From the NCBI GenBank assembly GCA_965223425.1, contig OZ245003.1, positions 704,001 to 768,000 of the forward strand: a stretch of 64,000 bases of DNA. The letters run 5' to 3'. The DNA is from Nitrosopumilus sp. Lineage in GTDB: Archaea > Thermoproteota > Nitrososphaeria > Nitrososphaerales > Nitrosopumilaceae. The notes under the pieces were generated by a model that saw only the letters and a list, made by a program, of their open reading frames with translations, did no database searches and had not been told where the DNA came from. This document shows, piece by piece, positions 1 through 64,000 of this stretch (positions are counted from its first letter, which is position 1; each line of letters begins with the position of its first letter). The position numbers were made by a program, and so were the translations under genes.

Positions 1-48
1 TATTTTGTCCCCAAAATACCTCTATTTAAAGCAGAACTAACTAGAATT

Positions 49-822
49 CTACTCTGGAGAGTTTGATAATCCTCTAACGTAAACACATTGATCTGGGGAT
101 ATTGCCATCTCTGAAGGATTAATTTTTCTATCTGTAAGTTTTGCGCCTGAGTTTCTTACTATTGCAAATGGTTTTGATTCTGCACCCTCGCCCATCTTAT
201 GATTTGCAATAGTTGCAAGATTATCTACTACTGCTTGAAATGTTACCTTTAGCGGGTTGTCATCCAGATCTTTTTCAGCTCTCATGTCTAAGACGGGTTC
301 AATTCCGGCACATGCTACTGCGACCCCTGATGTTCCAACCCTTGCCGGCATCAATCTACTGTCTACTAGAATCACTCCAACATGAACAAGCATTTTTAAG
401 AAAATTTTTCTACGAATTTGCTCTGCAATAAGATATGGATTTGTTGGATATAGAATGACCCTGCCTTTTTTTGCGTTGGATTTGTCAATTCCAGCATTTG
501 GTGCCATTATATTGTCTGATGATGTGATTACAAATCCTCCTATCCCGCCAAAAATTTTGTCAGATTCTCTTACAATGACTTCGGCAATTTCTGGCTTCAA
601 TTGAAATTTTTTTGAAACTTCTGAACCCTCATCTGAGGTTCTAATTTTTTGAAGGTCTATAACTCTCCCTTGTGAACTTGAGATATATTTTGTTGAAATA
701 ACCAAAACATCCCCATTTTGCAGTTTAGATCTGTTTTTTCCTAGTGTTTTTACTAGTGCCTCAAAAACCTCAAATTTTTCATCCATTCTCTCTGCTAAAA
801 GAGGTAAAACGGTTAATTGCAC
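49..822 (-). CDS. cofE: Coenzyme F420-0:L-glutamate ligase
   Basis: GDVLVISTK, PNAGIDKSN, DSRLMPARVG and MGEGAE motifs typical of CofE. Confidence 0.9.
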   Translation of the reverse strand: MQLTVLPLLAERMDEKFEVFEALVKTLGKNRSKLQNGDVLVISTKYISSSQGRVIDLQKIRTSDEGSEVSKKFQLKPEIAEVIVRESDKIFGGIGGFVITSSDNIMAPNAGIDKSNAKKGRVILYPTNPYLIAEQIRRKIFLKMLVHVGVILVDSRLMPARVGTSGVAVACAGIEPVLDMRAEKDLDDNPLKVTFQAVVDNLATIANHKMGEGAESKPFAIVRNSGAKLTDRKINPSEMAISPDQCVYVRGLSNSPE

Positions 823-895
823 AGTATTCTAAGCATCCTTTTTCTTTTTTATTGTTCTGAAAAGCTTTTAATCTGTAGAACAAGCTTTTTTGGTT

Positions 896-2167
896 ATGAA
901 TATTGTTGAGAAGATTTTAGCATGCGCGTCTGGAAAATCTTCTGTATCCCCTGATGATGTTATTTTTGCCAATGTCGACAAGGTAATGGTTCATGATGTA
1001 TCCGGACCGGGCGTAATCAAGGTATTTGATAAACTAAAGAAACAGGGTATCTCAGTTGATAAATTATGGGATCCCACAAAAGTTTGGGTGGCCGAAGATC
1101 ATTTTGTTCCTTCAGCCGAAAAAGTATCTGCGGAAAATATTGTAAAACTATCAAACTTTACAAAAAACTATGGAATTGAAAAGCATTTCAAATACGGTAT
1201 GGGACAATATGGAATCTGTCATACGCTATCTCACGAGGAAGCAATGGTGATGCCCGGTGATGTTTATGTCGGCGGTGACTCTCATACAAACACAACTGGT
1301 GCATTAGGTGCATTTGCGTGCGGATTGGGACATACAGATATTGCCTATGTGTTACTGAATGGCAAAATTTGGTTCAAGGTTCCAGAAACCTACTACTTTA
1401 AGCTTAATGGGAAGCTACCTGACCATGTAATGGCCAAAGACTTGATTTTAAAAATAATTGGTGAAATAGGAACTGATGGCGGTGCATATAGGACCATGCA
1501 GTTTGGTGGAAGCGGTGTTGATGAAATGTCCGTCCAAAGCAGACTGACATTATGTAATATGACCACTGAAGCAGGTGCAAAAAATGGGATTGTCGAGCCA
1601 GATCAAAAAGTGGCTGACTATCTTTCTAGCCGGGGCGCAACAAATGTAAATCTGGTTAATGGTGATGATGATGCAGAATATGCTAAAGTGTTTGAATTTG
1701 AAAGCTCAGAAATGGAGCCAGTTATAGCAAAACCGTTCTCTCCTGAAAATATATCAGTTGTAAGAGAGGCCCCCTCTGTTGAACTGGACAAATCATACAT
1801 TGGGTCTTGCACCGGTGCAAAGTACGAGGATTTGGAGGCAGCAGCAAAAATCCTCAAAGGAAGAAAAGTAAAGATTAGAACTGAAATTTTACCTGCAGCC
1901 GTTTCAATCTATCGGCGCGCAATGGAGAATGGCCTGTTGAAAATTTTCCTAGATGCCGGCGCGACTGTTGGCCCTCCCACTTGCGGAGCGTGCTGTGGCG
2001 CTCACATGGGTGTTTTGGCAAAAGATGAGATCTGTATTAGCACCACCAACCGAAATTTTCCTGGAAGAATGGGCCATGTTGAATCCCAAACATACCTTTC
2101 ATCCCCCTTGGTAGCAGCTGCATCGGCAGTTACTGGAAAAATCACTGATCCGAGGGACTTGGAATGA
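896..2167 (+). CDS. Aconitase-family large subunit (homoaconitase / 3-isopropylmalate dehydratase, archaeal type)
   Basis: EDH, GICH, DSHT, IGSCTG, CGACCG and NRNFPGRMG motifs; ATG at 896. Confidence 0.88.
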   Translation: MNIVEKILACASGKSSVSPDDVIFANVDKVMVHDVSGPGVIKVFDKLKKQGISVDKLWDPTKVWVAEDHFVPSAEKVSAENIVKLSNFTKNYGIEKHFKYGMGQYGICHTLSHEEAMVMPGDVYVGGDSHTNTTGALGAFACGLGHTDIAYVLLNGKIWFKVPETYYFKLNGKLPDHVMAKDLILKIIGEIGTDGGAYRTMQFGGSGVDEMSVQSRLTLCNMTTEAGAKNGIVEPDQKVADYLSSRGATNVNLVNGDDDAEYAKVFEFESSEMEPVIAKPFSPENISVVREAPSVELDKSYIGSCTGAKYEDLEAAAKILKGRKVKIRTEILPAAVSIYRRAMENGLLKIFLDAGATVGPPTCGACCGAHMGVLAKDEICISTTNRNFPGRMGHVESQTYLSSPLVAAASAVTGKITDPRDLE

Positions 2168-2655
2168 GGGGCAACATCATAAAGTACGCACAGGACAACA
2201 TTGACACTGACGTAATTATTCCGGGCCAATATCTGAAAGTACATGATTACGCTGAGCTTGCCACTCATGCGATGGAGGGGCTGGATCTTGACTTTCACTC
2301 GAAGGTAAAAGACGGTGATTTCATTTTATCTGGTAGAAACTTTGGATGCGGCTCATCCCGTGAGCATGCGCCCATTGCCTTGTCCCACTCTGGAGTAAAA
2401 GCCGTTCTTGCATTGTCTTTTGCAAGAATTTTTTATCGCAACGCAGTTGATGGCGCGTTCTTGTTGCCAATTGAAATCGATGAGGATGCATACAATGGTA
2501 TTTCCGAAGGCGATGAAATCGATATTGATGTCTCTTCTAATGAAATCAAAAACATTACTAAAAGCCAATCATACAAAATGAAGCCGTTCTCAGAAATCAT
2601 CGGAAAGATAATTGCTGCAGGCGGTCTCTTCAAGTACAAACCAGACCGGGATTGA
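2164..2655 (+). CDS. Homoaconitase / isopropylmalate dehydratase small subunit (archaeal type)
   Basis: [10 protein letters not shown] and [11 protein letters not shown]; overlaps the stop of the large subunit. Confidence 0.88.
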
Positions 2656-2656
2656 A

Positions 2657-4072
2657 ATGGGAAAGACTCTTTTTGAAAAAATTTGGAACTCTCATGTTGT
2701 TGCTGAAAAACATGGCGGCCCGTCTTTAATCTATGTTGACAGACACCTTGTACATGAAGTAACATCGCCTCAAGCCTTTGATGGACTGCGTATGAGTAAA
2801 AGAAAAGTCCGTCGACCTGATCTTACCGTTGCCACAATGGATCATAACGTTCCTACAAATGATCGCTCCCTTCCAATTTTAGATCAGGTCTCTGCAATTC
2901 AAATGCAGACGTTGGAAAAAAATTGTACGGATTTTGGAATTAAACTATTTGACATTAACAGTCCTAACCAGGGAATTGTACACGTGATAGGACCCCAGCT
3001 GGGAATCACCCTGCCCGGCTCTACAATTGTCTGCGGTGACAGCCATACGTCTACTCATGGGGCCTTTGGGGCATTGGCATTGGGAATTGGAACCAGCGAT
3101 GTTGAGCATGTGTTGGCATCTCAAACTTTATGGCTGGAAAAACCAAACCCTTTTGAAATTCGGATTGAAGGAAAAAGACAGAACCCTCACGCCGTTACTG
3201 CTAAGGACATCATGCTTTCAATAATCAAAAATATTGGCACCGGGGGAGGGGCTGGCACCGTAATTGAATATCGAGGTCGAGGCATTGCTGATCTTTCCAT
3301 GGACCAAAGAATGACTATTTGCAATATGTCCATTGAAGCCGGCGCACGTGCAGGTCTGATTGCACCTGATGGGAAGACTTTTGAGTATCTTAGGGACAGA
3401 GAATACACTCCAAAAAACTATGAATCCCTTGTTGACTCCTGGAAAGAAAGTTTAAAGACAGATGGTGACGCAAAATTTGAAAGGCAATTCACCTTGCATA
3501 TCGATAATATTGCACCCCAAGTTAGCTGGGGAACAAACCCTGGAATGACTTGTGATGTTACCGAATCCATTCCACATCCTGATGAATTCTCCAGGGGCGA
3601 TGTTAGTCAAAAAAAGAGCGCTGAAAAAGCACTTGACTATATGGACTTGAAACCCGGAACTCCAATTGAAGATATCAAAATTGACAGGGTGTTTATTGGT
3701 TCTTGTACTAATGCGCGCTTGGAAGATCTTATTGAGGCATCCAAAATAGTTCAAGGACAAAAAATCTCACCAAATGTCAGGGCAATGGTCGTTCCCGGAT
3801 CTCAGATGGTGAAAAAACAGGCTGAGGACATGGGCATTGATAAAATCTTCATTAATGCTAATTTTGAATGGCGAGAAGCTGGATGTAGCATGTGCCTTGG
3901 AATGAATCCTGATATTTTATCGCCTGGTGAAAGGTGTGCCAGCACATCAAATAGGAATTTTGAAGGCAGGCAAGGAGCCGGCGGAAGAACTCACCTGGCA
4001 AGCCCTGTGATGGCCGCAGCAGCTGCAATCCACGGACATTTCGTAGACGTAAGGAACCTGGATCTGAATTAA
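2657..4072 (+). CDS. leuC: 3-isopropylmalate dehydratase large subunit
   Basis: [31 protein letters not shown] and [10 protein letters not shown]; ATG at 2657. Confidence 0.93.
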
Positions 4073-4073
4073 A

Positions 4074-4658
4074 ATGGAACCCTTTAAAAAAGTAAAAAGC
4101 GTTGCGACTCCGCTTGATGAGGTCAATGTCGACACTGATCAAATTGTTCCAAAACAGTTTTTAAAACTGGTACAAAAGTCTGGATTTGGAAAATTTTTGT
4201 TCTATAACTGGCGATATGATGAAAACGGGAACATGAAACCTGATTTTGTTTTGAATGATTCTGCATATGATAATTCTAATATTCTTGTAACTGGGGACAA
4301 TTTTGGCTGCGGTTCTAGTCGTGAACATGCGGTTTGGGCTCTTCGGGACCATGGCTTTTCTGTTATTATTGCACCTTCTTTTGCTGACATCTTCTTTAGT
4401 AATTGTTTTAAAAACGGAGTCTTGCCGATTTCATTAGATGCAAAAACAGTTGAAACGCTACAGCAAGAAACAAGCCCAATTGAAGTGGATCTAGAAAAAC
4501 AAATTATCAAAACTTCTTCTGCAGAAATATCTTTTGGGATAGATTCGCACAAGAAAAAAATTCTTTTAGAAGGTTTGGACGATATCGCGCAAACTTTTCA
4601 GTTTGAAGACAAAATTTCTGCATTTGAAAAAGAGTCTAAAACCCCATCTGTTTTATAA
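4074..4658 (+). CDS. leuD: 3-isopropylmalate dehydratase small subunit
   Basis: NVDTDQIVPKQFL and [15 protein letters not shown]. Confidence 0.93.
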   Translation: MEPFKKVKSVATPLDEVNVDTDQIVPKQFLKLVQKSGFGKFLFYNWRYDENGNMKPDFVLNDSAYDNSNILVTGDNFGCGSSREHAVWALRDHGFSVIIAPSFADIFFSNCFKNGVLPISLDAKTVETLQQETSPIEVDLEKQIIKTSSAEISFGIDSHKKKILLEGLDDIAQTFQFEDKISAFEKESKTPSVL

Positions 4659-5379
4659 TCTTCTGTACTGCTTTTTCATTTCTTTCCAAAATCATGGGCG
4701 ATTCTGCATCAATCCATTCCATATTTCCAATATCAAAAGCACTAACCCTCCCTTCTTTTGATATTTGTTGTAAAATATCATATGAAAGATTGATTGTTTT
4801 CTGTTTTTGTTTCTGTTTCTGTTTCTGTTTTTGTCTTGCTTTGATTCGCTTGATGATGTCCTTTCTGAGCATGTATATTCCCAAACATTCTGATAGTTGT
4901 AGCTTCATGACTGGCTTCTCTTTAAATTCAGTTATGATGCCATTTTTTACAACTGCAAATCCCGTTTCTTCTTTTCTTTTTGTCCTGGTTGCGATGCATG
5001 CAGAGCCCTTTTTCTTTCTGAAAAACTCCTTCATCTTTTTTAGATCGATTGCGCACAAGTTATCCACAAACCATAACAAAAATTCTGATTCATTTTTGAG
5101 CTTTCTCTCAATATGTAACAGATCTCCCCCTGTGCCGCTCTGTGAATCTTGAACCAGACTGATGTTTTTTTGACTTTCATAATAATTTCTGATCTGGCCT
5201 CCTAATCCGTTGAAATCTGAAACTATTACGATTTCTTTTACAAAACTAAATGATTGCAGATATTTTACAACATAATCAATTAACGGCTTGCCGTTAATTG
5301 GGGTCATTGCTTTTGGAAAATACTCTGTATATGGCTTGCCTCTGGTTCCTTTGCCGCCTGCTAAAATTACAGCCTTCAA
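4636..5379 (-). CDS. Sugar-phosphate nucleotidyltransferase family protein
   Basis: MKAVILAGGKGTR...PKAM N-terminus, FKEKP motif; contains a (KQ)n insertion. Confidence 0.85.
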   Translation of the reverse strand: MKAVILAGGKGTRGKPYTEYFPKAMTPINGKPLIDYVVKYLQSFSFVKEIVIVSDFNGLGGQIRNYYESQKNISLVQDSQSGTGGDLLHIERKLKNESEFLLWFVDNLCAIDLKKMKEFFRKKKGSACIATRTKRKEETGFAVVKNGIITEFKEKPVMKLQLSECLGIYMLRKDIIKRIKARQKQKQKQKQKQKTINLSYDILQQISKEGRVSAFDIGNMEWIDAESPMILERNEKAVQKIIKQMGF

Positions 5380-5382
5380 AGT

Positions 5383-5832
5383 CTAACGGTATGATTTCTG
5401 TTTTCTTCTTCTTGCACCAGGCCCGCCAAATTTCTTTGGTTCTTTTCGTCTGGCATCTCCACTAATCAGATATTTGTCAAATTCTGTAATTCGTTTTCGA
5501 AGGTCTTCTCTGGTAGATTTTGGAAATGGATGTTCTTTTGGGTCTTTTTTGGATTTTGTCCATCCTGTAAGCGCCCTTGATATTCCGGTTGCAACTGCAC
5601 TGGCTTGTCCCATAAAACCGCCGCCTCTTACTCTGACTGAAATGTCTATTTTGTCTCTCAACTTGCCTGTAATTTCCAGTGGTGCAAAAATTACCTCACG
5701 TGCGGTCTCTTGTGGAATCATTTCTACTGGAACGTTGTTGATTCTAACCTTGCCCTGCCCTTTTGTAATGTAGACATGTGCGCTAGCTGCTTTCCTGGTT
5801 GCAAAATAAATTTCAGTTTTTGGAATTGTCAT
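5383..5832 (-). CDS. rps9: 30S ribosomal protein S9
   Basis: VRGGGFMGQA and DARRKEPKKFGGPGARRRKQKSYR. Confidence 0.97.
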   Translation of the reverse strand: MTIPKTEIYFATRKAASAHVYITKGQGKVRINNVPVEMIPQETAREVIFAPLEITGKLRDKIDISVRVRGGGFMGQASAVATGISRALTGWTKSKKDPKEHPFPKSTREDLRKRITEFDKYLISGDARRKEPKKFGGPGARRRKQKSYR

Positions 5833-6293
5833 TCAGTCCACCCTATTACTCTGCCCAATTCTCCCATTGTGGTATAGTTTGATGCAGATTTTTTAATCTT
5901 TGCTTTCTCAAATTGAATTTTTTCAAGCGATTTTAGTTCTTTTGGCGAACCAATGTATGCTCTAAGTCTCTTGTGTGCTGTAATGCCTGATGGCTTTTTT
6001 TCATAGGGCAGCATTCCACGAATCATTTTCGTAATCATTGTATCTGGTCTTCTATAGTGGACGGGCCCATGTTTTGGATTAATGATGCTGTTAATTTCTA
6101 GAAACTCTCTATACTCTTTGATAATGTTTGATCTGGTTCCACTCATCATAATCTTCTCACAATTTACAAGTGATACTCTGTTTCCTTTGAGTAATAGTTT
6201 TGCAACGTGTGATGATAACCTACCTGCAATATGGTCTGTTGCATCCACTACAATCGGCCTGTCTGTTCTTACAACAGTTTCTTGTTTAGCCAA
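5829..6293 (-). CDS. rpl13: 50S ribosomal protein L13
   Basis: VVDATDHIAGRLSS and IRGMLP; likely TTG start at 6293. Confidence 0.95.
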   Translation of the reverse strand: MAKQETVVRTDRPIVVDATDHIAGRLSSHVAKLLLKGNRVSLVNCEKIMMSGTRSNIIKEYREFLEINSIINPKHGPVHYRRPDTMITKMIRGMLPYEKKPSGITAHKRLRAYIGSPKELKSLEKIQFEKAKIKKSASNYTTMGELGRVIGWTE

Positions 6294-6633
6294 GTAAAAC
6301 GACTCCTTTTCCAGTAGGATTTTGTTCAATTAATTCTGAATAACCAATTAATTTGCCCCCGTTATCTGTTATTTTACCTGCCGCTGAGTTTGAAATTGAA
6401 AATGAACATAACGTGATTTTATGAGAAACATTACCTGTTCCAAGAACTTTTCCTGGAAAGACCACAGTATCGTTTTCTTTTGTTAGTTGGCCAATCCTGT
6501 TCAAATTGATGTCCCGTCTTGCAATAGATGGTTTTAGTGCATATTCTGCCAGTTTTGCCCAAATTGGGGCATCGTTTTTGATTGAAGCCTTTTTTAGATC
6601 TTTGGCCATACGTATAACCACTTGATTAGTCAT
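6286..6633 (-). CDS. rpl18e: 50S ribosomal protein L18e
   Basis: INLNRI and VVFPGKVLGTG; position in the rpoD-L18e-L13-S9 operon. Confidence 0.95.
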   Translation of the reverse strand: MTNQVVIRMAKDLKKASIKNDAPIWAKLAEYALKPSIARRDINLNRIGQLTKENDTVVFPGKVLGTGNVSHKITLCSFSISNSAAGKITDNGGKLIGYSELIEQNPTGKGVVLLG

Positions 6634-6678
6634 GTGAATATTGCGGTTTAAAACCCAAATATAATGTGTATGCTTAGT

Positions 6679-7317
6679 TTATTCTTCGATTTTGCTGATC
6701 ATGTCTTTGAATTCGCTTAATCTGCTACTTACCTCGTTTACTCCTGCAAGAATAATTTGTTCTGGACTGAGAGCCCCGGTTGATTCTACAGTGAGAACTC
6801 TTTCGTTTTCTTTGTCTGTTTCAGTAAGCATTGATACATTTGCAGAATTCCATTTGGCATGCTGTGTTCCGCGTCCAAGTTTTGCATAACATTCAATTTT
6901 GATTCTTTGACCTGGAGCTAGTTCAACAAGTGCAATTTTATCTGAAATTGGTTTTATTGAATCATCCTCAGAGGATAATTCATTTGAAAGAACAGTTCTT
7001 GTTTCGTCTGATTCTCCAGAATCTAACACCAACATGACTTTGCAGTTTGAGCAGCCAGACTCACTCTGACATTCACATTTGGATGGTTCATTAAATCTGG
7101 CCAAATCTGTTTTTAATGGAATTAGTCCTAATCTGTGTGCCAATCCCTCGTCAGGTAATACAGAAGAATTTTCTATAATGTCAACTGTATCAATAGCAAA
7201 AACTGGTACGCCATTTAGACAAATACGTCTAAGTGCATTTGCATACTGTAAAGGAACGTTTTTCATCTTTACGGACATTTTTTGATTATCTTTGCTGATT
7301 ACTTCTAGGGATGACAA
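6679..7317 (-). CDS. rpoD: DNA-directed RNA polymerase subunit D
   Basis: ANALRR, ENSSVLPDEGLAHRLGLIPL and HAKW; start is TTG 7317 or GTG 7344. Confidence 0.95.
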   Translation of the reverse strand: MSSLEVISKDNQKMSVKMKNVPLQYANALRRICLNGVPVFAIDTVDIIENSSVLPDEGLAHRLGLIPLKTDLARFNEPSKCECQSESGCSNCKVMLVLDSGESDETRTVLSNELSSEDDSIKPISDKIALVELAPGQRIKIECYAKLGRGTQHAKWNSANVSMLTETDKENERVLTVESTGALSPEQIILAGVNEVSSRLSEFKDMISKIEE

Positions 7318-7920
7318 ATCTTGAACAAAATCTTCAAAGTCCACATAAAAATCTAGCTAGTTTTACGTATGGATGAGGACGAATAACCCTTTGTTATCGA
7401 TAATTCAAAACACCTCGTCTCTGAAAATTTTACTTTCATGTGTTTTGTGGCAATAAATCCTATGTCAGTGTCCTCTCTCATGATCGAGTATGTATTCTGA
7501 ACTAAGACGTTTATGACCATTTTCTTTAATTGTAGTATATGAAAATTATTTCGCCCAGTCATCAGTGTCCTCCTCCCTCCATTTCGGGTTGTCTTTCCTG
7601 ATCGTATCTATGGCCTTTCTATGTCCAAATGCCCGTAGTGAGGTCTCACATCAGTTTACTGAAAGCTAGTCTTTTCATAACTTCAACTTCAAGTACAAAA
7701 ATCCCCGTTGTTTTTACTAGTTTAGGCAGGGTTAGCAACAGACTACTGAAAACGCAAACTATATTATCAAACCTTTTCATAGTCATATATTGGAAAATAA
7801 TTCGTCTGCCAGAGTAGCCGTTTCTAGTTTAATAAATTACATGGATGCAAGTTGTTGTTGTTGTCATGCGTCAAAATTATCTGCCTCCTTTCTGCGCGTA
7901 ACCTTTGATACTCCGCCCGC

Positions 7921-7934
7921 GGGGGGGGGGGGGG
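7921..7934 (+). repeat. G14 homopolymer upstream of giant gene 1
   Basis: 14 consecutive G about 50 nt upstream of the TTG start. Confidence 0.9.
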
Positions 7935-7985
7935 TTAGCAGCAGCAGTAATGGTGGGAGAAGAAGAGTACAGGAGAGTCTGAGAG

Positions 7986-10900
7986 TTGCGACGACTGATA
8001 AAACCGCCATTGCTTGCAACAGCAGCAGCAGCAACAGCGCTTGTTCTTCTGATTCCACTTTGCATCCCCTTTGCGGAAGCCACGATAGATTCGCCTGTTC
8101 CAGTAGCCTCTATCACTGACGACCAGAGACATTCCACCGGCAAGATATTTGACGAGCTTCAATTTGCAAATGACATCACCACAGTAAAGATAGGCACCAG
8201 TACCTACGCCCTGGTCGCAGCAGATCGTGACGACGGCGTCCAGATAATCGACATTACCAATCCAGCAGACCCCTTCCCGACAGCCTCCTTTGGTGACGGG
8301 GACACCGTCACAGTCGACGGGGTAACTGGGACATTTCACGAGCTTGACGACGCACAGGACATCACCACAGTAACTATCGGCACCAGTATCTACGCCCTAG
8401 TCACAGCAAAATCTAACGGCGGCGTCCAGATAATAGACATTACAGATCCCGCAAACCCCTTCCCGACAGCCTCCTTTGGTGACGGGGATCGCGTCACAGT
8501 CGACGGGGTAACTGGGACATTTCACGAGCTTAGATCTGCACGAGGCATCACCACCGTAACTATCGACACCAGTACCTACGCCCTGGTCACAGCAACCACT
8601 GACCGTGGCGTCCAGATAGTCAACATTACAGATCCCGCAAACCCCTTCCCGACGGCCTCCTTTGATGAAGGGGACACCGTCACAGTCGACGGGGTAGTTA
8701 GGACATTTGACAATCTTCGCGAAGGATATGACATCACCACAGCAACTATCGGCGCCAGCACGTACGCCCTAGTCGCAGCATCCTATGTGCACGGCATCCA
8801 GATAATCGACATTACAGATCCCGCAAACCCCTTCCCGACAGCCTCCTTTAATGACGAGGAGCTCGTCACAGTCGACGGGGTAAATGGGACATTTGACAAG
8901 CTTAAAAGACCACGGGACATCACCACAGTAACTATCGACACCAGTATCTACGCTCTGGTCGCAGCATGGAGTGACAACGGCGTCCAGATAGTCAACATTA
9001 CAGATCCCGCAAACCCCTTCCCGACGGCCTCCTTTGGTGACGGGGACCGCGTCCCAGTAGGCAATGCAAACAGGACATATGACGAGCTTGACCGCCCACT
9101 TGGCATCACCACAGTAAAGATAGGCACCAGTATCTACGCCCTGGTCGCGTCAGAACGTGACGACGGCGTCCAGATAATCGACATTACAGATCCCGCAAAC
9201 CCCTTCCCGACCTCCTCCTTTGGTGACGGGGACCGCGTCCCAATCGCCGGTGCAACCAGGATATTTAACGAGCTTAACGGCGCACAGGACATCACCACAG
9301 TAACTATCGACAACAGCACGTACGCCCTGGTCGTGTCTCGCGATGACAGCGGCGTCCAGATAGTCGACATCTCGGCAAGTTCTGTTGCAGGCCAGACCAC
9401 GCCAGTAATCAAACTTTTCGGTGTGAACCCGCACCTGATGGAGCTTGGCGGCGCCAACTATACAGAGTCCGGGGCCACGTGTAATGATGCAGACGGCACC
9501 GACCTAACAAGCAATGTCACCATAAACAGCGGCAGTGTCAGCAGGTTTGCCGTGGGGGAGTACGACGTCACCTACGACTGTGCAGCAGATGACAGCGGCA
9601 GCGACAGCAGCAGGGCCGACACTGTGATCCGCAAAGTCGCAGTCCGCGACACCATAAAGCCCGCATTTGTAGTAGATGAGCACGACGCAGATTACACCAC
9701 CACCATAAACATGAGTGGCACGTACGTTGCAGGCACGATCCTAAACGTGACTGACCGCGACGAGACCACCGAGAGCATAGGGAGCGCCGACGCAGTAGAT
9801 ACAAACATTCCGGGAACCTACTACGTCACCTACACCGTCACTGATGCCTCTGGCAACTCGCGCACAATAACTGAGACCGTAATAATATTTGACACGAGGC
9901 CCCCCGTAATCGAGCTAAACGGCGACAACCCGCACTTTGTGGAGTGGGGCTCCGGATACGACGAGCCGGGCGCCGTATGCACTGACGGCGCAGGCGATGA
10001 CACGCTCTCGCCGGAAAATCTCGTGATAAACTTTACCGCGCCAGTTGACGCATCCGCCGTGGGCGACTACCAGGTCAACTACTACTGCACGGACCCAGAC
10101 AGCAACATTCACGCAGACCCCCCCGTGGTCCGCGTGGTTACAGTCCGCGATACGGTGTCGCCCGTAATTGTCGATGCCGCCCTGCTCGGGGCAGGCACCA
10201 TAGTCCTGACCTACAGCGAGCCAGTCGACGTGAAATCTGATGCGACTGACGGCTCCGGGTTCGGGCTGTCTGACGGAACAGTACATTTCAACTCGGATCC
10301 CGCAGGCGCCGCCAACAAGATAACGCTTGGCATCTCCGGGCGTAACGGCTCCACTGCCGATCCGCCTGACATCACGTATGATTCTGAATCCGGAGGAAGC
10401 GTGGAGGACACCAACGGGAACGCCGCGCACACGGGGACCTTTGATGGAACCATAGATATGGCGCCCCCCATACCAAAGTCTGCCCACACGTCCAACTCCA
10501 CTGCCATTCACATCGGGCTTTCAGAGGCAGTAGCTGACGCCGGTGTCGCTCCCGGCGACTTTGCGCTGTCTGTGGCCCCCGCGGCAGTAACGCCTGTTAA
10601 TGCCACTGTGCATGCAGGTGATGGTGATAATCTCCACGCTGCCCCGCATGTCACCTCCGTGTCAGTTGACGGCTCCCGCATCACGCTCCTCCTAAACGGC
10701 GCGCTGCACGGAAACCAGGACGTAAAGGTCTCATACCAAAAGGGCGGCTCCATCGGTACGGGCACCGGTTCAGGCGGCACCATAAACGACCTCTCAGGGG
10801 GCACCACGCTTGCCGGCTCTGTTCCGATCGGCCAGCAGGCAGACTTTCCAGTCGCCATGACCCTCTCCAAGGACGGCACAACAATCTTTGTGCTTGACTT

Positions 10901-13900
10901 TTTTAACAACCTGCACGCATACGGTTTGCCTGCCCCGTGGGACACATCCGGCGCATCCCACGCATACACCACCCCGCTGGCATCCCTGATACCTCCCATT
11001 CCAGTCAACAGCACCGTCACGGTGAACCCCGAAACTTACATGGCGGGCCTAACCTTCTCTGATGACGGCACCAGGCTGTTTGCCACAGACGCGCTGGACG
11101 GCTCTGTCATCCACGAGTTTGCGTTCTCCTCCCCGTGGAACGCCTCTGCTGAATCCTTTTCCTCGTACACTGCCCACTCTTTACCCCTGTCCGGCATCGG
11201 GCCCAACACGGATCTGCGCGGCATTGCCTTCTCGCCGGACGGTACCACCATGTACATCGCAAGTGACCGCAACGACCAGATACACGAGTTCTCCCTTACT
11301 GATGCGTGGAACGCCTCCTCTGCCTTCCTGACGCACAGCGTCTCTGCGCAGGGCCCCCGGGCAGACGCTGCAGATGTCACTGCAGGCATCGCCTTCTCTG
11401 CTGACGGCTCCCGCATGTTCGTGGCAGTGCCTGATAAAAACCTCATAAACGAGTTTGCGCTTTCAGAGGCCTGGAACATCTCAAGTGCCGCACACGCGGG
11501 ATCATTCAGCCCAGGGCCGTCCGTATTCAGCGTCCTCCCCCCCGGTTCCCTGTCCTTTGTTGACGTGGAACTGCCGTTTGAGCCCTCAGATGTGGCCTTC
11601 TCCGCTGACGGCACCAGCATGTTCGTGCTAGATGAGAGCGCAGGCGATGACTTTCCTGATTCGGTATCCGGCCTGACGCCCGCAGTAAAAGGGTACGCTC
11701 TGGCGCCCCCTGCCAAACCCTTTGATCCCGGGGCCCTCCCAAACCAGCTCGGGTCATTTGGGCTGCGTGAGGTCCAAAACACCCTGCCTGTGGCAAGGGC
11801 AGGCCCTGACGTCTTTGCATATACGAACACGGCAGTGTCCCTTGACGGCACCGGCTCGTATGACGCAAACGGCGACACCCTGGCATACCTGTGGGAGCAG
11901 ACTGGAGGCCCGGGGAACGTGGCACTGGATGATCACACCCTGCAAAAACCGGCGTTCATAGCACCTGCAGTGGCAGACTCGGGGCCCCCCATCGTCCTGG
12001 AGTTCACGCTGACGGTAAGTGACGAAACAGGCAACGCAGACCGTGACACGGTGGCAGTAACGGTGCTTGCAGGCGTGGGTACGCCTGCTATAGTGTCTGC
12101 CAGCGTGGTCAGTGCGACGCAGTTTGAAATAGTGTATAACAAGGCAGTACACGGAAACAGCACCGATTACACCAACCTTGTAATTGACGGCAGGGGGCAG
12201 ACAGTCGGTGTGGTGGCCGGCACCGGGACTGCAACTCACACCGTCTCATATTCCCCCTCTGATACAACGGCAACAACAACAGCAACAACAACGACTGATG
12301 CGACAGGCACCGTGGATATCGGCGATGGAATCACCGATGCCCACGTGCCTGACATCTCGCTGGTTCCAGTTGTCGGCCAAACGCTGTCTGACGGCGTTGC
12401 CCCTACGCTGGTCTCTGCCAGGACGGGTCCTGCCTCAAACCAGATAGACGTCACCTTCTCCGAGGCTGTCCGCAGCGGCGCCTCTGATGACTTTGTCGGC
12501 TGGAGTGTATCGCTGGGAGACAACAATGACAACTACAACACAGTCATTACAGTCACCGGCCTTGACGGTACCGGCAGCACTGCAACCCTGACGCTGCAAA
12601 AACCGGTCATGCCCAGTGACGCAACGCCTGACGTAACGTACGATGCCGCTGCGGGGAGCGTCTCAGATGCGGCAGGCAACGCGTTAGCTACTGCAACTGT
12701 CACCGCTACTGCGGGACATCCTGCAGGTCTTCACATCCACCTGATCGGCGATGCCTTCCTATACCACCCGTACGGGGAACCGTACACCGACAAGGGCGTC
12801 CTGTGCCATGACGCAGACGGAAACGACATAACTGACACCGGCGACTATGAAACCCTGCCGTACCTGCGGCAGCTAAACCAGACCGTAGATGGTGAGAGGC
12901 TAGGCGTAGATGTCAACCTTCATGAAAATACCGTTCTTAATTTTACCCACCAATCCCAAAACGAGTACCGCCCATTTGATCCGCAGGAGGTAATATACAG
13001 GTGTGTCACCCCGCTTGGATCCGTAGAGGAGGGCAGGACCGTAGCCCTGCGTGATGAAACCCCTCCTGAAATCCGACTAAACGGGTCCCGCAACGTGGAT
13101 CTGGAGATAGGCGAGATATTTAATGAGACTGCCACATGTACTGACGCTCCTCTCAAATCCCAGATGGAACGTCTAACCGGTGCCTTTTATCTGACTTTTA
13201 CCATCTCTTCCCTCCCTGACGGGTACCAAAACACCGCAGGAGAGCACACGATAAGCTACACATGTTCGGACTCTAAAGGCAACGACGCAGAAACCAGCAG
13301 AACGCTTCATGTAGGCACGCCTGACAACACGCCACCCGTGCTTGCAGTAAACCCCGGCATAGTGACCACCCTGGCAAACGGCACGCATGTCGTACGGCAG
13401 GATGTCGGCTTTGCAGCAGCAGATGACGGCGGCCTGCAGTCCGCAGTATCCTGCACGGACAACAGGGATGATACCCCTGCAATTACCCTTGATCCTGCCA
13501 CGGTGGACACCTCGTCTGCTGGCACCCACGCCGTAACGTACTCCTGCACGGATGCTGCCGGCAAACAAGCTGATACCGTCACAGTCACCTGGGATTTCGG
13601 TCCTGCAGCCCCCGTGCTTGCAGTAACGCCCGCAGACACCGCAGTCACGCTTGCAATCAACGCATCATACGGCATCCCCGCAGCATCCTGCACAGACCAC
13701 AAAGACGGCGACATCACCAACACCGGGATTCTAACTGCCATCTCGTCTGGAGGCCAGCCAGTCGACGAAATAGACACCTCCTCTGCAGGCACATACGATA
13801 TAACGTACTCCTGCTCAGACTCTACCGGCAACACAGTAGAGCACAACGTGACAGTCACAATCCGGGCTGCCACAACTGACAACACGCCGCCTACCATAGT

Positions 13901-16900
13901 GCTAAAGTCGCCGCCCCTGACACTGTTTGTTCCGGCCGGAGCCGCCTTTGCAGATGCCGATCCCGGCGCCTTCTGCATTGATGGCCAGGACGGACGCACA
14001 GACGAGGGAATCGACGTGGATGCCACCGCACTTGACACGGCCGTTCTTGGCAACCACACCGTGACGTACTCCTGCACGGATTCTGGCGGCCTCCGGTCTG
14101 ACACCATATCAAGGCCAGTCAGCGTGTACGGATTCACCGTAAACGGGAACATCGCCGACTTTGCAACTGACATCACCACCTCTGATGTCTACGAGCCATA
14201 CGCAATCCTAGACATTACGAATATCAAGAATGCGTCACCCAGCAAAAAGTATTACGATACAGACGGGCAAGACACCGCCCGCTTTAACGGAACAACGCTC
14301 CAGGCGGGAACCTGGAGCGTGACGTATGCCGTCTCTGGCCGCGACGACGTGTCAAATCCGATCAACTTTGAAATCGAGGAAACCATAACCGTGGCTACTG
14401 CGACTGCACCGCCGGATGACAACGTCACCCCGACTGCGATAATCAGAGCGCCTGACACCGCAGACGAGGGAGCAACAGTAACCCTTGACGGGACCGGCTC
14501 GACAGACACTGACGGCACCATATCATCATACGCATGGACCACCAACGACACGTCCATCACAATAACAAACCCCTCTCAGGCAACGGCATCATTTACGGCC
14601 CCCTCGGTCGAAAAAGACACTTCTCTGGTCATCACGCTGAAGGTAACTGACAACGACGACGGCACAGATTCTGCACAACACACCATGACCATAACCAACG
14701 TAAGCCGGCCACCGGGTGACACCACATCACCACCGGCCAACAACCCTCCTGTCATCTCGCATACGGTGGACACCGACCAAATCTCTACTACCAGAATCAC
14801 GCTGGATCGCAATACCGGATTTGAGCTTGATGAGCTGGGCGTAACATGCTCTGACCCGGACGGTGACACCGTCCAACTCACGCATGAGGCAAGTCCGGCG
14901 TATGATAAAGACACAGAAGGCAGGTACTCCATCTTCTACACTTGCACCGATTCACGCGACCTTTCTACACACTTCCAGGTTGTCCTGCACCTTTCTGCAC
15001 CTGACAACACGCCACCCACAATCTCACTTGTCGGCGACTCTGAGCATACAGTCGACAAGGGCGCTTCTTACGATGATCCCGGAGCCGAGTGCGCCGACTT
15101 GCGGGATGACTCCCCCGAACTGGTGACATCCGGCTCAGTTGACACCTCCGAACCGGACACCTACGAGATAGAGTACACGTGCAAGGACGCCGCAGGCAAC
15201 GAGTCAGATACTGTTACCCGGACAGTCACCGTATTGCCTGACACCACGCCTCCAACCTTTACGGTAAACGGTAACGCAACCGACTTTGCTACATCCCTGG
15301 CAGAAGGCCAGACCTACAGGAACGGCAAGATAGAAAACATCACCGAGACTGGTAGCCCTCCGACCAGCACGGAGATAAGGTATTACAGCGGCGCCGGCGA
15401 TGCTGCTGTCACCACTGACGAAAACAAGATCAACTCCATTAACAATACCATGCCTGCCATCGGAAGCTACACCATACAGTATACAGTCTCTGACTCGGCC
15501 GTTTCACCAAACACACACACAATCACAGAGACACTCACCGTGCGCGCACCTGCCACGGTAACCATAGGCGCAATCGTCTCGACTACCGGCTCCATCTCGT
15601 CACTTGGCATACCTGCAAATGACACCATACACCTGGCAGTAAATGACTTTAACAGGGAATACCTTGCGTCAAACGAGGCCGCATGGAGGCTTGCAGTGTC
15701 TGAGCATGATGATAGGTCTACTTCTGAGGGCGCAATTGCAGCACTGGAACTGCTTGCAGGCAGCAACATAACCTCCATTGTGGGGCCCCTCACAAGTGAT
15801 GCGCTGTCTGCAGTAAAGGGCCACGCCCTGTTTGACAATCCGTCAAGGCTTGCCATAAGCTACGCATCCACTGCGCCCACGGTGGATCTCAAACAGAAAG
15901 ACGACCGCGTCTTTAGGACCGTCCCTGATGATTCCAATATCGTCAGTGTATACGTCAGCCTCTTTGAGGCAGACTCTGTGGATTACGTGATTCCGGTGTT
16001 CCGCAACGACACGTGGGGGATAGCACTGAACCGGACCCTTGCAGATGAAATTGATGATCATAACAACAATAATAACAACAACAACGAAATAACCGTACAC
16101 GGCGGAATACTGTACGACCCTGACACTGTGTCACTTTCTGCCAACACAACGCTTGCCTTGCTAAATGACACGCTAAGTCAGGATTCCGTCAGTGAAAAGA
16201 CCCCCGCAGTGGTGGTGTTCGGATTTAACGAGACCCTTGACATACTCGACGAGGCTGCAGCCACTGCAAACCTGCCTGCAGCAAAGTGGTACGGCAGCGA
16301 CGCCGTGGCGCCATCAAAGCTGCTTGAGGGTGATGCCCCACGGGACGAGAATCGCAAGGCATTCCTTGAGCGCACCGACTATAACGTGCTCACCCTTGCA
16401 ATAGACCAAAACGAGGCAAACAAAAGGATAGACCGCTCCGTGGACAACGCTGACGTATACTCTTATGCGGCATACGATGCAGTATACATACTCGGCACTG
16501 CCATACACCTCAACGGCGGCTCTGCAGGTAATACAGTCAACGAGGGCCTGATTGGCAACATCACGCAAGTGGCAGACAACACAAACGGGCACTACACAGA
16601 CCCTGCCATGGGCAACACCGAGCTCAACGAGTACGGCGACCTGCTGCAGGCTGACTACTTTGTCCTCTCCCTTGATGCAGGCAGCGGGACCTCCTTTGAG
16701 CCAGAATTCAGGTATTATCACTCATCAGGCACCCTTGAGAGCCTTGTCTCCTCTGGTGGCGGTGGTGGCAGCAGCGGAGACGTCTCTGCCCCCTCAATCC
16801 GCACGGGCTTTGATGCGGGCCAGTACCCACTGGTATATGACGGGGTAAAGTACGGCCCTGACACGATTGACTCTCCCCACACTGCCACGATACGCGCAGG

Positions 16901-17699
16901 CAGCGGCGAGAGGCTTCTCAGCACCCTCACAGTATACGAGAACGGCGGGGCGCAAAACGTGCGGCACGTCGACATGTTTGTCGCACACAACGGCAGGACA
17001 ATACACAACGACGGCACGGAAACCCACGTGACCTACGATTCGGGCAACGTCCGGATAACTGATCCGCACGGCCTGATTGCCAGTGCCACCGTGGATGCGT
17101 CTGCCATTGATGCCACAAAGGCGCAGTTTGAGTTTGCCATAACCTTTGCCAAGAAGGTTCCGCTCTCTGACGTGCTGTACCGCCTGTGGGACACCAGCAG
17201 AAACGCGCTTTACATCCACCTTGAGGACGCCCTTGTGGTGTCTGAGGGAAGGAAAGGCGGCAGCAGCAGCGGAGGCGGCAGCAGCAGCGGTAGCAGCAGC
17301 AGCAGCGGAGGCGGAGGCGGCGGCGGCAGTAGCAGCAGCAGTACTGCCACCCCAGCCACTGGCAGCGGCAACGGCACAACCACAACCACAACCGCCACCG
17401 CTGGCAACGGCACCGCAGCTGACACTGCAGACAAGCAGCAACCACAACAACAACAACCCCGACAGGGCTTTACCGCAGAACAGCTTGACACCCTAAAGCA
17501 GTGGGGCGGATTTGCGTCCCAGTCCGCATCTGACTCGCAGCTTTTAGCCCAGTTCGGAATAGAGGGCACCAGCATCCCCCCATACTTTAAGCAGACAGCA
17601 AAGTGGTTCCTCGATGCAGATGACGGCGGTGACGGCCTGACTGCGCAGGAGTTTGTCGCAGCGCTGTCGTACCTCGGGCAGCGCGGGCTGCTAAACTAG
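7986..17699 (+). CDS. Giant modular cell-surface protein 1 (signal peptide, 7 LVIVD-like repeats, DUF5011/Ig-like repeats, beta-propeller, PKD, LivJ/ANF-receptor-like binding domain, thaumarchaeal C-terminal motif)
   Basis: 3237-aa open frame; hydrophobic N-terminus; GVQIIDITDPANP repeats; AFSxDG repeats; C-terminal IPPYFKQTAKWF...EFVAALSYL. Confidence 0.9.
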   Translation: MRRLIKPPLLATAAAATALVLLIPLCIPFAEATIDSPVPVASITDDQRHSTGKIFDELQFANDITTVKIGTSTYALVAADRDDGVQIIDITNPADPFPTASFGDGDTVTVDGVTGTFHELDDAQDITTVTIGTSIYALVTAKSNGGVQIIDITDPANPFPTASFGDGDRVTVDGVTGTFHELRSARGITTVTIDTSTYALVTATTDRGVQIVNITDPANPFPTASFDEGDTVTVDGVVRTFDNLREGYDITTATIGASTYALVAASYVHGIQIIDITDPANPFPTASFNDEELVTVDGVNGTFDKLKRPRDITTVTIDTSIYALVAAWSDNGVQIVNITDPANPFPTASFGDGDRVPVGNANRTYDELDRPLGITTVKIGTSIYALVASERDDGVQIIDITDPANPFPTSSFGDGDRVPIAGATRIFNELNGAQDITTVTIDNSTYALVVSRDDSGVQIVDISASSVAGQTTPVIKLFGVNPHLMELGGANYTESGATCNDADGTDLTSNVTINSGSVSRFAVGEYDVTYDCAADDSGSDSSRADTVIRKVAVRDTIKPAFVVDEHDADYTTTINMSGTYVAGTILNVTDRDETTESIGSADAVDTNIPGTYYVTYTVTDASGNSRTITETVIIFDTRPPVIELNGDNPHFVEWGSGYDEPGAVCTDGAGDDTLSPENLVINFTAPVDASAVGDYQVNYYCTDPDSNIHADPPVVRVVTVRDTVSPVIVDAALLGAGTIVLTYSEPVDVKSDATDGSGFGLSDGTVHFNSDPAGAANKITLGISGRNGSTADPPDITYDSESGGSVEDTNGNAAHTGTFDGTIDMAPPIPKSAHTSNSTAIHIGLSEAVADAGVAPGDFALSVAPAAVTPVNATVHAGDGDNLHAAPHVTSVSVDGSRITLLLNGALHGNQDVKVSYQKGGSIGTGTGSGGTINDLSGGTTLAGSVPIGQQADFPVAMTLSKDGTTIFVLDFFNNLHAYGLPAPWDTSGASHAYTTPLASLIPPIPVNSTVTVNPETYMAGLTFSDDGTRLFATDALDGSVIHEFAFSSPWNASAESFSSYTAHSLPLSGIGPNTDLRGIAFSPDGTTMYIASDRNDQIHEFSLTDAWNASSAFLTHSVSAQGPRADAADVTAGIAFSADGSRMFVAVPDKNLINEFALSEAWNISSAAHAGSFSPGPSVFSVLPPGSLSFVDVELPFEPSDVAFSADGTSMFVLDESAGDDFPDSVSGLTPAVKGYALAPPAKPFDPGALPNQLGSFGLREVQNTLPVARAGPDVFAYTNTAVSLDGTGSYDANGDTLAYLWEQTGGPGNVALDDHTLQKPAFIAPAVADSGPPIVLEFTLTVSDETGNADRDTVAVTVLAGVGTPAIVSASVVSATQFEIVYNKAVHGNSTDYTNLVIDGRGQTVGVVAGTGTATHTVSYSPSDTTATTTATTTTDATGTVDIGDGITDAHVPDISLVPVVGQTLSDGVAPTLVSARTGPASNQIDVTFSEAVRSGASDDFVGWSVSLGDNNDNYNTVITVTGLDGTGSTATLTLQKPVMPSDATPDVTYDAAAGSVSDAAGNALATATVTATAGHPAGLHIHLIGDAFLYHPYGEPYTDKGVLCHDADGNDITDTGDYETLPYLRQLNQTVDGERLGVDVNLHENTVLNFTHQSQNEYRPFDPQEVIYRCVTPLGSVEEGRTVALRDETPPEIRLNGSRNVDLEIGEIFNETATCTDAPLKSQMERLTGAFYLTFTISSLPDGYQNTAGEHTISYTCSDSKGNDAETSRTLHVGTPDNTPPVLAVNPGIVTTLANGTHVVRQDVGFAAADDGGLQSAVSCTDNRDDTPAITLDPATVDTSSAGTHAVTYSCTDAAGKQADTVTVTWDFGPAAPVLAVTPADTAVTLAINASYGIPAASCTDHKDGDITNTGILTAISSGGQPVDEIDTSSAGTYDITYSCSDSTGNTVEHNVTVTIRAATTDNTPPTIVLKSPPLTLFVPAGAAFADADPGAFCIDGQDGRTDEGIDVDATALDTAVLGNHTVTYSCTDSGGLRSDTISRPVSVYGFTVNGNIADFATDITTSDVYEPYAILDITNIKNASPSKKYYDTDGQDTARFNGTTLQAGTWSVTYAVSGRDDVSNPINFEIEETITVATATAPPDDNVTPTAIIRAPDTADEGATVTLDGTGSTDTDGTISSYAWTTNDTSITITNPSQATASFTAPSVEKDTSLVITLKVTDNDDGTDSAQHTMTITNVSRPPGDTTSPPANNPPVISHTVDTDQISTTRITLDRNTGFELDELGVTCSDPDGDTVQLTHEASPAYDKDTEGRYSIFYTCTDSRDLSTHFQVVLHLSAPDNTPPTISLVGDSEHTVDKGASYDDPGAECADLRDDSPELVTSGSVDTSEPDTYEIEYTCKDAAGNESDTVTRTVTVLPDTTPPTFTVNGNATDFATSLAEGQTYRNGKIENITETGSPPTSTEIRYYSGAGDAAVTTDENKINSINNTMPAIGSYTIQYTVSDSAVSPNTHTITETLTVRAPATVTIGAIVSTTGSISSLGIPANDTIHLAVNDFNREYLASNEAAWRLAVSEHDDRSTSEGAIAALELLAGSNITSIVGPLTSDALSAVKGHALFDNPSRLAISYASTAPTVDLKQKDDRVFRTVPDDSNIVSVYVSLFEADSVDYVIPVFRNDTWGIALNRTLADEIDDHNNNNNNNNEITVHGGILYDPDTVSLSANTTLALLNDTLSQDSVSEKTPAVVVFGFNETLDILDEAAATANLPAAKWYGSDAVAPSKLLEGDAPRDENRKAFLERTDYNVLTLAIDQNEANKRIDRSVDNADVYSYAAYDAVYILGTAIHLNGGSAGNTVNEGLIGNITQVADNTNGHYTDPAMGNTELNEYGDLLQADYFVLSLDAGSGTSFEPEFRYYHSSGTLESLVSSGGGGGSSGDVSAPSIRTGFDAGQYPLVYDGVKYGPDTIDSPHTATIRAGSGERLLSTLTVYENGGAQNVRHVDMFVAHNGRTIHNDGTETHVTYDSGNVRITDPHGLIASATVDASAIDATKAQFEFAITFAKKVPLSDVLYRLWDTSRNALYIHLEDALVVSEGRKGGSSSGGGSSSGSSSSSGGGGGGGSSSSSTATPATGSGNGTTTTTTATAGNGTAADTADKQQPQQQQPRQGFTAEQLDTLKQWGGFASQSASDSQLLAQFGIEGTSIPPYFKQTAKWFLDADDGGDGLTAQEFVAALSYLGQRGLLN
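8091..9375 (+). repeat. Seven ~186-bp intragenic repeats (LVIVD-like propeller blades)
   Basis: ggcgtccagata recurs at 8235, 8421, 8607 and onward (186-bp period). Confidence 0.9.
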
Positions 17700-17936
17700 G
17701 GACGCCAATAATAACGACACCATTCAATCAAAGACAGAACGGCCAGCTGCACGGCTAACTGCCAGGTGAGATTGGAGAATTTTCAACGTATCCGGATCCT
17801 GCAATTGCGGCCAGGGCTTGGTGTTATAGCTTTTGCAGTCGGTCATGACAGTATTGCTGTCTTCAATGTGCCTGGAGGCGATGACACATCTCAAATGAGA
17901 ATGATTCGGGAACCCTCTTGCCATATCCTGAATTTA

Positions 17937-18221
17937 ATGCCAAAGAAACAAGCCGTCCTCCCATCTGACACCGTAACCCACGAGCTGGTGCGGACATACA
18001 AGACAAGCGACGTGCGGGCTGACCAGTTCGGCTACACCTGGACGAAAAACTCGTACGGCATGTGGCACTACCTTGAGGGTCTTGTGCCCCACACCGGCAC
18101 TGCCTGCACTGACGTCAACAACAGGCTGTGCGACGCGTTTGCCGAAAAGATGGCAGGGCACACGGCGCTCATGGAGCAGCTGCGCGATGCGGAGTACGGC
18201 GACATATACCCGACGCAATAG
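17937..18221 (+). pseudogene. Orphan GC-rich fragment resembling the C-terminal domain of another surface protein
   Basis: 94-aa frame (DQFGYTWTKNSYGMWHY...CTDVNNRLCDAF...DAEYGDIY) with codon style like the giant genes; no signal peptide. Confidence 0.45.
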
Positions 18222-18308
18222 CCGTCCGGTGCTGCCGGCTCTGTGACGCAGTTTCTCAGTGCTGTGTTGCACAACCAAACAATTATTCAGTCTACACTAG
18301 ACAATGAT

Positions 18309-18563
18309 TCATTGTTCATCAAACACCTGCAAACAAATATACAGCAACGCCTTGATTTCCAGTTTCTTTACCGTGCTTTCAGGATACACAAATGACTTTC
18401 CTTCCTTTCTGCCATTCATTGATTCTAGCTCTTCTTGCCACGAGTCAATGACATCCCATGACATGATCAGCTCGCCTCGGATTACAGGGAAGCGACTGAT
18501 TGTTTTCCAGTTTCTAACCATGAGAAATGAAATAATTCTCTCATCTGTTGCTTGTTGGTGCAA
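18309..18563 (-). pseudogene. IS5-family transposase N-terminal remnant
   Basis: RGELIMSWDVIDSWQEELESMNGRKEGKSFVYPES resembles archaeal IS5 transposase N-termini; truncated. Confidence 0.65.
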
Positions 18564-18644
18564 AAAATTGGATCAGATGGCTGTTATGAAACACAGCAAC
18601 TATGACAACAAACTGGTAAAATAAAACCAACAAAAAATCCTAAC

Positions 18645-18751
18645 ACATAGACAAATAAAAAGATGGTGAACCACTCCATTGCACCATATGCATAAGTTAT
18701 TGGTGTGTTGCCCAAAACATAGACAAATAAAAAGATGGTGAACCACTCCAT
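18645..18751. repeat. Two identical 35-bp direct repeats separated by 37 bp
   Basis: acatagacaaataaaaagatggtgaaccactccat at 18645-18679 and 18717-18751. Confidence 0.9.
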
Positions 18752-18967
18752 CTTGTCAATTCCCTGATGGCCATGATCCCAATCTGCATTTTATCAGAAT
18801 GTTTGACAACTTCTTCAGTGCCATCTTGGAAGACTGAGTCTAACAGTTCATAGAATGGAGTAATTATGAAGTTTGATTCTTTTTTATCTTGACAATGGCA
18901 TTGCCTAACTGTTTTTATTGACGTGTTATTTACAGATAAATACCGATCTGTCATAACTTCTTTAGAA

Positions 18968-19654
18968 ATGGCCGATGTTACAGTGGTAAGATATTCCTTT
19001 GAAGGCGAAAAATTTGAACTTTTGGTAAAGCCTGACCCCGCACTGGATTACAAGCTGGGAAAGAAAAAGGAGATTTCGTCAGTTTTGGTTTCAGAAGACA
19101 TTTACACTGATTCAGGAAAAGGCACAAAGCCTCCAACTGAAAAATTACTCAAAGCCTTCAAAACTGAAGACCTAACTGAGATTGCTCAGATAATTATGCA
19201 AAAAGGTGATCTGAATCTTACAACTGATCAAAGACGAAAAATGATTGATGACAAGAAAAAACAGATTGTAGGGTTCATTGCAAAGACATACGTAGATCCT
19301 AAAACCCACTTGCCCCATCCTCTGCTAAGGGTTGAGCAAGCTATGAAAGATGCGCGGGTTTCAGTAGAACCTCAGAAAGGTGTAGAGGAGCAAGTAAAAG
19401 ATATCGTTGAAAAATTGCGTTCAATAATTGCTTTAAAGTCTGAGAACCTGCAACTGGAAATTGTTGTTCCTGCACAATTTGCATCCCAATCATACTCTGT
19501 TCTCAAATCAGTAGGATTCCTAAAAAAAGAAGAATGGCAAAATAATGGTTCCCTAAAAGCAATACTTGAAATACCTGCTGCGGCAAGGCCAAACGTGATA
19601 GACAGATTAGGCTCTATAACCAAAGGCTCTGCTACAGTTGAGGTAATGCAGTAA
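18968..19654 (+). CDS. Ribosome maturation factor SBDS/Sdo1
   Basis: GEKFELLVKPD, LTTDQRRKM and DPKTHLPHP; ATG at 18968; heads the exosome operon. Confidence 0.93.
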   Translation: MADVTVVRYSFEGEKFELLVKPDPALDYKLGKKKEISSVLVSEDIYTDSGKGTKPPTEKLLKAFKTEDLTEIAQIIMQKGDLNLTTDQRRKMIDDKKKQIVGFIAKTYVDPKTHLPHPLLRVEQAMKDARVSVEPQKGVEEQVKDIVEKLRSIIALKSENLQLEIVVPAQFASQSYSVLKSVGFLKKEEWQNNGSLKAILEIPAAARPNVIDRLGSITKGSATVEVMQ

Positions 19655-20334
19655 TGGAAAACAAGCGAAAATACGTTATTCCCGGTGACTTGGTAACTTC
19701 AGAACCCTTTAGACCTGAACAAAATGTAATACTTGATGGAAACAAGATAATCTCCACAACTGTAGGAATTTCTGAAATTTACGATGACTCTGTTCGCGTC
19801 ATCCCATTAACTGGAAAGTACATTCCAAAAATCAACGATCTTGTAATTGGCAAGGTCATCTCCCATACTTCCCTGTCATGGGAATTAGATATCAATTCGT
19901 GCTATGTTGGATTCCTACCCGCACAAGATGTCTTTGGACGAGACTTTTCTGCCCATGCTGATGAGCTTACTTCAAAACTAAAATCAGGAGATCTTGTTGC
20001 TGCAAGAATTGCTAATTTTGATAGAACAAGGGATCCGCTTGTAACAATATCTGATAGAGACTTGGGGAAAATTGACTCTGGAGCACTAGTTATAATCTCT
20101 CCAAGCAAGGTTCCGCGCCTAATTGGAAAGAGAGGCACAATGATTCAGGCAATTGAGATGGCAACAAATGCCGCAATTACCATTGGACAAAACGGCTGGA
20201 TAGTAGTTTCATGCGAGTCTCCCGAGGGATTATTAAAGGCCAAAAAAGCAATTCAGATTGTCGATGAGAAAGCACACATTGCAAATTTGACTGATCAAGT
20301 GAAAGAAATGTTAGAATCAAAAGGTGAATCATAA
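19654..20334 (+). CDS. rrp4: Exosome complex RNA-binding protein Rrp4
   Basis: YIPKINDLVIG (S1 domain) and KVPRLIGKRG (KH domain). Confidence 0.93.
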   Translation: MENKRKYVIPGDLVTSEPFRPEQNVILDGNKIISTTVGISEIYDDSVRVIPLTGKYIPKINDLVIGKVISHTSLSWELDINSCYVGFLPAQDVFGRDFSAHADELTSKLKSGDLVAARIANFDRTRDPLVTISDRDLGKIDSGALVIISPSKVPRLIGKRGTMIQAIEMATNAAITIGQNGWIVVSCESPEGLLKAKKAIQIVDEKAHIANLTDQVKEMLESKGES

Positions 20335-21068
20335 TGGGTGGAAGAGAAGCAACAATGGTCCTTCTGGACGAAAATGGAATCCGTTGTGATGGAAGAAAAG
20401 TCGACGAACCAAGACGTATCATGATTAGAGCTGGCGGGCTAAAAAATGCAGACGGCTCAGCTTACATTGAGTTTGGTGACAATAAAATACTCGTTGGCGT
20501 ATTTGGTCCAAGAGACGTTCATCCAAAACACATGTCAGACACTGACACAGGAATTTTACGCGTTAGATATCACATGGAGCCATTCTCCGTTGGCGAAAGA
20601 AAAAATCCGGCTCCTTCAAGAAGAGAGATTGAAATTTCCAAAGTAATCAAAGAAGCATTAGAGCCTGCAGTTATGTTGGGACAGTTTCCAAGAACCGCAG
20701 TTGATGTATTTATTGAAGTCTTGCAAGCAGATGGCGGCACTAGGTGTGCGGCACTATCTGCAGCTTCTGTTGCCTTGGCCGATGCTGGAATTCCGATGAG
20801 AGATATGGTTGCAGCTTGTGCTGCAGGCAAAGTCGCAGATACCATAGTCCTTGATGTTAACAACGAGGAAGACCAAGCAGGTCAAGCAGACATGCCAATC
20901 GGTTACATGCCAAGTCTTGAAAAAATCACTCTGCTACAATTGGATGGCGTTCTTAGTCCTGAAGAATACAAAAAATGCGTCCAAGTTGGAGTTGATGGAT
21001 GTAAAATTGTCTATGATCTGCAAAAGAAAGCGCTAAACGACAAATACTTTGGGAAAGGAGGCTCTTAG
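20334..21068 (+). CDS. rrp41: Exosome complex exonuclease Rrp41
   Basis: RCDGRK, ADGSAYIE and QADGGTR. Confidence 0.95.
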   Translation: MGGREATMVLLDENGIRCDGRKVDEPRRIMIRAGGLKNADGSAYIEFGDNKILVGVFGPRDVHPKHMSDTDTGILRVRYHMEPFSVGERKNPAPSRREIEISKVIKEALEPAVMLGQFPRTAVDVFIEVLQADGGTRCAALSAASVALADAGIPMRDMVAACAAGKVADTIVLDVNNEEDQAGQADMPIGYMPSLEKITLLQLDGVLSPEEYKKCVQVGVDGCKIVYDLQKKALNDKYFGKGGS

Positions 21069-21070
21069 AA

Positions 21071-21889
21071 ATGGGTTCGCATTCTGTTATTGATGATTTG
21101 AAAAAAACACAGATTCTTGAACTACTCGAACAAGGAAAAAGAGTAGATGGACGTGCATTAGATGAGACACGCGAGGTAACAATTGAAATTAATGCAATTC
21201 CCAAAGCAAATGGTTCAGCAAGAGTTCGTCTTGGAGACACTGAAGTTGTGTGCGGAATAAAAATCCAACCGGATAGACCCTTCCCAGATATGGGCGACAA
21301 AGGCATCTTCATTTGCACTGCAGAACTGTTGCCGCTTTCCCATCCTACAGTCGAAACCGGACCGCCAGGACCGGCTGTTATTGAATTAGCAAGAGTTGTT
21401 GACAGAGGAATTAGAGAAAGTCACATGGTTGACGTATCACAACTAGTTATTGAAAAAAACAAGTCAGTTGTCGGTGTATTTGCTGACAACGTGGTAGTTG
21501 ACTATGATGGAAACCTCTTTGATGCATGCTCTTATGCCTCTACTGCTGCGTTGCTTTCGTCTAAAACCCCAAAATGGAACTGGGTTGACGATGCTCCCGC
21601 ACTTGCTGAAGGTGAGGAATCTACTGTGCCAACTACAACAATTCCAGTGTCAGTAACCATGGGAAAGATTGGAAATCACATCGTAGTTGATCCAAACGGT
21701 GATGAATGGGACAGTATGGATGCCAGAGTTACAATTACTAGCGATTCGGATGGAAACATCTGTGCCTTACAAAAAGGCGGCACTGATGGATTCACACAAG
21801 AAGAGATTGTTCAATGCGGGGAAATCTCTGTCAGAGTAGGCGCAAAAATAAGAGAAAAACTAAAACAAGCTCAACAGGCAGGCCGATAA
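21071..21889 (+). CDS. rrp42: Exosome complex component Rrp42
   Basis: GKRVDGR, ELARVVDRGIRES and DYDGNLFDA. Confidence 0.95.
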   Translation: MGSHSVIDDLKKTQILELLEQGKRVDGRALDETREVTIEINAIPKANGSARVRLGDTEVVCGIKIQPDRPFPDMGDKGIFICTAELLPLSHPTVETGPPGPAVIELARVVDRGIRESHMVDVSQLVIEKNKSVVGVFADNVVVDYDGNLFDACSYASTAALLSSKTPKWNWVDDAPALAEGEESTVPTTTIPVSVTMGKIGNHIVVDPNGDEWDSMDARVTITSDSDGNICALQKGGTDGFTQEEIVQCGEISVRVGAKIREKLKQAQQAGR

Positions 21890-21890
21890 A

Positions 21891-22103
21891 ATGGCAAAAG
21901 CAAAAAAATCCCTCAAAGGACTAGGTGCACGATATGGAATTAAAATTAGAAAACAGTATACCAAAATCCATCTCCAATTAAAAGAGAAAAGAACATGTCC
22001 TGAATGCGGTTCCAAAACGTTTGGTAGGGACGCTGTGGGAATCTGGTCTTGTAAAAAATGCAGCTATAAAGTAGCTGGAACAGCATATGACATTAAGCTT
22101 TAG
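21891..22103 (+). CDS. rpl37ae: 50S ribosomal protein L37Ae
   Basis: GARYG, CPEC...GIWSCKKC zinc ribbon. Confidence 0.93.
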   Translation: MAKAKKSLKGLGARYGIKIRKQYTKIHLQLKEKRTCPECGSKTFGRDAVGIWSCKKCSYKVAGTAYDIKL

Positions 22104-22332
22104 TGCAAAAATAACAGTTGATGCCAAAGACAAGACAAAGGCAATTTATGATTCTGTAAATACTGACAATGAGTTTTATCCAGAAAACCCTGCAAAAACT
22201 ACGATAGAATTTGATGAAAAAATCATCATTTCAGTTGAATCCAAACACTTGCCACATTTGAGAGCAAACCTCAACTCTACACTTAGACTAGTCCAGGCCA
22301 GCCATGACTCAATTGAATCGGTAAAGATATAA
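22087..22332 (+). CDS. pcc1: KEOPS complex Pcc1-like subunit
   Basis: LRANLNSTLRL motif; conserved position after rpl37ae. Confidence 0.75.
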   Translation: MTLSFSAKITVDAKDKTKAIYDSVNTDNEFYPENPAKTTIEFDEKIIISVESKHLPHLRANLNSTLRLVQASHDSIESVKI

Positions 22333-22355
22333 TGAAACAAAATTTGTGATCATAC

Positions 22356-22745
22356 ATGTCATCCCCACAAATGCCCCCATGGCTACAAGAACGACTGGTG
22401 AAATTACAGCAAACCCAGCAAAACCTGCAATCAATCATGACACAGAGACAACATCTTGATATTGAAAACGCTGAAACAGAAAAAGCTCTTGAAGAACTAA
22501 AGAAAGCAGCCGACGGCGATGCTGTATTCAAACACTCTGGCACTGTCCTGATCAAATCAACAAAAAAAGAGCTAATTGACGAGTTGGAAGAAAAACAAGA
22601 GATGGCAAAAACACGTGCAACTGTTCTTGAAAAGCAGGAAACTCGTGTTAAAACAGATCTTAAAGAACAAGAGGCAAAAATAACTGAAATGATGAAGGGC
22701 GGTTCTGCCAGTCCGCCGCCTGCAGAAGACAATCCCAGAAAATAG
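22356..22745 (+). CDS. pfdB: Prefoldin beta subunit
   Basis: Coiled coils flanking VFKHSGTVLIK. Confidence 0.9.
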   Translation: MSSPQMPPWLQERLVKLQQTQQNLQSIMTQRQHLDIENAETEKALEELKKAADGDAVFKHSGTVLIKSTKKELIDELEEKQEMAKTRATVLEKQETRVKTDLKEQEAKITEMMKGGSASPPPAEDNPRK

Positions 22746-22796
22746 CCTATCTGCCTTTTCAAACAAGATATTAACAAATCTGTCCAAGTATTATCT

Positions 22797-23483
22797 GTGA
22801 AATTGGAGAATCTTAGAATTATTGTAGATGAGCGAGAGCGAAAAAGTGGAATTCCTGAACTTCTCAAATCAGTTGGATTGAACCTTGAAATGAAAACACT
22901 TCCAGTTGGCGATTATATTGTTGCGCCAGAAACCGTTGTAGAGCGAAAGAGCATTCGTGATCTGGTTTCTTCTGTTTTTGATGGAAGGCTTTTTGATCAG
23001 TGTACCAGGCTAAAAGAACACTTTCAAAATCCCATTGTTTTGATAGAGGGAAACGTTGATGAAATTGAGGAAATTGCTGAGAACCCCTTGATATTTTACG
23101 GAGCTGTCTCTGCTGTTGCCCTGGATTTTAAAATTCCGGTAATTCCCACTCCGAGCGCAACTCATACAGCTAAACTGTTGGTGTCAATGTGTTCCAGAAA
23201 AGATTCCCCAAAGGGGCCTTATCTGAAGAAAATTCGAAAATCCTCTGACTTGGAAAGACAGCAGCTTTCAGTTCTTTGCAGCTTGCCTGGAATTGGAGAA
23301 AAATTTGCAGTTAGAATGCTTGAGAAATTTGGAACGCCGTTCAAAGTTTTCACTGCAACTACTGCTGAACTGGCAAAAGTTGAAGGGTTGGGCAAAGCAC
23401 GGGCAAAGAAAATCAAAAAAATGCTGGACTCTAAAAGTAAATTTCTAAAAAAATCTGATCAAAAGACTTTGCATGATGCGTAG
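22797..23483 (+). CDS. xpf: ERCC4/XPF structure-specific endonuclease
   Basis: IVDERE, GDYIV, ERKS and C-terminal HhH motifs (LPGIG, VEGLG). Confidence 0.9.
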   Translation: MKLENLRIIVDERERKSGIPELLKSVGLNLEMKTLPVGDYIVAPETVVERKSIRDLVSSVFDGRLFDQCTRLKEHFQNPIVLIEGNVDEIEEIAENPLIFYGAVSAVALDFKIPVIPTPSATHTAKLLVSMCSRKDSPKGPYLKKIRKSSDLERQQLSVLCSLPGIGEKFAVRMLEKFGTPFKVFTATTAELAKVEGLGKARAKKIKKMLDSKSKFLKKSDQKTLHDA

Positions 23484-23990
23484 CTATTCTTCAAGTGGCA
23501 CAGAAGGAGATTCATTTTTGAGCAGTTTTCTTTTTAGCGGCGTTGCGCATATTGGGCATTCTTTCCCACCGGTGTGATTAGCTTTGCATCCCGGGCAATA
23601 ATGAACCCACTTTCCAACGTCTTTTATTCCTTGAGTCATTATCGGTGAAATTTTCAAACCCAGGTTTTTTGCCACATTTAAAATCGCAAAATCGTCACTG
23701 ATTATCTCCCCTTTCATCTCAATGCATAGTGCAATAATCGAAATGTCTTGTCTTGATAGCTGTGGAAAGTCCCCCGTATCCTTGGATGCTGTTATTGCAG
23801 CGTCTGTTGATTCTTTGTCCGGCTCTCTAATCTTCATCCTATTGGTTTCCAGCAGAGTCCCAAGGGCACCGTAATCTTTCTTTATGTGCCTGATTTCGTC
23901 ATAAACGAGGGATGTGGTGTAGCAGTCATTTGATGATCTAAATGGCACGCCCGCATAAAATGCGCTGGCGTCTAAAATCCTAAAATCCAA
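23484..23990 (-). CDS. Nob1-like PIN-domain endonuclease with zinc ribbon
   Basis: ILDASAF, LSRQD, SDDF, CPGC and CPIC. Confidence 0.85.
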   Translation of the reverse strand: MDFRILDASAFYAGVPFRSSNDCYTTSLVYDEIRHIKKDYGALGTLLETNRMKIREPDKESTDAAITASKDTGDFPQLSRQDISIIALCIEMKGEIISDDFAILNVAKNLGLKISPIMTQGIKDVGKWVHYCPGCKANHTGGKECPICATPLKRKLLKNESPSVPLEE

Positions 23991-24795
23991 GTTTACTCAT
24001 CTGTCTCAGTCCTCGTTTTTTTAATCTTACAAAGACTGCCGGCTTTTTATATTTTTTAATAATTATCGGTTCTTCAAATCCTGCTGATTTAACCACTTGG
24101 GCGTCCATTACAATGTTGCAGTCATGAGAGCATATAATCTCAACTTTTTCATCTGGAACTACAATTGATTCTAGTCTATACACCGGTGCAACAGGAGTGA
24201 TGATCAGAACATCTAAACTTTCATGTAAGATTGGACCTCCCAATGAAAACGAATGTCCTGTAGACCCGCTAGGTGTCGCAATAATCACTCCGTCCATTTT
24301 CTGTTTTACCGTGTCATTTTGAAATTTGATTTCAATTTCTGCAGTCTTGGTCAGGTTTGTTCTACTAATGTAAATCTCATTTAATGCCGGTGGAAATTCT
24401 TTCCCCCCACAGGATGCAATCACTCTGGTTCTTTTGTCTAGGAAGAACTTGTCTTTTAAAATCTGATTAACTGCATTGTCAAATTCCCCAATAGTTATTT
24501 CAGCTAAAATGCCTCTGTTTCCACCTACGTTGATTGTTAAAATCGGTGTTTCATTTTCCAGGTTTCTAAAGACTCGAAGTGTAGTTCCGTCCCCCCCAAG
24601 TGTGATGACTAGATCAAGCTTTATCTTTTTCAGTTCCTCCAAGGCTTCAATTTTCTTTGCACCTTGCACCTCAATTGGTGAAATTGTATATATTGTTGAT
24701 TTTTTTGCCAAAAGCTTTTTCACAACATCTTTTGCAGCTTTTTCTGAGTCTTTTGACCCGACCTTACTTACTACTGCAACTTTTTGGAGTTTCAA
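23980..24795 (-). CDS. nadK: NAD kinase
   Basis: GGDGT, LNE and DGVIIATPSGSTGHSFSLGGP. Confidence 0.93.
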   Translation of the reverse strand: MKLQKVAVVSKVGSKDSEKAAKDVVKKLLAKKSTIYTISPIEVQGAKKIEALEELKKIKLDLVITLGGDGTTLRVFRNLENETPILTINVGGNRGILAEITIGEFDNAVNQILKDKFFLDKRTRVIASCGGKEFPPALNEIYISRTNLTKTAEIEIKFQNDTVKQKMDGVIIATPSGSTGHSFSLGGPILHESLDVLIITPVAPVYRLESIVVPDEKVEIICSHDCNIVMDAQVVKSAGFEEPIIIKKYKKPAVFVRLKKRGLRQMSKLGF

Positions 24796-25210
24796 GCAGT
24801 TCTTCTGAATTCTATTTACTTAAAAATGATATTTTTGCCGTAGTGTCTTTGATTGAAAATCGATCAACTGCCTGCCTACAAAGTGGCAAAAATGAGCGGT
24901 TTTCTACCAAAGACACTACGGTTGGTTCAGCTAAGCGAAATGTAGCTATAACCGGCAATCCGCGATTCTACAGATTCTGGGCGCGTGTGATTCTTTGTAG
25001 TGGAAGGTTTCTTCTCTTGGTAATCTCTACAAAGTACTTCTGGGAAACTGGAATCTGAAAAAAATACATAAATATCAAAACAAAAGCATCAAGTTGTTGA
25101 TTTACGCCTTTCAGTTATCTGCTTTCAAGAAGCCGTCGTCGCTAGCCGTACTGCGCATCTGTCATTCCTGCAGCAATCCTGCCTTCCCTGCCACAATGTT
25201 GCCTGACATC

Positions 25211-25224
25211 GGGGGGGGGGGGGG
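25211..25224 (+). repeat. G14 homopolymer upstream of giant gene 2
   Basis: 14 consecutive G about 60 nt upstream of the TTG start. Confidence 0.9.
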
Positions 25225-25286
25225 TGGAGGAAGGATCAGCAGCAGTAATGGTATTGGGAGAAGGAGAGGACAGGAGAGTCTGACAG

Positions 25287-28200
25287 TTGCAACGACTGAT
25301 AAAACCGCCGTTTCTTGCAGCAGCAACAACAACAGCAATAGCAATGGCGGCACTTGTTCTTCTGATTCCCCTCTGCATCCCCCCTGCAGATGCCGCAACG
25401 GATGCAACGTCTGTTCCGACAGACTGGAGCCTGATACCCTCGGGCCTTGGCGACGGGGACCAGTTCAGGCTGCTTATCACGACGTCAACCAAACGCAACG
25501 CCGCATCTTCTGACATTGCCGTATATGACACGTACATCCAAAACCTCGTAGCATCAGGCCATGCAGACATACAAGAGCACAGCTCGTCATTCAGGGTGGT
25601 GGGCAGTACCAATGCAGTCGATGCGCGCGACCACACCGGCACCACCTATACCGACGATGACAAGGGCCCCCCAATCTACTGGCTAAAGGGCGCAAAGGTG
25701 GCAGATAACTATCAGGACTTTTACGACGGATCATGGGATGAGGAGAGATCCGGGCGAAACGAGCACGGAAACGAATTACTGTTTGGCTCTTCTGATACAG
25801 TGAATGTGTTTACCGGCTCTAATGATGATGGGACAAAACACGGCAACTCCCTTGGCTCCAGCAGTGTGCACGTTGGAGTCCCAAACAATGATGGTGGAGC
25901 TAGACTTAACCCACTCGGCAACGTTGCCATATCTCTGTCATCAAGTGAGACGCATCCGTTTTACGGCATCTCGCCTGTATTTCAGGTGGGAAGCATAAAT
26001 GCCGTCCCGACTGCGAAAATCAGCGCGCCTGACACCGCAGACGAGGGCACAACTGTAACCCTTGACGGGACTAGCTCTAGTGATGATGACGGCACAATAT
26101 CGTCATACGCGTGGAGCGCCAGCGACGCGTCCGTCGCAATAACAAACTCCTCTCAAAAGACTGCATCATTTACTGCGCCCCAGGTCACAGAGGACACTCC
26201 CCTGGTCATCACGCTGAAGGTGACTGACAACGACGGCGACACTGGCTCTGCACAACACACCGTCACCATTACCAATACCGTGACTGATCCCCCCAGGTTC
26301 GTCTCAGCAGAGCTAGACGAGTCAACGGGTATGCTGAAAATCACATTTGACAAGACGATAGACGCATCCGGCGTCGATGCCACAAAGTTCCACATAAGAG
26401 AGTCCGGATCCGTCACGGGAGGCGTGACCCTGTCTGCACCGGAGCTTGACACTGCCGCTACTACTACTGACGGCACCGCGCTCTCATTTACGCTGACTGG
26501 CCCGAACCGCGACGCAGTCATCGCGCTGGATGACCCGCAACTGGAGATAGGGGAGGGCGCCGTGGCCGACGTCAATGGCACCAGGATAACTGCGGCCTTT
26601 GACATATCGACTGCCAGGTTCGCCGAGTCTTTTGCCTTTCCGCTGACTACAGATAATGCGGCCAATAGCATCTCCTTCTCAAACGACGGCCTGAGGATGT
26701 TCCTGGCAGACGCCAGGCCTGTTAACGTACGCCAGTACGCCCTGCCTGCGGCCTTTGACGTGTCAGGCGCCAGCCTTACCCGCTCTGTTATGCTTTCATT
26801 CAGCAATATTGGCCTATCCGGCCTTACCTTCTCAAACGACGGCCTAAAGATGTTTACGGTAGATATTCTAACTGATCAAGTACGCCAGTACGCCCTGCCT
26901 GCGGCATTTGACGTGTCAGGCGCCAGCCTTACCCGCTCTGATACGCTTGTTAGCGCCATGGGTGACCTTGCCTTCTCAAATGACGGCCTAAGTGTGTTTG
27001 TTCTCCAGGCATTCTCTAGTACTGTAACACGTTACGACCTGTCTGCACCATTTAACATGACAGGCGCCAGCAAAGTCGGCTCCCACACCTTCGGTTTATT
27101 GGGCGTGAGTTCGTATGGCCTTACCTTCTCAAATGACGGCCACAGGATGTTCATAACAAGCCAACGTGATAGTGGTGCCTCTCACCATACCGACACCATG
27201 TACCAGTACGACCTGCCTACAGCATTTGACACGACAGGCGCCAGCCTTGTCGGCACCCTTGGCGTCTCCCCGCAGCCGACGGGCTCAAGAAACACCGCCT
27301 TCTCAAATGACGGCCTTGAGATGTTCCTGCTAGATCGAACCAACAGTACCGTACACCGGTACGACCTGAGGCTGCTCTACGACATAGACAGGGTTCTGCC
27401 ACCGGACATCAACGTTGTTCCAGTCGCCTCCTTTGATGACGGGGACACCGTCAAAGTCGGCAATACAAACAAGACATTTGACGAGCTTAGCCGCCCATAT
27501 GGCATCACCACGGTAAAGATAGGCTCCAGTACCTACTCCCTGGTCGCATCATTTGATGATGACGGCGTCCAGATAATCAACATTACCAATCCCGCAAAAC
27601 CCGTCCCGACCTCCTCCTTTGATGACGGGGACACCGTCACAGCAGTCGACGGGACACCCAGGACATTTGACGAGCTTGACAGCGTACGGGACATCACCAC
27701 GGTAAAGATAGGCTCCAGTACCTACGCTTTGGTCGCATCATCCAGTGACGACGGCGTCCAGCTAGTCAACATTACCAATCCCGCAAAACCCGTCCCGACC
27801 TCCTCCTTTGATGACGGGGACACCGTCAAAGTAGGCAGTACAAACAAGACATTTGACAAGCTTGACGGCGCATATGGCATCACCACGGTAAAGATAGGCA
27901 CCAGTACCTACGCTTTGGTCGCATCATTTGATGATGACGGCGTCCAGATAGTCAACATTACGGATCCCGCAAACCCCGTCCCGACCTCCTCCTTTGGTAA
28001 AGGGGACACCGTCAAAGTAGGCAGTACAAACAAGACATTTGACGAGCTTGACGGCGCATTGGGCATTACCGTAGTGGATATGGGCACCAGTACCTACGCC
28101 TTGGTCACAGCATACAATGACAACGGCGTCCAGATAGTCAACATTACGGATCCCGCAAAACCCGTCCCGGCAGTCTCCTTTGATAAAGGGGACACCGTCG

Positions 28201-31200
28201 AAGTAGGCAGTACAGACAAGACATTTGACGAGCTTGGAGGCGCATGGGGCATTACCGTAGTGGATATGGGCACCAGTACCTACGCCTTGGTCGCAGCAAA
28301 CACTGATGACGGCGTCCAGCTAGTCAACATTACCAATCCCGCAAAACCCGTCCCGACCTCCTCCTTTGGTAAAGGGGACACCGTCGAAGTAGACAATACA
28401 GAGAAGACATTTGACGGGCTTGACGGCGTACGGGGCATCACCACAGCAACTATAGGCTCCAATACCTACGCCTTGGTCGCATCATACGCTGATGACGGCG
28501 TCCAGATAATCGACATTACAGATCCCGCAAACCCTTTTCCGTCAATCTCCATTAATAACGGGGACACCGTCAAAGTAGGCAATACAAACAAGACATTTGA
28601 CAAGCTTGGAGGCGCACAGGACATTACCGTAGTGGATATAGGCTCCAATACCTACGCCCTGGTTGCAGCATACGATGACAACGGCGTCCAGATAATGGAA
28701 ATCTCGGCAAGATCTGCTGCAAGCCTGCCCACTGTGGCCCCGACCCTCGTGTCTGTTGAAAGGCACGACCCTGCCACACAAAGCACAAACGATCGCAACC
28801 CGACCTTCAGGGTAACCTTCAGCAAGGCAGTAAACAACGTGGATGCACCAGACTTTGAGACCTTAGGTGATGCCACAGCGACAGTCTCTGCTGTCACCCC
28901 GGTATCTGATACGGTATACCACGTGGAGGTAAACGTGACTGCAGACGGCATAGTCAACCTTGGCATTGATGCAGTACACAACATCCAAGATGCCGCAGGC
29001 AACTCCCTGTCCGGTACTGGGCCTACCGAGACAGACGAGCCATACACCATAGATACAGTTCCCCCAACCCTTGCATCAGTTACAAGGCACAGCCCTGCAG
29101 AGGAGGACACAAGCAACAACATCCTGGTCTTCAGGGCAAACTTCAGCGAGGCAGTCGCCAACGTGGATGAACCAGACTTTGTGATCCTGGGCAACGCCAA
29201 TATGAGCAACTTTGCAGTCACCCCCGTGCCTTCCAGCTCCAACTCCACATACGAAGTACGCGTATTTGTATTAATAGACGGCACGGTCGAACTTGGCATC
29301 AATGCTACGGCAAACGACATCACAGACGCCGCAGGCAACGCCCTGTCCGGCACGGGACCGACGGGGGCCAACGAAACATACACAGTAGATAAAGTTCTGC
29401 CAGCCCTTACATCCGTTGAAAGGCACGACCCTCTCACAGAAAACACAAACGATGACACCCCCACCTTCAGGGTAACCTTCAGCGAGGCAGTGGTTAACGT
29501 GGACCAATCAGATTTTCTGGACACAGGCAGCGCCACAGCGGCAGTCTCCGCTGTCGTCCCGGTGCCCGGCGGTAAAATATACGACGTGGGGGTAACCGTA
29601 ACTGCAAACGGCACAGTCGGCCTTTCCATCTCACTGACAACAGACATTGAGGACGCCGCAGGCAACTTAATGCGCCTTGGGCTGCCTAGCGGGGACAACG
29701 AATTATACAGCGTCTCCCTCCTCCCGCAGGCAGAAAACCGGCCTCCGACAATCACCCTAACCGGCGACAACCCTGCAACTGCAGAAAGGTACGTCACATA
29801 CACAGATGCCGGGGCAGCCTGCGCCGATCCTGACGGCGATGATATAACGCTTACCAACTCCTCTAATGTGGACACGGACACAGTATCTTTGCCGGCATCT
29901 CCTTACCGGTACACCTACTCGTGTACAGACCAACACGGGCTTGCCGCGACAAACAAGACCAGACTCGTCAGTGTGGAGGATACCGTGACACCTGTGATTA
30001 CCCTTGTCGGCCCGGCATCAGTATCGCTGACAGTGGGCGACACATACACGGAAGAAGGGGCAACCTGCACTGACTCTGGCCGTCTGCTTGGTGCTGCCAG
30101 TATCGGCGGCGCTACGGTGGACACGGCTGTCGTCAACGAGTACGATGTGGTGTATGCCTGCTCAGACGGGTACAACAACGCTATTCCGGTAACCAGGACC
30201 GTAACTGTTACAGAACCGACGACAACGCCACCAACGCCAACGCCACCAACGCCAACGCCTCCAACCCCGACTGACGACAGTGGCGCCCCCACCTTCACTG
30301 CAAGAACCGGCCCTGCCACAAACCAGGTGACTGTCACCTTCTCTGAGAACGTCAACAGCACGGCTGACTCCCATACAGCATGGGGCGTGGCAGGAAGCAC
30401 GGTCACCGCAGTCACCGGCCTTGACGGGACTGACGACACCGCAGTAATAACGCTGCAAAGCCCAATCCGGCCGCCTGATGCAACGCCTGCCGTGACATAC
30501 GATGACGATGCGGGGGACATCTCAGATGCTGCAGGCAACAGGATGCTTACCGCCACTGTCACCGCTACTGCGGGACACCCGGCGGACCTTCACATACACC
30601 TGATCGGCGATGCCTTCCTATACCACCCGTACGGGGAACCGTACACCGACGAGGGCGCCCTGTGCCATGACGCAGACGGAAATGACATAACTGACACCGG
30701 CGACTATGAAACCCTGCCGTACCTGAATCGGACGCAGACCATAAACGTCAACCTTCACGCAGATACTGCTCTTAATTTTACCCACCCCACCCAAAACCTT
30801 TACCGCCCCTTTGATCCGCAGGAGGTAACATACAACTGCACCACCCCGCTTGTATCCGTAGAGGACTCCAGGCTGGTAGCCCTGCGCGATGAAACCCCCC
30901 CTGAAATCCACCTAAACGGGCCACGCAACGTGGATCTGGAGTTGGGGGAATCATTTGGGGATCCTGATCCTGCCACGTGCACTGACACTCCTCTTAAATC
31001 CCAGATGGAACGTGTAGGCGGCCTCTTTTATCTGACTGTTCTCAGCTCTTCCCTCCCTGACGGGTACCAAAACACCGCAGGAGAGTACACGATAACCTAC
31101 ACATGTTCGGACTCTAAAGGCAACGACGCAGAGGATACAAGCAGAACGCTTCATGTAGGCACGCCTGACAACACGCCACCCGTGCTTGCAGTCAACCCCG

Positions 31201-34200
31201 GTGTGGTGACCACCCTGGAGAACGGCACGCATACCGTACGGCAGGATGTCGGCTTTGCAGCAGCAGGTGACGGCGGCCTGCAGTCCGCAGTATCCTGCAC
31301 GGACAACAGGGACGATACCCCTGCAATCACCCTTGATCCTGCCACGGTGGACACCTCGTCTGCTGGCACCCACACCGTAACGTACTCCTGTGCTGATGAT
31401 GACGGCAACCCGTCTAATGATATAACAGTCACCTGGGATTTCGGTCCTGCAGCCCCCGTGCTTGCAGTAACGCCTGAAGACACTACAGTCACGCTGGCAC
31501 TCAACGCATCATACGAGATCCCCGCAGCAGCCTGCACAGACCACAAGGACGGCGACATCACCGGCACCGGGATTGTAACTGCCATCTCCTCGCCTGGAGG
31601 CCGGACAGTCGATGCAATAGACACCTCCTCTGAGGGCACCCACGGCATAACGTACTCCTGCACGGACTCTGACGGCAACACCGTAGAGCACAACGTAGCA
31701 GTCACAGTCCGGCCTGCCACAGTTGGAAACACGCCGCCTATCATAGTGCTAAACCCGCCTGAAATCATATTTGTTCCAGTCGGAGGCAGCTTTGAAGATG
31801 CCGATACCGGCGCCACCTGCTCTGATGACCAGGACGGCTCTATAACTGCCCCTGACAAACTCACGGTGGATACTGCCGCACTTGACATCAACGTGCCAGA
31901 CACGTACCAAGTCACCTACACTTGCGAGGATTCTCAAGGCGCCTCTGACACCATATCCAGAACCGTCCACGTGTACGGATTCACCGTAAAGGGGAACATT
32001 GCCGACTTTGCAACTGACATCACCACCTCTGATGAATACGAGGAAGGCACAATCCAAGACATTACAAACATTGAGAATCCATCCACCAGCATAAAATATT
32101 ACGATACAACCAGGCAAGAGATTGCTTCCTTTAACGGAACAACACCCCCCCAGGCAGGAACCTATACCGTAGAGTATACCGTGTCTACCCCAGGATCGTC
32201 CCCGCCCATAACCTACACCATCATAGAGACGGTGACTGCCACCACACCACCGGGTGACACCACACCACCGGGTGACACCACACGCCCCACAATCTCACTT
32301 GTCGGCGACTCTGAGATTACAGTCGAGGAAGGCACTGTCTACGATGATCCCGGAGCCGAGTGCACAGACTTGCAGGATGACTCCCCCGAACTGGTGACAT
32401 CCGGCTCAGTTGACACCTCCGAACCGGGCACCTACACGATAGAGTACACGTGCAAGGACGCTGCAGGCAACGAGTCAGAGACTGTTACCAGGACAGTCAC
32501 CGTACCTGACACCACGCCTCCAACCTTTGCGGTAAACGGCAACACAGGCGACTTTGCGACGTCCCTGGCAGAAGGCCAGACCTACAGGAACGGCAAGATA
32601 CAGAACATTACCGAGACTGGCAGCCCTCCGACTCGCACGGAGATAAGGTACTATAACGGCACCGGCGATGCCGCTGTCACCACTGCCGAAAACGAGATCG
32701 ACTCCATTAACAATACCAGGCCTGCCATAGGACATTACACCATACAGTATACAGTCTCTGACTCGGCCGTTTCGCCAAACAACCACACAATCACAGAGGA
32801 ACTCACCGTGCGCGCACCTGCCACGGTAACCATAGGGGCAATCGTCTCGACTACCGGCTCCATCTCGTCACTTGGCATACCTGCAAATGACACCATACAC
32901 CTGGCAGTAAACGACTTTAACGACGATTACCTTGCGCCAAAGGAGGCCTTGTGGAGGCTTGCAGTATCTACATATGATGACGGGTCTGCCCCCGGGGACG
33001 CCATTGCAGCACTGGAACTGCTTGCAGGCAGCAACATAACCTCCATTGTGGGCCCCCTCACAAGCGATGCGCTGTCTGCAGTAAAGGGCCACGCCCTGTT
33101 TGACAATCCGCCAAGGCTTGTCATAAGCTACGCATCTACTGCGCCCACAGACGATCTCAAACAGAAAGACGACCGCGTCTTTAGGATCGTCCCTGACGAT
33201 TCCAATACAGTCAGGGCATACGTCAGCCTCTTTGAGGCAGACTCTGTTGATTACGTGATTCCGGTGTTCCGCAACGACGCGTGGGGGGTAGCACTGAACC
33301 GGATCCTTGCAGATGAAATTGATGATCATAACAATAACAACAACAACAAAATAACCGTACACGGCGGAATACTGTACAACCCTGACCCAATGTCATTTTC
33401 TGCCAACACAACGCTTGCCCTGCTAAATGACACGCTAAGTCGGGATTCCGTCAGTGAAAAGACCCCCGCAGTGGTGGTGTTCGGATTCAATGAGACCCTT
33501 GACATACTCAACGAGGCTGCAGCCACTGCGAATCTGCCTGCAGCAAAGTGGTACGGCAGCGACGCCGTGGCGCCATCAAAGCTGCTTGAGGGCAACACCC
33601 CACGGGACGAGAATCGCAAGACATTCCTTGAGCGCACCGACTATAACGTGCTCACCCTTGCAATAGACGAAAACGAGAAAAACAAGAGGATAGACCGCTC
33701 TGTGGACAACGCTGACGTGTACTCCTATGCGGCATATGACGCAGTATTCATACTCGGCACTGCCATACACCTCAACGGCGGCCCTGTAGGCAATGTGGTC
33801 AACGGGGGCCTGACTGACGCCATCGCGCAGGTGGCAGACAACACAAACAAACACTATACAGACCCTGCCATGGGCAACACCACGCTCAACGAGTACGGCG
33901 ACCTGCTGCAGGCTGATTACTTTGTCCTCTCCCTTGATGCAGGCAGCGGGACATCCTTTGAGCCAGAATTCAGGTATGATCACTCATCAGGCACCCTTGA
34001 GGGTCTTGTCTTGCTTGGCGGCGGCGGTGGCAGCAGCGGAGACGTCTCTGCCCCCTCAATCCGCACGGGCTTTGATGCAAACCAGTACCCCCTGATATAC
34101 GACAGGGTAAAGTACGACCATGACACGATCAACTCTCCCCACACTGCCACGATACGCGCAGGTAGCGGCGAAAAACTTCTCAGCACCCTCACAGTATACG

Positions 34201-34943
34201 AGAACGGCGGGGCGCAAAACGTCCGACACGTCGACATGTTTGTCGCACACAGCGGCAGGACAATACACAACGACGGCACGGAAACCCACGTTACCTACGA
34301 TTCGGGCAGCGTCCGTATAACTGATCCGCACGGCCTGATTGCCAGCGCCACGGTGGAGGCATCTGCCATTGATGCCACAAAGGCGCAGTTTGAGTTTGCC
34401 ATAACCTTTGCCAAGAAGGTTCCGCTCTCTGACGTGCTGTACCGCCTGTGGGACACCAGCAGAAACGCGCTTTACATCCACCTTGAGGACGCACTTGTGG
34501 TGTCTGAGGGAAGGAAAGGCGGCAGTAGCAGCGGAGGCGGAGGCGGAGGCGGCAGCAGTAGCAGCAGCAGTGCTGCCACCACAACCGCTGGCGGCAGCGG
34601 CAACGGCACAACCACAACAACAACCACCGCCGCCGCTGGCAACGGCACCGCAGCTGACACTGCAGACAAACAGCAACAACCACAACAACCCCGACAGGGC
34701 TTTACCGCAGAACAGCTTGCCACCCTAAAGCAGTGGGGCGGATTTGCGTCCCAGTCCGCATCTGACTCGCAGCTTTTAGCCCAGTTCGGAATAGAGGGCA
34801 CCAGCATCCCCCCATACTTTAAGCAGACAGCAAAGTGGTTCCTCGATGCAGATGACGGCGGCGGTGACGGCGGCAGCCTGACTGCGCAGGAGTTTGTCGC
34901 AGCGCTGTCGTACCTTGGGCAGCGCGGCCTGCTGCTAAACTGA
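25287..34943 (+). CDS. Giant modular cell-surface protein 2 (signal peptide, putative lectin-like domain, PKD, beta-propeller, 7 LVIVD-like repeats, Ig-like repeats, LivJ/ANF-receptor-like domain, C-terminal motif)
   Basis: 3218-aa open frame; paralogue of 7986-17699 with a closely similar signal peptide and C-terminal region. Confidence 0.9.
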   Translation: MQRLIKPPFLAAATTTAIAMAALVLLIPLCIPPADAATDATSVPTDWSLIPSGLGDGDQFRLLITTSTKRNAASSDIAVYDTYIQNLVASGHADIQEHSSSFRVVGSTNAVDARDHTGTTYTDDDKGPPIYWLKGAKVADNYQDFYDGSWDEERSGRNEHGNELLFGSSDTVNVFTGSNDDGTKHGNSLGSSSVHVGVPNNDGGARLNPLGNVAISLSSSETHPFYGISPVFQVGSINAVPTAKISAPDTADEGTTVTLDGTSSSDDDGTISSYAWSASDASVAITNSSQKTASFTAPQVTEDTPLVITLKVTDNDGDTGSAQHTVTITNTVTDPPRFVSAELDESTGMLKITFDKTIDASGVDATKFHIRESGSVTGGVTLSAPELDTAATTTDGTALSFTLTGPNRDAVIALDDPQLEIGEGAVADVNGTRITAAFDISTARFAESFAFPLTTDNAANSISFSNDGLRMFLADARPVNVRQYALPAAFDVSGASLTRSVMLSFSNIGLSGLTFSNDGLKMFTVDILTDQVRQYALPAAFDVSGASLTRSDTLVSAMGDLAFSNDGLSVFVLQAFSSTVTRYDLSAPFNMTGASKVGSHTFGLLGVSSYGLTFSNDGHRMFITSQRDSGASHHTDTMYQYDLPTAFDTTGASLVGTLGVSPQPTGSRNTAFSNDGLEMFLLDRTNSTVHRYDLRLLYDIDRVLPPDINVVPVASFDDGDTVKVGNTNKTFDELSRPYGITTVKIGSSTYSLVASFDDDGVQIINITNPAKPVPTSSFDDGDTVTAVDGTPRTFDELDSVRDITTVKIGSSTYALVASSSDDGVQLVNITNPAKPVPTSSFDDGDTVKVGSTNKTFDKLDGAYGITTVKIGTSTYALVASFDDDGVQIVNITDPANPVPTSSFGKGDTVKVGSTNKTFDELDGALGITVVDMGTSTYALVTAYNDNGVQIVNITDPAKPVPAVSFDKGDTVEVGSTDKTFDELGGAWGITVVDMGTSTYALVAANTDDGVQLVNITNPAKPVPTSSFGKGDTVEVDNTEKTFDGLDGVRGITTATIGSNTYALVASYADDGVQIIDITDPANPFPSISINNGDTVKVGNTNKTFDKLGGAQDITVVDIGSNTYALVAAYDDNGVQIMEISARSAASLPTVAPTLVSVERHDPATQSTNDRNPTFRVTFSKAVNNVDAPDFETLGDATATVSAVTPVSDTVYHVEVNVTADGIVNLGIDAVHNIQDAAGNSLSGTGPTETDEPYTIDTVPPTLASVTRHSPAEEDTSNNILVFRANFSEAVANVDEPDFVILGNANMSNFAVTPVPSSSNSTYEVRVFVLIDGTVELGINATANDITDAAGNALSGTGPTGANETYTVDKVLPALTSVERHDPLTENTNDDTPTFRVTFSEAVVNVDQSDFLDTGSATAAVSAVVPVPGGKIYDVGVTVTANGTVGLSISLTTDIEDAAGNLMRLGLPSGDNELYSVSLLPQAENRPPTITLTGDNPATAERYVTYTDAGAACADPDGDDITLTNSSNVDTDTVSLPASPYRYTYSCTDQHGLAATNKTRLVSVEDTVTPVITLVGPASVSLTVGDTYTEEGATCTDSGRLLGAASIGGATVDTAVVNEYDVVYACSDGYNNAIPVTRTVTVTEPTTTPPTPTPPTPTPPTPTDDSGAPTFTARTGPATNQVTVTFSENVNSTADSHTAWGVAGSTVTAVTGLDGTDDTAVITLQSPIRPPDATPAVTYDDDAGDISDAAGNRMLTATVTATAGHPADLHIHLIGDAFLYHPYGEPYTDEGALCHDADGNDITDTGDYETLPYLNRTQTINVNLHADTALNFTHPTQNLYRPFDPQEVTYNCTTPLVSVEDSRLVALRDETPPEIHLNGPRNVDLELGESFGDPDPATCTDTPLKSQMERVGGLFYLTVLSSSLPDGYQNTAGEYTITYTCSDSKGNDAEDTSRTLHVGTPDNTPPVLAVNPGVVTTLENGTHTVRQDVGFAAAGDGGLQSAVSCTDNRDDTPAITLDPATVDTSSAGTHTVTYSCADDDGNPSNDITVTWDFGPAAPVLAVTPEDTTVTLALNASYEIPAAACTDHKDGDITGTGIVTAISSPGGRTVDAIDTSSEGTHGITYSCTDSDGNTVEHNVAVTVRPATVGNTPPIIVLNPPEIIFVPVGGSFEDADTGATCSDDQDGSITAPDKLTVDTAALDINVPDTYQVTYTCEDSQGASDTISRTVHVYGFTVKGNIADFATDITTSDEYEEGTIQDITNIENPSTSIKYYDTTRQEIASFNGTTPPQAGTYTVEYTVSTPGSSPPITYTIIETVTATTPPGDTTPPGDTTRPTISLVGDSEITVEEGTVYDDPGAECTDLQDDSPELVTSGSVDTSEPGTYTIEYTCKDAAGNESETVTRTVTVPDTTPPTFAVNGNTGDFATSLAEGQTYRNGKIQNITETGSPPTRTEIRYYNGTGDAAVTTAENEIDSINNTRPAIGHYTIQYTVSDSAVSPNNHTITEELTVRAPATVTIGAIVSTTGSISSLGIPANDTIHLAVNDFNDDYLAPKEALWRLAVSTYDDGSAPGDAIAALELLAGSNITSIVGPLTSDALSAVKGHALFDNPPRLVISYASTAPTDDLKQKDDRVFRIVPDDSNTVRAYVSLFEADSVDYVIPVFRNDAWGVALNRILADEIDDHNNNNNNKITVHGGILYNPDPMSFSANTTLALLNDTLSRDSVSEKTPAVVVFGFNETLDILNEAAATANLPAAKWYGSDAVAPSKLLEGNTPRDENRKTFLERTDYNVLTLAIDENEKNKRIDRSVDNADVYSYAAYDAVFILGTAIHLNGGPVGNVVNGGLTDAIAQVADNTNKHYTDPAMGNTTLNEYGDLLQADYFVLSLDAGSGTSFEPEFRYDHSSGTLEGLVLLGGGGGSSGDVSAPSIRTGFDANQYPLIYDRVKYDHDTINSPHTATIRAGSGEKLLSTLTVYENGGAQNVRHVDMFVAHSGRTIHNDGTETHVTYDSGSVRITDPHGLIASATVEASAIDATKAQFEFAITFAKKVPLSDVLYRLWDTSRNALYIHLEDALVVSEGRKGGSSSGGGGGGGSSSSSSAATTTAGGSGNGTTTTTTTAAAGNGTAADTADKQQQPQQPRQGFTAEQLATLKQWGGFASQSASDSQLLAQFGIEGTSIPPYFKQTAKWFLDADDGGGDGGSLTAQEFVAALSYLGQRGLLLN
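27414..28710 (+). repeat. Seven ~186-bp intragenic LVIVD-like repeats
   Basis: GVQ(I/L)(I/V)(N/D)IT(N/D)PA(K/N)P six times plus a terminal GVQIMEIS. Confidence 0.9.
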
Positions 34944-34996
34944 GAAGACGCCAAAAGGCGCCACCTGCCCGTCAAAGACTGACGGCTTGCCGCAGA

Positions 34997-35190
34997 TCAC
35001 CGGGAACGCGGCCAGGATCCGCATTTATCTGACACGCAAGGTGTTATCAAACCCCCGCGGTCCACGGTTCTGATCCTGCAATCCGGATTGCGGCACATCA
35101 TCATCCCATATGCGCTGTTTTCCCTGGCCGTTCCAAACAGCAATGTTTTTTTCAAGGTCTTTGGCCGCAGTACTCCCGATGCTTTGCAGG
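34997..35190 (-). pseudogene. Possible TnpB-like C-terminal remnant
   Basis: MMMCRNPDCRIRTVDR resembles the CxxxxC...DRD end of IS200/IS605 TnpB; degenerate. Confidence 0.3.
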
Positions 35191-35448
35191 CTGCCAAGAG
35201 GAGAGACTTTCCGCTGCAGAACCACACACGCCCAGAATCTGCAGGATCGAATCACTGGTTACAGTTCAGAGGAGAACCTGGTACTTTTGTGAAGACTTTC
35301 TCCAGCTATGAAATGAAATGTGCCCTAACTAAGGAACCACTTCTCATGTGCAGAACCAAACCGCTGATCTGTTCTCAGATTTGAGGCACATTTCGCTTAG
35401 TTGTTGGTTGGAAAAACAATTAATTATGCAAACTGATTCATACAAATT

Positions 35449-36294
35449 ATGAGTTACGCCCATCCAGAAGTTTTAGTAGATACTGACTGGGTATCACAAA
35501 ATCCTCCCAACGAACATAGGAAATTAGTTGAGGTTGACTATGATCCTGTAAACGGATATCAAAAAGGCCACATTAATGGCGCCAGTCTTATCTGGTGGAA
35601 ACGTGACATCAATGATCCAGTTACACGAGATATTATTGGTAAAAAACAATTTGAAGCATTAATGTCAAAAAACGGAATTACTTCAGACAGCGAGGTCATT
35701 CTTTATGGTGATTTTAACAACTGGTTTGCAGCATTTGTTTTCTGGGTTTTCAAATATTATGGACATGAAAACCTAAAGATTATGAACGGTGGAAGAAAAA
35801 AATGGGAGTTAGAAAGTAAGGACTACACTACTGATGAACCACAAACTGCTTCAACAACATACAACGCACAACCTCCCGACGAGGGATTACGTGCTTATCT
35901 GTTTGATGTTAGTAGAGCATTAGGAAAAGAAGACACTGTAATGGTTGATGTAAGATCTCCTGCTGAATTTTCTGGCGAAATTACTGCTCCTCCAGAATAC
36001 CCGATGGAGCATGCACAAAGAGGCGGACACATTCCTAACGCAAACAACGTTCCATGGGCAACTGCAGTAAATGATGCTGATGGAACATTCAAAGCAGTTG
36101 AAGAATTAAAACAAAACTATGAACCAAAAGGTGTAACTCCGGACAAAGATGTAATCTGTTACTGTAGAATTGGAGAAAGATCATCACACAGCTGGTTTGT
36201 TTTAAAATATCTATTGGGATACTCCAAAGTTCGAAACTATGACGGTTCTTGGACTGAATGGGGAAACATGATAGGAAATCCCGTGGAAAAATAA
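35449..36294 (+). CDS. Thiosulfate sulfurtransferase (tandem rhodanese)
   Basis: GHINGA, DVRSPAEF, GHIP, YCRIGERSS and YDGSWTEW. Confidence 0.93.
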   Translation: MSYAHPEVLVDTDWVSQNPPNEHRKLVEVDYDPVNGYQKGHINGASLIWWKRDINDPVTRDIIGKKQFEALMSKNGITSDSEVILYGDFNNWFAAFVFWVFKYYGHENLKIMNGGRKKWELESKDYTTDEPQTASTTYNAQPPDEGLRAYLFDVSRALGKEDTVMVDVRSPAEFSGEITAPPEYPMEHAQRGGHIPNANNVPWATAVNDADGTFKAVEELKQNYEPKGVTPDKDVICYCRIGERSSHSWFVLKYLLGYSKVRNYDGSWTEWGNMIGNPVEK

Positions 36295-36295
36295 A

Positions 36296-36613
36296 TTGCT
36301 TTTAGACCTTCCTGTTCTTAAGAAGGGCTCTTTTTATTTTATCAAAGACGGCAATGCCGATTTTATCATGGAGGACAAAACCAAGCGAGGGCTTGCAGTT
36401 AAGGAGACATCAATTGATGAAAAACTGAACGTAAGAGCCGACAAGGGAATGATCCATGATATGGATGGAATTGGGCATTGGGTTCCTATCAGATGGTATT
36501 TCCCTAAGGGTTCCCATGATCTCTCCCAGATAGCAGAACATGCCGAAGCGATGGAAGAAAAATACACTAAACTTAGAGAACTCACGTGCCCTGACGATGA
36601 TGATGACGACTGA
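36296..36613 (+). CDS. Hypothetical protein
   Basis: 105-aa ORF starting 1 nt after the rhodanese stop; core codon style. Confidence 0.7.
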   Translation: MLLDLPVLKKGSFYFIKDGNADFIMEDKTKRGLAVKETSIDEKLNVRADKGMIHDMDGIGHWVPIRWYFPKGSHDLSQIAEHAEAMEEKYTKLRELTCPDDDDDD

Positions 36614-36649
36614 TAACCTTTTTAAATAAATTAGAGCTAGAAAAATCAA

Positions 36650-37597
36650 ATGTCATTACTGTTAAAAGATCGAGTTTGGTCAATGGAGGCCCCGACTGCA
36701 AAACGCGGTGTTTATCCACTGCATGGATACAAAATTGGGCTTTATCGATTACCAATCACACTTGAGGATCCGGCGGAACTAAAGTCGGTTCATGATGGCC
36801 TCAAAAAGGCATTTGAAATGGACATGTATGCAGATAGAATTTTTGCAACATACAGTTGGAAAGAACAAAACATGAAAGATCCGGATGCAAAAGGATACGA
36901 GGAAGTTGACCTGTCCGTTACAGTAGAAATTGTCACCGGAGAAGTCGTTGATATCATTTATCAAATTTTCCCAATTGAAAAATTTGGTGACCCAAACTGG
37001 GTCAAAAATTATAGAAAAAAGGCAGATCATTTTGCAAAAATGGTAATTGATACCGTTTTACGTAATACCATCTTGGCTGACAAGATGGTTTCCTACTATG
37101 TTAAAACTGAAAAAATTTCCGAAGTTGCCGCTATTCAAAAACTTGAAGAGCTTACGCCATTGGCAAAAATTGTCCTTGGCGCAAAAGCAAAAGCTGTTGA
37201 AGTAACAGAAGATGAGGATGAAGAAGATGACGGTACAATTGAAATTCCAGATGGCGCCAAACCTGGCCCAATCGACGTTGAGTATAAATCAAAACTGAAA
37301 GCATCTGCGTCATACGAGGCCCCTGAACACACAATCAAGACTTGGGGAAGAAAGGGCACAAGCAACGGAATCATGGGAGTTTGGGGGGAGTTTGTTTCAG
37401 TAGACTATGATATTTGTATTGCAGACGGTGGATGCATTGAGGCATGCCCAGTGGCTGTTTACGAGTGGTTTGATACTCCGGGAAACCCTGGATCAGAGAA
37501 GAAACCGTTGATGTCCAAAGAACCTGACTGTATCTTTTGCCTTGCATGTGAGGGTGTTTGTCCGCCACAGGCAATCAAGATCTATGAGCAAAAATAG
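36650..37597 (+). CDS. 4Fe-4S ferredoxin-domain protein with long N-terminal extension
   Basis: CIADGGCIEACP and CIFCLACEGVCP. Confidence 0.85.
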   Translation: MSLLLKDRVWSMEAPTAKRGVYPLHGYKIGLYRLPITLEDPAELKSVHDGLKKAFEMDMYADRIFATYSWKEQNMKDPDAKGYEEVDLSVTVEIVTGEVVDIIYQIFPIEKFGDPNWVKNYRKKADHFAKMVIDTVLRNTILADKMVSYYVKTEKISEVAAIQKLEELTPLAKIVLGAKAKAVEVTEDEDEEDDGTIEIPDGAKPGPIDVEYKSKLKASASYEAPEHTIKTWGRKGTSNGIMGVWGEFVSVDYDICIADGGCIEACPVAVYEWFDTPGNPGSEKKPLMSKEPDCIFCLACEGVCPPQAIKIYEQK

Positions 37598-37650
37598 TCG
37601 CAATTTCTTGCAAGTATAAATAGCAAATAGTAATTCTGAGAAATTAGAAC

Positions 37651-39714
37651 ATGTCGGCTAACCCTTTCACCCAAATTGTATTTGATCTGTTTATTATTTC
37701 AGCTGTAATAATCACTGCGTATACCTGTAATTTTTACTATCTTGCATTTCTTTCTCGAAAAAGAAGAGACGCTGTATCTACAACTGATTTAGGAACCCCG
37801 TCAATTACAGTACAGCTGCCAATTTACAATGAAAAGTATGTTGCAAAACGACTTGTAGATTCTGTGTGCAACCTGGATTACCCAAAGGAGAAGATGAGAA
37901 TTATGGTACTGGATGATTCTGATGATGATACTGCGGAATTGCTTAGAGGTACAGTTGATGATTACAAGAAGCAAGGGTTTCAAATTGAACATGTTAGACG
38001 TGGAACCAGAAAAGGGTACAAGGCAGGCGCGCTCAAATACGCCATGCAGACAACTGATACGGAGCTTGTTGCAATTTTTGACGCTGATTTTATTCCCCCT
38101 GAATGGTTTCTCAAAAGAGCAATCCCTCACTTTTCAAAACCAAATATTGGCCTGATTCAATGTAGGTGGGGACATGTAAATGAAAACTATTCTGCAATCA
38201 CCCAAGCACAGGCACTAAGCCTTGACTTTCATTTTCTCATAGAACAAAAGGCAAAAAGCAATTCCCATTTGTTCATGAATTTCAATGGGACTGCCGGAAT
38301 CTGGAAGCGTAGTTGTATTGAGGACGCAGGCGGTTGGCATTCTGCTACGCTAGTTGAAGACCTTGATCTCAGCTACAGGGCACAAATGAAAGGATGGAAG
38401 TGTGTTTTCCTACCTGATATTGTAGTTAATGCAGAACTGCCTGTCCAGATGAACGCAGCTAAAAGACAACAGTTTCGTTGGGCCAAAGGCTCTATTCAGT
38501 GTGCCATAAAACTACTTGTCGCTATTGCAATCAAACGTAAGGTGGCAGTTGAGGCCAAGGTTCAGGCCTTCATTCAATTAACTCGCCATATTGTTTACCC
38601 ATTAATGCTAATCCAGTTTTTGGCGTTACCAGTTTTGCTGGCAGCACAAATCAACCTCTATGTGGTAAGCTTTATTCCTGCTATAACAATTGCAACGTAT
38701 CTTGCAATGGGACCTGGTGCATACATTATGATTATACAAAGCATGTATCACAAGTCATGGAAATCTAAAGCAAAGATACTGCCTGCTTTGCTAGTCTATA
38801 ACGCTGGAATGTCAGTAAACAATACTGTTGCCGTGTTTGATGCAGTGTTTGGAAAGAAAAACGAGTTTCTTAGAACCCCAAAATATGGAATTATTACAAA
38901 AGAGGATGATTGGAGGAACAAAGCATACAATCTGCCGTTTACGCAAACCACCCTTTTGGAGATATTTTTTGGCGTATATGGAATAATGGGAATCTTTGTT
39001 GCAATATTTTCAAACAATCCCATTTTTGTTCCCATCATCGCGCTTCAGGCAGTTGGGTTTTTCTTTATTGCCTACATGAGCCTGTCCCATACACGATTTA
39101 AAAGAAATAAATCAAGCGTCCATCATGCGGTGACTAAGAACGAGAAGATGGCTAACATTATCTACAAACTTTCTATGGTCGGTATTGCCGCAATTATTGT
39201 TTTTGGAGGATACATGGCAATTACTGGCTACCATGCTGATGTCTATCCACTTGACCTGATGAGGGGGTACATGACTGCAATAATTGGCTCATCTGATCCT
39301 GCCGCAATTCGCGCTAGTTTGGTGGCAACCCAGGCACAGTTGGACATAGTTTTAGAAAAACTGCCTGAGACAACAAGTGTTAGCGGTGCAATTTCTAAAA
39401 ATCCGGTATGGCTGTTTCCTACAGAATCCACCAATTTCCTTAGAATACAAAATGATGTAAACACCATGATGGCAAGCGTTGAAAAAATATCAACTGTTCC
39501 AAGGGACAGCTCTGCATATCATACTGGAATGCTGGATGTCAATGACAGGGCCATGTCCTTGAGAGTAGACATTATGGATGCCACTCCATACATGTATGTG
39601 CAAATTCAAAACATTATGTTCAGCGCAGTTTGGATTGTTGCCATCATATTCATATTTGCTGCACTAAAACGAAAGAAAGATCAACTCAAAGAAGTTGATG
39701 AATCTGGAGTTTAA
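37651..39714 (+). CDS. GT2 processive glycosyltransferase (cellulose/mannan synthase-like)
   Basis: QLPIYNE, DDS, GYKAGAL, DAD, VEDLDLS and QQFRW; multiple TM segments. Confidence 0.9.
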   Translation: MSANPFTQIVFDLFIISAVIITAYTCNFYYLAFLSRKRRDAVSTTDLGTPSITVQLPIYNEKYVAKRLVDSVCNLDYPKEKMRIMVLDDSDDDTAELLRGTVDDYKKQGFQIEHVRRGTRKGYKAGALKYAMQTTDTELVAIFDADFIPPEWFLKRAIPHFSKPNIGLIQCRWGHVNENYSAITQAQALSLDFHFLIEQKAKSNSHLFMNFNGTAGIWKRSCIEDAGGWHSATLVEDLDLSYRAQMKGWKCVFLPDIVVNAELPVQMNAAKRQQFRWAKGSIQCAIKLLVAIAIKRKVAVEAKVQAFIQLTRHIVYPLMLIQFLALPVLLAAQINLYVVSFIPAITIATYLAMGPGAYIMIIQSMYHKSWKSKAKILPALLVYNAGMSVNNTVAVFDAVFGKKNEFLRTPKYGIITKEDDWRNKAYNLPFTQTTLLEIFFGVYGIMGIFVAIFSNNPIFVPIIALQAVGFFFIAYMSLSHTRFKRNKSSVHHAVTKNEKMANIIYKLSMVGIAAIIVFGGYMAITGYHADVYPLDLMRGYMTAIIGSSDPAAIRASLVATQAQLDIVLEKLPETTSVSGAISKNPVWLFPTESTNFLRIQNDVNTMMASVEKISTVPRDSSAYHTGMLDVNDRAMSLRVDIMDATPYMYVQIQNIMFSAVWIVAIIFIFAALKRKKDQLKEVDESGV

Positions 39715-41159
39715 GGAATATTTAGATCCCCCCTAATTTCATCCACTGCCCTAATTCCGTAGATGTCTCTTATTTGCTGGATTCTTACGGCCTCTTTTAG
39801 CATGTCCCTTCCAATTGCATTGGTTAGAATTGAATAAACATCACCAAATCGGATTTCCCATTTGTCTGCACAGTCTAAAATTTTACTTACCGCCCACTGT
39901 CTTACTTCGTGAGGCAACGGAATTCTTTCACCGGACTCGATTGAAATTCTATCAAACAGGTTAACAATATCTGCAGTCTGCGCTGCCATCTTTTCAAGAT
40001 CTTTTGAATCTCCATATTTTGACTCTGCATTCATTCTGATGTTTGATTGATACTCTGAGAGCTTTAACAGAGCCATCATCTCTTTTGACGAATCACTTGA
40101 TGTCTTGTTAGTAACGTTTTTGACTGATTGTAACTCCTCAAATAATCTTTCAGATTTTTTATGAAATTCTGCAGTAGATGCATCCTGCCTTTTTATGATA
40201 TCTGAAACCGAAGCCATTTTTTCTTCAATTTTGCTTATTTTGCCTTCAAGTTCTTTGACTGATTCTGCGCTCAATCCTTCTACAGAACTGGCCTTTGATG
40301 CGATCGTGTCAAACTGTTGCTTGAGCCCATCAATTACCCCTCCCAACGAATCAATTTTTGATGCCTTGGATGATATGGCGTCAATTGTCACCTTGATTGC
40401 ATTTAATTCCGCGTTAAGGTTTGTCCCGTCCCAAGATGATCCCTCAACGATTCTTCCAAGTTCTTGTTTAAGACTTTCAATAATCTGAGATCCTGCCTCT
40501 AGTTTTCCCGTCTTTCCTGAAATCTCATCTATGCTGGTTTTTAGTCTGTCTATTTCAGAACCGACTTCTACCACCGAATCTGTCTTTCCAGAAACCTTCT
40601 TGAGCTCATCTCTTACTTCATCAATTCTTTGTGCAATTTTAATAATCATCTCCGAATTGTTTTTAATCGAGTGTACACTGTCTTCTACCTGTTTGGATAG
40701 CTCTGCAGATTTTGATGCCTTTTGTAACTCAGAAACTCTGTTAACTTCTTGCTGTAGTTTGTCAGTTTGACTGTTAATCTTATTTATCAGGTTAGATTGC
40801 GTTCTTACTTGATTTAACCCTGCATACAATTTTTGCGTGTCCTCTTCTATGATGTTGATCTGTTTTGATTGTTTTTGTATGTGCTCTAGTGTCGATGTTA
40901 GCGTATCTATCATCCCCTTCATTGATACTAGGACTTTTTGATTATCCCCAAAAATTCTTGACATTGCCTTGATCTCTTTTTGTAATGCCTTGTTGGAATC
41001 TGAAACTGATGCCACTTTCTTAAGCAATGCCGATGAGCTTGGCCCTCTGGCGGCTTTTTTTGTTCCCTTTGCTGCTTTCTTAAGCAATGCCGATGAGCTT
41101 GGCCCTCTGGCGGCTTTTTTTGTTCCCTTTGCTGCTTTCTTCTTGGTTTTAGCGGCCAT
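39711..41159 (-). CDS. Long coiled-coil protein with Lys/Ala-rich N-terminus
   Basis: 482-aa heptad-rich ORF; 20-aa N-terminal duplication. Confidence 0.75.
   Translation of the reverse strand: MAAKTKKKAAKGTKKAARGPSSSALLKKAAKGTKKAARGPSSSALLKKVASVSDSNKALQKEIKAMSRIFGDNQKVLVSMKGMIDTLTSTLEHIQKQSKQINIIEEDTQKLYAGLNQVRTQSNLINKINSQTDKLQQEVNRVSELQKASKSAELSKQVEDSVHSIKNNSEMIIKIAQRIDEVRDELKKVSGKTDSVVEVGSEIDRLKTSIDEISGKTGKLEAGSQIIESLKQELGRIVEGSSWDGTNLNAELNAIKVTIDAISSKASKIDSLGGVIDGLKQQFDTIASKASSVEGLSAESVKELEGKISKIEEKMASVSDIIKRQDASTAEFHKKSERLFEELQSVKNVTNKTSSDSSKEMMALLKLSEYQSNIRMNAESKYGDSKDLEKMAAQTADIVNLFDRISIESGERIPLPHEVRQWAVSKILDCADKWEIRFGDVYSILTNAIGRDMLKEAVRIQQIRDIYGIRAVDEIRGDLNIP
41015..41141. repeat. 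Perfect 60-bp in-frame tandem duplication
   Basis: ctttcttaagcaatgccgatgagcttggccc... repeated with a period of 60. Confidence 0.93.
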
Positions 41160-41220
41160 ACAAATCCAATTAAAAATTTAATAATAAAAAAGTTAGGTCT
41201 AAAATAAAAAATGTAAAGAG

Positions 41221-41328
41221 TTACTTGTTTACAACTTCAGGTTCATGAAGTAACTCATGAAAGGTCTTTTCGGCCAATCCATTTGCTGTCTCAATAAACC
41301 CTTTTGGACAGTATTCACATTGAATCAT
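41221..41328 (-). CDS. 35-aa C2H2 zinc-finger-like microprotein
   Basis: MIQCEYCPKGFIETANGLAEKTFHELLHEPEVVNK*; TATA-like tattaata 23-30 nt upstream; not in the ORF track. Confidence 0.65.
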   Translation of the reverse strand: MIQCEYCPKGFIETANGLAEKTFHELLHEPEVVNK

Positions 41329-41329
41329 G

Positions 41330-41352
41330 TAGTACGGTATGGTACCGTACTA
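41330..41352. promoter_or_regulatory. Palindromic operator-like site
   Basis: tagtacggta-tgg-taccgtacta, perfect 10-bp arms between the TATA-like box and the microprotein ATG. Confidence 0.55.
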
Positions 41353-41573
41353 TTAATACTCAGGTAATTACGACGTAACCAATTATGCAGTCAGATACCC
41401 CAGGGTCATATCTCTACATTTTATTCAGTTGACCTAATCATCACTCTGCACTTGGATTGTGGCTACTAAGCATAAAGAGGTTAAACATTGAGAATTCCTG
41501 AGCCTGTCTAACTGTTCAATATATTTGTGATTTTGTTTCTAAATTTTTGATGAGCAATCATTTTTAAACAATT

Positions 41574-42917
41574 TTGTTAAATGATAACATGCAAAACCTT
41601 CCCCTTCAATTAGATTCAAGTGGAATTCAAACCTCTCTTAACAATACTGTCAGTAGTTTGATAGAACAAATTACTCCTGAATTGCCTCACACAAGTTTCG
41701 TCACTGATTTGGCATTTATCATGATTATTGGTGCCGTTGTTACACTTGCATTTTTCAAAATAAAACAACCATTGATCATTGGCTATCTTTTTGCAGGAAT
41801 GCTAATTGGGCCACTATCTCCATTTTGGTCATGGGTTTTACCTGAAGGCGGCCCCCCTACTGACGTGCTTGAAGGTGTAGGAATTTTATCTGATATCTCT
41901 GCGTTGAATCTTTTTGCCGAAATTGGTGTTATTTTACTTCTTTTTGTAATTGGTATTGAATTCCCATATGCGAAAATCAAAAGTATTGGACGTGTAGCTG
42001 TTGGAGTTGGAACTATAGGCTTGCTTTCAACATTAGGTGTCATATTTTATACTGCCGGCGCACTTGGAATGAGCTTCATGGATTCGCTGTTTATTGCAGC
42101 TGCGTTGTCCATATCAAGTACAGCGATTATTGTCAAAATTTTAGAAGAGATGGGGAAAATCAAAAAAGAATCTTCAATACTTGTTTTGGGTATTTTGATT
42201 GTAGAGGACGTAATTGCTGTTATCTTAATTTCTACGTTACAATCTGTTGCATTAGTTGGAACTGTTTCAATAGAATCTATTATTGTGGTAGTAGTAGTTG
42301 CCATCGGTTTGATTGTTGGAACATTTACTGTTGGAACACGTGTAATCCCCCCATTGATTGATAGAGTTGCAACAGCAGAACATCGTGAAATTTTGTTACT
42401 TAGCCTACTAGGCGTCTGTTTTGGATATGCCCTGTTGGCAAACATTGTGGGATTGTCTGTTGCAATTGGAGCATTTCTTGCAGGTGTATTGGTTGCCGAA
42501 TCCAAATCAGCTGAAGTTGCAAAGCTGCTTTCAAGCCCAATTAAGGACATGTTTGTGGCCATATTTTTCATATCTGTAGGCGCATTGATGGATATCTCCC
42601 AACTTGAAAATTACATCTTTGTGGCTATCGCACTAATTGCAGTTGCCACTGGCATGAAGTTTGGAGGCAATATGATTGGAAATATAATATTTAGGCAAAG
42701 GCGTGGAAAGGCGCTTCGCTCTGCATTTACCTTAGCTGCACCTAGGGGCGAATTCTCCATTGTAATTGTAAAGGTGGGCGTCGATATAGGTGCCGTTAGC
42801 TCTTTCCTGTTCCCATTGATAGGTATTATCTCTATAATCACCGCATTTATTTCCCCATTTTTGATAAAAGCCGGTGATAAAATAATCCCGGCATTGGAAA
42901 AGAAAGAAAATGTCTGA
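41574..42917 (+). CDS. Cation:proton antiporter (CPA2/Kef-type)
   Basis: AEIGVILLLFVIGIE, SISSTAI, LIVED, GAFLAG and PRGEFS. Confidence 0.9.
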   Translation: MLNDNMQNLPLQLDSSGIQTSLNNTVSSLIEQITPELPHTSFVTDLAFIMIIGAVVTLAFFKIKQPLIIGYLFAGMLIGPLSPFWSWVLPEGGPPTDVLEGVGILSDISALNLFAEIGVILLLFVIGIEFPYAKIKSIGRVAVGVGTIGLLSTLGVIFYTAGALGMSFMDSLFIAAALSISSTAIIVKILEEMGKIKKESSILVLGILIVEDVIAVILISTLQSVALVGTVSIESIIVVVVVAIGLIVGTFTVGTRVIPPLIDRVATAEHREILLLSLLGVCFGYALLANIVGLSVAIGAFLAGVLVAESKSAEVAKLLSSPIKDMFVAIFFISVGALMDISQLENYIFVAIALIAVATGMKFGGNMIGNIIFRQRRGKALRSAFTLAAPRGEFSIVIVKVGVDIGAVSSFLFPLIGIISIITAFISPFLIKAGDKIIPALEKKENV

Positions 42918-43341
42918 TGAATTAAAGCAATTACTGGAACAAGCACATGACGGTGTCACCACTTTTGATTTTGATGGTAAAGAAACTCCCTGTATTGTTA
43001 TTGAAGAAAAGAAATATGATGAGATGCTCTCAAAAGTTTCCGGGCAATCATTATCAATTAGCACTGATCTAAATATTCTACAGGATGGATTAGGGAACGT
43101 TTTTGTTGAAATAGCTTTGACATTTTCGAAAGGCAATATCGTTGAAAAATTTTTAATCAATGCAAAAGATGACCTCATCTTTTTTGAAACCCTTGCAAAA
43201 ACATCAATGCTTGCACTCTCTTCCCCAAAATCTCATTATGGAAAGGATAATGTGTTTATGATTCAACTGCCTCGTCCCGAAAAAGCCCAAGACGCATTAG
43301 AAATTATTCAAAACGCATTGATACCAAAAAATCCAAAATAA
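42910..43341 (+). CDS. Hypothetical protein
   Basis: 143-aa ORF overlapping the antiporter stop. Confidence 0.7.
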   Translation: MSDELKQLLEQAHDGVTTFDFDGKETPCIVIEEKKYDEMLSKVSGQSLSISTDLNILQDGLGNVFVEIALTFSKGNIVEKFLINAKDDLIFFETLAKTSMLALSSPKSHYGKDNVFMIQLPRPEKAQDALEIIQNALIPKNPK

Positions 43342-43342
43342 A

Positions 43343-43419
43343 TGGTGCAGTTACCGGGATTTGAACCCGGGTCACTAACTTGGCAAGCTAGAATATTAAC
43401 CAAACTGTACTATAACTGC
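43343..43419 (-). tRNA. tRNA-Gly(GCC)
   Basis: Cloverleaf GCAGTTA...TAACTGC-ACCA, anticodon loop TT-GCC-AA, GGTTCAAATCC T-arm. Confidence 0.95.
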
Positions 43420-43620
43420 AACAATCCTAAAGGCTAAATTTGGATATTAAACTGTTTTTTAATCAGCATTTTTCATCATTTTATTTAACAAAACAAATAA
43501 TCCATTCTGATGAGAACAGCTACAGCATATGAGATAATCTCAATAACTCCAAAATCAAACATAAAAATCCCTGAAAAATTCCGACTGATGCTTATCTGAC
43601 GAGTCTGTTGGTAGTATAGG

Positions 43621-43836
43621 TTACAGCAATTTGATGAATTCTTTTTTTGTTAACCCACAATCAGAAGTTATCTGTAACAGTAAACCCCTGCCAAGTTCTT
43701 TTTTTCTAGGGACAGAAGCCCACAACCCAACACCATTTTCAATTATAATGTGGCTTCCAGTCTGCCTAACGGGATAAAAATTTCTTTTTCGCAATGCTTT
43801 GAGTATTTCCATATATCCTATAACAGGAAGGCTCAA
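43621..43836 (-). CDS. hicA: HicA-family toxin
   Basis: RQTGSH, VP and LGRGLLLQI. Confidence 0.8.
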   Translation of the reverse strand: MSLPVIGYMEILKALRKRNFYPVRQTGSHIIIENGVGLWASVPRKKELGRGLLLQITSDCGLTKKEFIKLL

Positions 43837-44051
43837 AGTGATACGGTGATTAATTTTGATGCTAAATCTTTCTTTTTATCCTCAAGATAAGATTTGCATA
43901 GAATGATTGCTTTTTTGGTATCTGCCACTGCTTCTTGTCTAGTATCACCTTGACCTCTGGCTTGAGGTATTTCCAAACAATAACCAACATAAAATTTCCC
44001 GTCTTTTTTGATTAGAATATTATAGTCTTCTTTTTTACTCATATTTTTCAT
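43833..44051 (-). CDS. hicB: HicB-family antitoxin (short)
   Basis: YVGYCLEIPQARGQGDTRQEAV; overlaps hicA. Confidence 0.8.
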   Translation of the reverse strand: MKNMSKKEDYNILIKKDGKFYVGYCLEIPQARGQGDTRQEAVADTKKAIILCKSYLEDKKKDLASKLITVSL

Positions 44052-44112
44052 ATGAATTTTAATTATATAAAATGGATCTAAAATTTGTATTGGGTTTCTC
44101 GCTGTCTAACTA

Positions 44113-44400
44113 TTGTATCATAACAACTATCTGGAGTGGAGATCCGGTTTCTTTCTTGGCACCGGCATCCCGTATCTGAGGAGATGCCACAGGGACGAAA
44201 AGAATCCAAGGCCCATGCAGGCTGCTGGCATACATCATGAGAAAGGAGGATCTCTCAATACGTCAGATAGCATCACCTACCAACCGCAGCTATTCGACGG
44301 TACGTGACTGGCTTGTGCGCGTAAGGAACGGCAGGCTCCACAGGAGGTACGACAACCACAACGGAGGACACCCGTACAGGCTGGACAGATCCCAGACAAG
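44113..44400 (+). pseudogene. IS630-family transposase N-terminal remnant
   Basis: Frameshifted RDEKNPR.../LSIRQIA...STVRDWLVR...GGHPYRLD, similar to the N-terminus of 54032-55141. Confidence 0.6.
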
Positions 44401-44656
44401 GATCACCACTAATGGAATTAAGCATCTAGAGAACAGAATTCCTAAATTTATTAAATTCTCTTTTCCAATTATTATTTCAATTACAGCACTTTTAATTTCA
44501 ATAATTGCAATTATCAAATAACATAGAAATACACAGTTTGAAAATTATCCAAAATAGCCCAACATCAAAATGTAAATTTAATTTGCAAAGATAGCATCTG
44601 ACTTGGAAGATGCTAATGCCACTAAAGCACTTTGGCGTGACATTTGCTGACGGATT

Positions 44657-44667
44657 GGGGGGGGGGG
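44657..44667 (+). repeat. G11 homopolymer in intergenic DNA
   Basis: ttgctgacggatt-G11-atggagggagg. Confidence 0.85.
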
Positions 44668-44899
44668 ATGGAGGGAGGGTAGATACAGCAGAAAGTTACC
44701 GTTTTATTGAACAAGGGCAATGCAAGGAAACTACAGTCTGGCTGCAATAAAAGATGTGCAAGTTTCAGAGATGGCAGAACGACACTGTCTGGTATCTGAG
44801 GAGAATGCAAGTATAGGCATGAAATACGCTTGCTCTGTTAAACAAAATGTAGAACATTGTGGCTTAAACTGTTTTTAACTATTTCAAACAACATCTAAT

Positions 44900-45163
44900 A
44901 TGGATGAAATTCTTCTAAAGAAGATAGAGCAAAAAATTCAAGACACGATTTCAAATAAAGATGAAATTAAACAATTAATCCAACTGCTCTCAAACCTTGA
45001 TGATTCAAAATCATTTGCTTTGGGCATTGTTGTGGGTAGGATTTACAATGCCTTTTACTATCAATCCAAACGCATACTTGGTCGAGAACCGACTGATAAA
45101 GAGTTTAACGAGTTTTTAGAGTTTATTAAAGACAAGAAATCTGATTTGGAAAACCTATGGTGA
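44900..45163 (+). CDS. Hypothetical protein
   Basis: 87-aa ORF with upstream TATA-like tttttaa; core codon style. Confidence 0.7.
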   Translation: MDEILLKKIEQKIQDTISNKDEIKQLIQLLSNLDDSKSFALGIVVGRIYNAFYYQSKRILGREPTDKEFNEFLEFIKDKKSDLENLW

Positions 45164-45664
45164 TAATTTATTCCAGTCAATAACCTTGATTGTCGGCGTG
45201 CCTGGTAATTTTACACATGCCCCTTTGAGTGCCTTCTTTGCGGCATTAAGGTGATCCTCCCCATTTACATACAACTCCATGATGCATTGGCCCTGTTTGA
45301 CCCTGGCACCCAAACTTGTGGCCTTGCCCCAAGCTCTTCTCATTCCTTCTGAAATTCTATCTGCACCGGCAGTTGCAATCTGTTTGTTCTCTCTTAGAAG
45401 ATTGTGCGGATAAATTCTGAGTCTTGAATAATAGCCTGTTTCACCAGCTGTTTTTTCCAGTGTTTTGTTTGCTGCCAACCTTGTTGATTCAATTGCCATA
45501 TGTCGAATCTGGATTTTTTCATTTAGACATAGTTGAACACAGTACTGATATGTTGATCTCTTACCGCCTTGGAATTTTGCAATTTTGATTTGTGGTTTTC
45601 CTTTGATGTACTCTTTTCTGGTAAAGACTTGCCCATTACCATCCCTATAATTGGCACCATGCAT
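45155..45664 (-). CDS. rpl10e: 50S ribosomal protein L10e/uL16
   Basis: YPHNLLRENK and GADRISEGMRRAWGK. Confidence 0.95.
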   Translation of the reverse strand: MHGANYRDGNGQVFTRKEYIKGKPQIKIAKFQGGKRSTYQYCVQLCLNEKIQIRHMAIESTRLAANKTLEKTAGETGYYSRLRIYPHNLLRENKQIATAGADRISEGMRRAWGKATSLGARVKQGQCIMELYVNGEDHLNAAKKALKGACVKLPGTPTIKVIDWNKLSP

Positions 45665-45760
45665 TATTCTCAAACAAAAATGCCCATATTTTAACGGTTA
45701 GCCATGACTTGCCCATACTTTCCAATGCTTATATGGAAATCCTTTGATTTTCTTTTCATC

Positions 45761-46327
45761 ATGGAAGACACTCTTTTGGTCAGGGGCACTATGATTTCGG
45801 GCCAGACTTGTATTTCTGATAAGGAGATGATCCATGAACTTGAACAAAAGGGCTATGGAGATCTTGAAAAGGAAAAACTGTTCCTAAAAGAGTTTGAAAC
45901 CCTTTACTTGCTTTACACTAAGAGACTGATTCTAAAGAAAGGACAGAAACAAACTGATTTTGACTCCTTCATGAATCTTTGTCAAAAAAATGATTCTGAG
46001 ATTCTTACTAAATTCTTGATATACCGTGATCTTCGAAATCGCGGATATGTTGTTAAAGACGGATTTGGATTCGGTTCGGATTTCAGGGTTTACGAAAGAG
46101 GCCACTTTGGTGAAAAAGGCGCAAAATTTTTAATTTTTGGGTTCAACGAAGGACAAAAGGAAAAAATGGGAAACCTTCAAAAAAAAATTGAAGAGATTAC
46201 TCATATGGGAAAAGAGCCAATAGTTGCAGTAATTGAACGACGTGGGGAAGTCATCTATTATAAAATCAACAAAATGAATTTCTATGAAAACAAATCTAGA
46301 CTGGAAGAAGAGTCATTTCAACTTTAA
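45761..46327 (+). CDS. endA: tRNA-intron endonuclease catalytic subunit
   Basis: YRDLRNRGYVVKDGFGFGSDFRVY; ATG at 45761. Confidence 0.9.
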   Translation: MEDTLLVRGTMISGQTCISDKEMIHELEQKGYGDLEKEKLFLKEFETLYLLYTKRLILKKGQKQTDFDSFMNLCQKNDSEILTKFLIYRDLRNRGYVVKDGFGFGSDFRVYERGHFGEKGAKFLIFGFNEGQKEKMGNLQKKIEEITHMGKEPIVAVIERRGEVIYYKINKMNFYENKSRLEEESFQL

Positions 46328-46983
46328 TCTTTCATTATCCATTCAGATGAATATTTTAAAAGATTATTTTGTTCTGCATAAATAAAATCATAAACTTCAA
46401 CCTGCTTTGTTTTATTTTCCCATAGCTCCTCGAAATCTTTTACTTTTCTTTCAACTCTGGATTTATCGTTCCATGATGTAAAGACATCCACTGATTCAAA
46501 ATCTCTTGTTTGAGCTGAAAACGACTCTTTAGACGTTCCTGTAAATGCTACTGTTTGGTCTTCACCATCTCTAAAAATTCCAATTCTTTCTGAAAACGTA
46601 TCCACAATTCGCTCTGAATTTGGGATTGCAATTTTTAATTCCACCTGTCCTTTATTTACAATGTTTTGAAGTTTTTGAATTTTAGTGTCTTTGATTAGTT
46701 TTCCTTCGAATGTTTTTGTATACTTTTCAGAAAAGAGTTTTGAAAACAGGGTCAAATCTGCAGTTCTAAATCTGTGACCTGTGATTATTCTTAGTTTTGC
46801 CTTTCCTGATGCAAAATTATCAAATGCGACCGAAAATGTGGATAACGTCTGAACTGACAAAAAATCAACACATCTATCATATTCTATACAATTGCTTAGG
46901 CACGGAAGAAAAAATTCTGCTACAATATCGTCTCTATCTGAACGATATTCTTCTTTGAGTTCAATTTCCCTTAAGCCCAACAA
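46324..46983 (-). CDS. PLD-like domain protein resembling the N-terminus of SF2 helicase fusions
   Basis: YRSDRDDIVAEFFLP, YDR, IGIF...VAFTGTS and FESVDVF; HKD motif degenerate. Confidence 0.65.
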   Translation of the reverse strand: MLGLREIELKEEYRSDRDDIVAEFFLPCLSNCIEYDRCVDFLSVQTLSTFSVAFDNFASGKAKLRIITGHRFRTADLTLFSKLFSEKYTKTFEGKLIKDTKIQKLQNIVNKGQVELKIAIPNSERIVDTFSERIGIFRDGEDQTVAFTGTSKESFSAQTRDFESVDVFTSWNDKSRVERKVKDFEELWENKTKQVEVYDFIYAEQNNLLKYSSEWIMKD

Positions 46984-47705
46984 TATTGAGCCATGATTTT
47001 GTTATTTAAAGAAACAATTTTGAATTTTGTTATAGTTGAAGTGCTCCCATCGGTAATAACGGCGTTGAGTTTCTTATCTCTGACTTGTCACATCGTGTAC
47101 GCTCAAAAAGCCGTTGTCCATATGCGGCGCAAACGTGTTCTTGAACGTCTGACTAGATGAATCTTGGAGGGTCATTCCTTTTTAACACCACTATGGTAGT
47201 TGTCCATGTCTTCGTTTATACTTTAATGCCTTCTCCAGTAGTTGGGATTGTACCGTTCCAGAACAGATCACCAATCACCCGGTAGGCGGTGGCCACCTTG
47301 CATCCCGTTTCAAATCGTTCCATTTATGCCATTCACTCCAATTCAAATTAATGATTGGTATTTTGATTATTTCTTCCACAAAAATATTCTAAAACTATCA
47401 GATAAAAAATTTAGGAAATTATCTTGAGCCAATAACGGTTCTTGCCATTAGACAACCAGCTAAACTCATGCAATCTTAGAATATCACTGATTTCTCGCCA
47501 GATGTGTTTATCAATTCAATCTCTAGGAGTTATTTTGACAGAGTCGCCAAAACAATAAAAAATGTTACACGCGTACCAAGTCTGAAAACCCATATTTTGT
47601 ATCAACGTATAGAGAAATGTGTAACCTTGAATGTAACACTCCTCCAAAATCAGTGAAAACTCTCTAAGATGGAAGAGTCCAAATCTAGGCAACACCCGCC
47701 TAGAT

Positions 47706-48141
47706 TCACACTGCATAATCTGTTAGCAATGTGTTTTTTCTTCTATTCTCCCTCTTTATCAACAAGATTTCCTCGTTACTAATGTTGAATCGTAGCATGT
47801 TGTTTCCCATGTTGTACGGTATCTCATTTCCGCCTGCAAGCACTACCAGCGTCGTCACATTCTCATCTGGGTGTAATTCCCAAAACAAAGGCAGGGGATC
47901 GTCCATAACCACGTACCCGTCTGGAGTTCTGCCTACTATGAGCAGGATGGACGGGGAGTCATCCACCAATTTGACCGAATACACGTTGGTGTCTGACTGT
48001 AACACGAAATCTCCGTAAAATTCTAAAATTTTAGGATCGATGTTGGTAACTGGATCACCACTGAAAGTCCACGACGAAGATAACTGACAGTCCGATACCG
48101 ATTATGATTGGTATTATGATTGATATAGTAACGTTGTTCAT
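47706..48141 (-). pseudogene. Frameshifted membrane-anchored protein
   Basis: Hydrophobic N-terminus from ATG 48141 that does not read through into ORF 47706-48005. Confidence 0.4.
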
Positions 48142-48352
48142 GTTCAATCAGATATCAATTTTAAAAATATAAAAAAATATGGTGGATTGTGCTTATGATG
48201 CCAGTAGTGCCAAACTACTTGCAGTGTGAGCGAGTCTGACATGTCTCAGTGTTTTAGTAAAAAATATCAAAAAGCAAAAAATAGTTTCAGGCCTACATAC
48301 AATTGCATTACGTGATAAGAACAAGAACACTCCCTTAGATTTTAGGGCGTAC

Positions 48353-48510
48353 TTGACATCAATCAAATCTGTAAAAATTCAGATAATTGCATATGTGACT
48401 GGAATCTCAGTATATGGATTGTCTAAGAAAAATCTGAATAACATGGTGGTTCCACTTCCTCCAATAGAAGAACAAACCAAGATTGCGTCAATCCTATCAG
48501 GAGTTAATGT
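48353..48510 (+). pseudogene. Type I restriction-modification HsdS fragment
   Basis: VPLPPIEEQTKIASILS conserved HsdS motif. Confidence 0.7.
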
Positions 48511-48590
48511 AATAAACACTGTATTGTTAGCCACAAAAACACGAATGGGATTAGCAATATTTTTAATACTTTTTGTTATTATTAATCAGT

Positions 48591-48797
48591 ATGAGCACTA
48601 CAGTCCAAAAGAGAACGTATGATGTAGTAATAACTAAAGACAGTGAAGTTGGAGGCTATGTTGGTGCATGCGAGGAACTACATGCATATTCTGAAGGAGA
48701 TACATTTGGCGAAATCATGGAAAACATGAAGGAGGCAATAGAGCTTGGAATCGAAGATGAGCCAATTGAATTCAACATGCTCATAATCCAAAAATAA
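48591..48797 (+). CDS. hicB: HicB-family antitoxin (short)
   Basis: GGYVGACEELHAYSEGDTFGEIMENMKEAIEL. Confidence 0.82.
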   Translation: MSTTVQKRTYDVVITKDSEVGGYVGACEELHAYSEGDTFGEIMENMKEAIELGIEDEPIEFNMLIIQK

Positions 48798-49033
48798 TGC
48801 CAAAAATACCAAGACCTCCTCGTAATGATCTGATACGATATCTGATCAGAAAGGGTTTCTCTACAAAAAGTCAAAACGGAAGTCATGTAAAACTAAAAAG
48901 ACAAAACACAACCCTGATCATTCCAGCAGGAAGCAAGAGAATTAGACCTGGACTGCTTTTGCAAATACTTGGAGCCGCAGAAATAGACAGAAACGAGTTT
49001 ATTCAGGATTACAACAATGGTCTAGTAAAATAA
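48797..49033 (+). CDS. hicA: HicA-family toxin
   Basis: GF...SQNGSHVKL...IP...GLLLQIL. Confidence 0.82.
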   Translation: MPKIPRPPRNDLIRYLIRKGFSTKSQNGSHVKLKRQNTTLIIPAGSKRIRPGLLLQILGAAEIDRNEFIQDYNNGLVK

Positions 49034-49093
49034 TATTGTCGCCAAGATAGGACCAGCCCGCATCTGGCAAAGTCAGATTATGATGTAGACATT

Positions 49094-49672
49094 ATGGGGC
49101 TGGGCATGGCCGCACTAAGAAAAAAGCCGCACTATGTTATTGTGGGGGAGGTAAGAGGCAAAGAAGCACAGCAGCTGTTTCAGATTGCACTGACTGGACA
49201 CGGATGCGTCTCCAGTGTCCATGCGCCAAGTGCACAGGATCTGCTGACCAGACTTGGAGGCGATGAGATTGGAATTACAAAAACCCAGCAGATGAGCATC
49301 AACTATCTGCTCAACATACAAAAGGTAAAGACGCAAGGCAAGATCAGCAGAAAGGCAACATCGCTAACTGAGATTATTCCAGGCGTGGATGGACCTCAGC
49401 TGTATGAGCTGTTCAGCTATGATCCAGAAAATGAATCCTTTGAGCCACGTGAGACTGATGATGTAATAAAAAACAGCAGGCGGCTAGAATACGCAACACG
49501 GTTCTTGGGAATATCTGACATAACACAAGACATGCAGAATCGCATCTCTTTGTTGGAACAATGTGTAAAGCAAAAGGCGTACAGAATCAAAGAGACATTT
49601 GAGATAATCTCAAAGTACTATGGTGTAGCTGATCCTTCAGACACAGTCTTTCCAGAAGTACCTCGAAAATAG
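49094..49672 (+). pseudogene. Type II/IV secretion ATPase (VirB11/FlaI-like) C-terminal fragment
   Basis: ALRKKPHYVIVGEVRGKEA...TGHG...SVHA; Walker A region absent. Confidence 0.75.
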
Positions 49673-49835
49673 TTCCTAAACACAGTCTTTCCAGAAGTAC
49701 CTCGAAAATAGTTCCTAAACAGTAACAGATCAATTAGGGCAGTCCCAGAAGGCCTTCATGCACCACCAAAAAGACCAACTGGGACGTGACATGCTTAACA
49801 ATCCACGCATATATCAAGATGTCCTAGAGACAGTA
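49644..49835 (+). mobile_element. ISH3-family left-end remnant with a 39-bp tandem duplication
   Basis: CAG end cagtctttccagaagtac duplicated (49641-49721), then MHHQKDQLGRDMLNNPRIYQDV, homologous to the 56149-56548 N-terminus. Confidence 0.65.
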
Positions 49836-49981
49836 GAGGCTGTGGAATTTGGTATCTCTTCAAGGAAGTGTTTGAGATTTTTTGCATAATTTCTTAATGT
49901 CTTATCATTTTTGATACCATCGAGAAATTTTTCATATGGATTGCCTCCTTCTGAGATGGTTCTTGAGTCAATTTCTAACAT
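49836..49981 (-). pseudogene. Tyrosine integrase N-terminal fragment
   Basis: NPYEKFLDGIKNDKTLRNYAKNLKHFL just downstream of the tRNA 3' end; truncated by the ISH3 remnant. Confidence 0.55.
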
Positions 49982-50025
49982 GTTATTTGTGCGTAAAGTA
50001 TCTATTTTAAGACTTTGAAGAGTAG

Positions 50026-50100
50026 TGCTCCCATCGGGATTTGAACCCGAGTCTTTGGCTTGAGAAGCCAAAATGCTTAACCGGACTACACTATAGGAGC
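50026..50100 (-). tRNA. tRNA-Glu(CTC)
   Basis: GCTCCTA...TGGGAGC-A cloverleaf, anticodon loop TT-CTC-AA; CCA not encoded. Confidence 0.95.
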
Positions 50101-50171
50101 TTGATAAAAAACAAACACAATCTCAATTTAAAGGAAATGCTTGAATGAATTTGTAAAACTTTGTGGGTTGA

Positions 50172-51089
50172 ATGCTTTATAGAAAATTCAGCATACTGTA
50201 TTATGTGGATTTGCAAAAATTTGTCAAAGAACAGTCCTTGACTGATTTTCCAGTTGGGTTGGGAGGTTGTAGAAATTCTGATTTTTGTTTTGATTCATGC
50301 GAGTATGATCTTGTTGTTTTTGATGAAAAATCAGAGCCAGAAAAAGTTATCCGGTCCGGAGATGAGTTTGTAATCCTTCATCATGCTTCGCTGTCTGAAA
50401 CTTTGTCAAAAAAACTTCTTCAATATGACAACCTAGAGATAATTCATGATGAGTCTTGGGATTTACGAATGCTACTTTCCAAAATCCACGAAAAACATTC
50501 CTCACTCTTTAGTGATTTTGCAAAAAATTGTTTGATCGAGTCTTTGTTTTGCTGTCAAAAAACCAAAGAAGCAATTCAATCATCTGATGTGTTTGCCCCA
50601 TGCTGGCAAAAATGTGCTTCTTATTATCTAGCTGATGCTATATCTTCTCTAAACAATCAAAGATCTAGCCCGTCTCATATGCTAGACTTGCTTCGAAAAC
50701 TAGAAAAAAATCCAATCAATGAACACATCCTAGTTGTTGCTCAAACAGTTGGGATTGAGAGGGCCACTCCGACTTTGCTTGAACGTATGTTAAAGTCCAC
50801 CATGGGATTCTCTGATTTGATAGAAAAAAACAACCATTCTCAAATTATTCAACAAAAACATGATTTCTTTGTAAAAAACTCGATGCTTTCTGATTGCTAT
50901 TTCTATCTGGGCTATCTCAACAAAGAAAATTTTGTAAAAATCAAGGATGCTCTGAATCGTAAACAAGATCTTATCCATATTCTAAAAATTGCCTTTGATG
51001 TTGAGGCAGACCCTAATCTACTGTCTCAACAGGCAGACCTTGTACAGCAGTCCTGCAATGATATGCTGGAGATAGTTTCAAAAGCCTAG
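50172..51089 (+). CDS. Hypothetical protein (nucleotidyltransferase-like N-terminus)
   Basis: 305-aa ORF, VGLGGCR...CEYDLVVFD; true start may be GTG 50205. Confidence 0.7.
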   Translation: MLYRKFSILYYVDLQKFVKEQSLTDFPVGLGGCRNSDFCFDSCEYDLVVFDEKSEPEKVIRSGDEFVILHHASLSETLSKKLLQYDNLEIIHDESWDLRMLLSKIHEKHSSLFSDFAKNCLIESLFCCQKTKEAIQSSDVFAPCWQKCASYYLADAISSLNNQRSSPSHMLDLLRKLEKNPINEHILVVAQTVGIERATPTLLERMLKSTMGFSDLIEKNNHSQIIQQKHDFFVKNSMLSDCYFYLGYLNKENFVKIKDALNRKQDLIHILKIAFDVEADPNLLSQQADLVQQSCNDMLEIVSKA

Positions 51090-51337
51090 CATTCTGGCCT
51101 CTTCAGCTAAGCGAAATGTAAACAGAATATTCCTGACTATGGGCGTCTGCAAGAAATAGTGCCGGGAATCGACGTTACATCTTAAATTCGTGACTAAATT
51201 ATGATTGGCGACAAATTGTTGGTTCTCTAGGCAAGCCTCGTAATTTGTGCCTAAACTGAGAATGGTTCTGTTGCATCTTAGTGACCTAATCACAAAATAC
51301 GGATCTTCTCTGAATCAAATTTTATGCCTGATTCCTG

Positions 51338-51676
51338 TCAAGCAATGTCATATTTTGACCAACCAAAGACATCTTTTACAGTTTTTAATTTAATCTCAAT
51401 TTTGTTTTGTTTTTTAATCCGTTCAACCTCATTTATGGAATCCTTACTAAATTCAAAGGCTACTATAATTCCACTGGTTTTTCTGTCTCTTTCTATGGCA
51501 GTCTTGAACTTGTCAATCTCAGGCCGTCCTACCTTATGCTTCCATCTTTTGACCTGAACAGGAATAGTTCTAAGATCTGTCCATCCATCAATACCCAAGT
51601 CTCCAGTTTTTTTGGGATTAACTATGCCTTGCATTTTTTCCACTATGACAAGACGTGCAAAATCATGCGGATCCAT
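51338..51676 (-). pseudogene. Mrr-like restriction endonuclease domain fragment
   Basis: GDLGIDG...PVQVKRW...VGRPEIDKF. Confidence 0.7.
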
Positions 51677-52056
51677 TTTTGCTAGACATGAGAGTAAGTT
51701 TGGTGATACACCACCTTAAAAAATTAAAAGCATTGGGCCTCTTACAAGTAACAGATAAAAAAATTGTAAGAAAAGGTAACGACCATAAACATTTTAAAAT
51801 AATTCCAAACATATTTGTGACTCTCAATAAAATCGAAGAGAATAAAGAAAAAAGACTTGAGAAAATTTTCAAAAACACAATAAAATTCCGTGTTTTAATA
51901 GCCTCCTTTGCCTTTGCGTCAATTTATCATGAGTTTTTCAGCATCAAAACATCCGAAACGAACACATTGGCGATTCCTCTAACCATTCTGCTTATTGGTT
52001 TTATTATTCACACCATAATTTATTCTCTTCCAGGAAAAAGGAAGGAGCGCCAGTAA
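51655..52056 (+). pseudogene. Winged-HTH regulator with C-terminal TM helices, N-truncated
   Basis: SLVIHHLKKLKALGLL recognition helix followed by hydrophobic segments. Confidence 0.55.
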
Positions 52057-52809
52057 GCTAAGATACAAGAAAATCAGTCCGATAATTGTGATGTTGAGCG
52101 TAACTTCTTTTATCGGATCCATCATTTTGTGGTAGCTGCCAAAATAAACTAGTATACCACCTAAAAAAAGGAGTGTGGCCAACAGCGCTGTAAGGATTAT
52201 CTTGGGCTTGTTAAAGAGATAAGGAATGAAACGGCTCTTTTCCTGGTTGCCTCGCTTACGCGTTCCGTCATCTGCATCGCCCTTTGCTCTCAGCCAGGAA
52301 AAAGGAAGGAGCGCCAGTAAGCTAAGATACAAGAAAATCAGTCCGGTAATTGTGATGTTGAGCGTAACTTCTTTTATCGGATCCATCATTTTGTGGTAGC
52401 TGCCAAAATAAACTAGTATACCACCTAAAAAAAGGAGTGTGGCCAACAGCGCTGTAAGGATTATCTTGGGCTTGTTAAAGAGATAAGGAATGAAACGGCT
52501 CTTTTCCTGGTTGCCTCGCTTACGCGTTCCGTCATCTGCATCGCCCTTTGCTCTCAGCCAGGAAAAAGGAAGGAGCGCCAGTAAGCTAAGATACAAGAAA
52601 ATCAGTCCGGTAATTGTGATGTTGAGCGTTAATCCGTCTATCGGGTTCAGCAACATACGATGTCCTCCAAAAAGAGCAAACCCCCCTCCTAAAAAAAGAA
52701 GTGTGGCCAACAGCACTGTAAAGATTATCTTGGGCTTATTAAAAAAAATAAAGAAGTGGGCGGCTAGTGCCATTCCGCCACATACAAGCCCCACCACCAG
52801 ACCGGCCAA
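51979..52809 (-). CDS. Membrane protein with 88-aa tandem repeats
   Basis: Two-TM unit repeated about three times; start uncertain. Confidence 0.5.
   Translation of the reverse strand: MAGLVVGLVCGGMALAAHFFIFFNKPKIIFTVLLATLLFLGGGFALFGGHRMLLNPIDGLTLNITITGLIFLYLSLLALLPFSWLRAKGDADDGTRKRGNQEKSRFIPYLFNKPKIILTALLATLLFLGGILVYFGSYHKMMDPIKEVTLNITITGLIFLYLSLLALLPFSWLRAKGDADDGTRKRGNQEKSRFIPYLFNKPKIILTALLATLLFLGGILVYFGSYHKMMDPIKEVTLNITIIGLIFLYLSLLALLPFSWKRINYGVNNKTNKQNG
52030..52745. repeat. 264-bp tandem repeat, about 2.7 copies
   Basis: ccaggaaaaaggaaggagcgccag at 52030, 52294 and 52558. Confidence 0.92.
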
Positions 52810-53507
52810 GTGTATGCCAGAACTTCGGGGTTAGGCTCGCCGGGAGAGTGGTGCTCGCTATGATACCACTCTTCGCCGCGCTCAGCTACTATCGATTGAT
52901 AACGGAATGAGTCGGTTGTACAATTATAGAGAGTTCTTGGATCGTGATAGTCATCTTCATAATTATATGATGCATAGAAAGGAACTAGATGGTAACTGCT
53001 GGGGATTGCATTTCTTGCTGCAGTCTCAGTTGGCCATGGACCAGATGTAGTTGTTGATGGTTGTGGGTGCGGGTTTGAACTGGATCCACCACAAACATCT
53101 TCTGCAGATGCAAATTGGACTCCTAACGATTCTGCAACGTCACCTCCTCCTTGTTTGCCTTCTTTGATGGATTCTCTAAATTTCTCAAGCCCTTCAGAAT
53201 CTTCTTCAGCAACATACATCCTTTGATTTGGATTATCGTGTATGCGCTGAATCATGTTATTTTGAGCTGTTAGAAACTGTGTGGTGATATTTAGTGTTTC
53301 ATTACTCACACCGTTTATTTTAGCCGCTTCTATGTCCATTGTGCCAATTTTTTGGTCATTTATTTCGACATAAGATTGAACTTCTTTCAATGCACGGTCT
53401 ATCTTTTCTGCGGAGGGTGTTTCTGTTGCGATTGTCACCGTAGTTGGGATTGCAATAGACACAACCAATAGGAAAAACAGACCTGTTTTGACGGTATTCG
53501 TAATCAT
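52764..53507 (-). CDS. Secreted protein of unknown function with Trp-rich C-terminus
   Basis: Signal peptide; ends EPNPEVLAYTWPVWWWGLYVAEWH; AT-rich TATA-like sequence upstream. Confidence 0.75.
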   Translation of the reverse strand: MITNTVKTGLFFLLVVSIAIPTTVTIATETPSAEKIDRALKEVQSYVEINDQKIGTMDIEAAKINGVSNETLNITTQFLTAQNNMIQRIHDNPNQRMYVAEEDSEGLEKFRESIKEGKQGGGDVAESLGVQFASAEDVCGGSSSNPHPQPSTTTSGPWPTETAARNAIPSSYHLVPFYASYNYEDDYHDPRTLYNCTTDSFRYQSIVAERGEEWYHSEHHSPGEPNPEVLAYTWPVWWWGLYVAEWH

Positions 53508-54030
53508 TAAAATTGCTTACGTTTAGTATATTAATAAAAAGTATTTCAATTCAAATTGAGCTGATCCCTATATTCAGTCTTCCCAGAAGTACTTCGTAGA
53601 GATTACCAAGAGGAGAAACTTTCTACTATAAAGAATCGCACGCACCCATAATCAGTAGATGAAAATGTACTAGCCGGCAGACGGCTGTTCTAGCCAAATC
53701 CCCCTGCCAGGAACCACATCAGCAGAAAATTTTTCCATCAGCTCGAACATTATCAGCAGAGGAATAACGGCAACATCACGCCGCCCTCCATTGCATCTCC
53801 TGGACCTTGCAGCCGATATTACCCACAAATTATACATTACAAGTGCCATAAAGAACAGAAATATTCTGATGACTGCGTTCTGGCTTGTGGCTTTGGGCCT
53901 TGATCTCTCTGCGTCCCGGTACCCCGTTTCTATGCCCCACCTCTTTTTGTACTCCTCTGGAATTCCTTCTGTCTCAAAGAGCGGGTTACGGCAGTCAAGG
54001 TTGGTGGCATACGCCAAATATCTGTCCGTA

Positions 54031-55168
54031 GTTAGCACATTAAATAATTGAACATTTTCACAGGCAGGATCTCCTTTCTGGCAAACAGCTTGCGTACTGA
54101 CTGCTCCATCCCACCTGGCGTGCCAAACACTTTTGCAGACAGTACCCGCTTTATCACCCTCCACTGCATCTCAATGGGATTAAGCTCCGGCGTGTACGGC
54201 AGCAGGTACTCCAGAACTATCTCGCCGTTGTATCTTTCCAGAAACTCCTTTACCTTTTTGGATTTGTGATATGACGCATTGTCTACAAACAGCAGCACCT
54301 TGCCGAATCTTTTGTGAACCCGTTCCAAAAAGTTGCAAAAGCTGTCGCTGTCTGGCTTTTCATAAAACATAAAGTAAAATGCGTTTGCCGCCAAAGCTCC
54401 AAAGATGTATCTTCTTTCGCGTGACAAAACAGAGGGGGATGTGGCGCGCTTGCCGCGCCTTCTCCACCCGTAGCCGGGCCTGTTTGATGCCTTTTGAATC
54501 GAGGATGCATCGCCGGCCAGTACGGTGTATCCCTGCGCCGACTTTTCTGCAACGAGTTTTTTTGCCCGCTCCTGAAACTCTTTTTGCTTTCTTTTTGAGG
54601 CTGATCTTGGGTTTTTTGGACGCGCCTTGCTCCACGAAAAGCCCATCTCCCTGATCAGCTGCAGCGCGCCTGTTTTGCTGTACTGCACGCCGAACTTTTT
54701 CTTGATGTGCAGCCTTACCAGGTTGGAGTCCCACAGGCTGCTCTCAAAGCCGCATGACTCCGGCCCCGCATCCAGGTCCGCTGCAAGCTGTCTTGCCTGC
54801 GGCCCGCCTATCAGGTGCTTTCGTCCCCTGCCGCTGCGCTCGAACCTTGCGCGCATTCCCTCGTCCTGTGCGCGGTTGAGCCATGCAGATATGGTGGACT
54901 TGGGCCTTCCCAGCATCCTTCCAATCCTGTCTAGCGGCACGCCGTCCTTGCGCTGCATGTACGCAAGCAGCCTGTCGCGCCTTCTGGGATCGGTCTCTTT
55001 TTTGTATGCCCTTTTGAGGTCTGCAACGCTGGTGTTTGGCAGAAATTTTGCCCCCCTTGCAACCTGTCTCTTTTTTTGTTTGTACATGCAGTGTGTGCGG
55101 TATGGCCTGTCTTGGATCTTTTGGCCAAAAATAATTGTCAAAATGGTTCAGGTTTTTTATGTACTTAC
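54031..55168 (-). mobile_element. IS630-family element
   Basis: Imperfect ~28-bp TIRs with TA duplicated at 54029-54030 and 55169-55170. Confidence 0.85.
54032..55141 (-). CDS. IS630-family transposase
   Basis: GDAS, VDNASYH and PYTPELNPIE; uninterrupted frame. Confidence 0.9.
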   Translation of the reverse strand: MTIIFGQKIQDRPYRTHCMYKQKKRQVARGAKFLPNTSVADLKRAYKKETDPRRRDRLLAYMQRKDGVPLDRIGRMLGRPKSTISAWLNRAQDEGMRARFERSGRGRKHLIGGPQARQLAADLDAGPESCGFESSLWDSNLVRLHIKKKFGVQYSKTGALQLIREMGFSWSKARPKNPRSASKRKQKEFQERAKKLVAEKSAQGYTVLAGDASSIQKASNRPGYGWRRRGKRATSPSVLSRERRYIFGALAANAFYFMFYEKPDSDSFCNFLERVHKRFGKVLLFVDNASYHKSKKVKEFLERYNGEIVLEYLLPYTPELNPIEMQWRVIKRVLSAKVFGTPGGMEQSVRKLFARKEILPVKMFNYLMC

Positions 55169-56148
55169 TACGGTATCTTCTCCGAATCCCATCCCCCCCC
55201 TATCTCCCTTCTTTTTTGCCACAATGACCAGCCGAAACGACTGGCCCTGCTTGTGCTTGCGTGTCATAAGCGTGTGCGTGGAGACTGCATCCCTCTTGCC
55301 GTCGTGGTGATCCAGTATTGCCCTTTTTATTGCAAAAGTTTTTGATGCCGGCATGATGAATCTGTGATCTGCCTGCCGGATCTCCCTTGTGACATCGCTT
55401 GAAAAGAATCCGCGGTCAAGCAGCAGCAGCAGTTTGCACCGAACCCCCACATCGGCGCAGTCCTGCAGCAGATCACGCACGATACAGGCAGGTTTGTACC
55501 CCTTTTTGAGGGGCCTGCATGCCACATCAAGATTGGGCCTGTCCACGCACTGCATCGTGGCGTATCCCTCAAACCTGGTGGTTCCATTCCTGTGTTTTGA
55601 GCGCACCAGCTGTTTTTCTCTGGTATCGGAGCTCCTGTCGTACCGCGGTATGTTGTGCGTGTCAATTGCCATGACATGCGGGGTTCTGCGCAGGAGGCCT
55701 GCCTGTGTTGCGCACAGTACGGTCTTGCGCACCATCTCCCGGCACCTCTTCTCCATGATGTGCCTGTCAGAACATGCGTCCCTTATCTTCCCCGGAACCC
55801 ACACCGATGACGGTATGCGGCTCGCGGCGTGGCGTACTGAGAGCATCTGTGTGATGCCGGAGGCATACGAGCCTGACTTGCACATCGATATGACTGCCCG
55901 TATAAAATCCTCCATGCCGTATAGCGCGTTGTGTCTCCCAGAGAAGCTGAGGCCTACCGCGTCTACAATGTCAGGCAACATTTTAAATGCCTTGCCTGCC
56001 GTATCAAGACGGTGTCCCAGTTGATCTTTTTGGTAAAGCATAAGGAATGACAGGGGCACTGATCAATTGCTTTTTCTGTCCGAATTGTTTTCACAGTTGG
56101 TCTAAAACTTGGATCCCGGGCGAGTCAAGAGTACATTTTCATCTACTG

Positions 56149-56548
56149 TGTCATAGCGCGGTATGAGGTGCATATCGATTGCTATGTCCAGTCCTTTTTT
56201 TGGAACCCTGCCCAGTCTTTTGAGGGTTTCAAGATGCCTTGCTATCTGGCCCTCAAGCGTGTGCTGGATTGCATCCTGCTCAATTCCCTTGATTGCCGAT
56301 GCAATCCACCTGTCAGACGGGGCATTGCAACCTTTGCGCCCTTGCGCCTTTGCGCATCCGCCTACAGAGGAATCCATGGTGGCAGCCTTTAGCATGCCGC
56401 AGTTCAGATCATCTGGTCCAAACGTTGCGTTGTACCTGTCTGATGTGTTGGCGCATGCAAGCATGTTTTTGGCGCCGTCTGCAACATCTTGATATATGCG
56501 TGGATTGTTTAACAGTTCGCGGCCCTGTCTGGTTTTTTGTATTGACAA
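56149..56548 (-). pseudogene. ISH3-family transposase N-terminal half
   Basis: LNNPRIYQDV...DIAIDMHLIPRYD, cut at the TIR at 56148; begins next to the CAG end at 56633. Confidence 0.75.
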
Positions 56549-56677
56549 CAGAAATCATGGGGTCGTACCCTAATTGATCTGTTTGCATTTTGTAGCCGAT
56601 TTGGCCCGAATTAGAGCAGATTTCGCTTAGCTGCTCTTGCACTAACCTTTTAAAACAAGTAAGATTACTGGTTTGTC

Positions 56678-56821
56678 ATGGTAGATCAAGCATGTGGATG
56701 CGAAGCTGATAGCGGCGATCCAGATTATGCATGTGATTGTGCAATGCAAGGTCATTGCATATGCAGTGCTGATTGCAACTGTAAAACTGATGTTTGCAAA
56801 GAAGCAACTAAAGATATGTAA
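56678..56821 (+). CDS. 47-aa Cys-rich metallothionein-like protein
   Basis: MVDQACGCEADSGDPDYACDCAMQGHCICSADCNCKTDVCKEATKDM*; ttttaaaa TATA-like box at 56648-56655; not in the ORF track. Confidence 0.75.
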   Translation: MVDQACGCEADSGDPDYACDCAMQGHCICSADCNCKTDVCKEATKDM

Positions 56822-56854
56822 TTTAACAGTTAATTACAATCTTACTTTTTATTT

Positions 56855-57025
56855 TTAAAATTCTTCTTCTTCTTCCATGCCCCATGATTTTACCAAATCT
56901 TTTTGGAACTTGTCAGCTTGTTTTTCATCTAGTGCAAATCCACAATTCTTGTGTGTGGGAACTACCGTCATTCCATCAAGTTTGAACTCTACTTCATACA
57001 AGTGAACCTTTGTACATTCACACAT
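56855..57025 (-). CDS. 56-aa small protein, possible metal binder
   Basis: MCECTKVH...PTHKNCG...WGMEEEEEF*; not in the ORF track. Confidence 0.65.
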   Translation of the reverse strand: MCECTKVHLYEVEFKLDGMTVVPTHKNCGFALDEKQADKFQKDLVKSWGMEEEEEF

Positions 57026-57149
57026 TCTGAATTTCAGTGAATTTTCCTCTATATTTGCTTATTTGAATTAAGTATCAACACCTGTTTTTCTCATTTTTTC
57101 CAAATTTGAATAACGTTTAACTATCCGAATTTCCAATTTTTTTACAGAT

Positions 57150-58700
57150 TTGAAAACAATAGTTCTTCTTCCAATTATCGCAGCTTTGCTATTGGGTTCA
57201 ATGGCACTTCCATCAGCGTTTGCACAATTCCAATCCGGTGGCGTTGATAAAGAAGGTACGTGGTATGCAGGCGAAGGTCTCAAACAAGGTGACTATTTCT
57301 CTTATTCAATGTGTCATGTAGACTACAAAGAATGTGCCCCATTTGATCTAGACTTGTGGATTAAGGGCGACATTCAAGTTGGAACTGAAACAAAGTGGTT
57401 GGCAGAAGCTGTTGTTTATGACGGCAGCAAGATTATCGTCGGTGAAATGCAATTAGGAAAAATTGCTCCAGAACCCACAGGTGGTAGTGAAGAATTAGGA
57501 ATTTACAGAGGCGCATTCAAATCTTCTGTTGTTTGGTTATCTGCATTTGCTACTTCTGATGGCAGTTCTGGTGGAAAGGGGCCAAAAGAATTTACTGCAA
57601 AATCTTGGGGCAAAATTGGAAATATTGGTGGAGAGCAAGTTGTCCCATTGGCACTTGAAACAACTACAGTTCCGGCAGGGACTTGGGAGACAGTTGTAGT
57701 TGGATGGAAGACCGGTGGTGCTGAAAGTAAAGTTTGGATTGCCGATGACTTTCCGTTCCCAATAAAAGCCAAAACTTTTACTCATGTATCTGAAGGAATT
57801 CCTCCCACTGAATATGAATTCGCATTAGTGCAATATCGAGAAAATATTCAGCAAACTCCATTTGCAGGAATTGTCTCTACTGCAGATCAATTCTTAGCAC
57901 AAGGTTGTGAAACCAATTTCGATAAAGATGTTAGCATAAAGAAACCTACGCGTAATTTTGATTATCAGTTACATGTATTCTATGGTCCAGAAGATCCAAC
58001 TCAGGGATGTGAAATGCAATGGTTAATCAAATTTATCAGCAAATACGATGACACTGAATTTTTGAATCAAGTTCAGTTTGACGTTTTTGTAGTGGATGAC
58101 CAATTTACATTGCCTCCTCTAAGATCCATTGCAGGCGAAGAAGGTAGAAACTTTTTGTATTCCCCATCAGGACAATATGTTTTGGATACAATTGTCAAAG
58201 AGAAACCTGGTGATGCAAACTATGTCATCTGGATATATGGCTTGGCTCCTGATTGGACATCTCCGACTACTGCATCTGATTATTTAGGAATCACAGTTCC
58301 AATATTTGCTAATGATGGAAGTTCAATTCCATTCGCTGATCCAACACCTGATCCAACACCTGATCCAACACCTGATCCAACACCTGATCCAACACCTGAT
58401 CCAACACCTGATCCAACACCATCTCAAGAAATTCCAGTCTGGGTTAAGAATAACGCCGGATGGTGGGCAGAAGGCATAATTGACGACAGCTCTTTTGTTG
58501 GAGGAATTCAATATCTAATTGAAGAGGGAATTATGAAAATACCTCCTACAACTCTGGGCACATCTGGCACCACCACTGAAATTCCCTCTTGGATCAAAAA
58601 TAACGCCGGATGGTGGGCAGAAGGCATGATTGACGACAGCTCTTTTGTTGGAGGAATTCAATATCTAATTGAAGAAGGAATTATGAATATCTCTTCTTGA
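57150..58700 (+). CDS. Secreted/surface protein with a PDPT linker and two thaumarchaeal IPxWxKNNAGWW C-terminal motifs
   Basis: Signal peptide ending AFAQ; duplicated C-terminal motif. Confidence 0.85.
   Translation: MKTIVLLPIIAALLLGSMALPSAFAQFQSGGVDKEGTWYAGEGLKQGDYFSYSMCHVDYKECAPFDLDLWIKGDIQVGTETKWLAEAVVYDGSKIIVGEMQLGKIAPEPTGGSEELGIYRGAFKSSVVWLSAFATSDGSSGGKGPKEFTAKSWGKIGNIGGEQVVPLALETTTVPAGTWETVVVGWKTGGAESKVWIADDFPFPIKAKTFTHVSEGIPPTEYEFALVQYRENIQQTPFAGIVSTADQFLAQGCETNFDKDVSIKKPTRNFDYQLHVFYGPEDPTQGCEMQWLIKFISKYDDTEFLNQVQFDVFVVDDQFTLPPLRSIAGEEGRNFLYSPSGQYVLDTIVKEKPGDANYVIWIYGLAPDWTSPTTASDYLGITVPIFANDGSSIPFADPTPDPTPDPTPDPTPDPTPDPTPDPTPSQEIPVWVKNNAGWWAEGIIDDSSFVGGIQYLIEEGIMKIPPTTLGTSGTTTEIPSWIKNNAGWWAEGMIDDSSFVGGIQYLIEEGIMNISS
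58336..58419 (+). repeat. 12-bp VNTR, 7 copies (DPTP)
   Basis: ctgatccaacac repeated 7 times. Confidence 0.93.
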
Positions 58701-58751
58701 TATTGCCTACATTCAAATTGATAAAATTATTCAAATAATGGTGGAACAGCA

Positions 58752-59111
58752 ATGGTTGGTCTTTTTAGATATCCCAAACGTCGTTTGAAAAAACTAGTAA
58801 AAGACGGTGAATACGTTGAGGCTATTGAACTAGGAAAAAGTTTAGAATCCGAATTTGCCGACGATCATGATTTTATGTTCATTATGGGAAGCGTATACTT
58901 TATTGTAGAAGACGCAAAAAAGGCACTTCCATATTTTGAAAAAGCAATCCTACTAGACAACAACGATGTTGAAACTCTTGCTCTAAAAACAAATGTACAC
59001 TTGGCTTTACAACAAAAAGATGAAGCAATAGATTGCTGTAAACAAATTATACAATTAGAGCCAAAAAATTCTGAGGCACAAGACTTGCTTGAAAAACTAC
59101 AAAACCTATAA
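58752..59111 (+). CDS. Tetratricopeptide repeat protein
   Basis: ALPYFEKAILLD and AIDCCKQIIQLEP TPR-like helices. Confidence 0.8.
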   Translation: MVGLFRYPKRRLKKLVKDGEYVEAIELGKSLESEFADDHDFMFIMGSVYFIVEDAKKALPYFEKAILLDNNDVETLALKTNVHLALQQKDEAIDCCKQIIQLEPKNSEAQDLLEKLQNL

Positions 59112-59120
59112 TCTGCCAAG

Positions 59121-59615
59121 CTACTCTTTTTTCTTCATCTGATAGGCATTTTCCATCAACCAGTCACAAAACTCTGTGACTTTTTCATCAAACTCTGTCC
59201 AAATATGTACTGAATGGGGCAAGATGTCAATCTTCCAGTTTTTCGTATAAACTCTGACCCCTTCTTTATTTTCATACATGTATGCATCTTCGGTCTGTAC
59301 ATCTCCGAGCAGTTCCACTGCTTTTTGTTTTATTGTCTCTCTGTCTATGGGAAATCTTTTCCGATCATAATCTACGATTAAGCTCAGATCCCTTTTTCCA
59401 TACATCTCAAACTCTTCAATTCTTCCTTCTTTTGGGAAATTTACTACTAGTTTGATATTGTAGTTTTTGCCAACTTCTTTTCCAATCTCTACAATTCTGG
59501 TGTACGCCATGCCGGGATTTTTCTTCAAAAGAAATGTTATTTGCGCCAAGTCTTTTTTCAGTTGGGCTTGAAGGTCTGAAACTAATTCTGAAAATATCAT
59601 CATTACATACAACAA
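59121..59615 (-). CDS. Hypothetical protein
   Basis: 164-aa ORF with core codon style. Confidence 0.7.
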   Translation of the reverse strand: MLYVMMIFSELVSDLQAQLKKDLAQITFLLKKNPGMAYTRIVEIGKEVGKNYNIKLVVNFPKEGRIEEFEMYGKRDLSLIVDYDRKRFPIDRETIKQKAVELLGDVQTEDAYMYENKEGVRVYTKNWKIDILPHSVHIWTEFDEKVTEFCDWLMENAYQMKKKE

Positions 59616-59660
59616 AATTCTTTTAATTAGTATTTTTCACTATATTTATTTAATAGAATA

Positions 59661-60726
59661 GATGAGTTGCACAATTGATTCAGTTTGAGTATAATCTCAA
59701 TATTTCCTGACAACAAGATCCAAAGCTAAGAAATAACCATTTTCAATTCATGTTCAATCACACGAAACTAGCAAAAAGACCAAAACAATTCCTGTCAATA
59801 ACAGGACTGACTGCTCCGCAATTTGGTTCCTTGTCAAAAGAAATACAAAAAAAATACAAAACTACAGAAGCAAGACGTCTATCAAAAAAGAAAGGAAAAA
59901 GAGACATTGGTGCAGGACACAGGTTTGATCTACCAGTCAAAGACAGAGTTCTGATGCTGTCAATGCACTACAGAATGTACACAACACACGATATGTCGGG
60001 AATGATATTTGACCTGAACAAGTCGAATGTGATGCGAGATATCAGATATTTGGAGCCCGCAGTAAAGCAGTCAATCCCAATTCCCGCCAAAAAGTATGCA
60101 GGTTCAAAAAAGATCAGCGGCATGCAGCAGCTCCAAGAGTTCTTCCCGGAACTAATTGCAATCACAGGCGGCACGGAGCAGCCAATACCGAGGCCAAAAA
60201 ACAAGCGCAAACGTAAAACACACTATTCGGGCAAAAAGAAAACCCACACAGTACAAAACCAGATTACGATAAATCTTGACGGAACCATAATTCACAAACC
60301 TGCACGTTCACCCGGACGTCGCCACGGTTACAAAATTTACAAATCAAAACATCCGACACTCCGAAGAGCTGTTAAACTTTTATGACCTTGGATATTTGGG
60401 GATTGAAAAGGACTTTCCAAAACAGACCAGCATTTTGCCATACAGAAAAAAGAAAGGAAAAAAGTTAACTGATTCTCAGAAAGAGCGGAACAAATCTCAA
60501 GCTAAAGTTAGAATCAGGATAGAGCATGTCATTGCACAAATCAAAAAATTCAGAATTAGCGCAGATGCATTTGGGAACAGATTGTGTCGTTATGACGCCA
60601 TTGGCGAGATAGTTTGCGGAATTGTTAATTTCAAGATACGGTGGAGGCAAGAGCTTGCTGTGATTCCATAAAATCAAAAACTATCGAGTGAAAGATGGGA
60701 TTTTGATTGTAATTGCGCAACTCATC
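59661..60726 (+). mobile_element. IS5-family (ISL2-like) element with frameshifted transposase
   Basis: TIRs gatgagttgcacaatt / aattgcgcaactcatc flanked by TA; ORFs 59750-60385 and 60396-60671 (YSGKKK, RIRIEH); first catalytic Asp region reads ITGGTE. Confidence 0.85.
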
Positions 60727-60734
60727 TAATCATG

Positions 60735-61020
60735 CAAAATCCGGTGCATCGTCAGCAGAACGCGCAAAATGCCCCAGATGCAACAAGTCGGCAGACTCGA
60801 GAAAAGAGATCGAAAAAGAGTTCGGATATCGCAATATGGACGGAATGGCAAGACCGCAGTCATGGTGCAGGGATTGCAGAACACGGTGACCGACAAAACA
60901 ACGCTGAAGTTAAACGTGATGATGGTTTTTGACAACATTCCAGATGTTAAGTACAAGGTCAACGGCAGGACACCGCTGGAATGGGCAATATATTGTAGCG
61001 GTCTACATACGGATACCTGA
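60735..61020 (+). pseudogene. Type ISP restriction-modification enzyme C-terminal fragment
   Basis: DKTTLKLN...NIPDVKYKVNGRTPLEWAI resembles the LlaBIII-type C-terminal domain. Confidence 0.6.
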
Positions 61021-61069
61021 AATTCCAAAGGAACCATCATTTTTGCCTTAAATACCAAACTGCGTATCT

Positions 61070-61954
61070 ATGTTAATGTCGCTTACATCCTTCCTGAAGA
61101 TTCCAGAAGTAAAGGCCATGTTCAGGGAAGAGTTTCCTGTCAAAAATACCAACACGAAACTGAACGGTGAGATGAAGGCTCCACCGCTAACAAAAAACTA
61201 CACGCTTGTAGGCACGGCCTTTGATTACGTCCTTCGGTTTCTGCTAGAGCATACAAACCCCACATGTAAGGCAAGGCAGTGGGTCGTCGAGGAGTTCATG
61301 CATCCCAAGCCAGACCTCACCCAGTCACCCAGATATGGGGAAAATTTTGCAGGAGACATGGATGCCATAATGGGAAAAATGGAGTTATACCTAGATGATG
61401 CAAAAAAGAGACATACCGGGTACATCGAAAGAGGAGTCATGGACGATGGCATATTTAAAACAGCAATAGTTCTTGCACAGATGGAACATGCATATCGCAG
61501 TCGGGCCTCAGATAACTTTGATACCCTTCTTGGAAGCGTAGACGGCGGGGACATCGAGGACCTTTGTAATCTGGCGGCCGTAGTGGATGTGGACAAGTTC
61601 CACGCAAAAAAGGCTTGCTACCTGAATCCGGTATTTGGAGATGCCTCAATCCTGGTGGGCGGCGCAGATGCAGACCTCATTGTGGACGATGTTCTAATTG
61701 ACATCAAGACCACAAAGAACCTGTCGTTCAGGCAGGATCACTACAACCAGCTTATAGGGTACTATGTACTCTCAAAGCTTGGCATGGTCAACGGGACAGA
61801 AGAAGTCGCCATTTCACGGCTTGGGATATATTTCTCAAGACATGGACTGCTGCATACCGTTCCTGTAGAGGACATAGAGAACAACCCAAACTTTCCAAAA
61901 TTCGTAGAAACTTTCGAAAAACTGGCCTTGGCCAAATTTTCCCGAGCCGGATAA
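61070..61954 (+). CDS. PD-(D/E)XK nuclease-superfamily protein
   Basis: GGADADLIVDDVLIDIKTT...QLIGY, RecB/Cas4-like motifs without Cas4 cysteines. Confidence 0.7.
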   Translation: MLMSLTSFLKIPEVKAMFREEFPVKNTNTKLNGEMKAPPLTKNYTLVGTAFDYVLRFLLEHTNPTCKARQWVVEEFMHPKPDLTQSPRYGENFAGDMDAIMGKMELYLDDAKKRHTGYIERGVMDDGIFKTAIVLAQMEHAYRSRASDNFDTLLGSVDGGDIEDLCNLAAVVDVDKFHAKKACYLNPVFGDASILVGGADADLIVDDVLIDIKTTKNLSFRQDHYNQLIGYYVLSKLGMVNGTEEVAISRLGIYFSRHGLLHTVPVEDIENNPNFPKFVETFEKLALAKFSRAG

Positions 61955-62098
61955 TCAGAACTTCTGCGAGGGCAAACCGGGGAATAAACCACCGGACCGG
62001 AGACACAAATGATTCTCACAACCACCATTTCCACTCTACGCTCATTGGCAAAAAGGTCTTAAACTTCCCATAGCCTGATCCAGTAATTGGGCAAGACC

Positions 62099-64000
62099 AT
62101 GACAAGGTACTATCCACAGAGTACCGGCATAGAATCCTCAAAGCCAAAGTCATGCTACTGCGGGCACGGGGACGACTTTAGGACGATATCCAGGGCAGAC
62201 AAGAACGACACGCGCTACATCAGTAGTTCCCAGATGTAGATTTGTGCCTAGATGTAGGTTTATGCCCAGATGCCGGTGCGTTACCGCATAACTGCAATGC
62301 AAAGATCCAGATTAGGCTACGGCGTGCAATATGTCATGAAAGTCGAATTACATGACGAACTGATCGCACGCCAGTACAATATAACATCAAACCGGTTTAA
62401 AATCCTGCGCTCGTCGTTTCAAAAGCTTGGCATGCCAATGTCTGAGAGGCACAACGCCGTATACGGATGCAATGACATACTGGACGTGCTAATCAAGGCG
62501 TCTGAGAGAAACACGTTTGTAGAATCCCTCGTACGGCACAACAGGCTTCAAGACACGGGTGCACGTACGCCTGATGCAGACCTGGTCATGTCTGCAGTCC
62601 GTGGCGTCGAACCGGCAGACGTGCAGGCCTGGTGTGCAAGGACGCTGGCACGCACGGTGCGGCACGCCCGCCGTGCAGGAATGCTGCAGGACATCGACGC
62701 CATTGCAATAGACGTTACGGACATACCATACCATGGGGAGCAGCTGCAGGAGCATACAAGAAAGTCGCGTCCAAGGGCAGGAACATCCACGTTTCTCTCG
62801 TATGTCGCAGTGCACGGAGTCGGCAGGGACTCCTCGCAGGTTGTCCTGGAATCGAAGCTGCTGCCGGCAAAGGAAAAACTGGCCGATTTTATAGCCAAAA
62901 CACGCACGAAAATCCTCAGAGGGGGGGCGCACACTCAAAGATTGTGTTCCTGTACGACCGCGCCTTTTACAACGTTGACTGCATGACAGAGGCAGGAAAG
63001 GGCGGGTGCCGCTACATTATGCCTGTCATCATGAACTCCAAGATCAAGAGGATAGTCAAGATGTACAAGGACGGAAAGGCAAGCCAGGTATCGCAGCAGT
63101 CAATGACCAACAAAGACGGCGTAACTGTGACCTACAACCTTGTAATTGTCAAAAGAGACAGGAAGAAGAAGAAGAAAAAGGGGGAGGGGGAAGAGGAGGG
63201 GGAGGAGCAATACATTGCGTTTGCAACAAACATTCCCATCAGGAGCGCCAGAGCCATGACAGGCATCATACCGGAGCAGTACCGCAAGATGGGGCATCGA
63301 GACGGGGTTTCGCGTCATAAAGGAGATCATGGGCAGGACATGCAGCAACTCCCTGTCTGTGAGGCTGCTGATGTTTTACCTGCCGCTGCTGCTGTACAAC
63401 CTGTGGAGGATTGCCAGGTTCTGCCTTGATGCGGGAAAGAGGCACGGAAGAGCGTCTTCTGCGGGAAAAAAACTCACCATGGCGCTGTTTATCGTGTACA
63501 TTACAAGCAGAAACGAGTTGTTTGTCAATGATCGAGGCAAGTAGAACCGATGCCAGTTGCGGTTGCGGTAAATCTACATCTGGGAACTACTGACATGTGC
63601 AACAAGTGCAAGAAGAGCTACATTGTCAGGAATCCCGAGACGGACAGGCAGCAGATCAAAAAGATGGGCAGCATCCTGGACAATGTCATACTCGGGATGA
63701 GCTCAAGGCAGACGTGCCTCAAGATGTTCATAGACTGGGGCCACGTCATAAAGCACCCCACCATACTCAGTTGGTCAAAGAACCACGTCCAGTACGCAAA
63801 GATGTTCACAGACGACATACTCTGCTGCCTGGAGTACGGGAGCGTGTGGGGGATAGACGAGACGGCAATGGATATACGCGGATGGTGGCACGAGGCAGAC
63901 CCCGAGCTCCTCTCCCAGATGAGGACAATCGAGAAGAAGGCAAGGGAGTACGGGCTTCTCAAGGACCCGGAGTTCAAGAAGGAATGGGAGAGGCTGCGCG
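62099..64000 (+). pseudogene. Zn-ribbon DDE transposase (IS6/IS1-like), interrupted by ISH3; runs off the window
   Basis: Removing 62221-63596 restores ...CYCG...RYMCNKCKKSY...WGIDET in a single frame. Confidence 0.75.
62221..63592 (+). mobile_element. ISH3-family IS with frameshifted transposase
   Basis: Perfect 23-bp TIR cagtagttcccagatgtagattt; ACAT duplication; AIDVTDIPYHG, YDRAFY and AFATN across three frames. Confidence 0.88.

Follow-up and report, generated by a model that had tools for sequence, protein, structure and literature searches.

Probable non-autonomous transposable cassette with ISH3-like ends and a giant surface-protein gene in a Nitrosopumilus genome

The vehicle described in this study is of a type known in bacteria; its archaeal version and its cargo are new. 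The closest described systems are the mobile insertion cassettes (MICs) of Xanthomonas, in which TALE genes are bounded by TnXax1 (Tn3-family) repeats, and MIC231 of Bacillus cereus, which the same source cites as mobilised in trans (PMC4337579). In Acinetobacter, "composite transposon-like" structures have been reported in which two MITEs flank class 1 integrons, and copies of MITE-297 flank 76 kb (PMC6382973). In the composite transposons Tn5 and Tn10, inverted IS-derived ends mobilise the intervening DNA and the duplication flanks the whole (PMC2266710, PMC10969869). For thaumarchaea, a possible composite transposon with amoAB between two IS copies was suggested from a fosmid of the soil group (PMC3379541). 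This was the only proposal of a thaumarchaeal composite transposon found among titles and abstracts, and no archaeal cassette of the present kind appeared there. The original prediction, which knew of no such unit in thaumarchaea, is narrowed by the amoAB report and stands, at the level of titles and abstracts, for this kind of cassette.

The locus resembles the Xanthomonas cassettes in its 5-bp duplications, used there as proof of transposition, in size (3-19 kb), in a cargo that belongs to a repeat-rich host-interaction gene family with several diverged copies, and in a transposase that would act in trans. It differs from MICs in its archaeal host, in ends that are ISH3-like (IS4-related DDE) and not of Tn3 or IS231 type, in ends each derived from, or still forming, a complete MITE, between which a second MITE family is nested, and in a cargo limited to one gene, some 10 kb long and foreign in its codon usage, in a genome without an intact cognate transposase. 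As in Acinetobacter, two non-autonomous MITEs form the outer ends of a cargo segment; the structures described there are bacterial, mostly plasmid-borne, carry resistance or mercury modules and belong to other MITE families, whereas here two MITE subtypes are combined and only the terminal repeat is left of one of them. The general layout is that of Tn5 and Tn10, but neither end of our unit holds a functional IS. The amoAB fosmid likewise has thaumarchaeal genes between two related IS-derived ends that were proposed to move together; those ends are two full IS of an uncharacterised family, the flanked region is syntenic with other genomes, and neither a duplication nor an empty site is reported there, both of which document transposition here.

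The window, by which we mean the whole 64,000-nt stretch of DNA that was analysed, carries the sequence CAGCTAAGCGAAATGT at 24928 and its inverted copy ACATTTCGCTTAGTTG at 35388-35403. Direct reading of the sequence agreed with the prediction of 16-bp inverted ends flanked by TTGGTT: 15 of 16 nt are matched, the lone mismatch (G/A) falls on position 3, and both outer ends are abutted by a direct repeat of 6 bp. The left junction reads ACGG TTGGTT and then CAGCTAAGCGAAATGT (24922-24943), the right one ACATTTCGCTTAGTTG and then TTGGTT GGAA (35388-35409). Between the ends lie 10,476 bp (24928-35403; C1:728928-739403). When up to two mismatches were allowed, the 16-mer occurred four times in the window (24928+, 35403-, 51104+, 56633-), against a mean of 0.11 in shuffled windows, none of 100 shuffles reaching four. 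A 14-mer of the end with at most one mismatch was found 65 times genome-wide and 0 times for the reversed control. The features of the locus are collected in Table 1.

Table 1. Features of the cassette, its flanks and the other cargo unit of the window (window positions).
Feature	Position	Strand	Evidence or remark
nadK (NAD kinase), left flank	23980..24795	-	PF20143, PF01513
Left target-site duplication TTGGTT	24922..24927	.	Last two bases repeat the start of conserved TTGGAAAAAC of empty sites
Left IS-A terminal inverted repeat CAGCTAAGCGAAATGT, stub	24928..24947	+	Alignment with sister loci
MITE-B, 5'-truncated	24948..25050	+	Full family about 140 bp, TIR CAGTCTTCCCAGAAGTAC, resembling the ends of the 1,371-bp ISH3-type IS-Y
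Conserved giant-gene leader	25054..25286	+	82-94% identity across 9 loci in this genome
Cargo giant gene, 3,218 aa	25287..34943	+	One ORF; Pfam/NCBIfam scans
3' non-coding region common to sister units	34944..35193	+	Sister-unit alignment
MITE-B', inverted, more diverged copy	35194..35299	-	Arm complementarity and BLAST
Complete IS-A-family MITE of about 100 bp, type 4; outer end CAACTAAGCGAAATGT	35303..35403	-	Sequence and sister comparison
Right target-site duplication TTGGTT	35404..35409	.	Direct reading and flank comparison
Rhodanese-domain gene, right flank	35449..36294	+	PF00581
Second cargo unit of the window, IS-A-family ends	51099..56638 (51104-56633, 5,530 bp)	.	CTCTT both sides

The two ends are not equivalent. 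The right one (35303-35403) is a MITE by its short length, the absence of an ORF, its IS terminal repeats and its many copies; its inner end is degenerate (CAGCTA--TGAAATG). At the left end only the terminal 16-20 nt are present, and the remainder of the MITE, which the sister copies described below retain, is missing. Of the predicted pair of MITE-sized relics, the right one was found and the left one is a stub. The flanks of the right MITE differ, TTCTC inside and TTGGT outside, which leaves it without a target duplication of its own; we concluded that the duplication belongs to the outer pair of ends. Its junction with MITE-B' is identical in all three sister units. The inverted homology noticed just inside the ends is real (arms 24963-24994 and 35218-35249, 32 nt, 88% complementary; by BLAST 58 nt at 81%), but it is not IS-A sequence and represents the second MITE family, MITE-B.

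The secreted 3,218-aa protein begins with a signal-peptide-like N-terminus and contains a PKD domain, an ANF_receptor/periplasmic-binding-type domain and seven Bact_surface_Ig-like domains. Surface or binding domains were the only Pfam and NCBIfam matches of the giant ORF, the other listed ORFs are antisense or lie within the MITEs, and none of the 100 NF033541 matches listed for the genome falls within C1:728928-739403; the unit thus encodes no transposase. The leader contains an A/T-rich, putative TATA-like box at about 25064-25076, a poly-G tract (25211-25224) whose length is 11-15 nt in seven paralogues, and an upstream ORF of 11 codons (25248-25283) that stops 3 nt before the TTG start. 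GC content climbs from 0.39 to 0.51-0.62 within the unit, and GC3 is 0.61 for the giant gene vs 0.28 for the rhodanese gene and 0.32 for nadK. At least 11 high-GC giant surface-protein genes are carried by the genome. The N-terminal domain of the cassette-type giant genes also occurs in giant proteins on contigs that are named as bacterial by their sources. The other giant gene in the window (7983-17699) was considered as a similar unit and rejected, as no inverted ends were found.

Outside this genome little of the cargo was recovered. The leader together with MITE-B gave nothing at E<=1e-5 in 60 sampled congeners, and the leader was also absent from 3 further congeners and from 2 genomes that represent other genera within the family. 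In G409, G410, G413, G086 and G105 the only matches were the nadK/rhodanese flanks and one of 52 nt. With the C-terminal 980 aa of the protein as query, five congeners gave domain-level matches of 25-51% and no orthologue. The predicted spread of giant adhesin genes in the lineage is accordingly seen within this genome only, as three to four copies, while the leader was in no sampled congener.

The 16-nt ends are identical to the ends of copies and MITEs of an ISH3-like family that we call IS-A, to which they belong; it is about 1,250 bp long, has CAGCTAAGCGAAATGT ends and makes 5-bp duplications. Its MITEs are 87-120 bp long and fall into four subtypes, with solitary copies flanked by TGTTT, TTAAA, AATTT, AATTC and CATGC. 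Ends of this type are present in eight further genomes of the family (G018, G017, G346, G409, G413, G086, G105 and G150). The congener G018 has an intact 380-aa transposase ORF in a 1,255-bp IS-A with a CCGTA duplication, and G086 and G409 hold intact copies of 1,247-1,249 bp with open frames of 380-392 aa and 5-bp duplications. In the genome studied here every tblastn match to the transposase was split or interrupted. All of its IS-A copies are defective and have frameshifts in common: single-base indels fall at 927 and 1004 of the reference in 6/6 copies and at 797 in 5/6. The intact transposase that the original prediction expected for these ends was thus found in three other genomes of the family and not in this genome. 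Megablast with the local IS-A as query matched neither the G086 nor the G409 copies at E 1e-20.

The ISH3 family has been characterised by a length of 1,225-1,500 bp, mostly conserved CRGT termini, direct repeats of 4-5 bp and the lack of a YREK motif (PMC2266710). The length of IS-A (1,247-1,255 bp) and its 5-bp duplications, seen in this genome and in G018, G086 and G409, fall within this description, and NF033541 (ISH3) was the best model for its transposase; its termini are CAGC and not CRGT, three of the four positions fitting. The G018 transposase matched NF033541 with E 1.2e-33 over positions 11-298 of 298 (Pfam DDE_Tnp_1, E 4.8e-4). Because the score of 116.6 bits is below the curated cut-off of 225, we regard IS-A as probably a distant ISH3 branch. 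Two more ISH3-type IS, IS-X and IS-Y, occur in the genome; they have CAGT termini and together about 27 intact copies. About 19 IS-Y copies have open frames above 420 aa; intact IS-X and IS-Y have only CAG in common with the unit ends. Two structures in G086 were set aside as cargo units. The first, a 2,993-bp pair flanked by ACATA, is just one IS-A that an IS66-family element has split. The second, a 2,608-bp unit (an end, a fic gene and an intact IS-A) with TTGAC outside, has a third TTGAC adjoining its 74-bp MITE on the inner side, and this ambiguous history kept it from being counted as support.

The predicted core flanks, nadK and rhodanese, were borne out by their Pfam domains, and nadK orthologues with 83-93% aa identity are present in 59/60 sampled congeners. 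None of 22 congeners has the unit between these genes, which in 18 of them are 84-95 bp apart, the spacer reading ...ATATTTTTG-(5-7 nt)-TTGGAAAAACAATTAAG. The site is therefore empty in relatives, as foreseen; a single TTGGTT is not traceable there, since the stretch of 5-7 nt varies between species and only the last TT can be followed, as part of the conserved TTGGAAAAAC. We concluded that the 10,476 bp arrived in a single insertion, which hit the spacer of some 90 bp between the divergently oriented nadK and rhodanese genes and duplicated TTGGTT. In two samples, taken in two studies, contigs run across both junctions of the unit. Contigs of four sequencing runs, which drop rare variants and cannot reveal rare alleles, contained no joint that skips 24928-35403, no excision product or empty site, and no piece spanning the whole stretch.

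Three collinear sister copies of the arrangement MITE-A / MITE-B / leader / giant gene / MITE-B' / MITE-A are present in the genome. One, L1 (C1:535292-547957, 12,666 bp), is built in the same way around a paralogous giant gene, and another, L3 (C1:972440-986160), is collinear with L1 at 91.9% over 12.5 kb; the unit described above (L2) is collinear with both at 77-91%, its segment 34950-35405 being 89% identical to C1:547499-547959 and 88% to C1:985700-986157. The internal MITE-A/MITE-B junctions are identical among the copies. At L1 both MITEs are complete, with their two ends, and differ in subtype; neither has its own duplication, and TTTAA flanks only the outer pair. The genes flanking L1 are adjacent in 5/5 congeners, where each empty site reads GGTTTAAAATTAAAT, with TTTAA once. 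No duplication flanks L3, one end of which is occupied by a full-length IS-A with frameshifts. The giant gene is intact in all three copies (dN/dS 0.6-0.7), and dS between them is 0.10-0.33, from which we concluded that the events are old.

The window contains one more unit, that of 5,530 bp. It carries a gene for an Mrr-like nuclease, an ArsR-like gene, two genes for membrane or secreted proteins, and IS debris made up of an N-terminal piece of IS-A and a further ISH3-type gene into which an IS630 has inserted. The end predicted to lie beside an ISH3 transposase fragment is part of this unit, as 56618-56633 abuts the ISH3-type N-terminal fragment; the three ISH3 fragments of the window had no Pfam match but did have NCBIfam matches. 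The site is empty in 4/5 congeners, and CTCTT is single in two of them (G007, G009).

Genome-wide, 1,748 combinations of a plus end with a minus end gave 12 exact 5-bp flank matches. Nine are local, correctly oriented and less than 13 kb apart, as expected from the original prediction, and the three distant ones are chance matches. Exact 6-bp matches numbered two, both local pairs. The duplication of the present unit is 6 bp, vs 5 bp in nine other local family pairs, with one other pair having 6. No duplication flanks 16 of the 24 adjacent end pairs, which together with L3 indicated that recombination between copies is frequent.

Such recombination is the basis of the strongest alternative, which we consider unlikely: a solitary MITE-A would have inserted first between nadK and rhodanese and made TTGGTT, and the giant-gene module of a sister locus would later have been copied in through gene conversion or through a double crossover in the flanking MITE sequences. 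MITE-A copies are indeed numerous, many of them solitary with their own 5-bp duplications, and the proportion of end pairs lacking a duplication is what frequent exchange predicts. Also, the MITE-A at C1:2500592-2500691, which lies upstream of another giant gene and is individually flanked by a CATGC duplication, shows that these MITEs can land independently near giant genes as well. This history, however, requires a resident MITE at three sites (L1, L2 and the 5.5-kb unit) and still needs another origin for the first such structure. Unless it was shortened later, the 16-20 nt of MITE-A on the left are too short for homologous exchange, and the two complete MITEs of different subtypes in L1 are what transposition by the outer ends predicts.

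Less probable again is that the inner MITE-B pair was the real vehicle and that the IS-A ends are later, unrelated neighbours. Inverted MITE-B copies flank the giant gene in L1, L2 and L3, and their terminal repeat CAGTCTTCCCAGAAGTAC resembles the CAGTAGTTCCCAGATGTAG end of IS-Y, the IS with about 19 copies whose frames exceed 420 aa. The duplications, though, abut the IS-A ends and not those of MITE-B, no matching 5-mers surround the MITE-B pair of L1 (GGGTC vs TCTC..), the empty sites of relatives stop exactly at the IS-A ends, and the left MITE-B of our unit has no outer terminal repeat. Most improbable of all is that no unit transposed and that two IS-A-type ends inserted independently around a resident giant gene, or that the segment was duplicated: lone IS-A-family ends without a downstream partner do occur upstream of several other giant genes (C1:2196661-2196756, 2500592-2500691 and 1030824), but 0/22 congeners have anything like the gene at this site, 18 having the spacer of about 90 bp, the outermost ends are both bordered by the same 6-mer, and segmental duplication would not give sister copies different duplications at different sites.

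We therefore return to the reading that 24928-35403 is a non-autonomous, inverted-repeat-bounded transposable cassette, to which we assign a probability of about 80%. The core of the original prediction, a transposase-less unit with ISH3-type ends that moved whole with its giant surface-protein gene, is supported by the duplications and the empty sites. Inverted repeats that match an IS, a single cargo ORF, the lack of a transposase match, and a duplication with an empty site are the features of a MIC; a composite transposon in the strict sense has two complete IS, at least one of them functional, in place of the stub and the 100-bp MITE found here, so that "MITE-bounded composite transposon" would be an equally good name in a wider sense.

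An IS-A-type DDE transposase would bind the two outermost 16-nt ends, cut out or copy the unit and paste it with a staggered cut of 5-6 bp. It may have been supplied in trans by an IS-A copy that has since decayed or been lost, or possibly by one of the roughly 27 intact IS-X and IS-Y copies. The cargo would be a giant Ig-like/PKD surface protein gene of foreign composition; because it appears to bring its own promoter and leader, the vehicle would multiply and relocate surface-protein genes that are ready to be expressed.

A wider scenario is possible, though we hold it to be doubtful. Doubly MITE-bounded cassettes, with IS-A ends outside and IS-Y-like MITE-B inside, might constitute a dedicated gene-spreading vehicle of symbiotic ammonia-oxidising archaea, capturing giant adhesin genes of foreign composition together with a leader that has a slippage-prone poly-G switch, multiplying them in the genome and passing them between co-resident archaeal genera with the same IS family. 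If true, this would be an archaeal counterpart of the Xanthomonas TALE cassettes and a route of cross-domain exchange of surface proteins inside a host microbiome.

For the organism itself, the target duplications and the exact empty sites in sister species provide sequence-level proof that MITE-derived ends without a transposase have, on at least two occasions, moved a single-gene cargo of 10-13 kb in an archaeon. The cassette offers one explanation for the at least 11 high-GC giant surface-protein genes of this genome, which at 2.6 Mb is larger than all but one of about 100 congeners searched (1-2.8 Mb). An IS family of which all local copies are dead can still have shaped genome content, and the defined 16-nt ends together with the candidate 380-aa transposase are material for a direct archaeal transposition assay.

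The unit between nadK and the rhodanese gene, here called L2, is bounded by inverted ends that were read directly from the sequence. The left junction (24922-24943) reads ...ACGG-TTGGTT-CAGCTAAGCGAAATGT... and the right junction (35388-35409) ...ACATTTCGCTTAGTTG-TTGGTT-GGAA.... The two ends form an inverted repeat matching at 15 of 16 nt, and a direct repeat of 6 bp, TTGGTT, adjoins each on its outer side. With up to 2 mismatches allowed, the window holds 4 occurrences of the end 16-mer, compared with an expectation of 0.11, and 0 of 100 shuffles reached 4. The inverted 16-bp ends and abutting repeat of the original prediction were thereby confirmed. The GC content changed from approx. 0.39 outside to 0.51-0.62 within L2, and GC3 was 0.61 for the giant ORF versus 0.28 for the rhodanese gene and 0.32 for nadK, the flanking genes encoding a rhodanese-domain protein and NAD kinase. 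Archaeal amoA was found on the same contig, and the organism is therefore an ammonia-oxidising archaeon, as had been assumed.

The site was compared among congeners, 59 of 60 sampled having NAD kinase orthologues. The nadK neighbourhood was inspected in 22 genomes, 20 of the sampled congeners (close identity or long contigs) and two more, and none of the 22 carried a giant-gene unit between nadK and rhodanese. In 18 of them the two genes lay 84-95 bp apart, with a spacer of the form ...ATATTTTTG-(5-7 variable nt)-TTGGAAAAACAATTAAG, an empty nadK-rhodanese site as looked for in relatives. Three (G002, G018, G409) had an unrelated GC-rich spacer of approx. 180-240 bp, and in one (G051) the position was occupied by an unrelated insert of 1.15 kb (L023 855-2005), bounded by palindromic repeats of approx. 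100 bp. The right flank of L2 reads TTGGTT-GGAAAAACAATTAAT, which places the final TT of the duplication at the beginning of the conserved TTGGAAAAAC and makes the TT at the left end its second copy. The four bases before it correspond to the variable stretch of the congeners, so that in these species only the final TT can be traced and a single TTGGTT is not demonstrable. Between nadK and the left duplication there is an 84-bp near-perfect palindrome (24838-24921), with arms of 29 nt that are 86% complementary; it has no second copy in the genome and no obvious duplication, and was absent from this site in all 22 congeners.

In two samples, which come from two studies, contigs bridge both junctions of L2. 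The junction contigs of one sample were identical to the window, and the 1.65-kb left-junction contig of the other differed by 4 substitutions and 3 gaps. No joint skipping L2 was detected in the sample contigs, a kind of data in which rare alleles do not appear.

Coordinates and properties of the units, their parts and related element families (plain numbers are window positions; C1, chromosome contig, of which the window is 704001-768000)
Feature	Position	Length	Remarks
L2	24928-35403	10,476 bp	cargo of one giant ORF
Left end of L2		16-20 nt	terminal part alone retained
MITE-B copies of L2	directly inside both ends		inverted to each other
Leader of L2	25054-25286	~230 bp	82-94% identical at nine loci
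Giant ORF of L2	after leader	3,218 aa	
3' region of L2	after giant ORF		common to sister units
Right end of L2	35303-35403	~100 bp	complete MITE, inner repeat degenerate
L1	C1:535292-547957	12,666 bp	
L3	C1:972440-986160		full but defective IS-A on left
Fourth locus	C1:2189955-2196756		left MITE-A and MITE-B alone kept; shorter ORF, 2,109 codons
Second unit in window	51104-56633	5,530 bp	MITE-A-type end and IS-A end; CTCTT on both sides
Unit around IS6-like gene	C1:792900-794483	1,584 bp	TCTAA; two MITEs, neither with own duplication
IS-X		1,305 bp	ends CAGTAGTTGGGATTGTAC; 7-8 copies
IS-Y		~1,371 bp	ends CAGTAGTTCCCAGATGTAG; ~19 copies

The sub-terminal homology noticed earlier is real and inverted, but it belongs to a second family of miniature elements, MITE-B (approx. 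140 bp, terminal repeat CAGTCTTCCCAGAAGTAC, >10 genomic copies). One solitary MITE-B carries an AAGAT duplication, and the MITE-B ends are similar to those of IS-Y, another ISH3-type family. The giant protein has a signal-peptide-like N-terminus, a PKD domain, seven Bact_surface_Ig-like domains and an ANF_receptor-type binding domain. Its residues ~1-200 (window 25287-25900) form an N-terminal domain with no Pfam family. Many giant proteins encoded on metagenome contigs, the largest of 8.6 Mb, have N-termini 40-56% identical to it, and for two of these the source names a bacterial MAG (Acidimicrobiales, Saccharibacteria). This similarity, together with the GC3 of the ORF, hints at a foreign, possibly bacterial, origin of the cargo. 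Paralogous leaders were located at C1:535674, 973838, 1030978, 2196365, 2227839 and 2500304. A poly-G tract in the leader varies in length among paralogues (11, 11, 13, 13, 14, 14 and 15), and a short upstream ORF (25248-25283), in frame with the giant ORF, stops 3 nt before the TTG at which the latter starts; where paralogues differ by indels in this short ORF, all of these keep the frame. As sequence features these suggest slippage-prone regulation and translational coupling.

The genome contains at least 11 very long ORFs of 1,484-7,841 codons with a GC content of 0.55-0.57 (chromosome, 0.41), three of which lie within units bounded by ends of IS-A, the ISH3-like parent element: L2 and its sister units L1 and L3. 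L1 and L3 are collinear, with 91.9% identity over 12.5 kb, and both align collinearly with L2 at 77-91%; the junctions between MITE-A (the short IS-A-ended elements) and MITE-B are the same across copies. These sister units are the decisive evidence for unit transposition. In L1 neither flanking MITE has a duplication of its own, and the outer pair has TTTAA. The genes flanking L1 were adjacent in all five congeners tested, each empty site reading ...TTGGTTTAAAATTAAAT... with a single TTTAA. On such sequence comparison this is the classical signature of a whole 12.7-kb unit transposed via its outermost ends. No target duplication was found at L3. The giant ORFs of L1, L2 and L3 are all intact, with a dS of 0.10 between L1 and L3 and of 0.31-0.33 to L2, and a dN/dS of 0.59-0.71; by these dS values the insertion events are old, and the giant genes stayed open while evolving fast. 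At the fourth locus an IS-Y copy lies approx. 600 bp past the ORF end. A second giant high-GC gene in the window (7983-17699; 3,238 codons, GC 0.568), 7.6 kb upstream, has only the last ~60 nt of the leader in common and no inverted ends around it. The second contig (123 kb) has a GC of 0.469, unlike the chromosome at 0.412.

Other cargo is also found between ends of this family. The flanks of the second unit in the window were contiguous in 4 of 5 congeners, and its empty site has a single CTCTT in G007 and G009, CTCAT in G059 and CTTTT in G069; G048 has approx. 3.8 kb of other DNA there (G048:C2:897902-901684). This site and the nadK-rhodanese spacer seem to be insertion hot spots, given the unrelated inserts in G048 and G051. 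The unit carries genes for an Mrr-like nuclease, an ArsR-like protein and two membrane or secreted proteins, and nested IS debris. Within it an IS630-family element that looks intact (54032-55141, 188 bits) interrupts a different ISH3-type transposase gene (53670-56059), whose two parts match profile positions 2-228 and 227-296; these insertions are nested. A unit of 2,608 bp in a different genus (G086:C1:1452900-1455780; L053 126-2733) combines a MITE-like end of 74 bp with a Fic/DOC gene and an intact IS-A. TTGAC flanks this unit and occurs a third time beside the inner end of the MITE; the unit may be a cargo-bearing derivative of ambiguous history.

Genome-wide, the 14-nt end (at most 1 mismatch) occurred 65 times, versus 0 for the reversed control. 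The copies comprised five full-length IS-A of approx. 1,249 bp and further IS-A into which other IS have inserted, four MITE subtypes of 87-120 bp, solitary ends and a few long pairs. Exact 5-bp duplications were frequent at solitary MITEs and IS-A copies (TGTTT, TTAAA, AATTT, AATTC, CATGC, AAGTT), and one IS-A copy had a 6-bp duplication, ATTAAA. TGGTT occurs in or beside the duplication at 3 of 12 duplicated sites (GGTTGGTT at L2, TTTGGTTTAA at L1 and TATGGTTAAA at C1:1545835), which may reflect a weak target preference. Among all 1,748 combinations of plus and minus ends there were 12 exact 5-mer flank matches. Nine of them joined ends in the correct orientation within 13 kb of each other, and the three more than 100 kb apart set the chance level; the genome-wide pair search thus came out in favour of the original prediction. 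Exact 6-mer matches were two, both local pairs, one being L2.

Fragments in the window and in the 1,249-bp copies match the ISH3 family model NCBIfam NF033541, and gave no Pfam match. With an intact relative as tblastn query only split matches were obtained, no intact IS-A transposase being present in this genome. Compared with the intact G018 element, all six IS-A copies (C1 449435, 972440, 1854828, 2375021, 2472457 and 692950) share one-base indels at positions 927 and 1004 of the reference, and five of six share one at 797. They are 95-98% alike and only approx. 83% identical to the G018 element. Because frame-breaking indels are common to the copies, the dead IS appears to have multiplied, or been homogenised, after inactivation, without an enzyme of its own. 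The intact transposase sought with these ends was found elsewhere. The congener G018 has an IS-A of 1,255 bp that shares these ends, is flanked by a CCGTA duplication and contains an ORF of 380 aa, whose best model is NF033541 (E 1.2e-33; 116.6 bits, below the curated cut-off of 225; positions 11-298 of 298), and further copies in G086 and G409 have open frames of 380-392 aa and 5-bp duplications. The exact 14-mer end occurs in 9 genomes of 3 genera, this one included, among 401 sampled from the family. The size of IS-A (1,247-1,255 bp) and its 5-bp repeats fit the published description of ISH3 (1,225-1,500 bp, repeats of 4-5 bp; PMC2266710). The termini described there are CRGT and those of IS-A CAGC, which agree at three of four positions. 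IS-X and IS-Y, the two further ISH3-type families of the genome, have open frames of more than 400 aa.

We concluded that L2 inserted as a whole unit, that the target duplication lies at the outermost IS-A ends, and that the same module has moved repeatedly, to different sites. L2 encodes no transposase, and the genome is devoid of an intact cognate one. An IS-A-type DDE transposase supplied in trans would then have worked from the two outer ends of 16 nt, probably making a staggered cut of 5-6 bp; this helper may have come from an IS-A copy that later decayed or have been another, related ISH3-type enzyme. The main rival, less likely on the sequence evidence, is that recombination copied the giant-gene module into a resident MITE. 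Copies must in general recombine often, since 16 of 24 adjacent end pairs are without duplication; as the origin of L2, however, such a copy-in needs more steps than unit transposition and is hard to square with a left stub of only 16-20 nt. Unit transposition thus remains the preferred reading, and the core of the original prediction, a transposase-less unit with ISH3-type ends and a giant cargo, was upheld with anatomical corrections.

Passenger genes between IS-related repeats, with no transposase and activated by a cognate enzyme, have been termed mobile insertion cassettes (PMC4337579), and by that definition L2 is one. It is equally a MITE-bounded composite transposon, because its ends are MITEs; structures of this type surround integrons in Acinetobacter (PMC6382973). 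In its logic L2 comes closest to the TALE-gene cassettes of Xanthomonas, with repeat-rich host-interaction genes, 5-bp duplications and several diverged copies. In Thaumarchaeota a possible amoAB-carrying composite transposon has been proposed, in the available text with neither duplications nor empty sites (PMC3379541). Among the titles and abstracts returned by the literature searches no archaeal cassette of this kind was found, and an archaeal IS review may hold an earlier mention. A 2026 archaeal IS survey (PMC13343696) discusses ISH3 expansion in Sulfolobaceae, and in its available text 'passenger' is absent and 'cargo' occurs twice, both in the reference list. For L2 the observation is confirmed and the transposon reading supported, L2 being a well-documented case of a known kind of element whose leader would drive expression of the cargo wherever the module lands.
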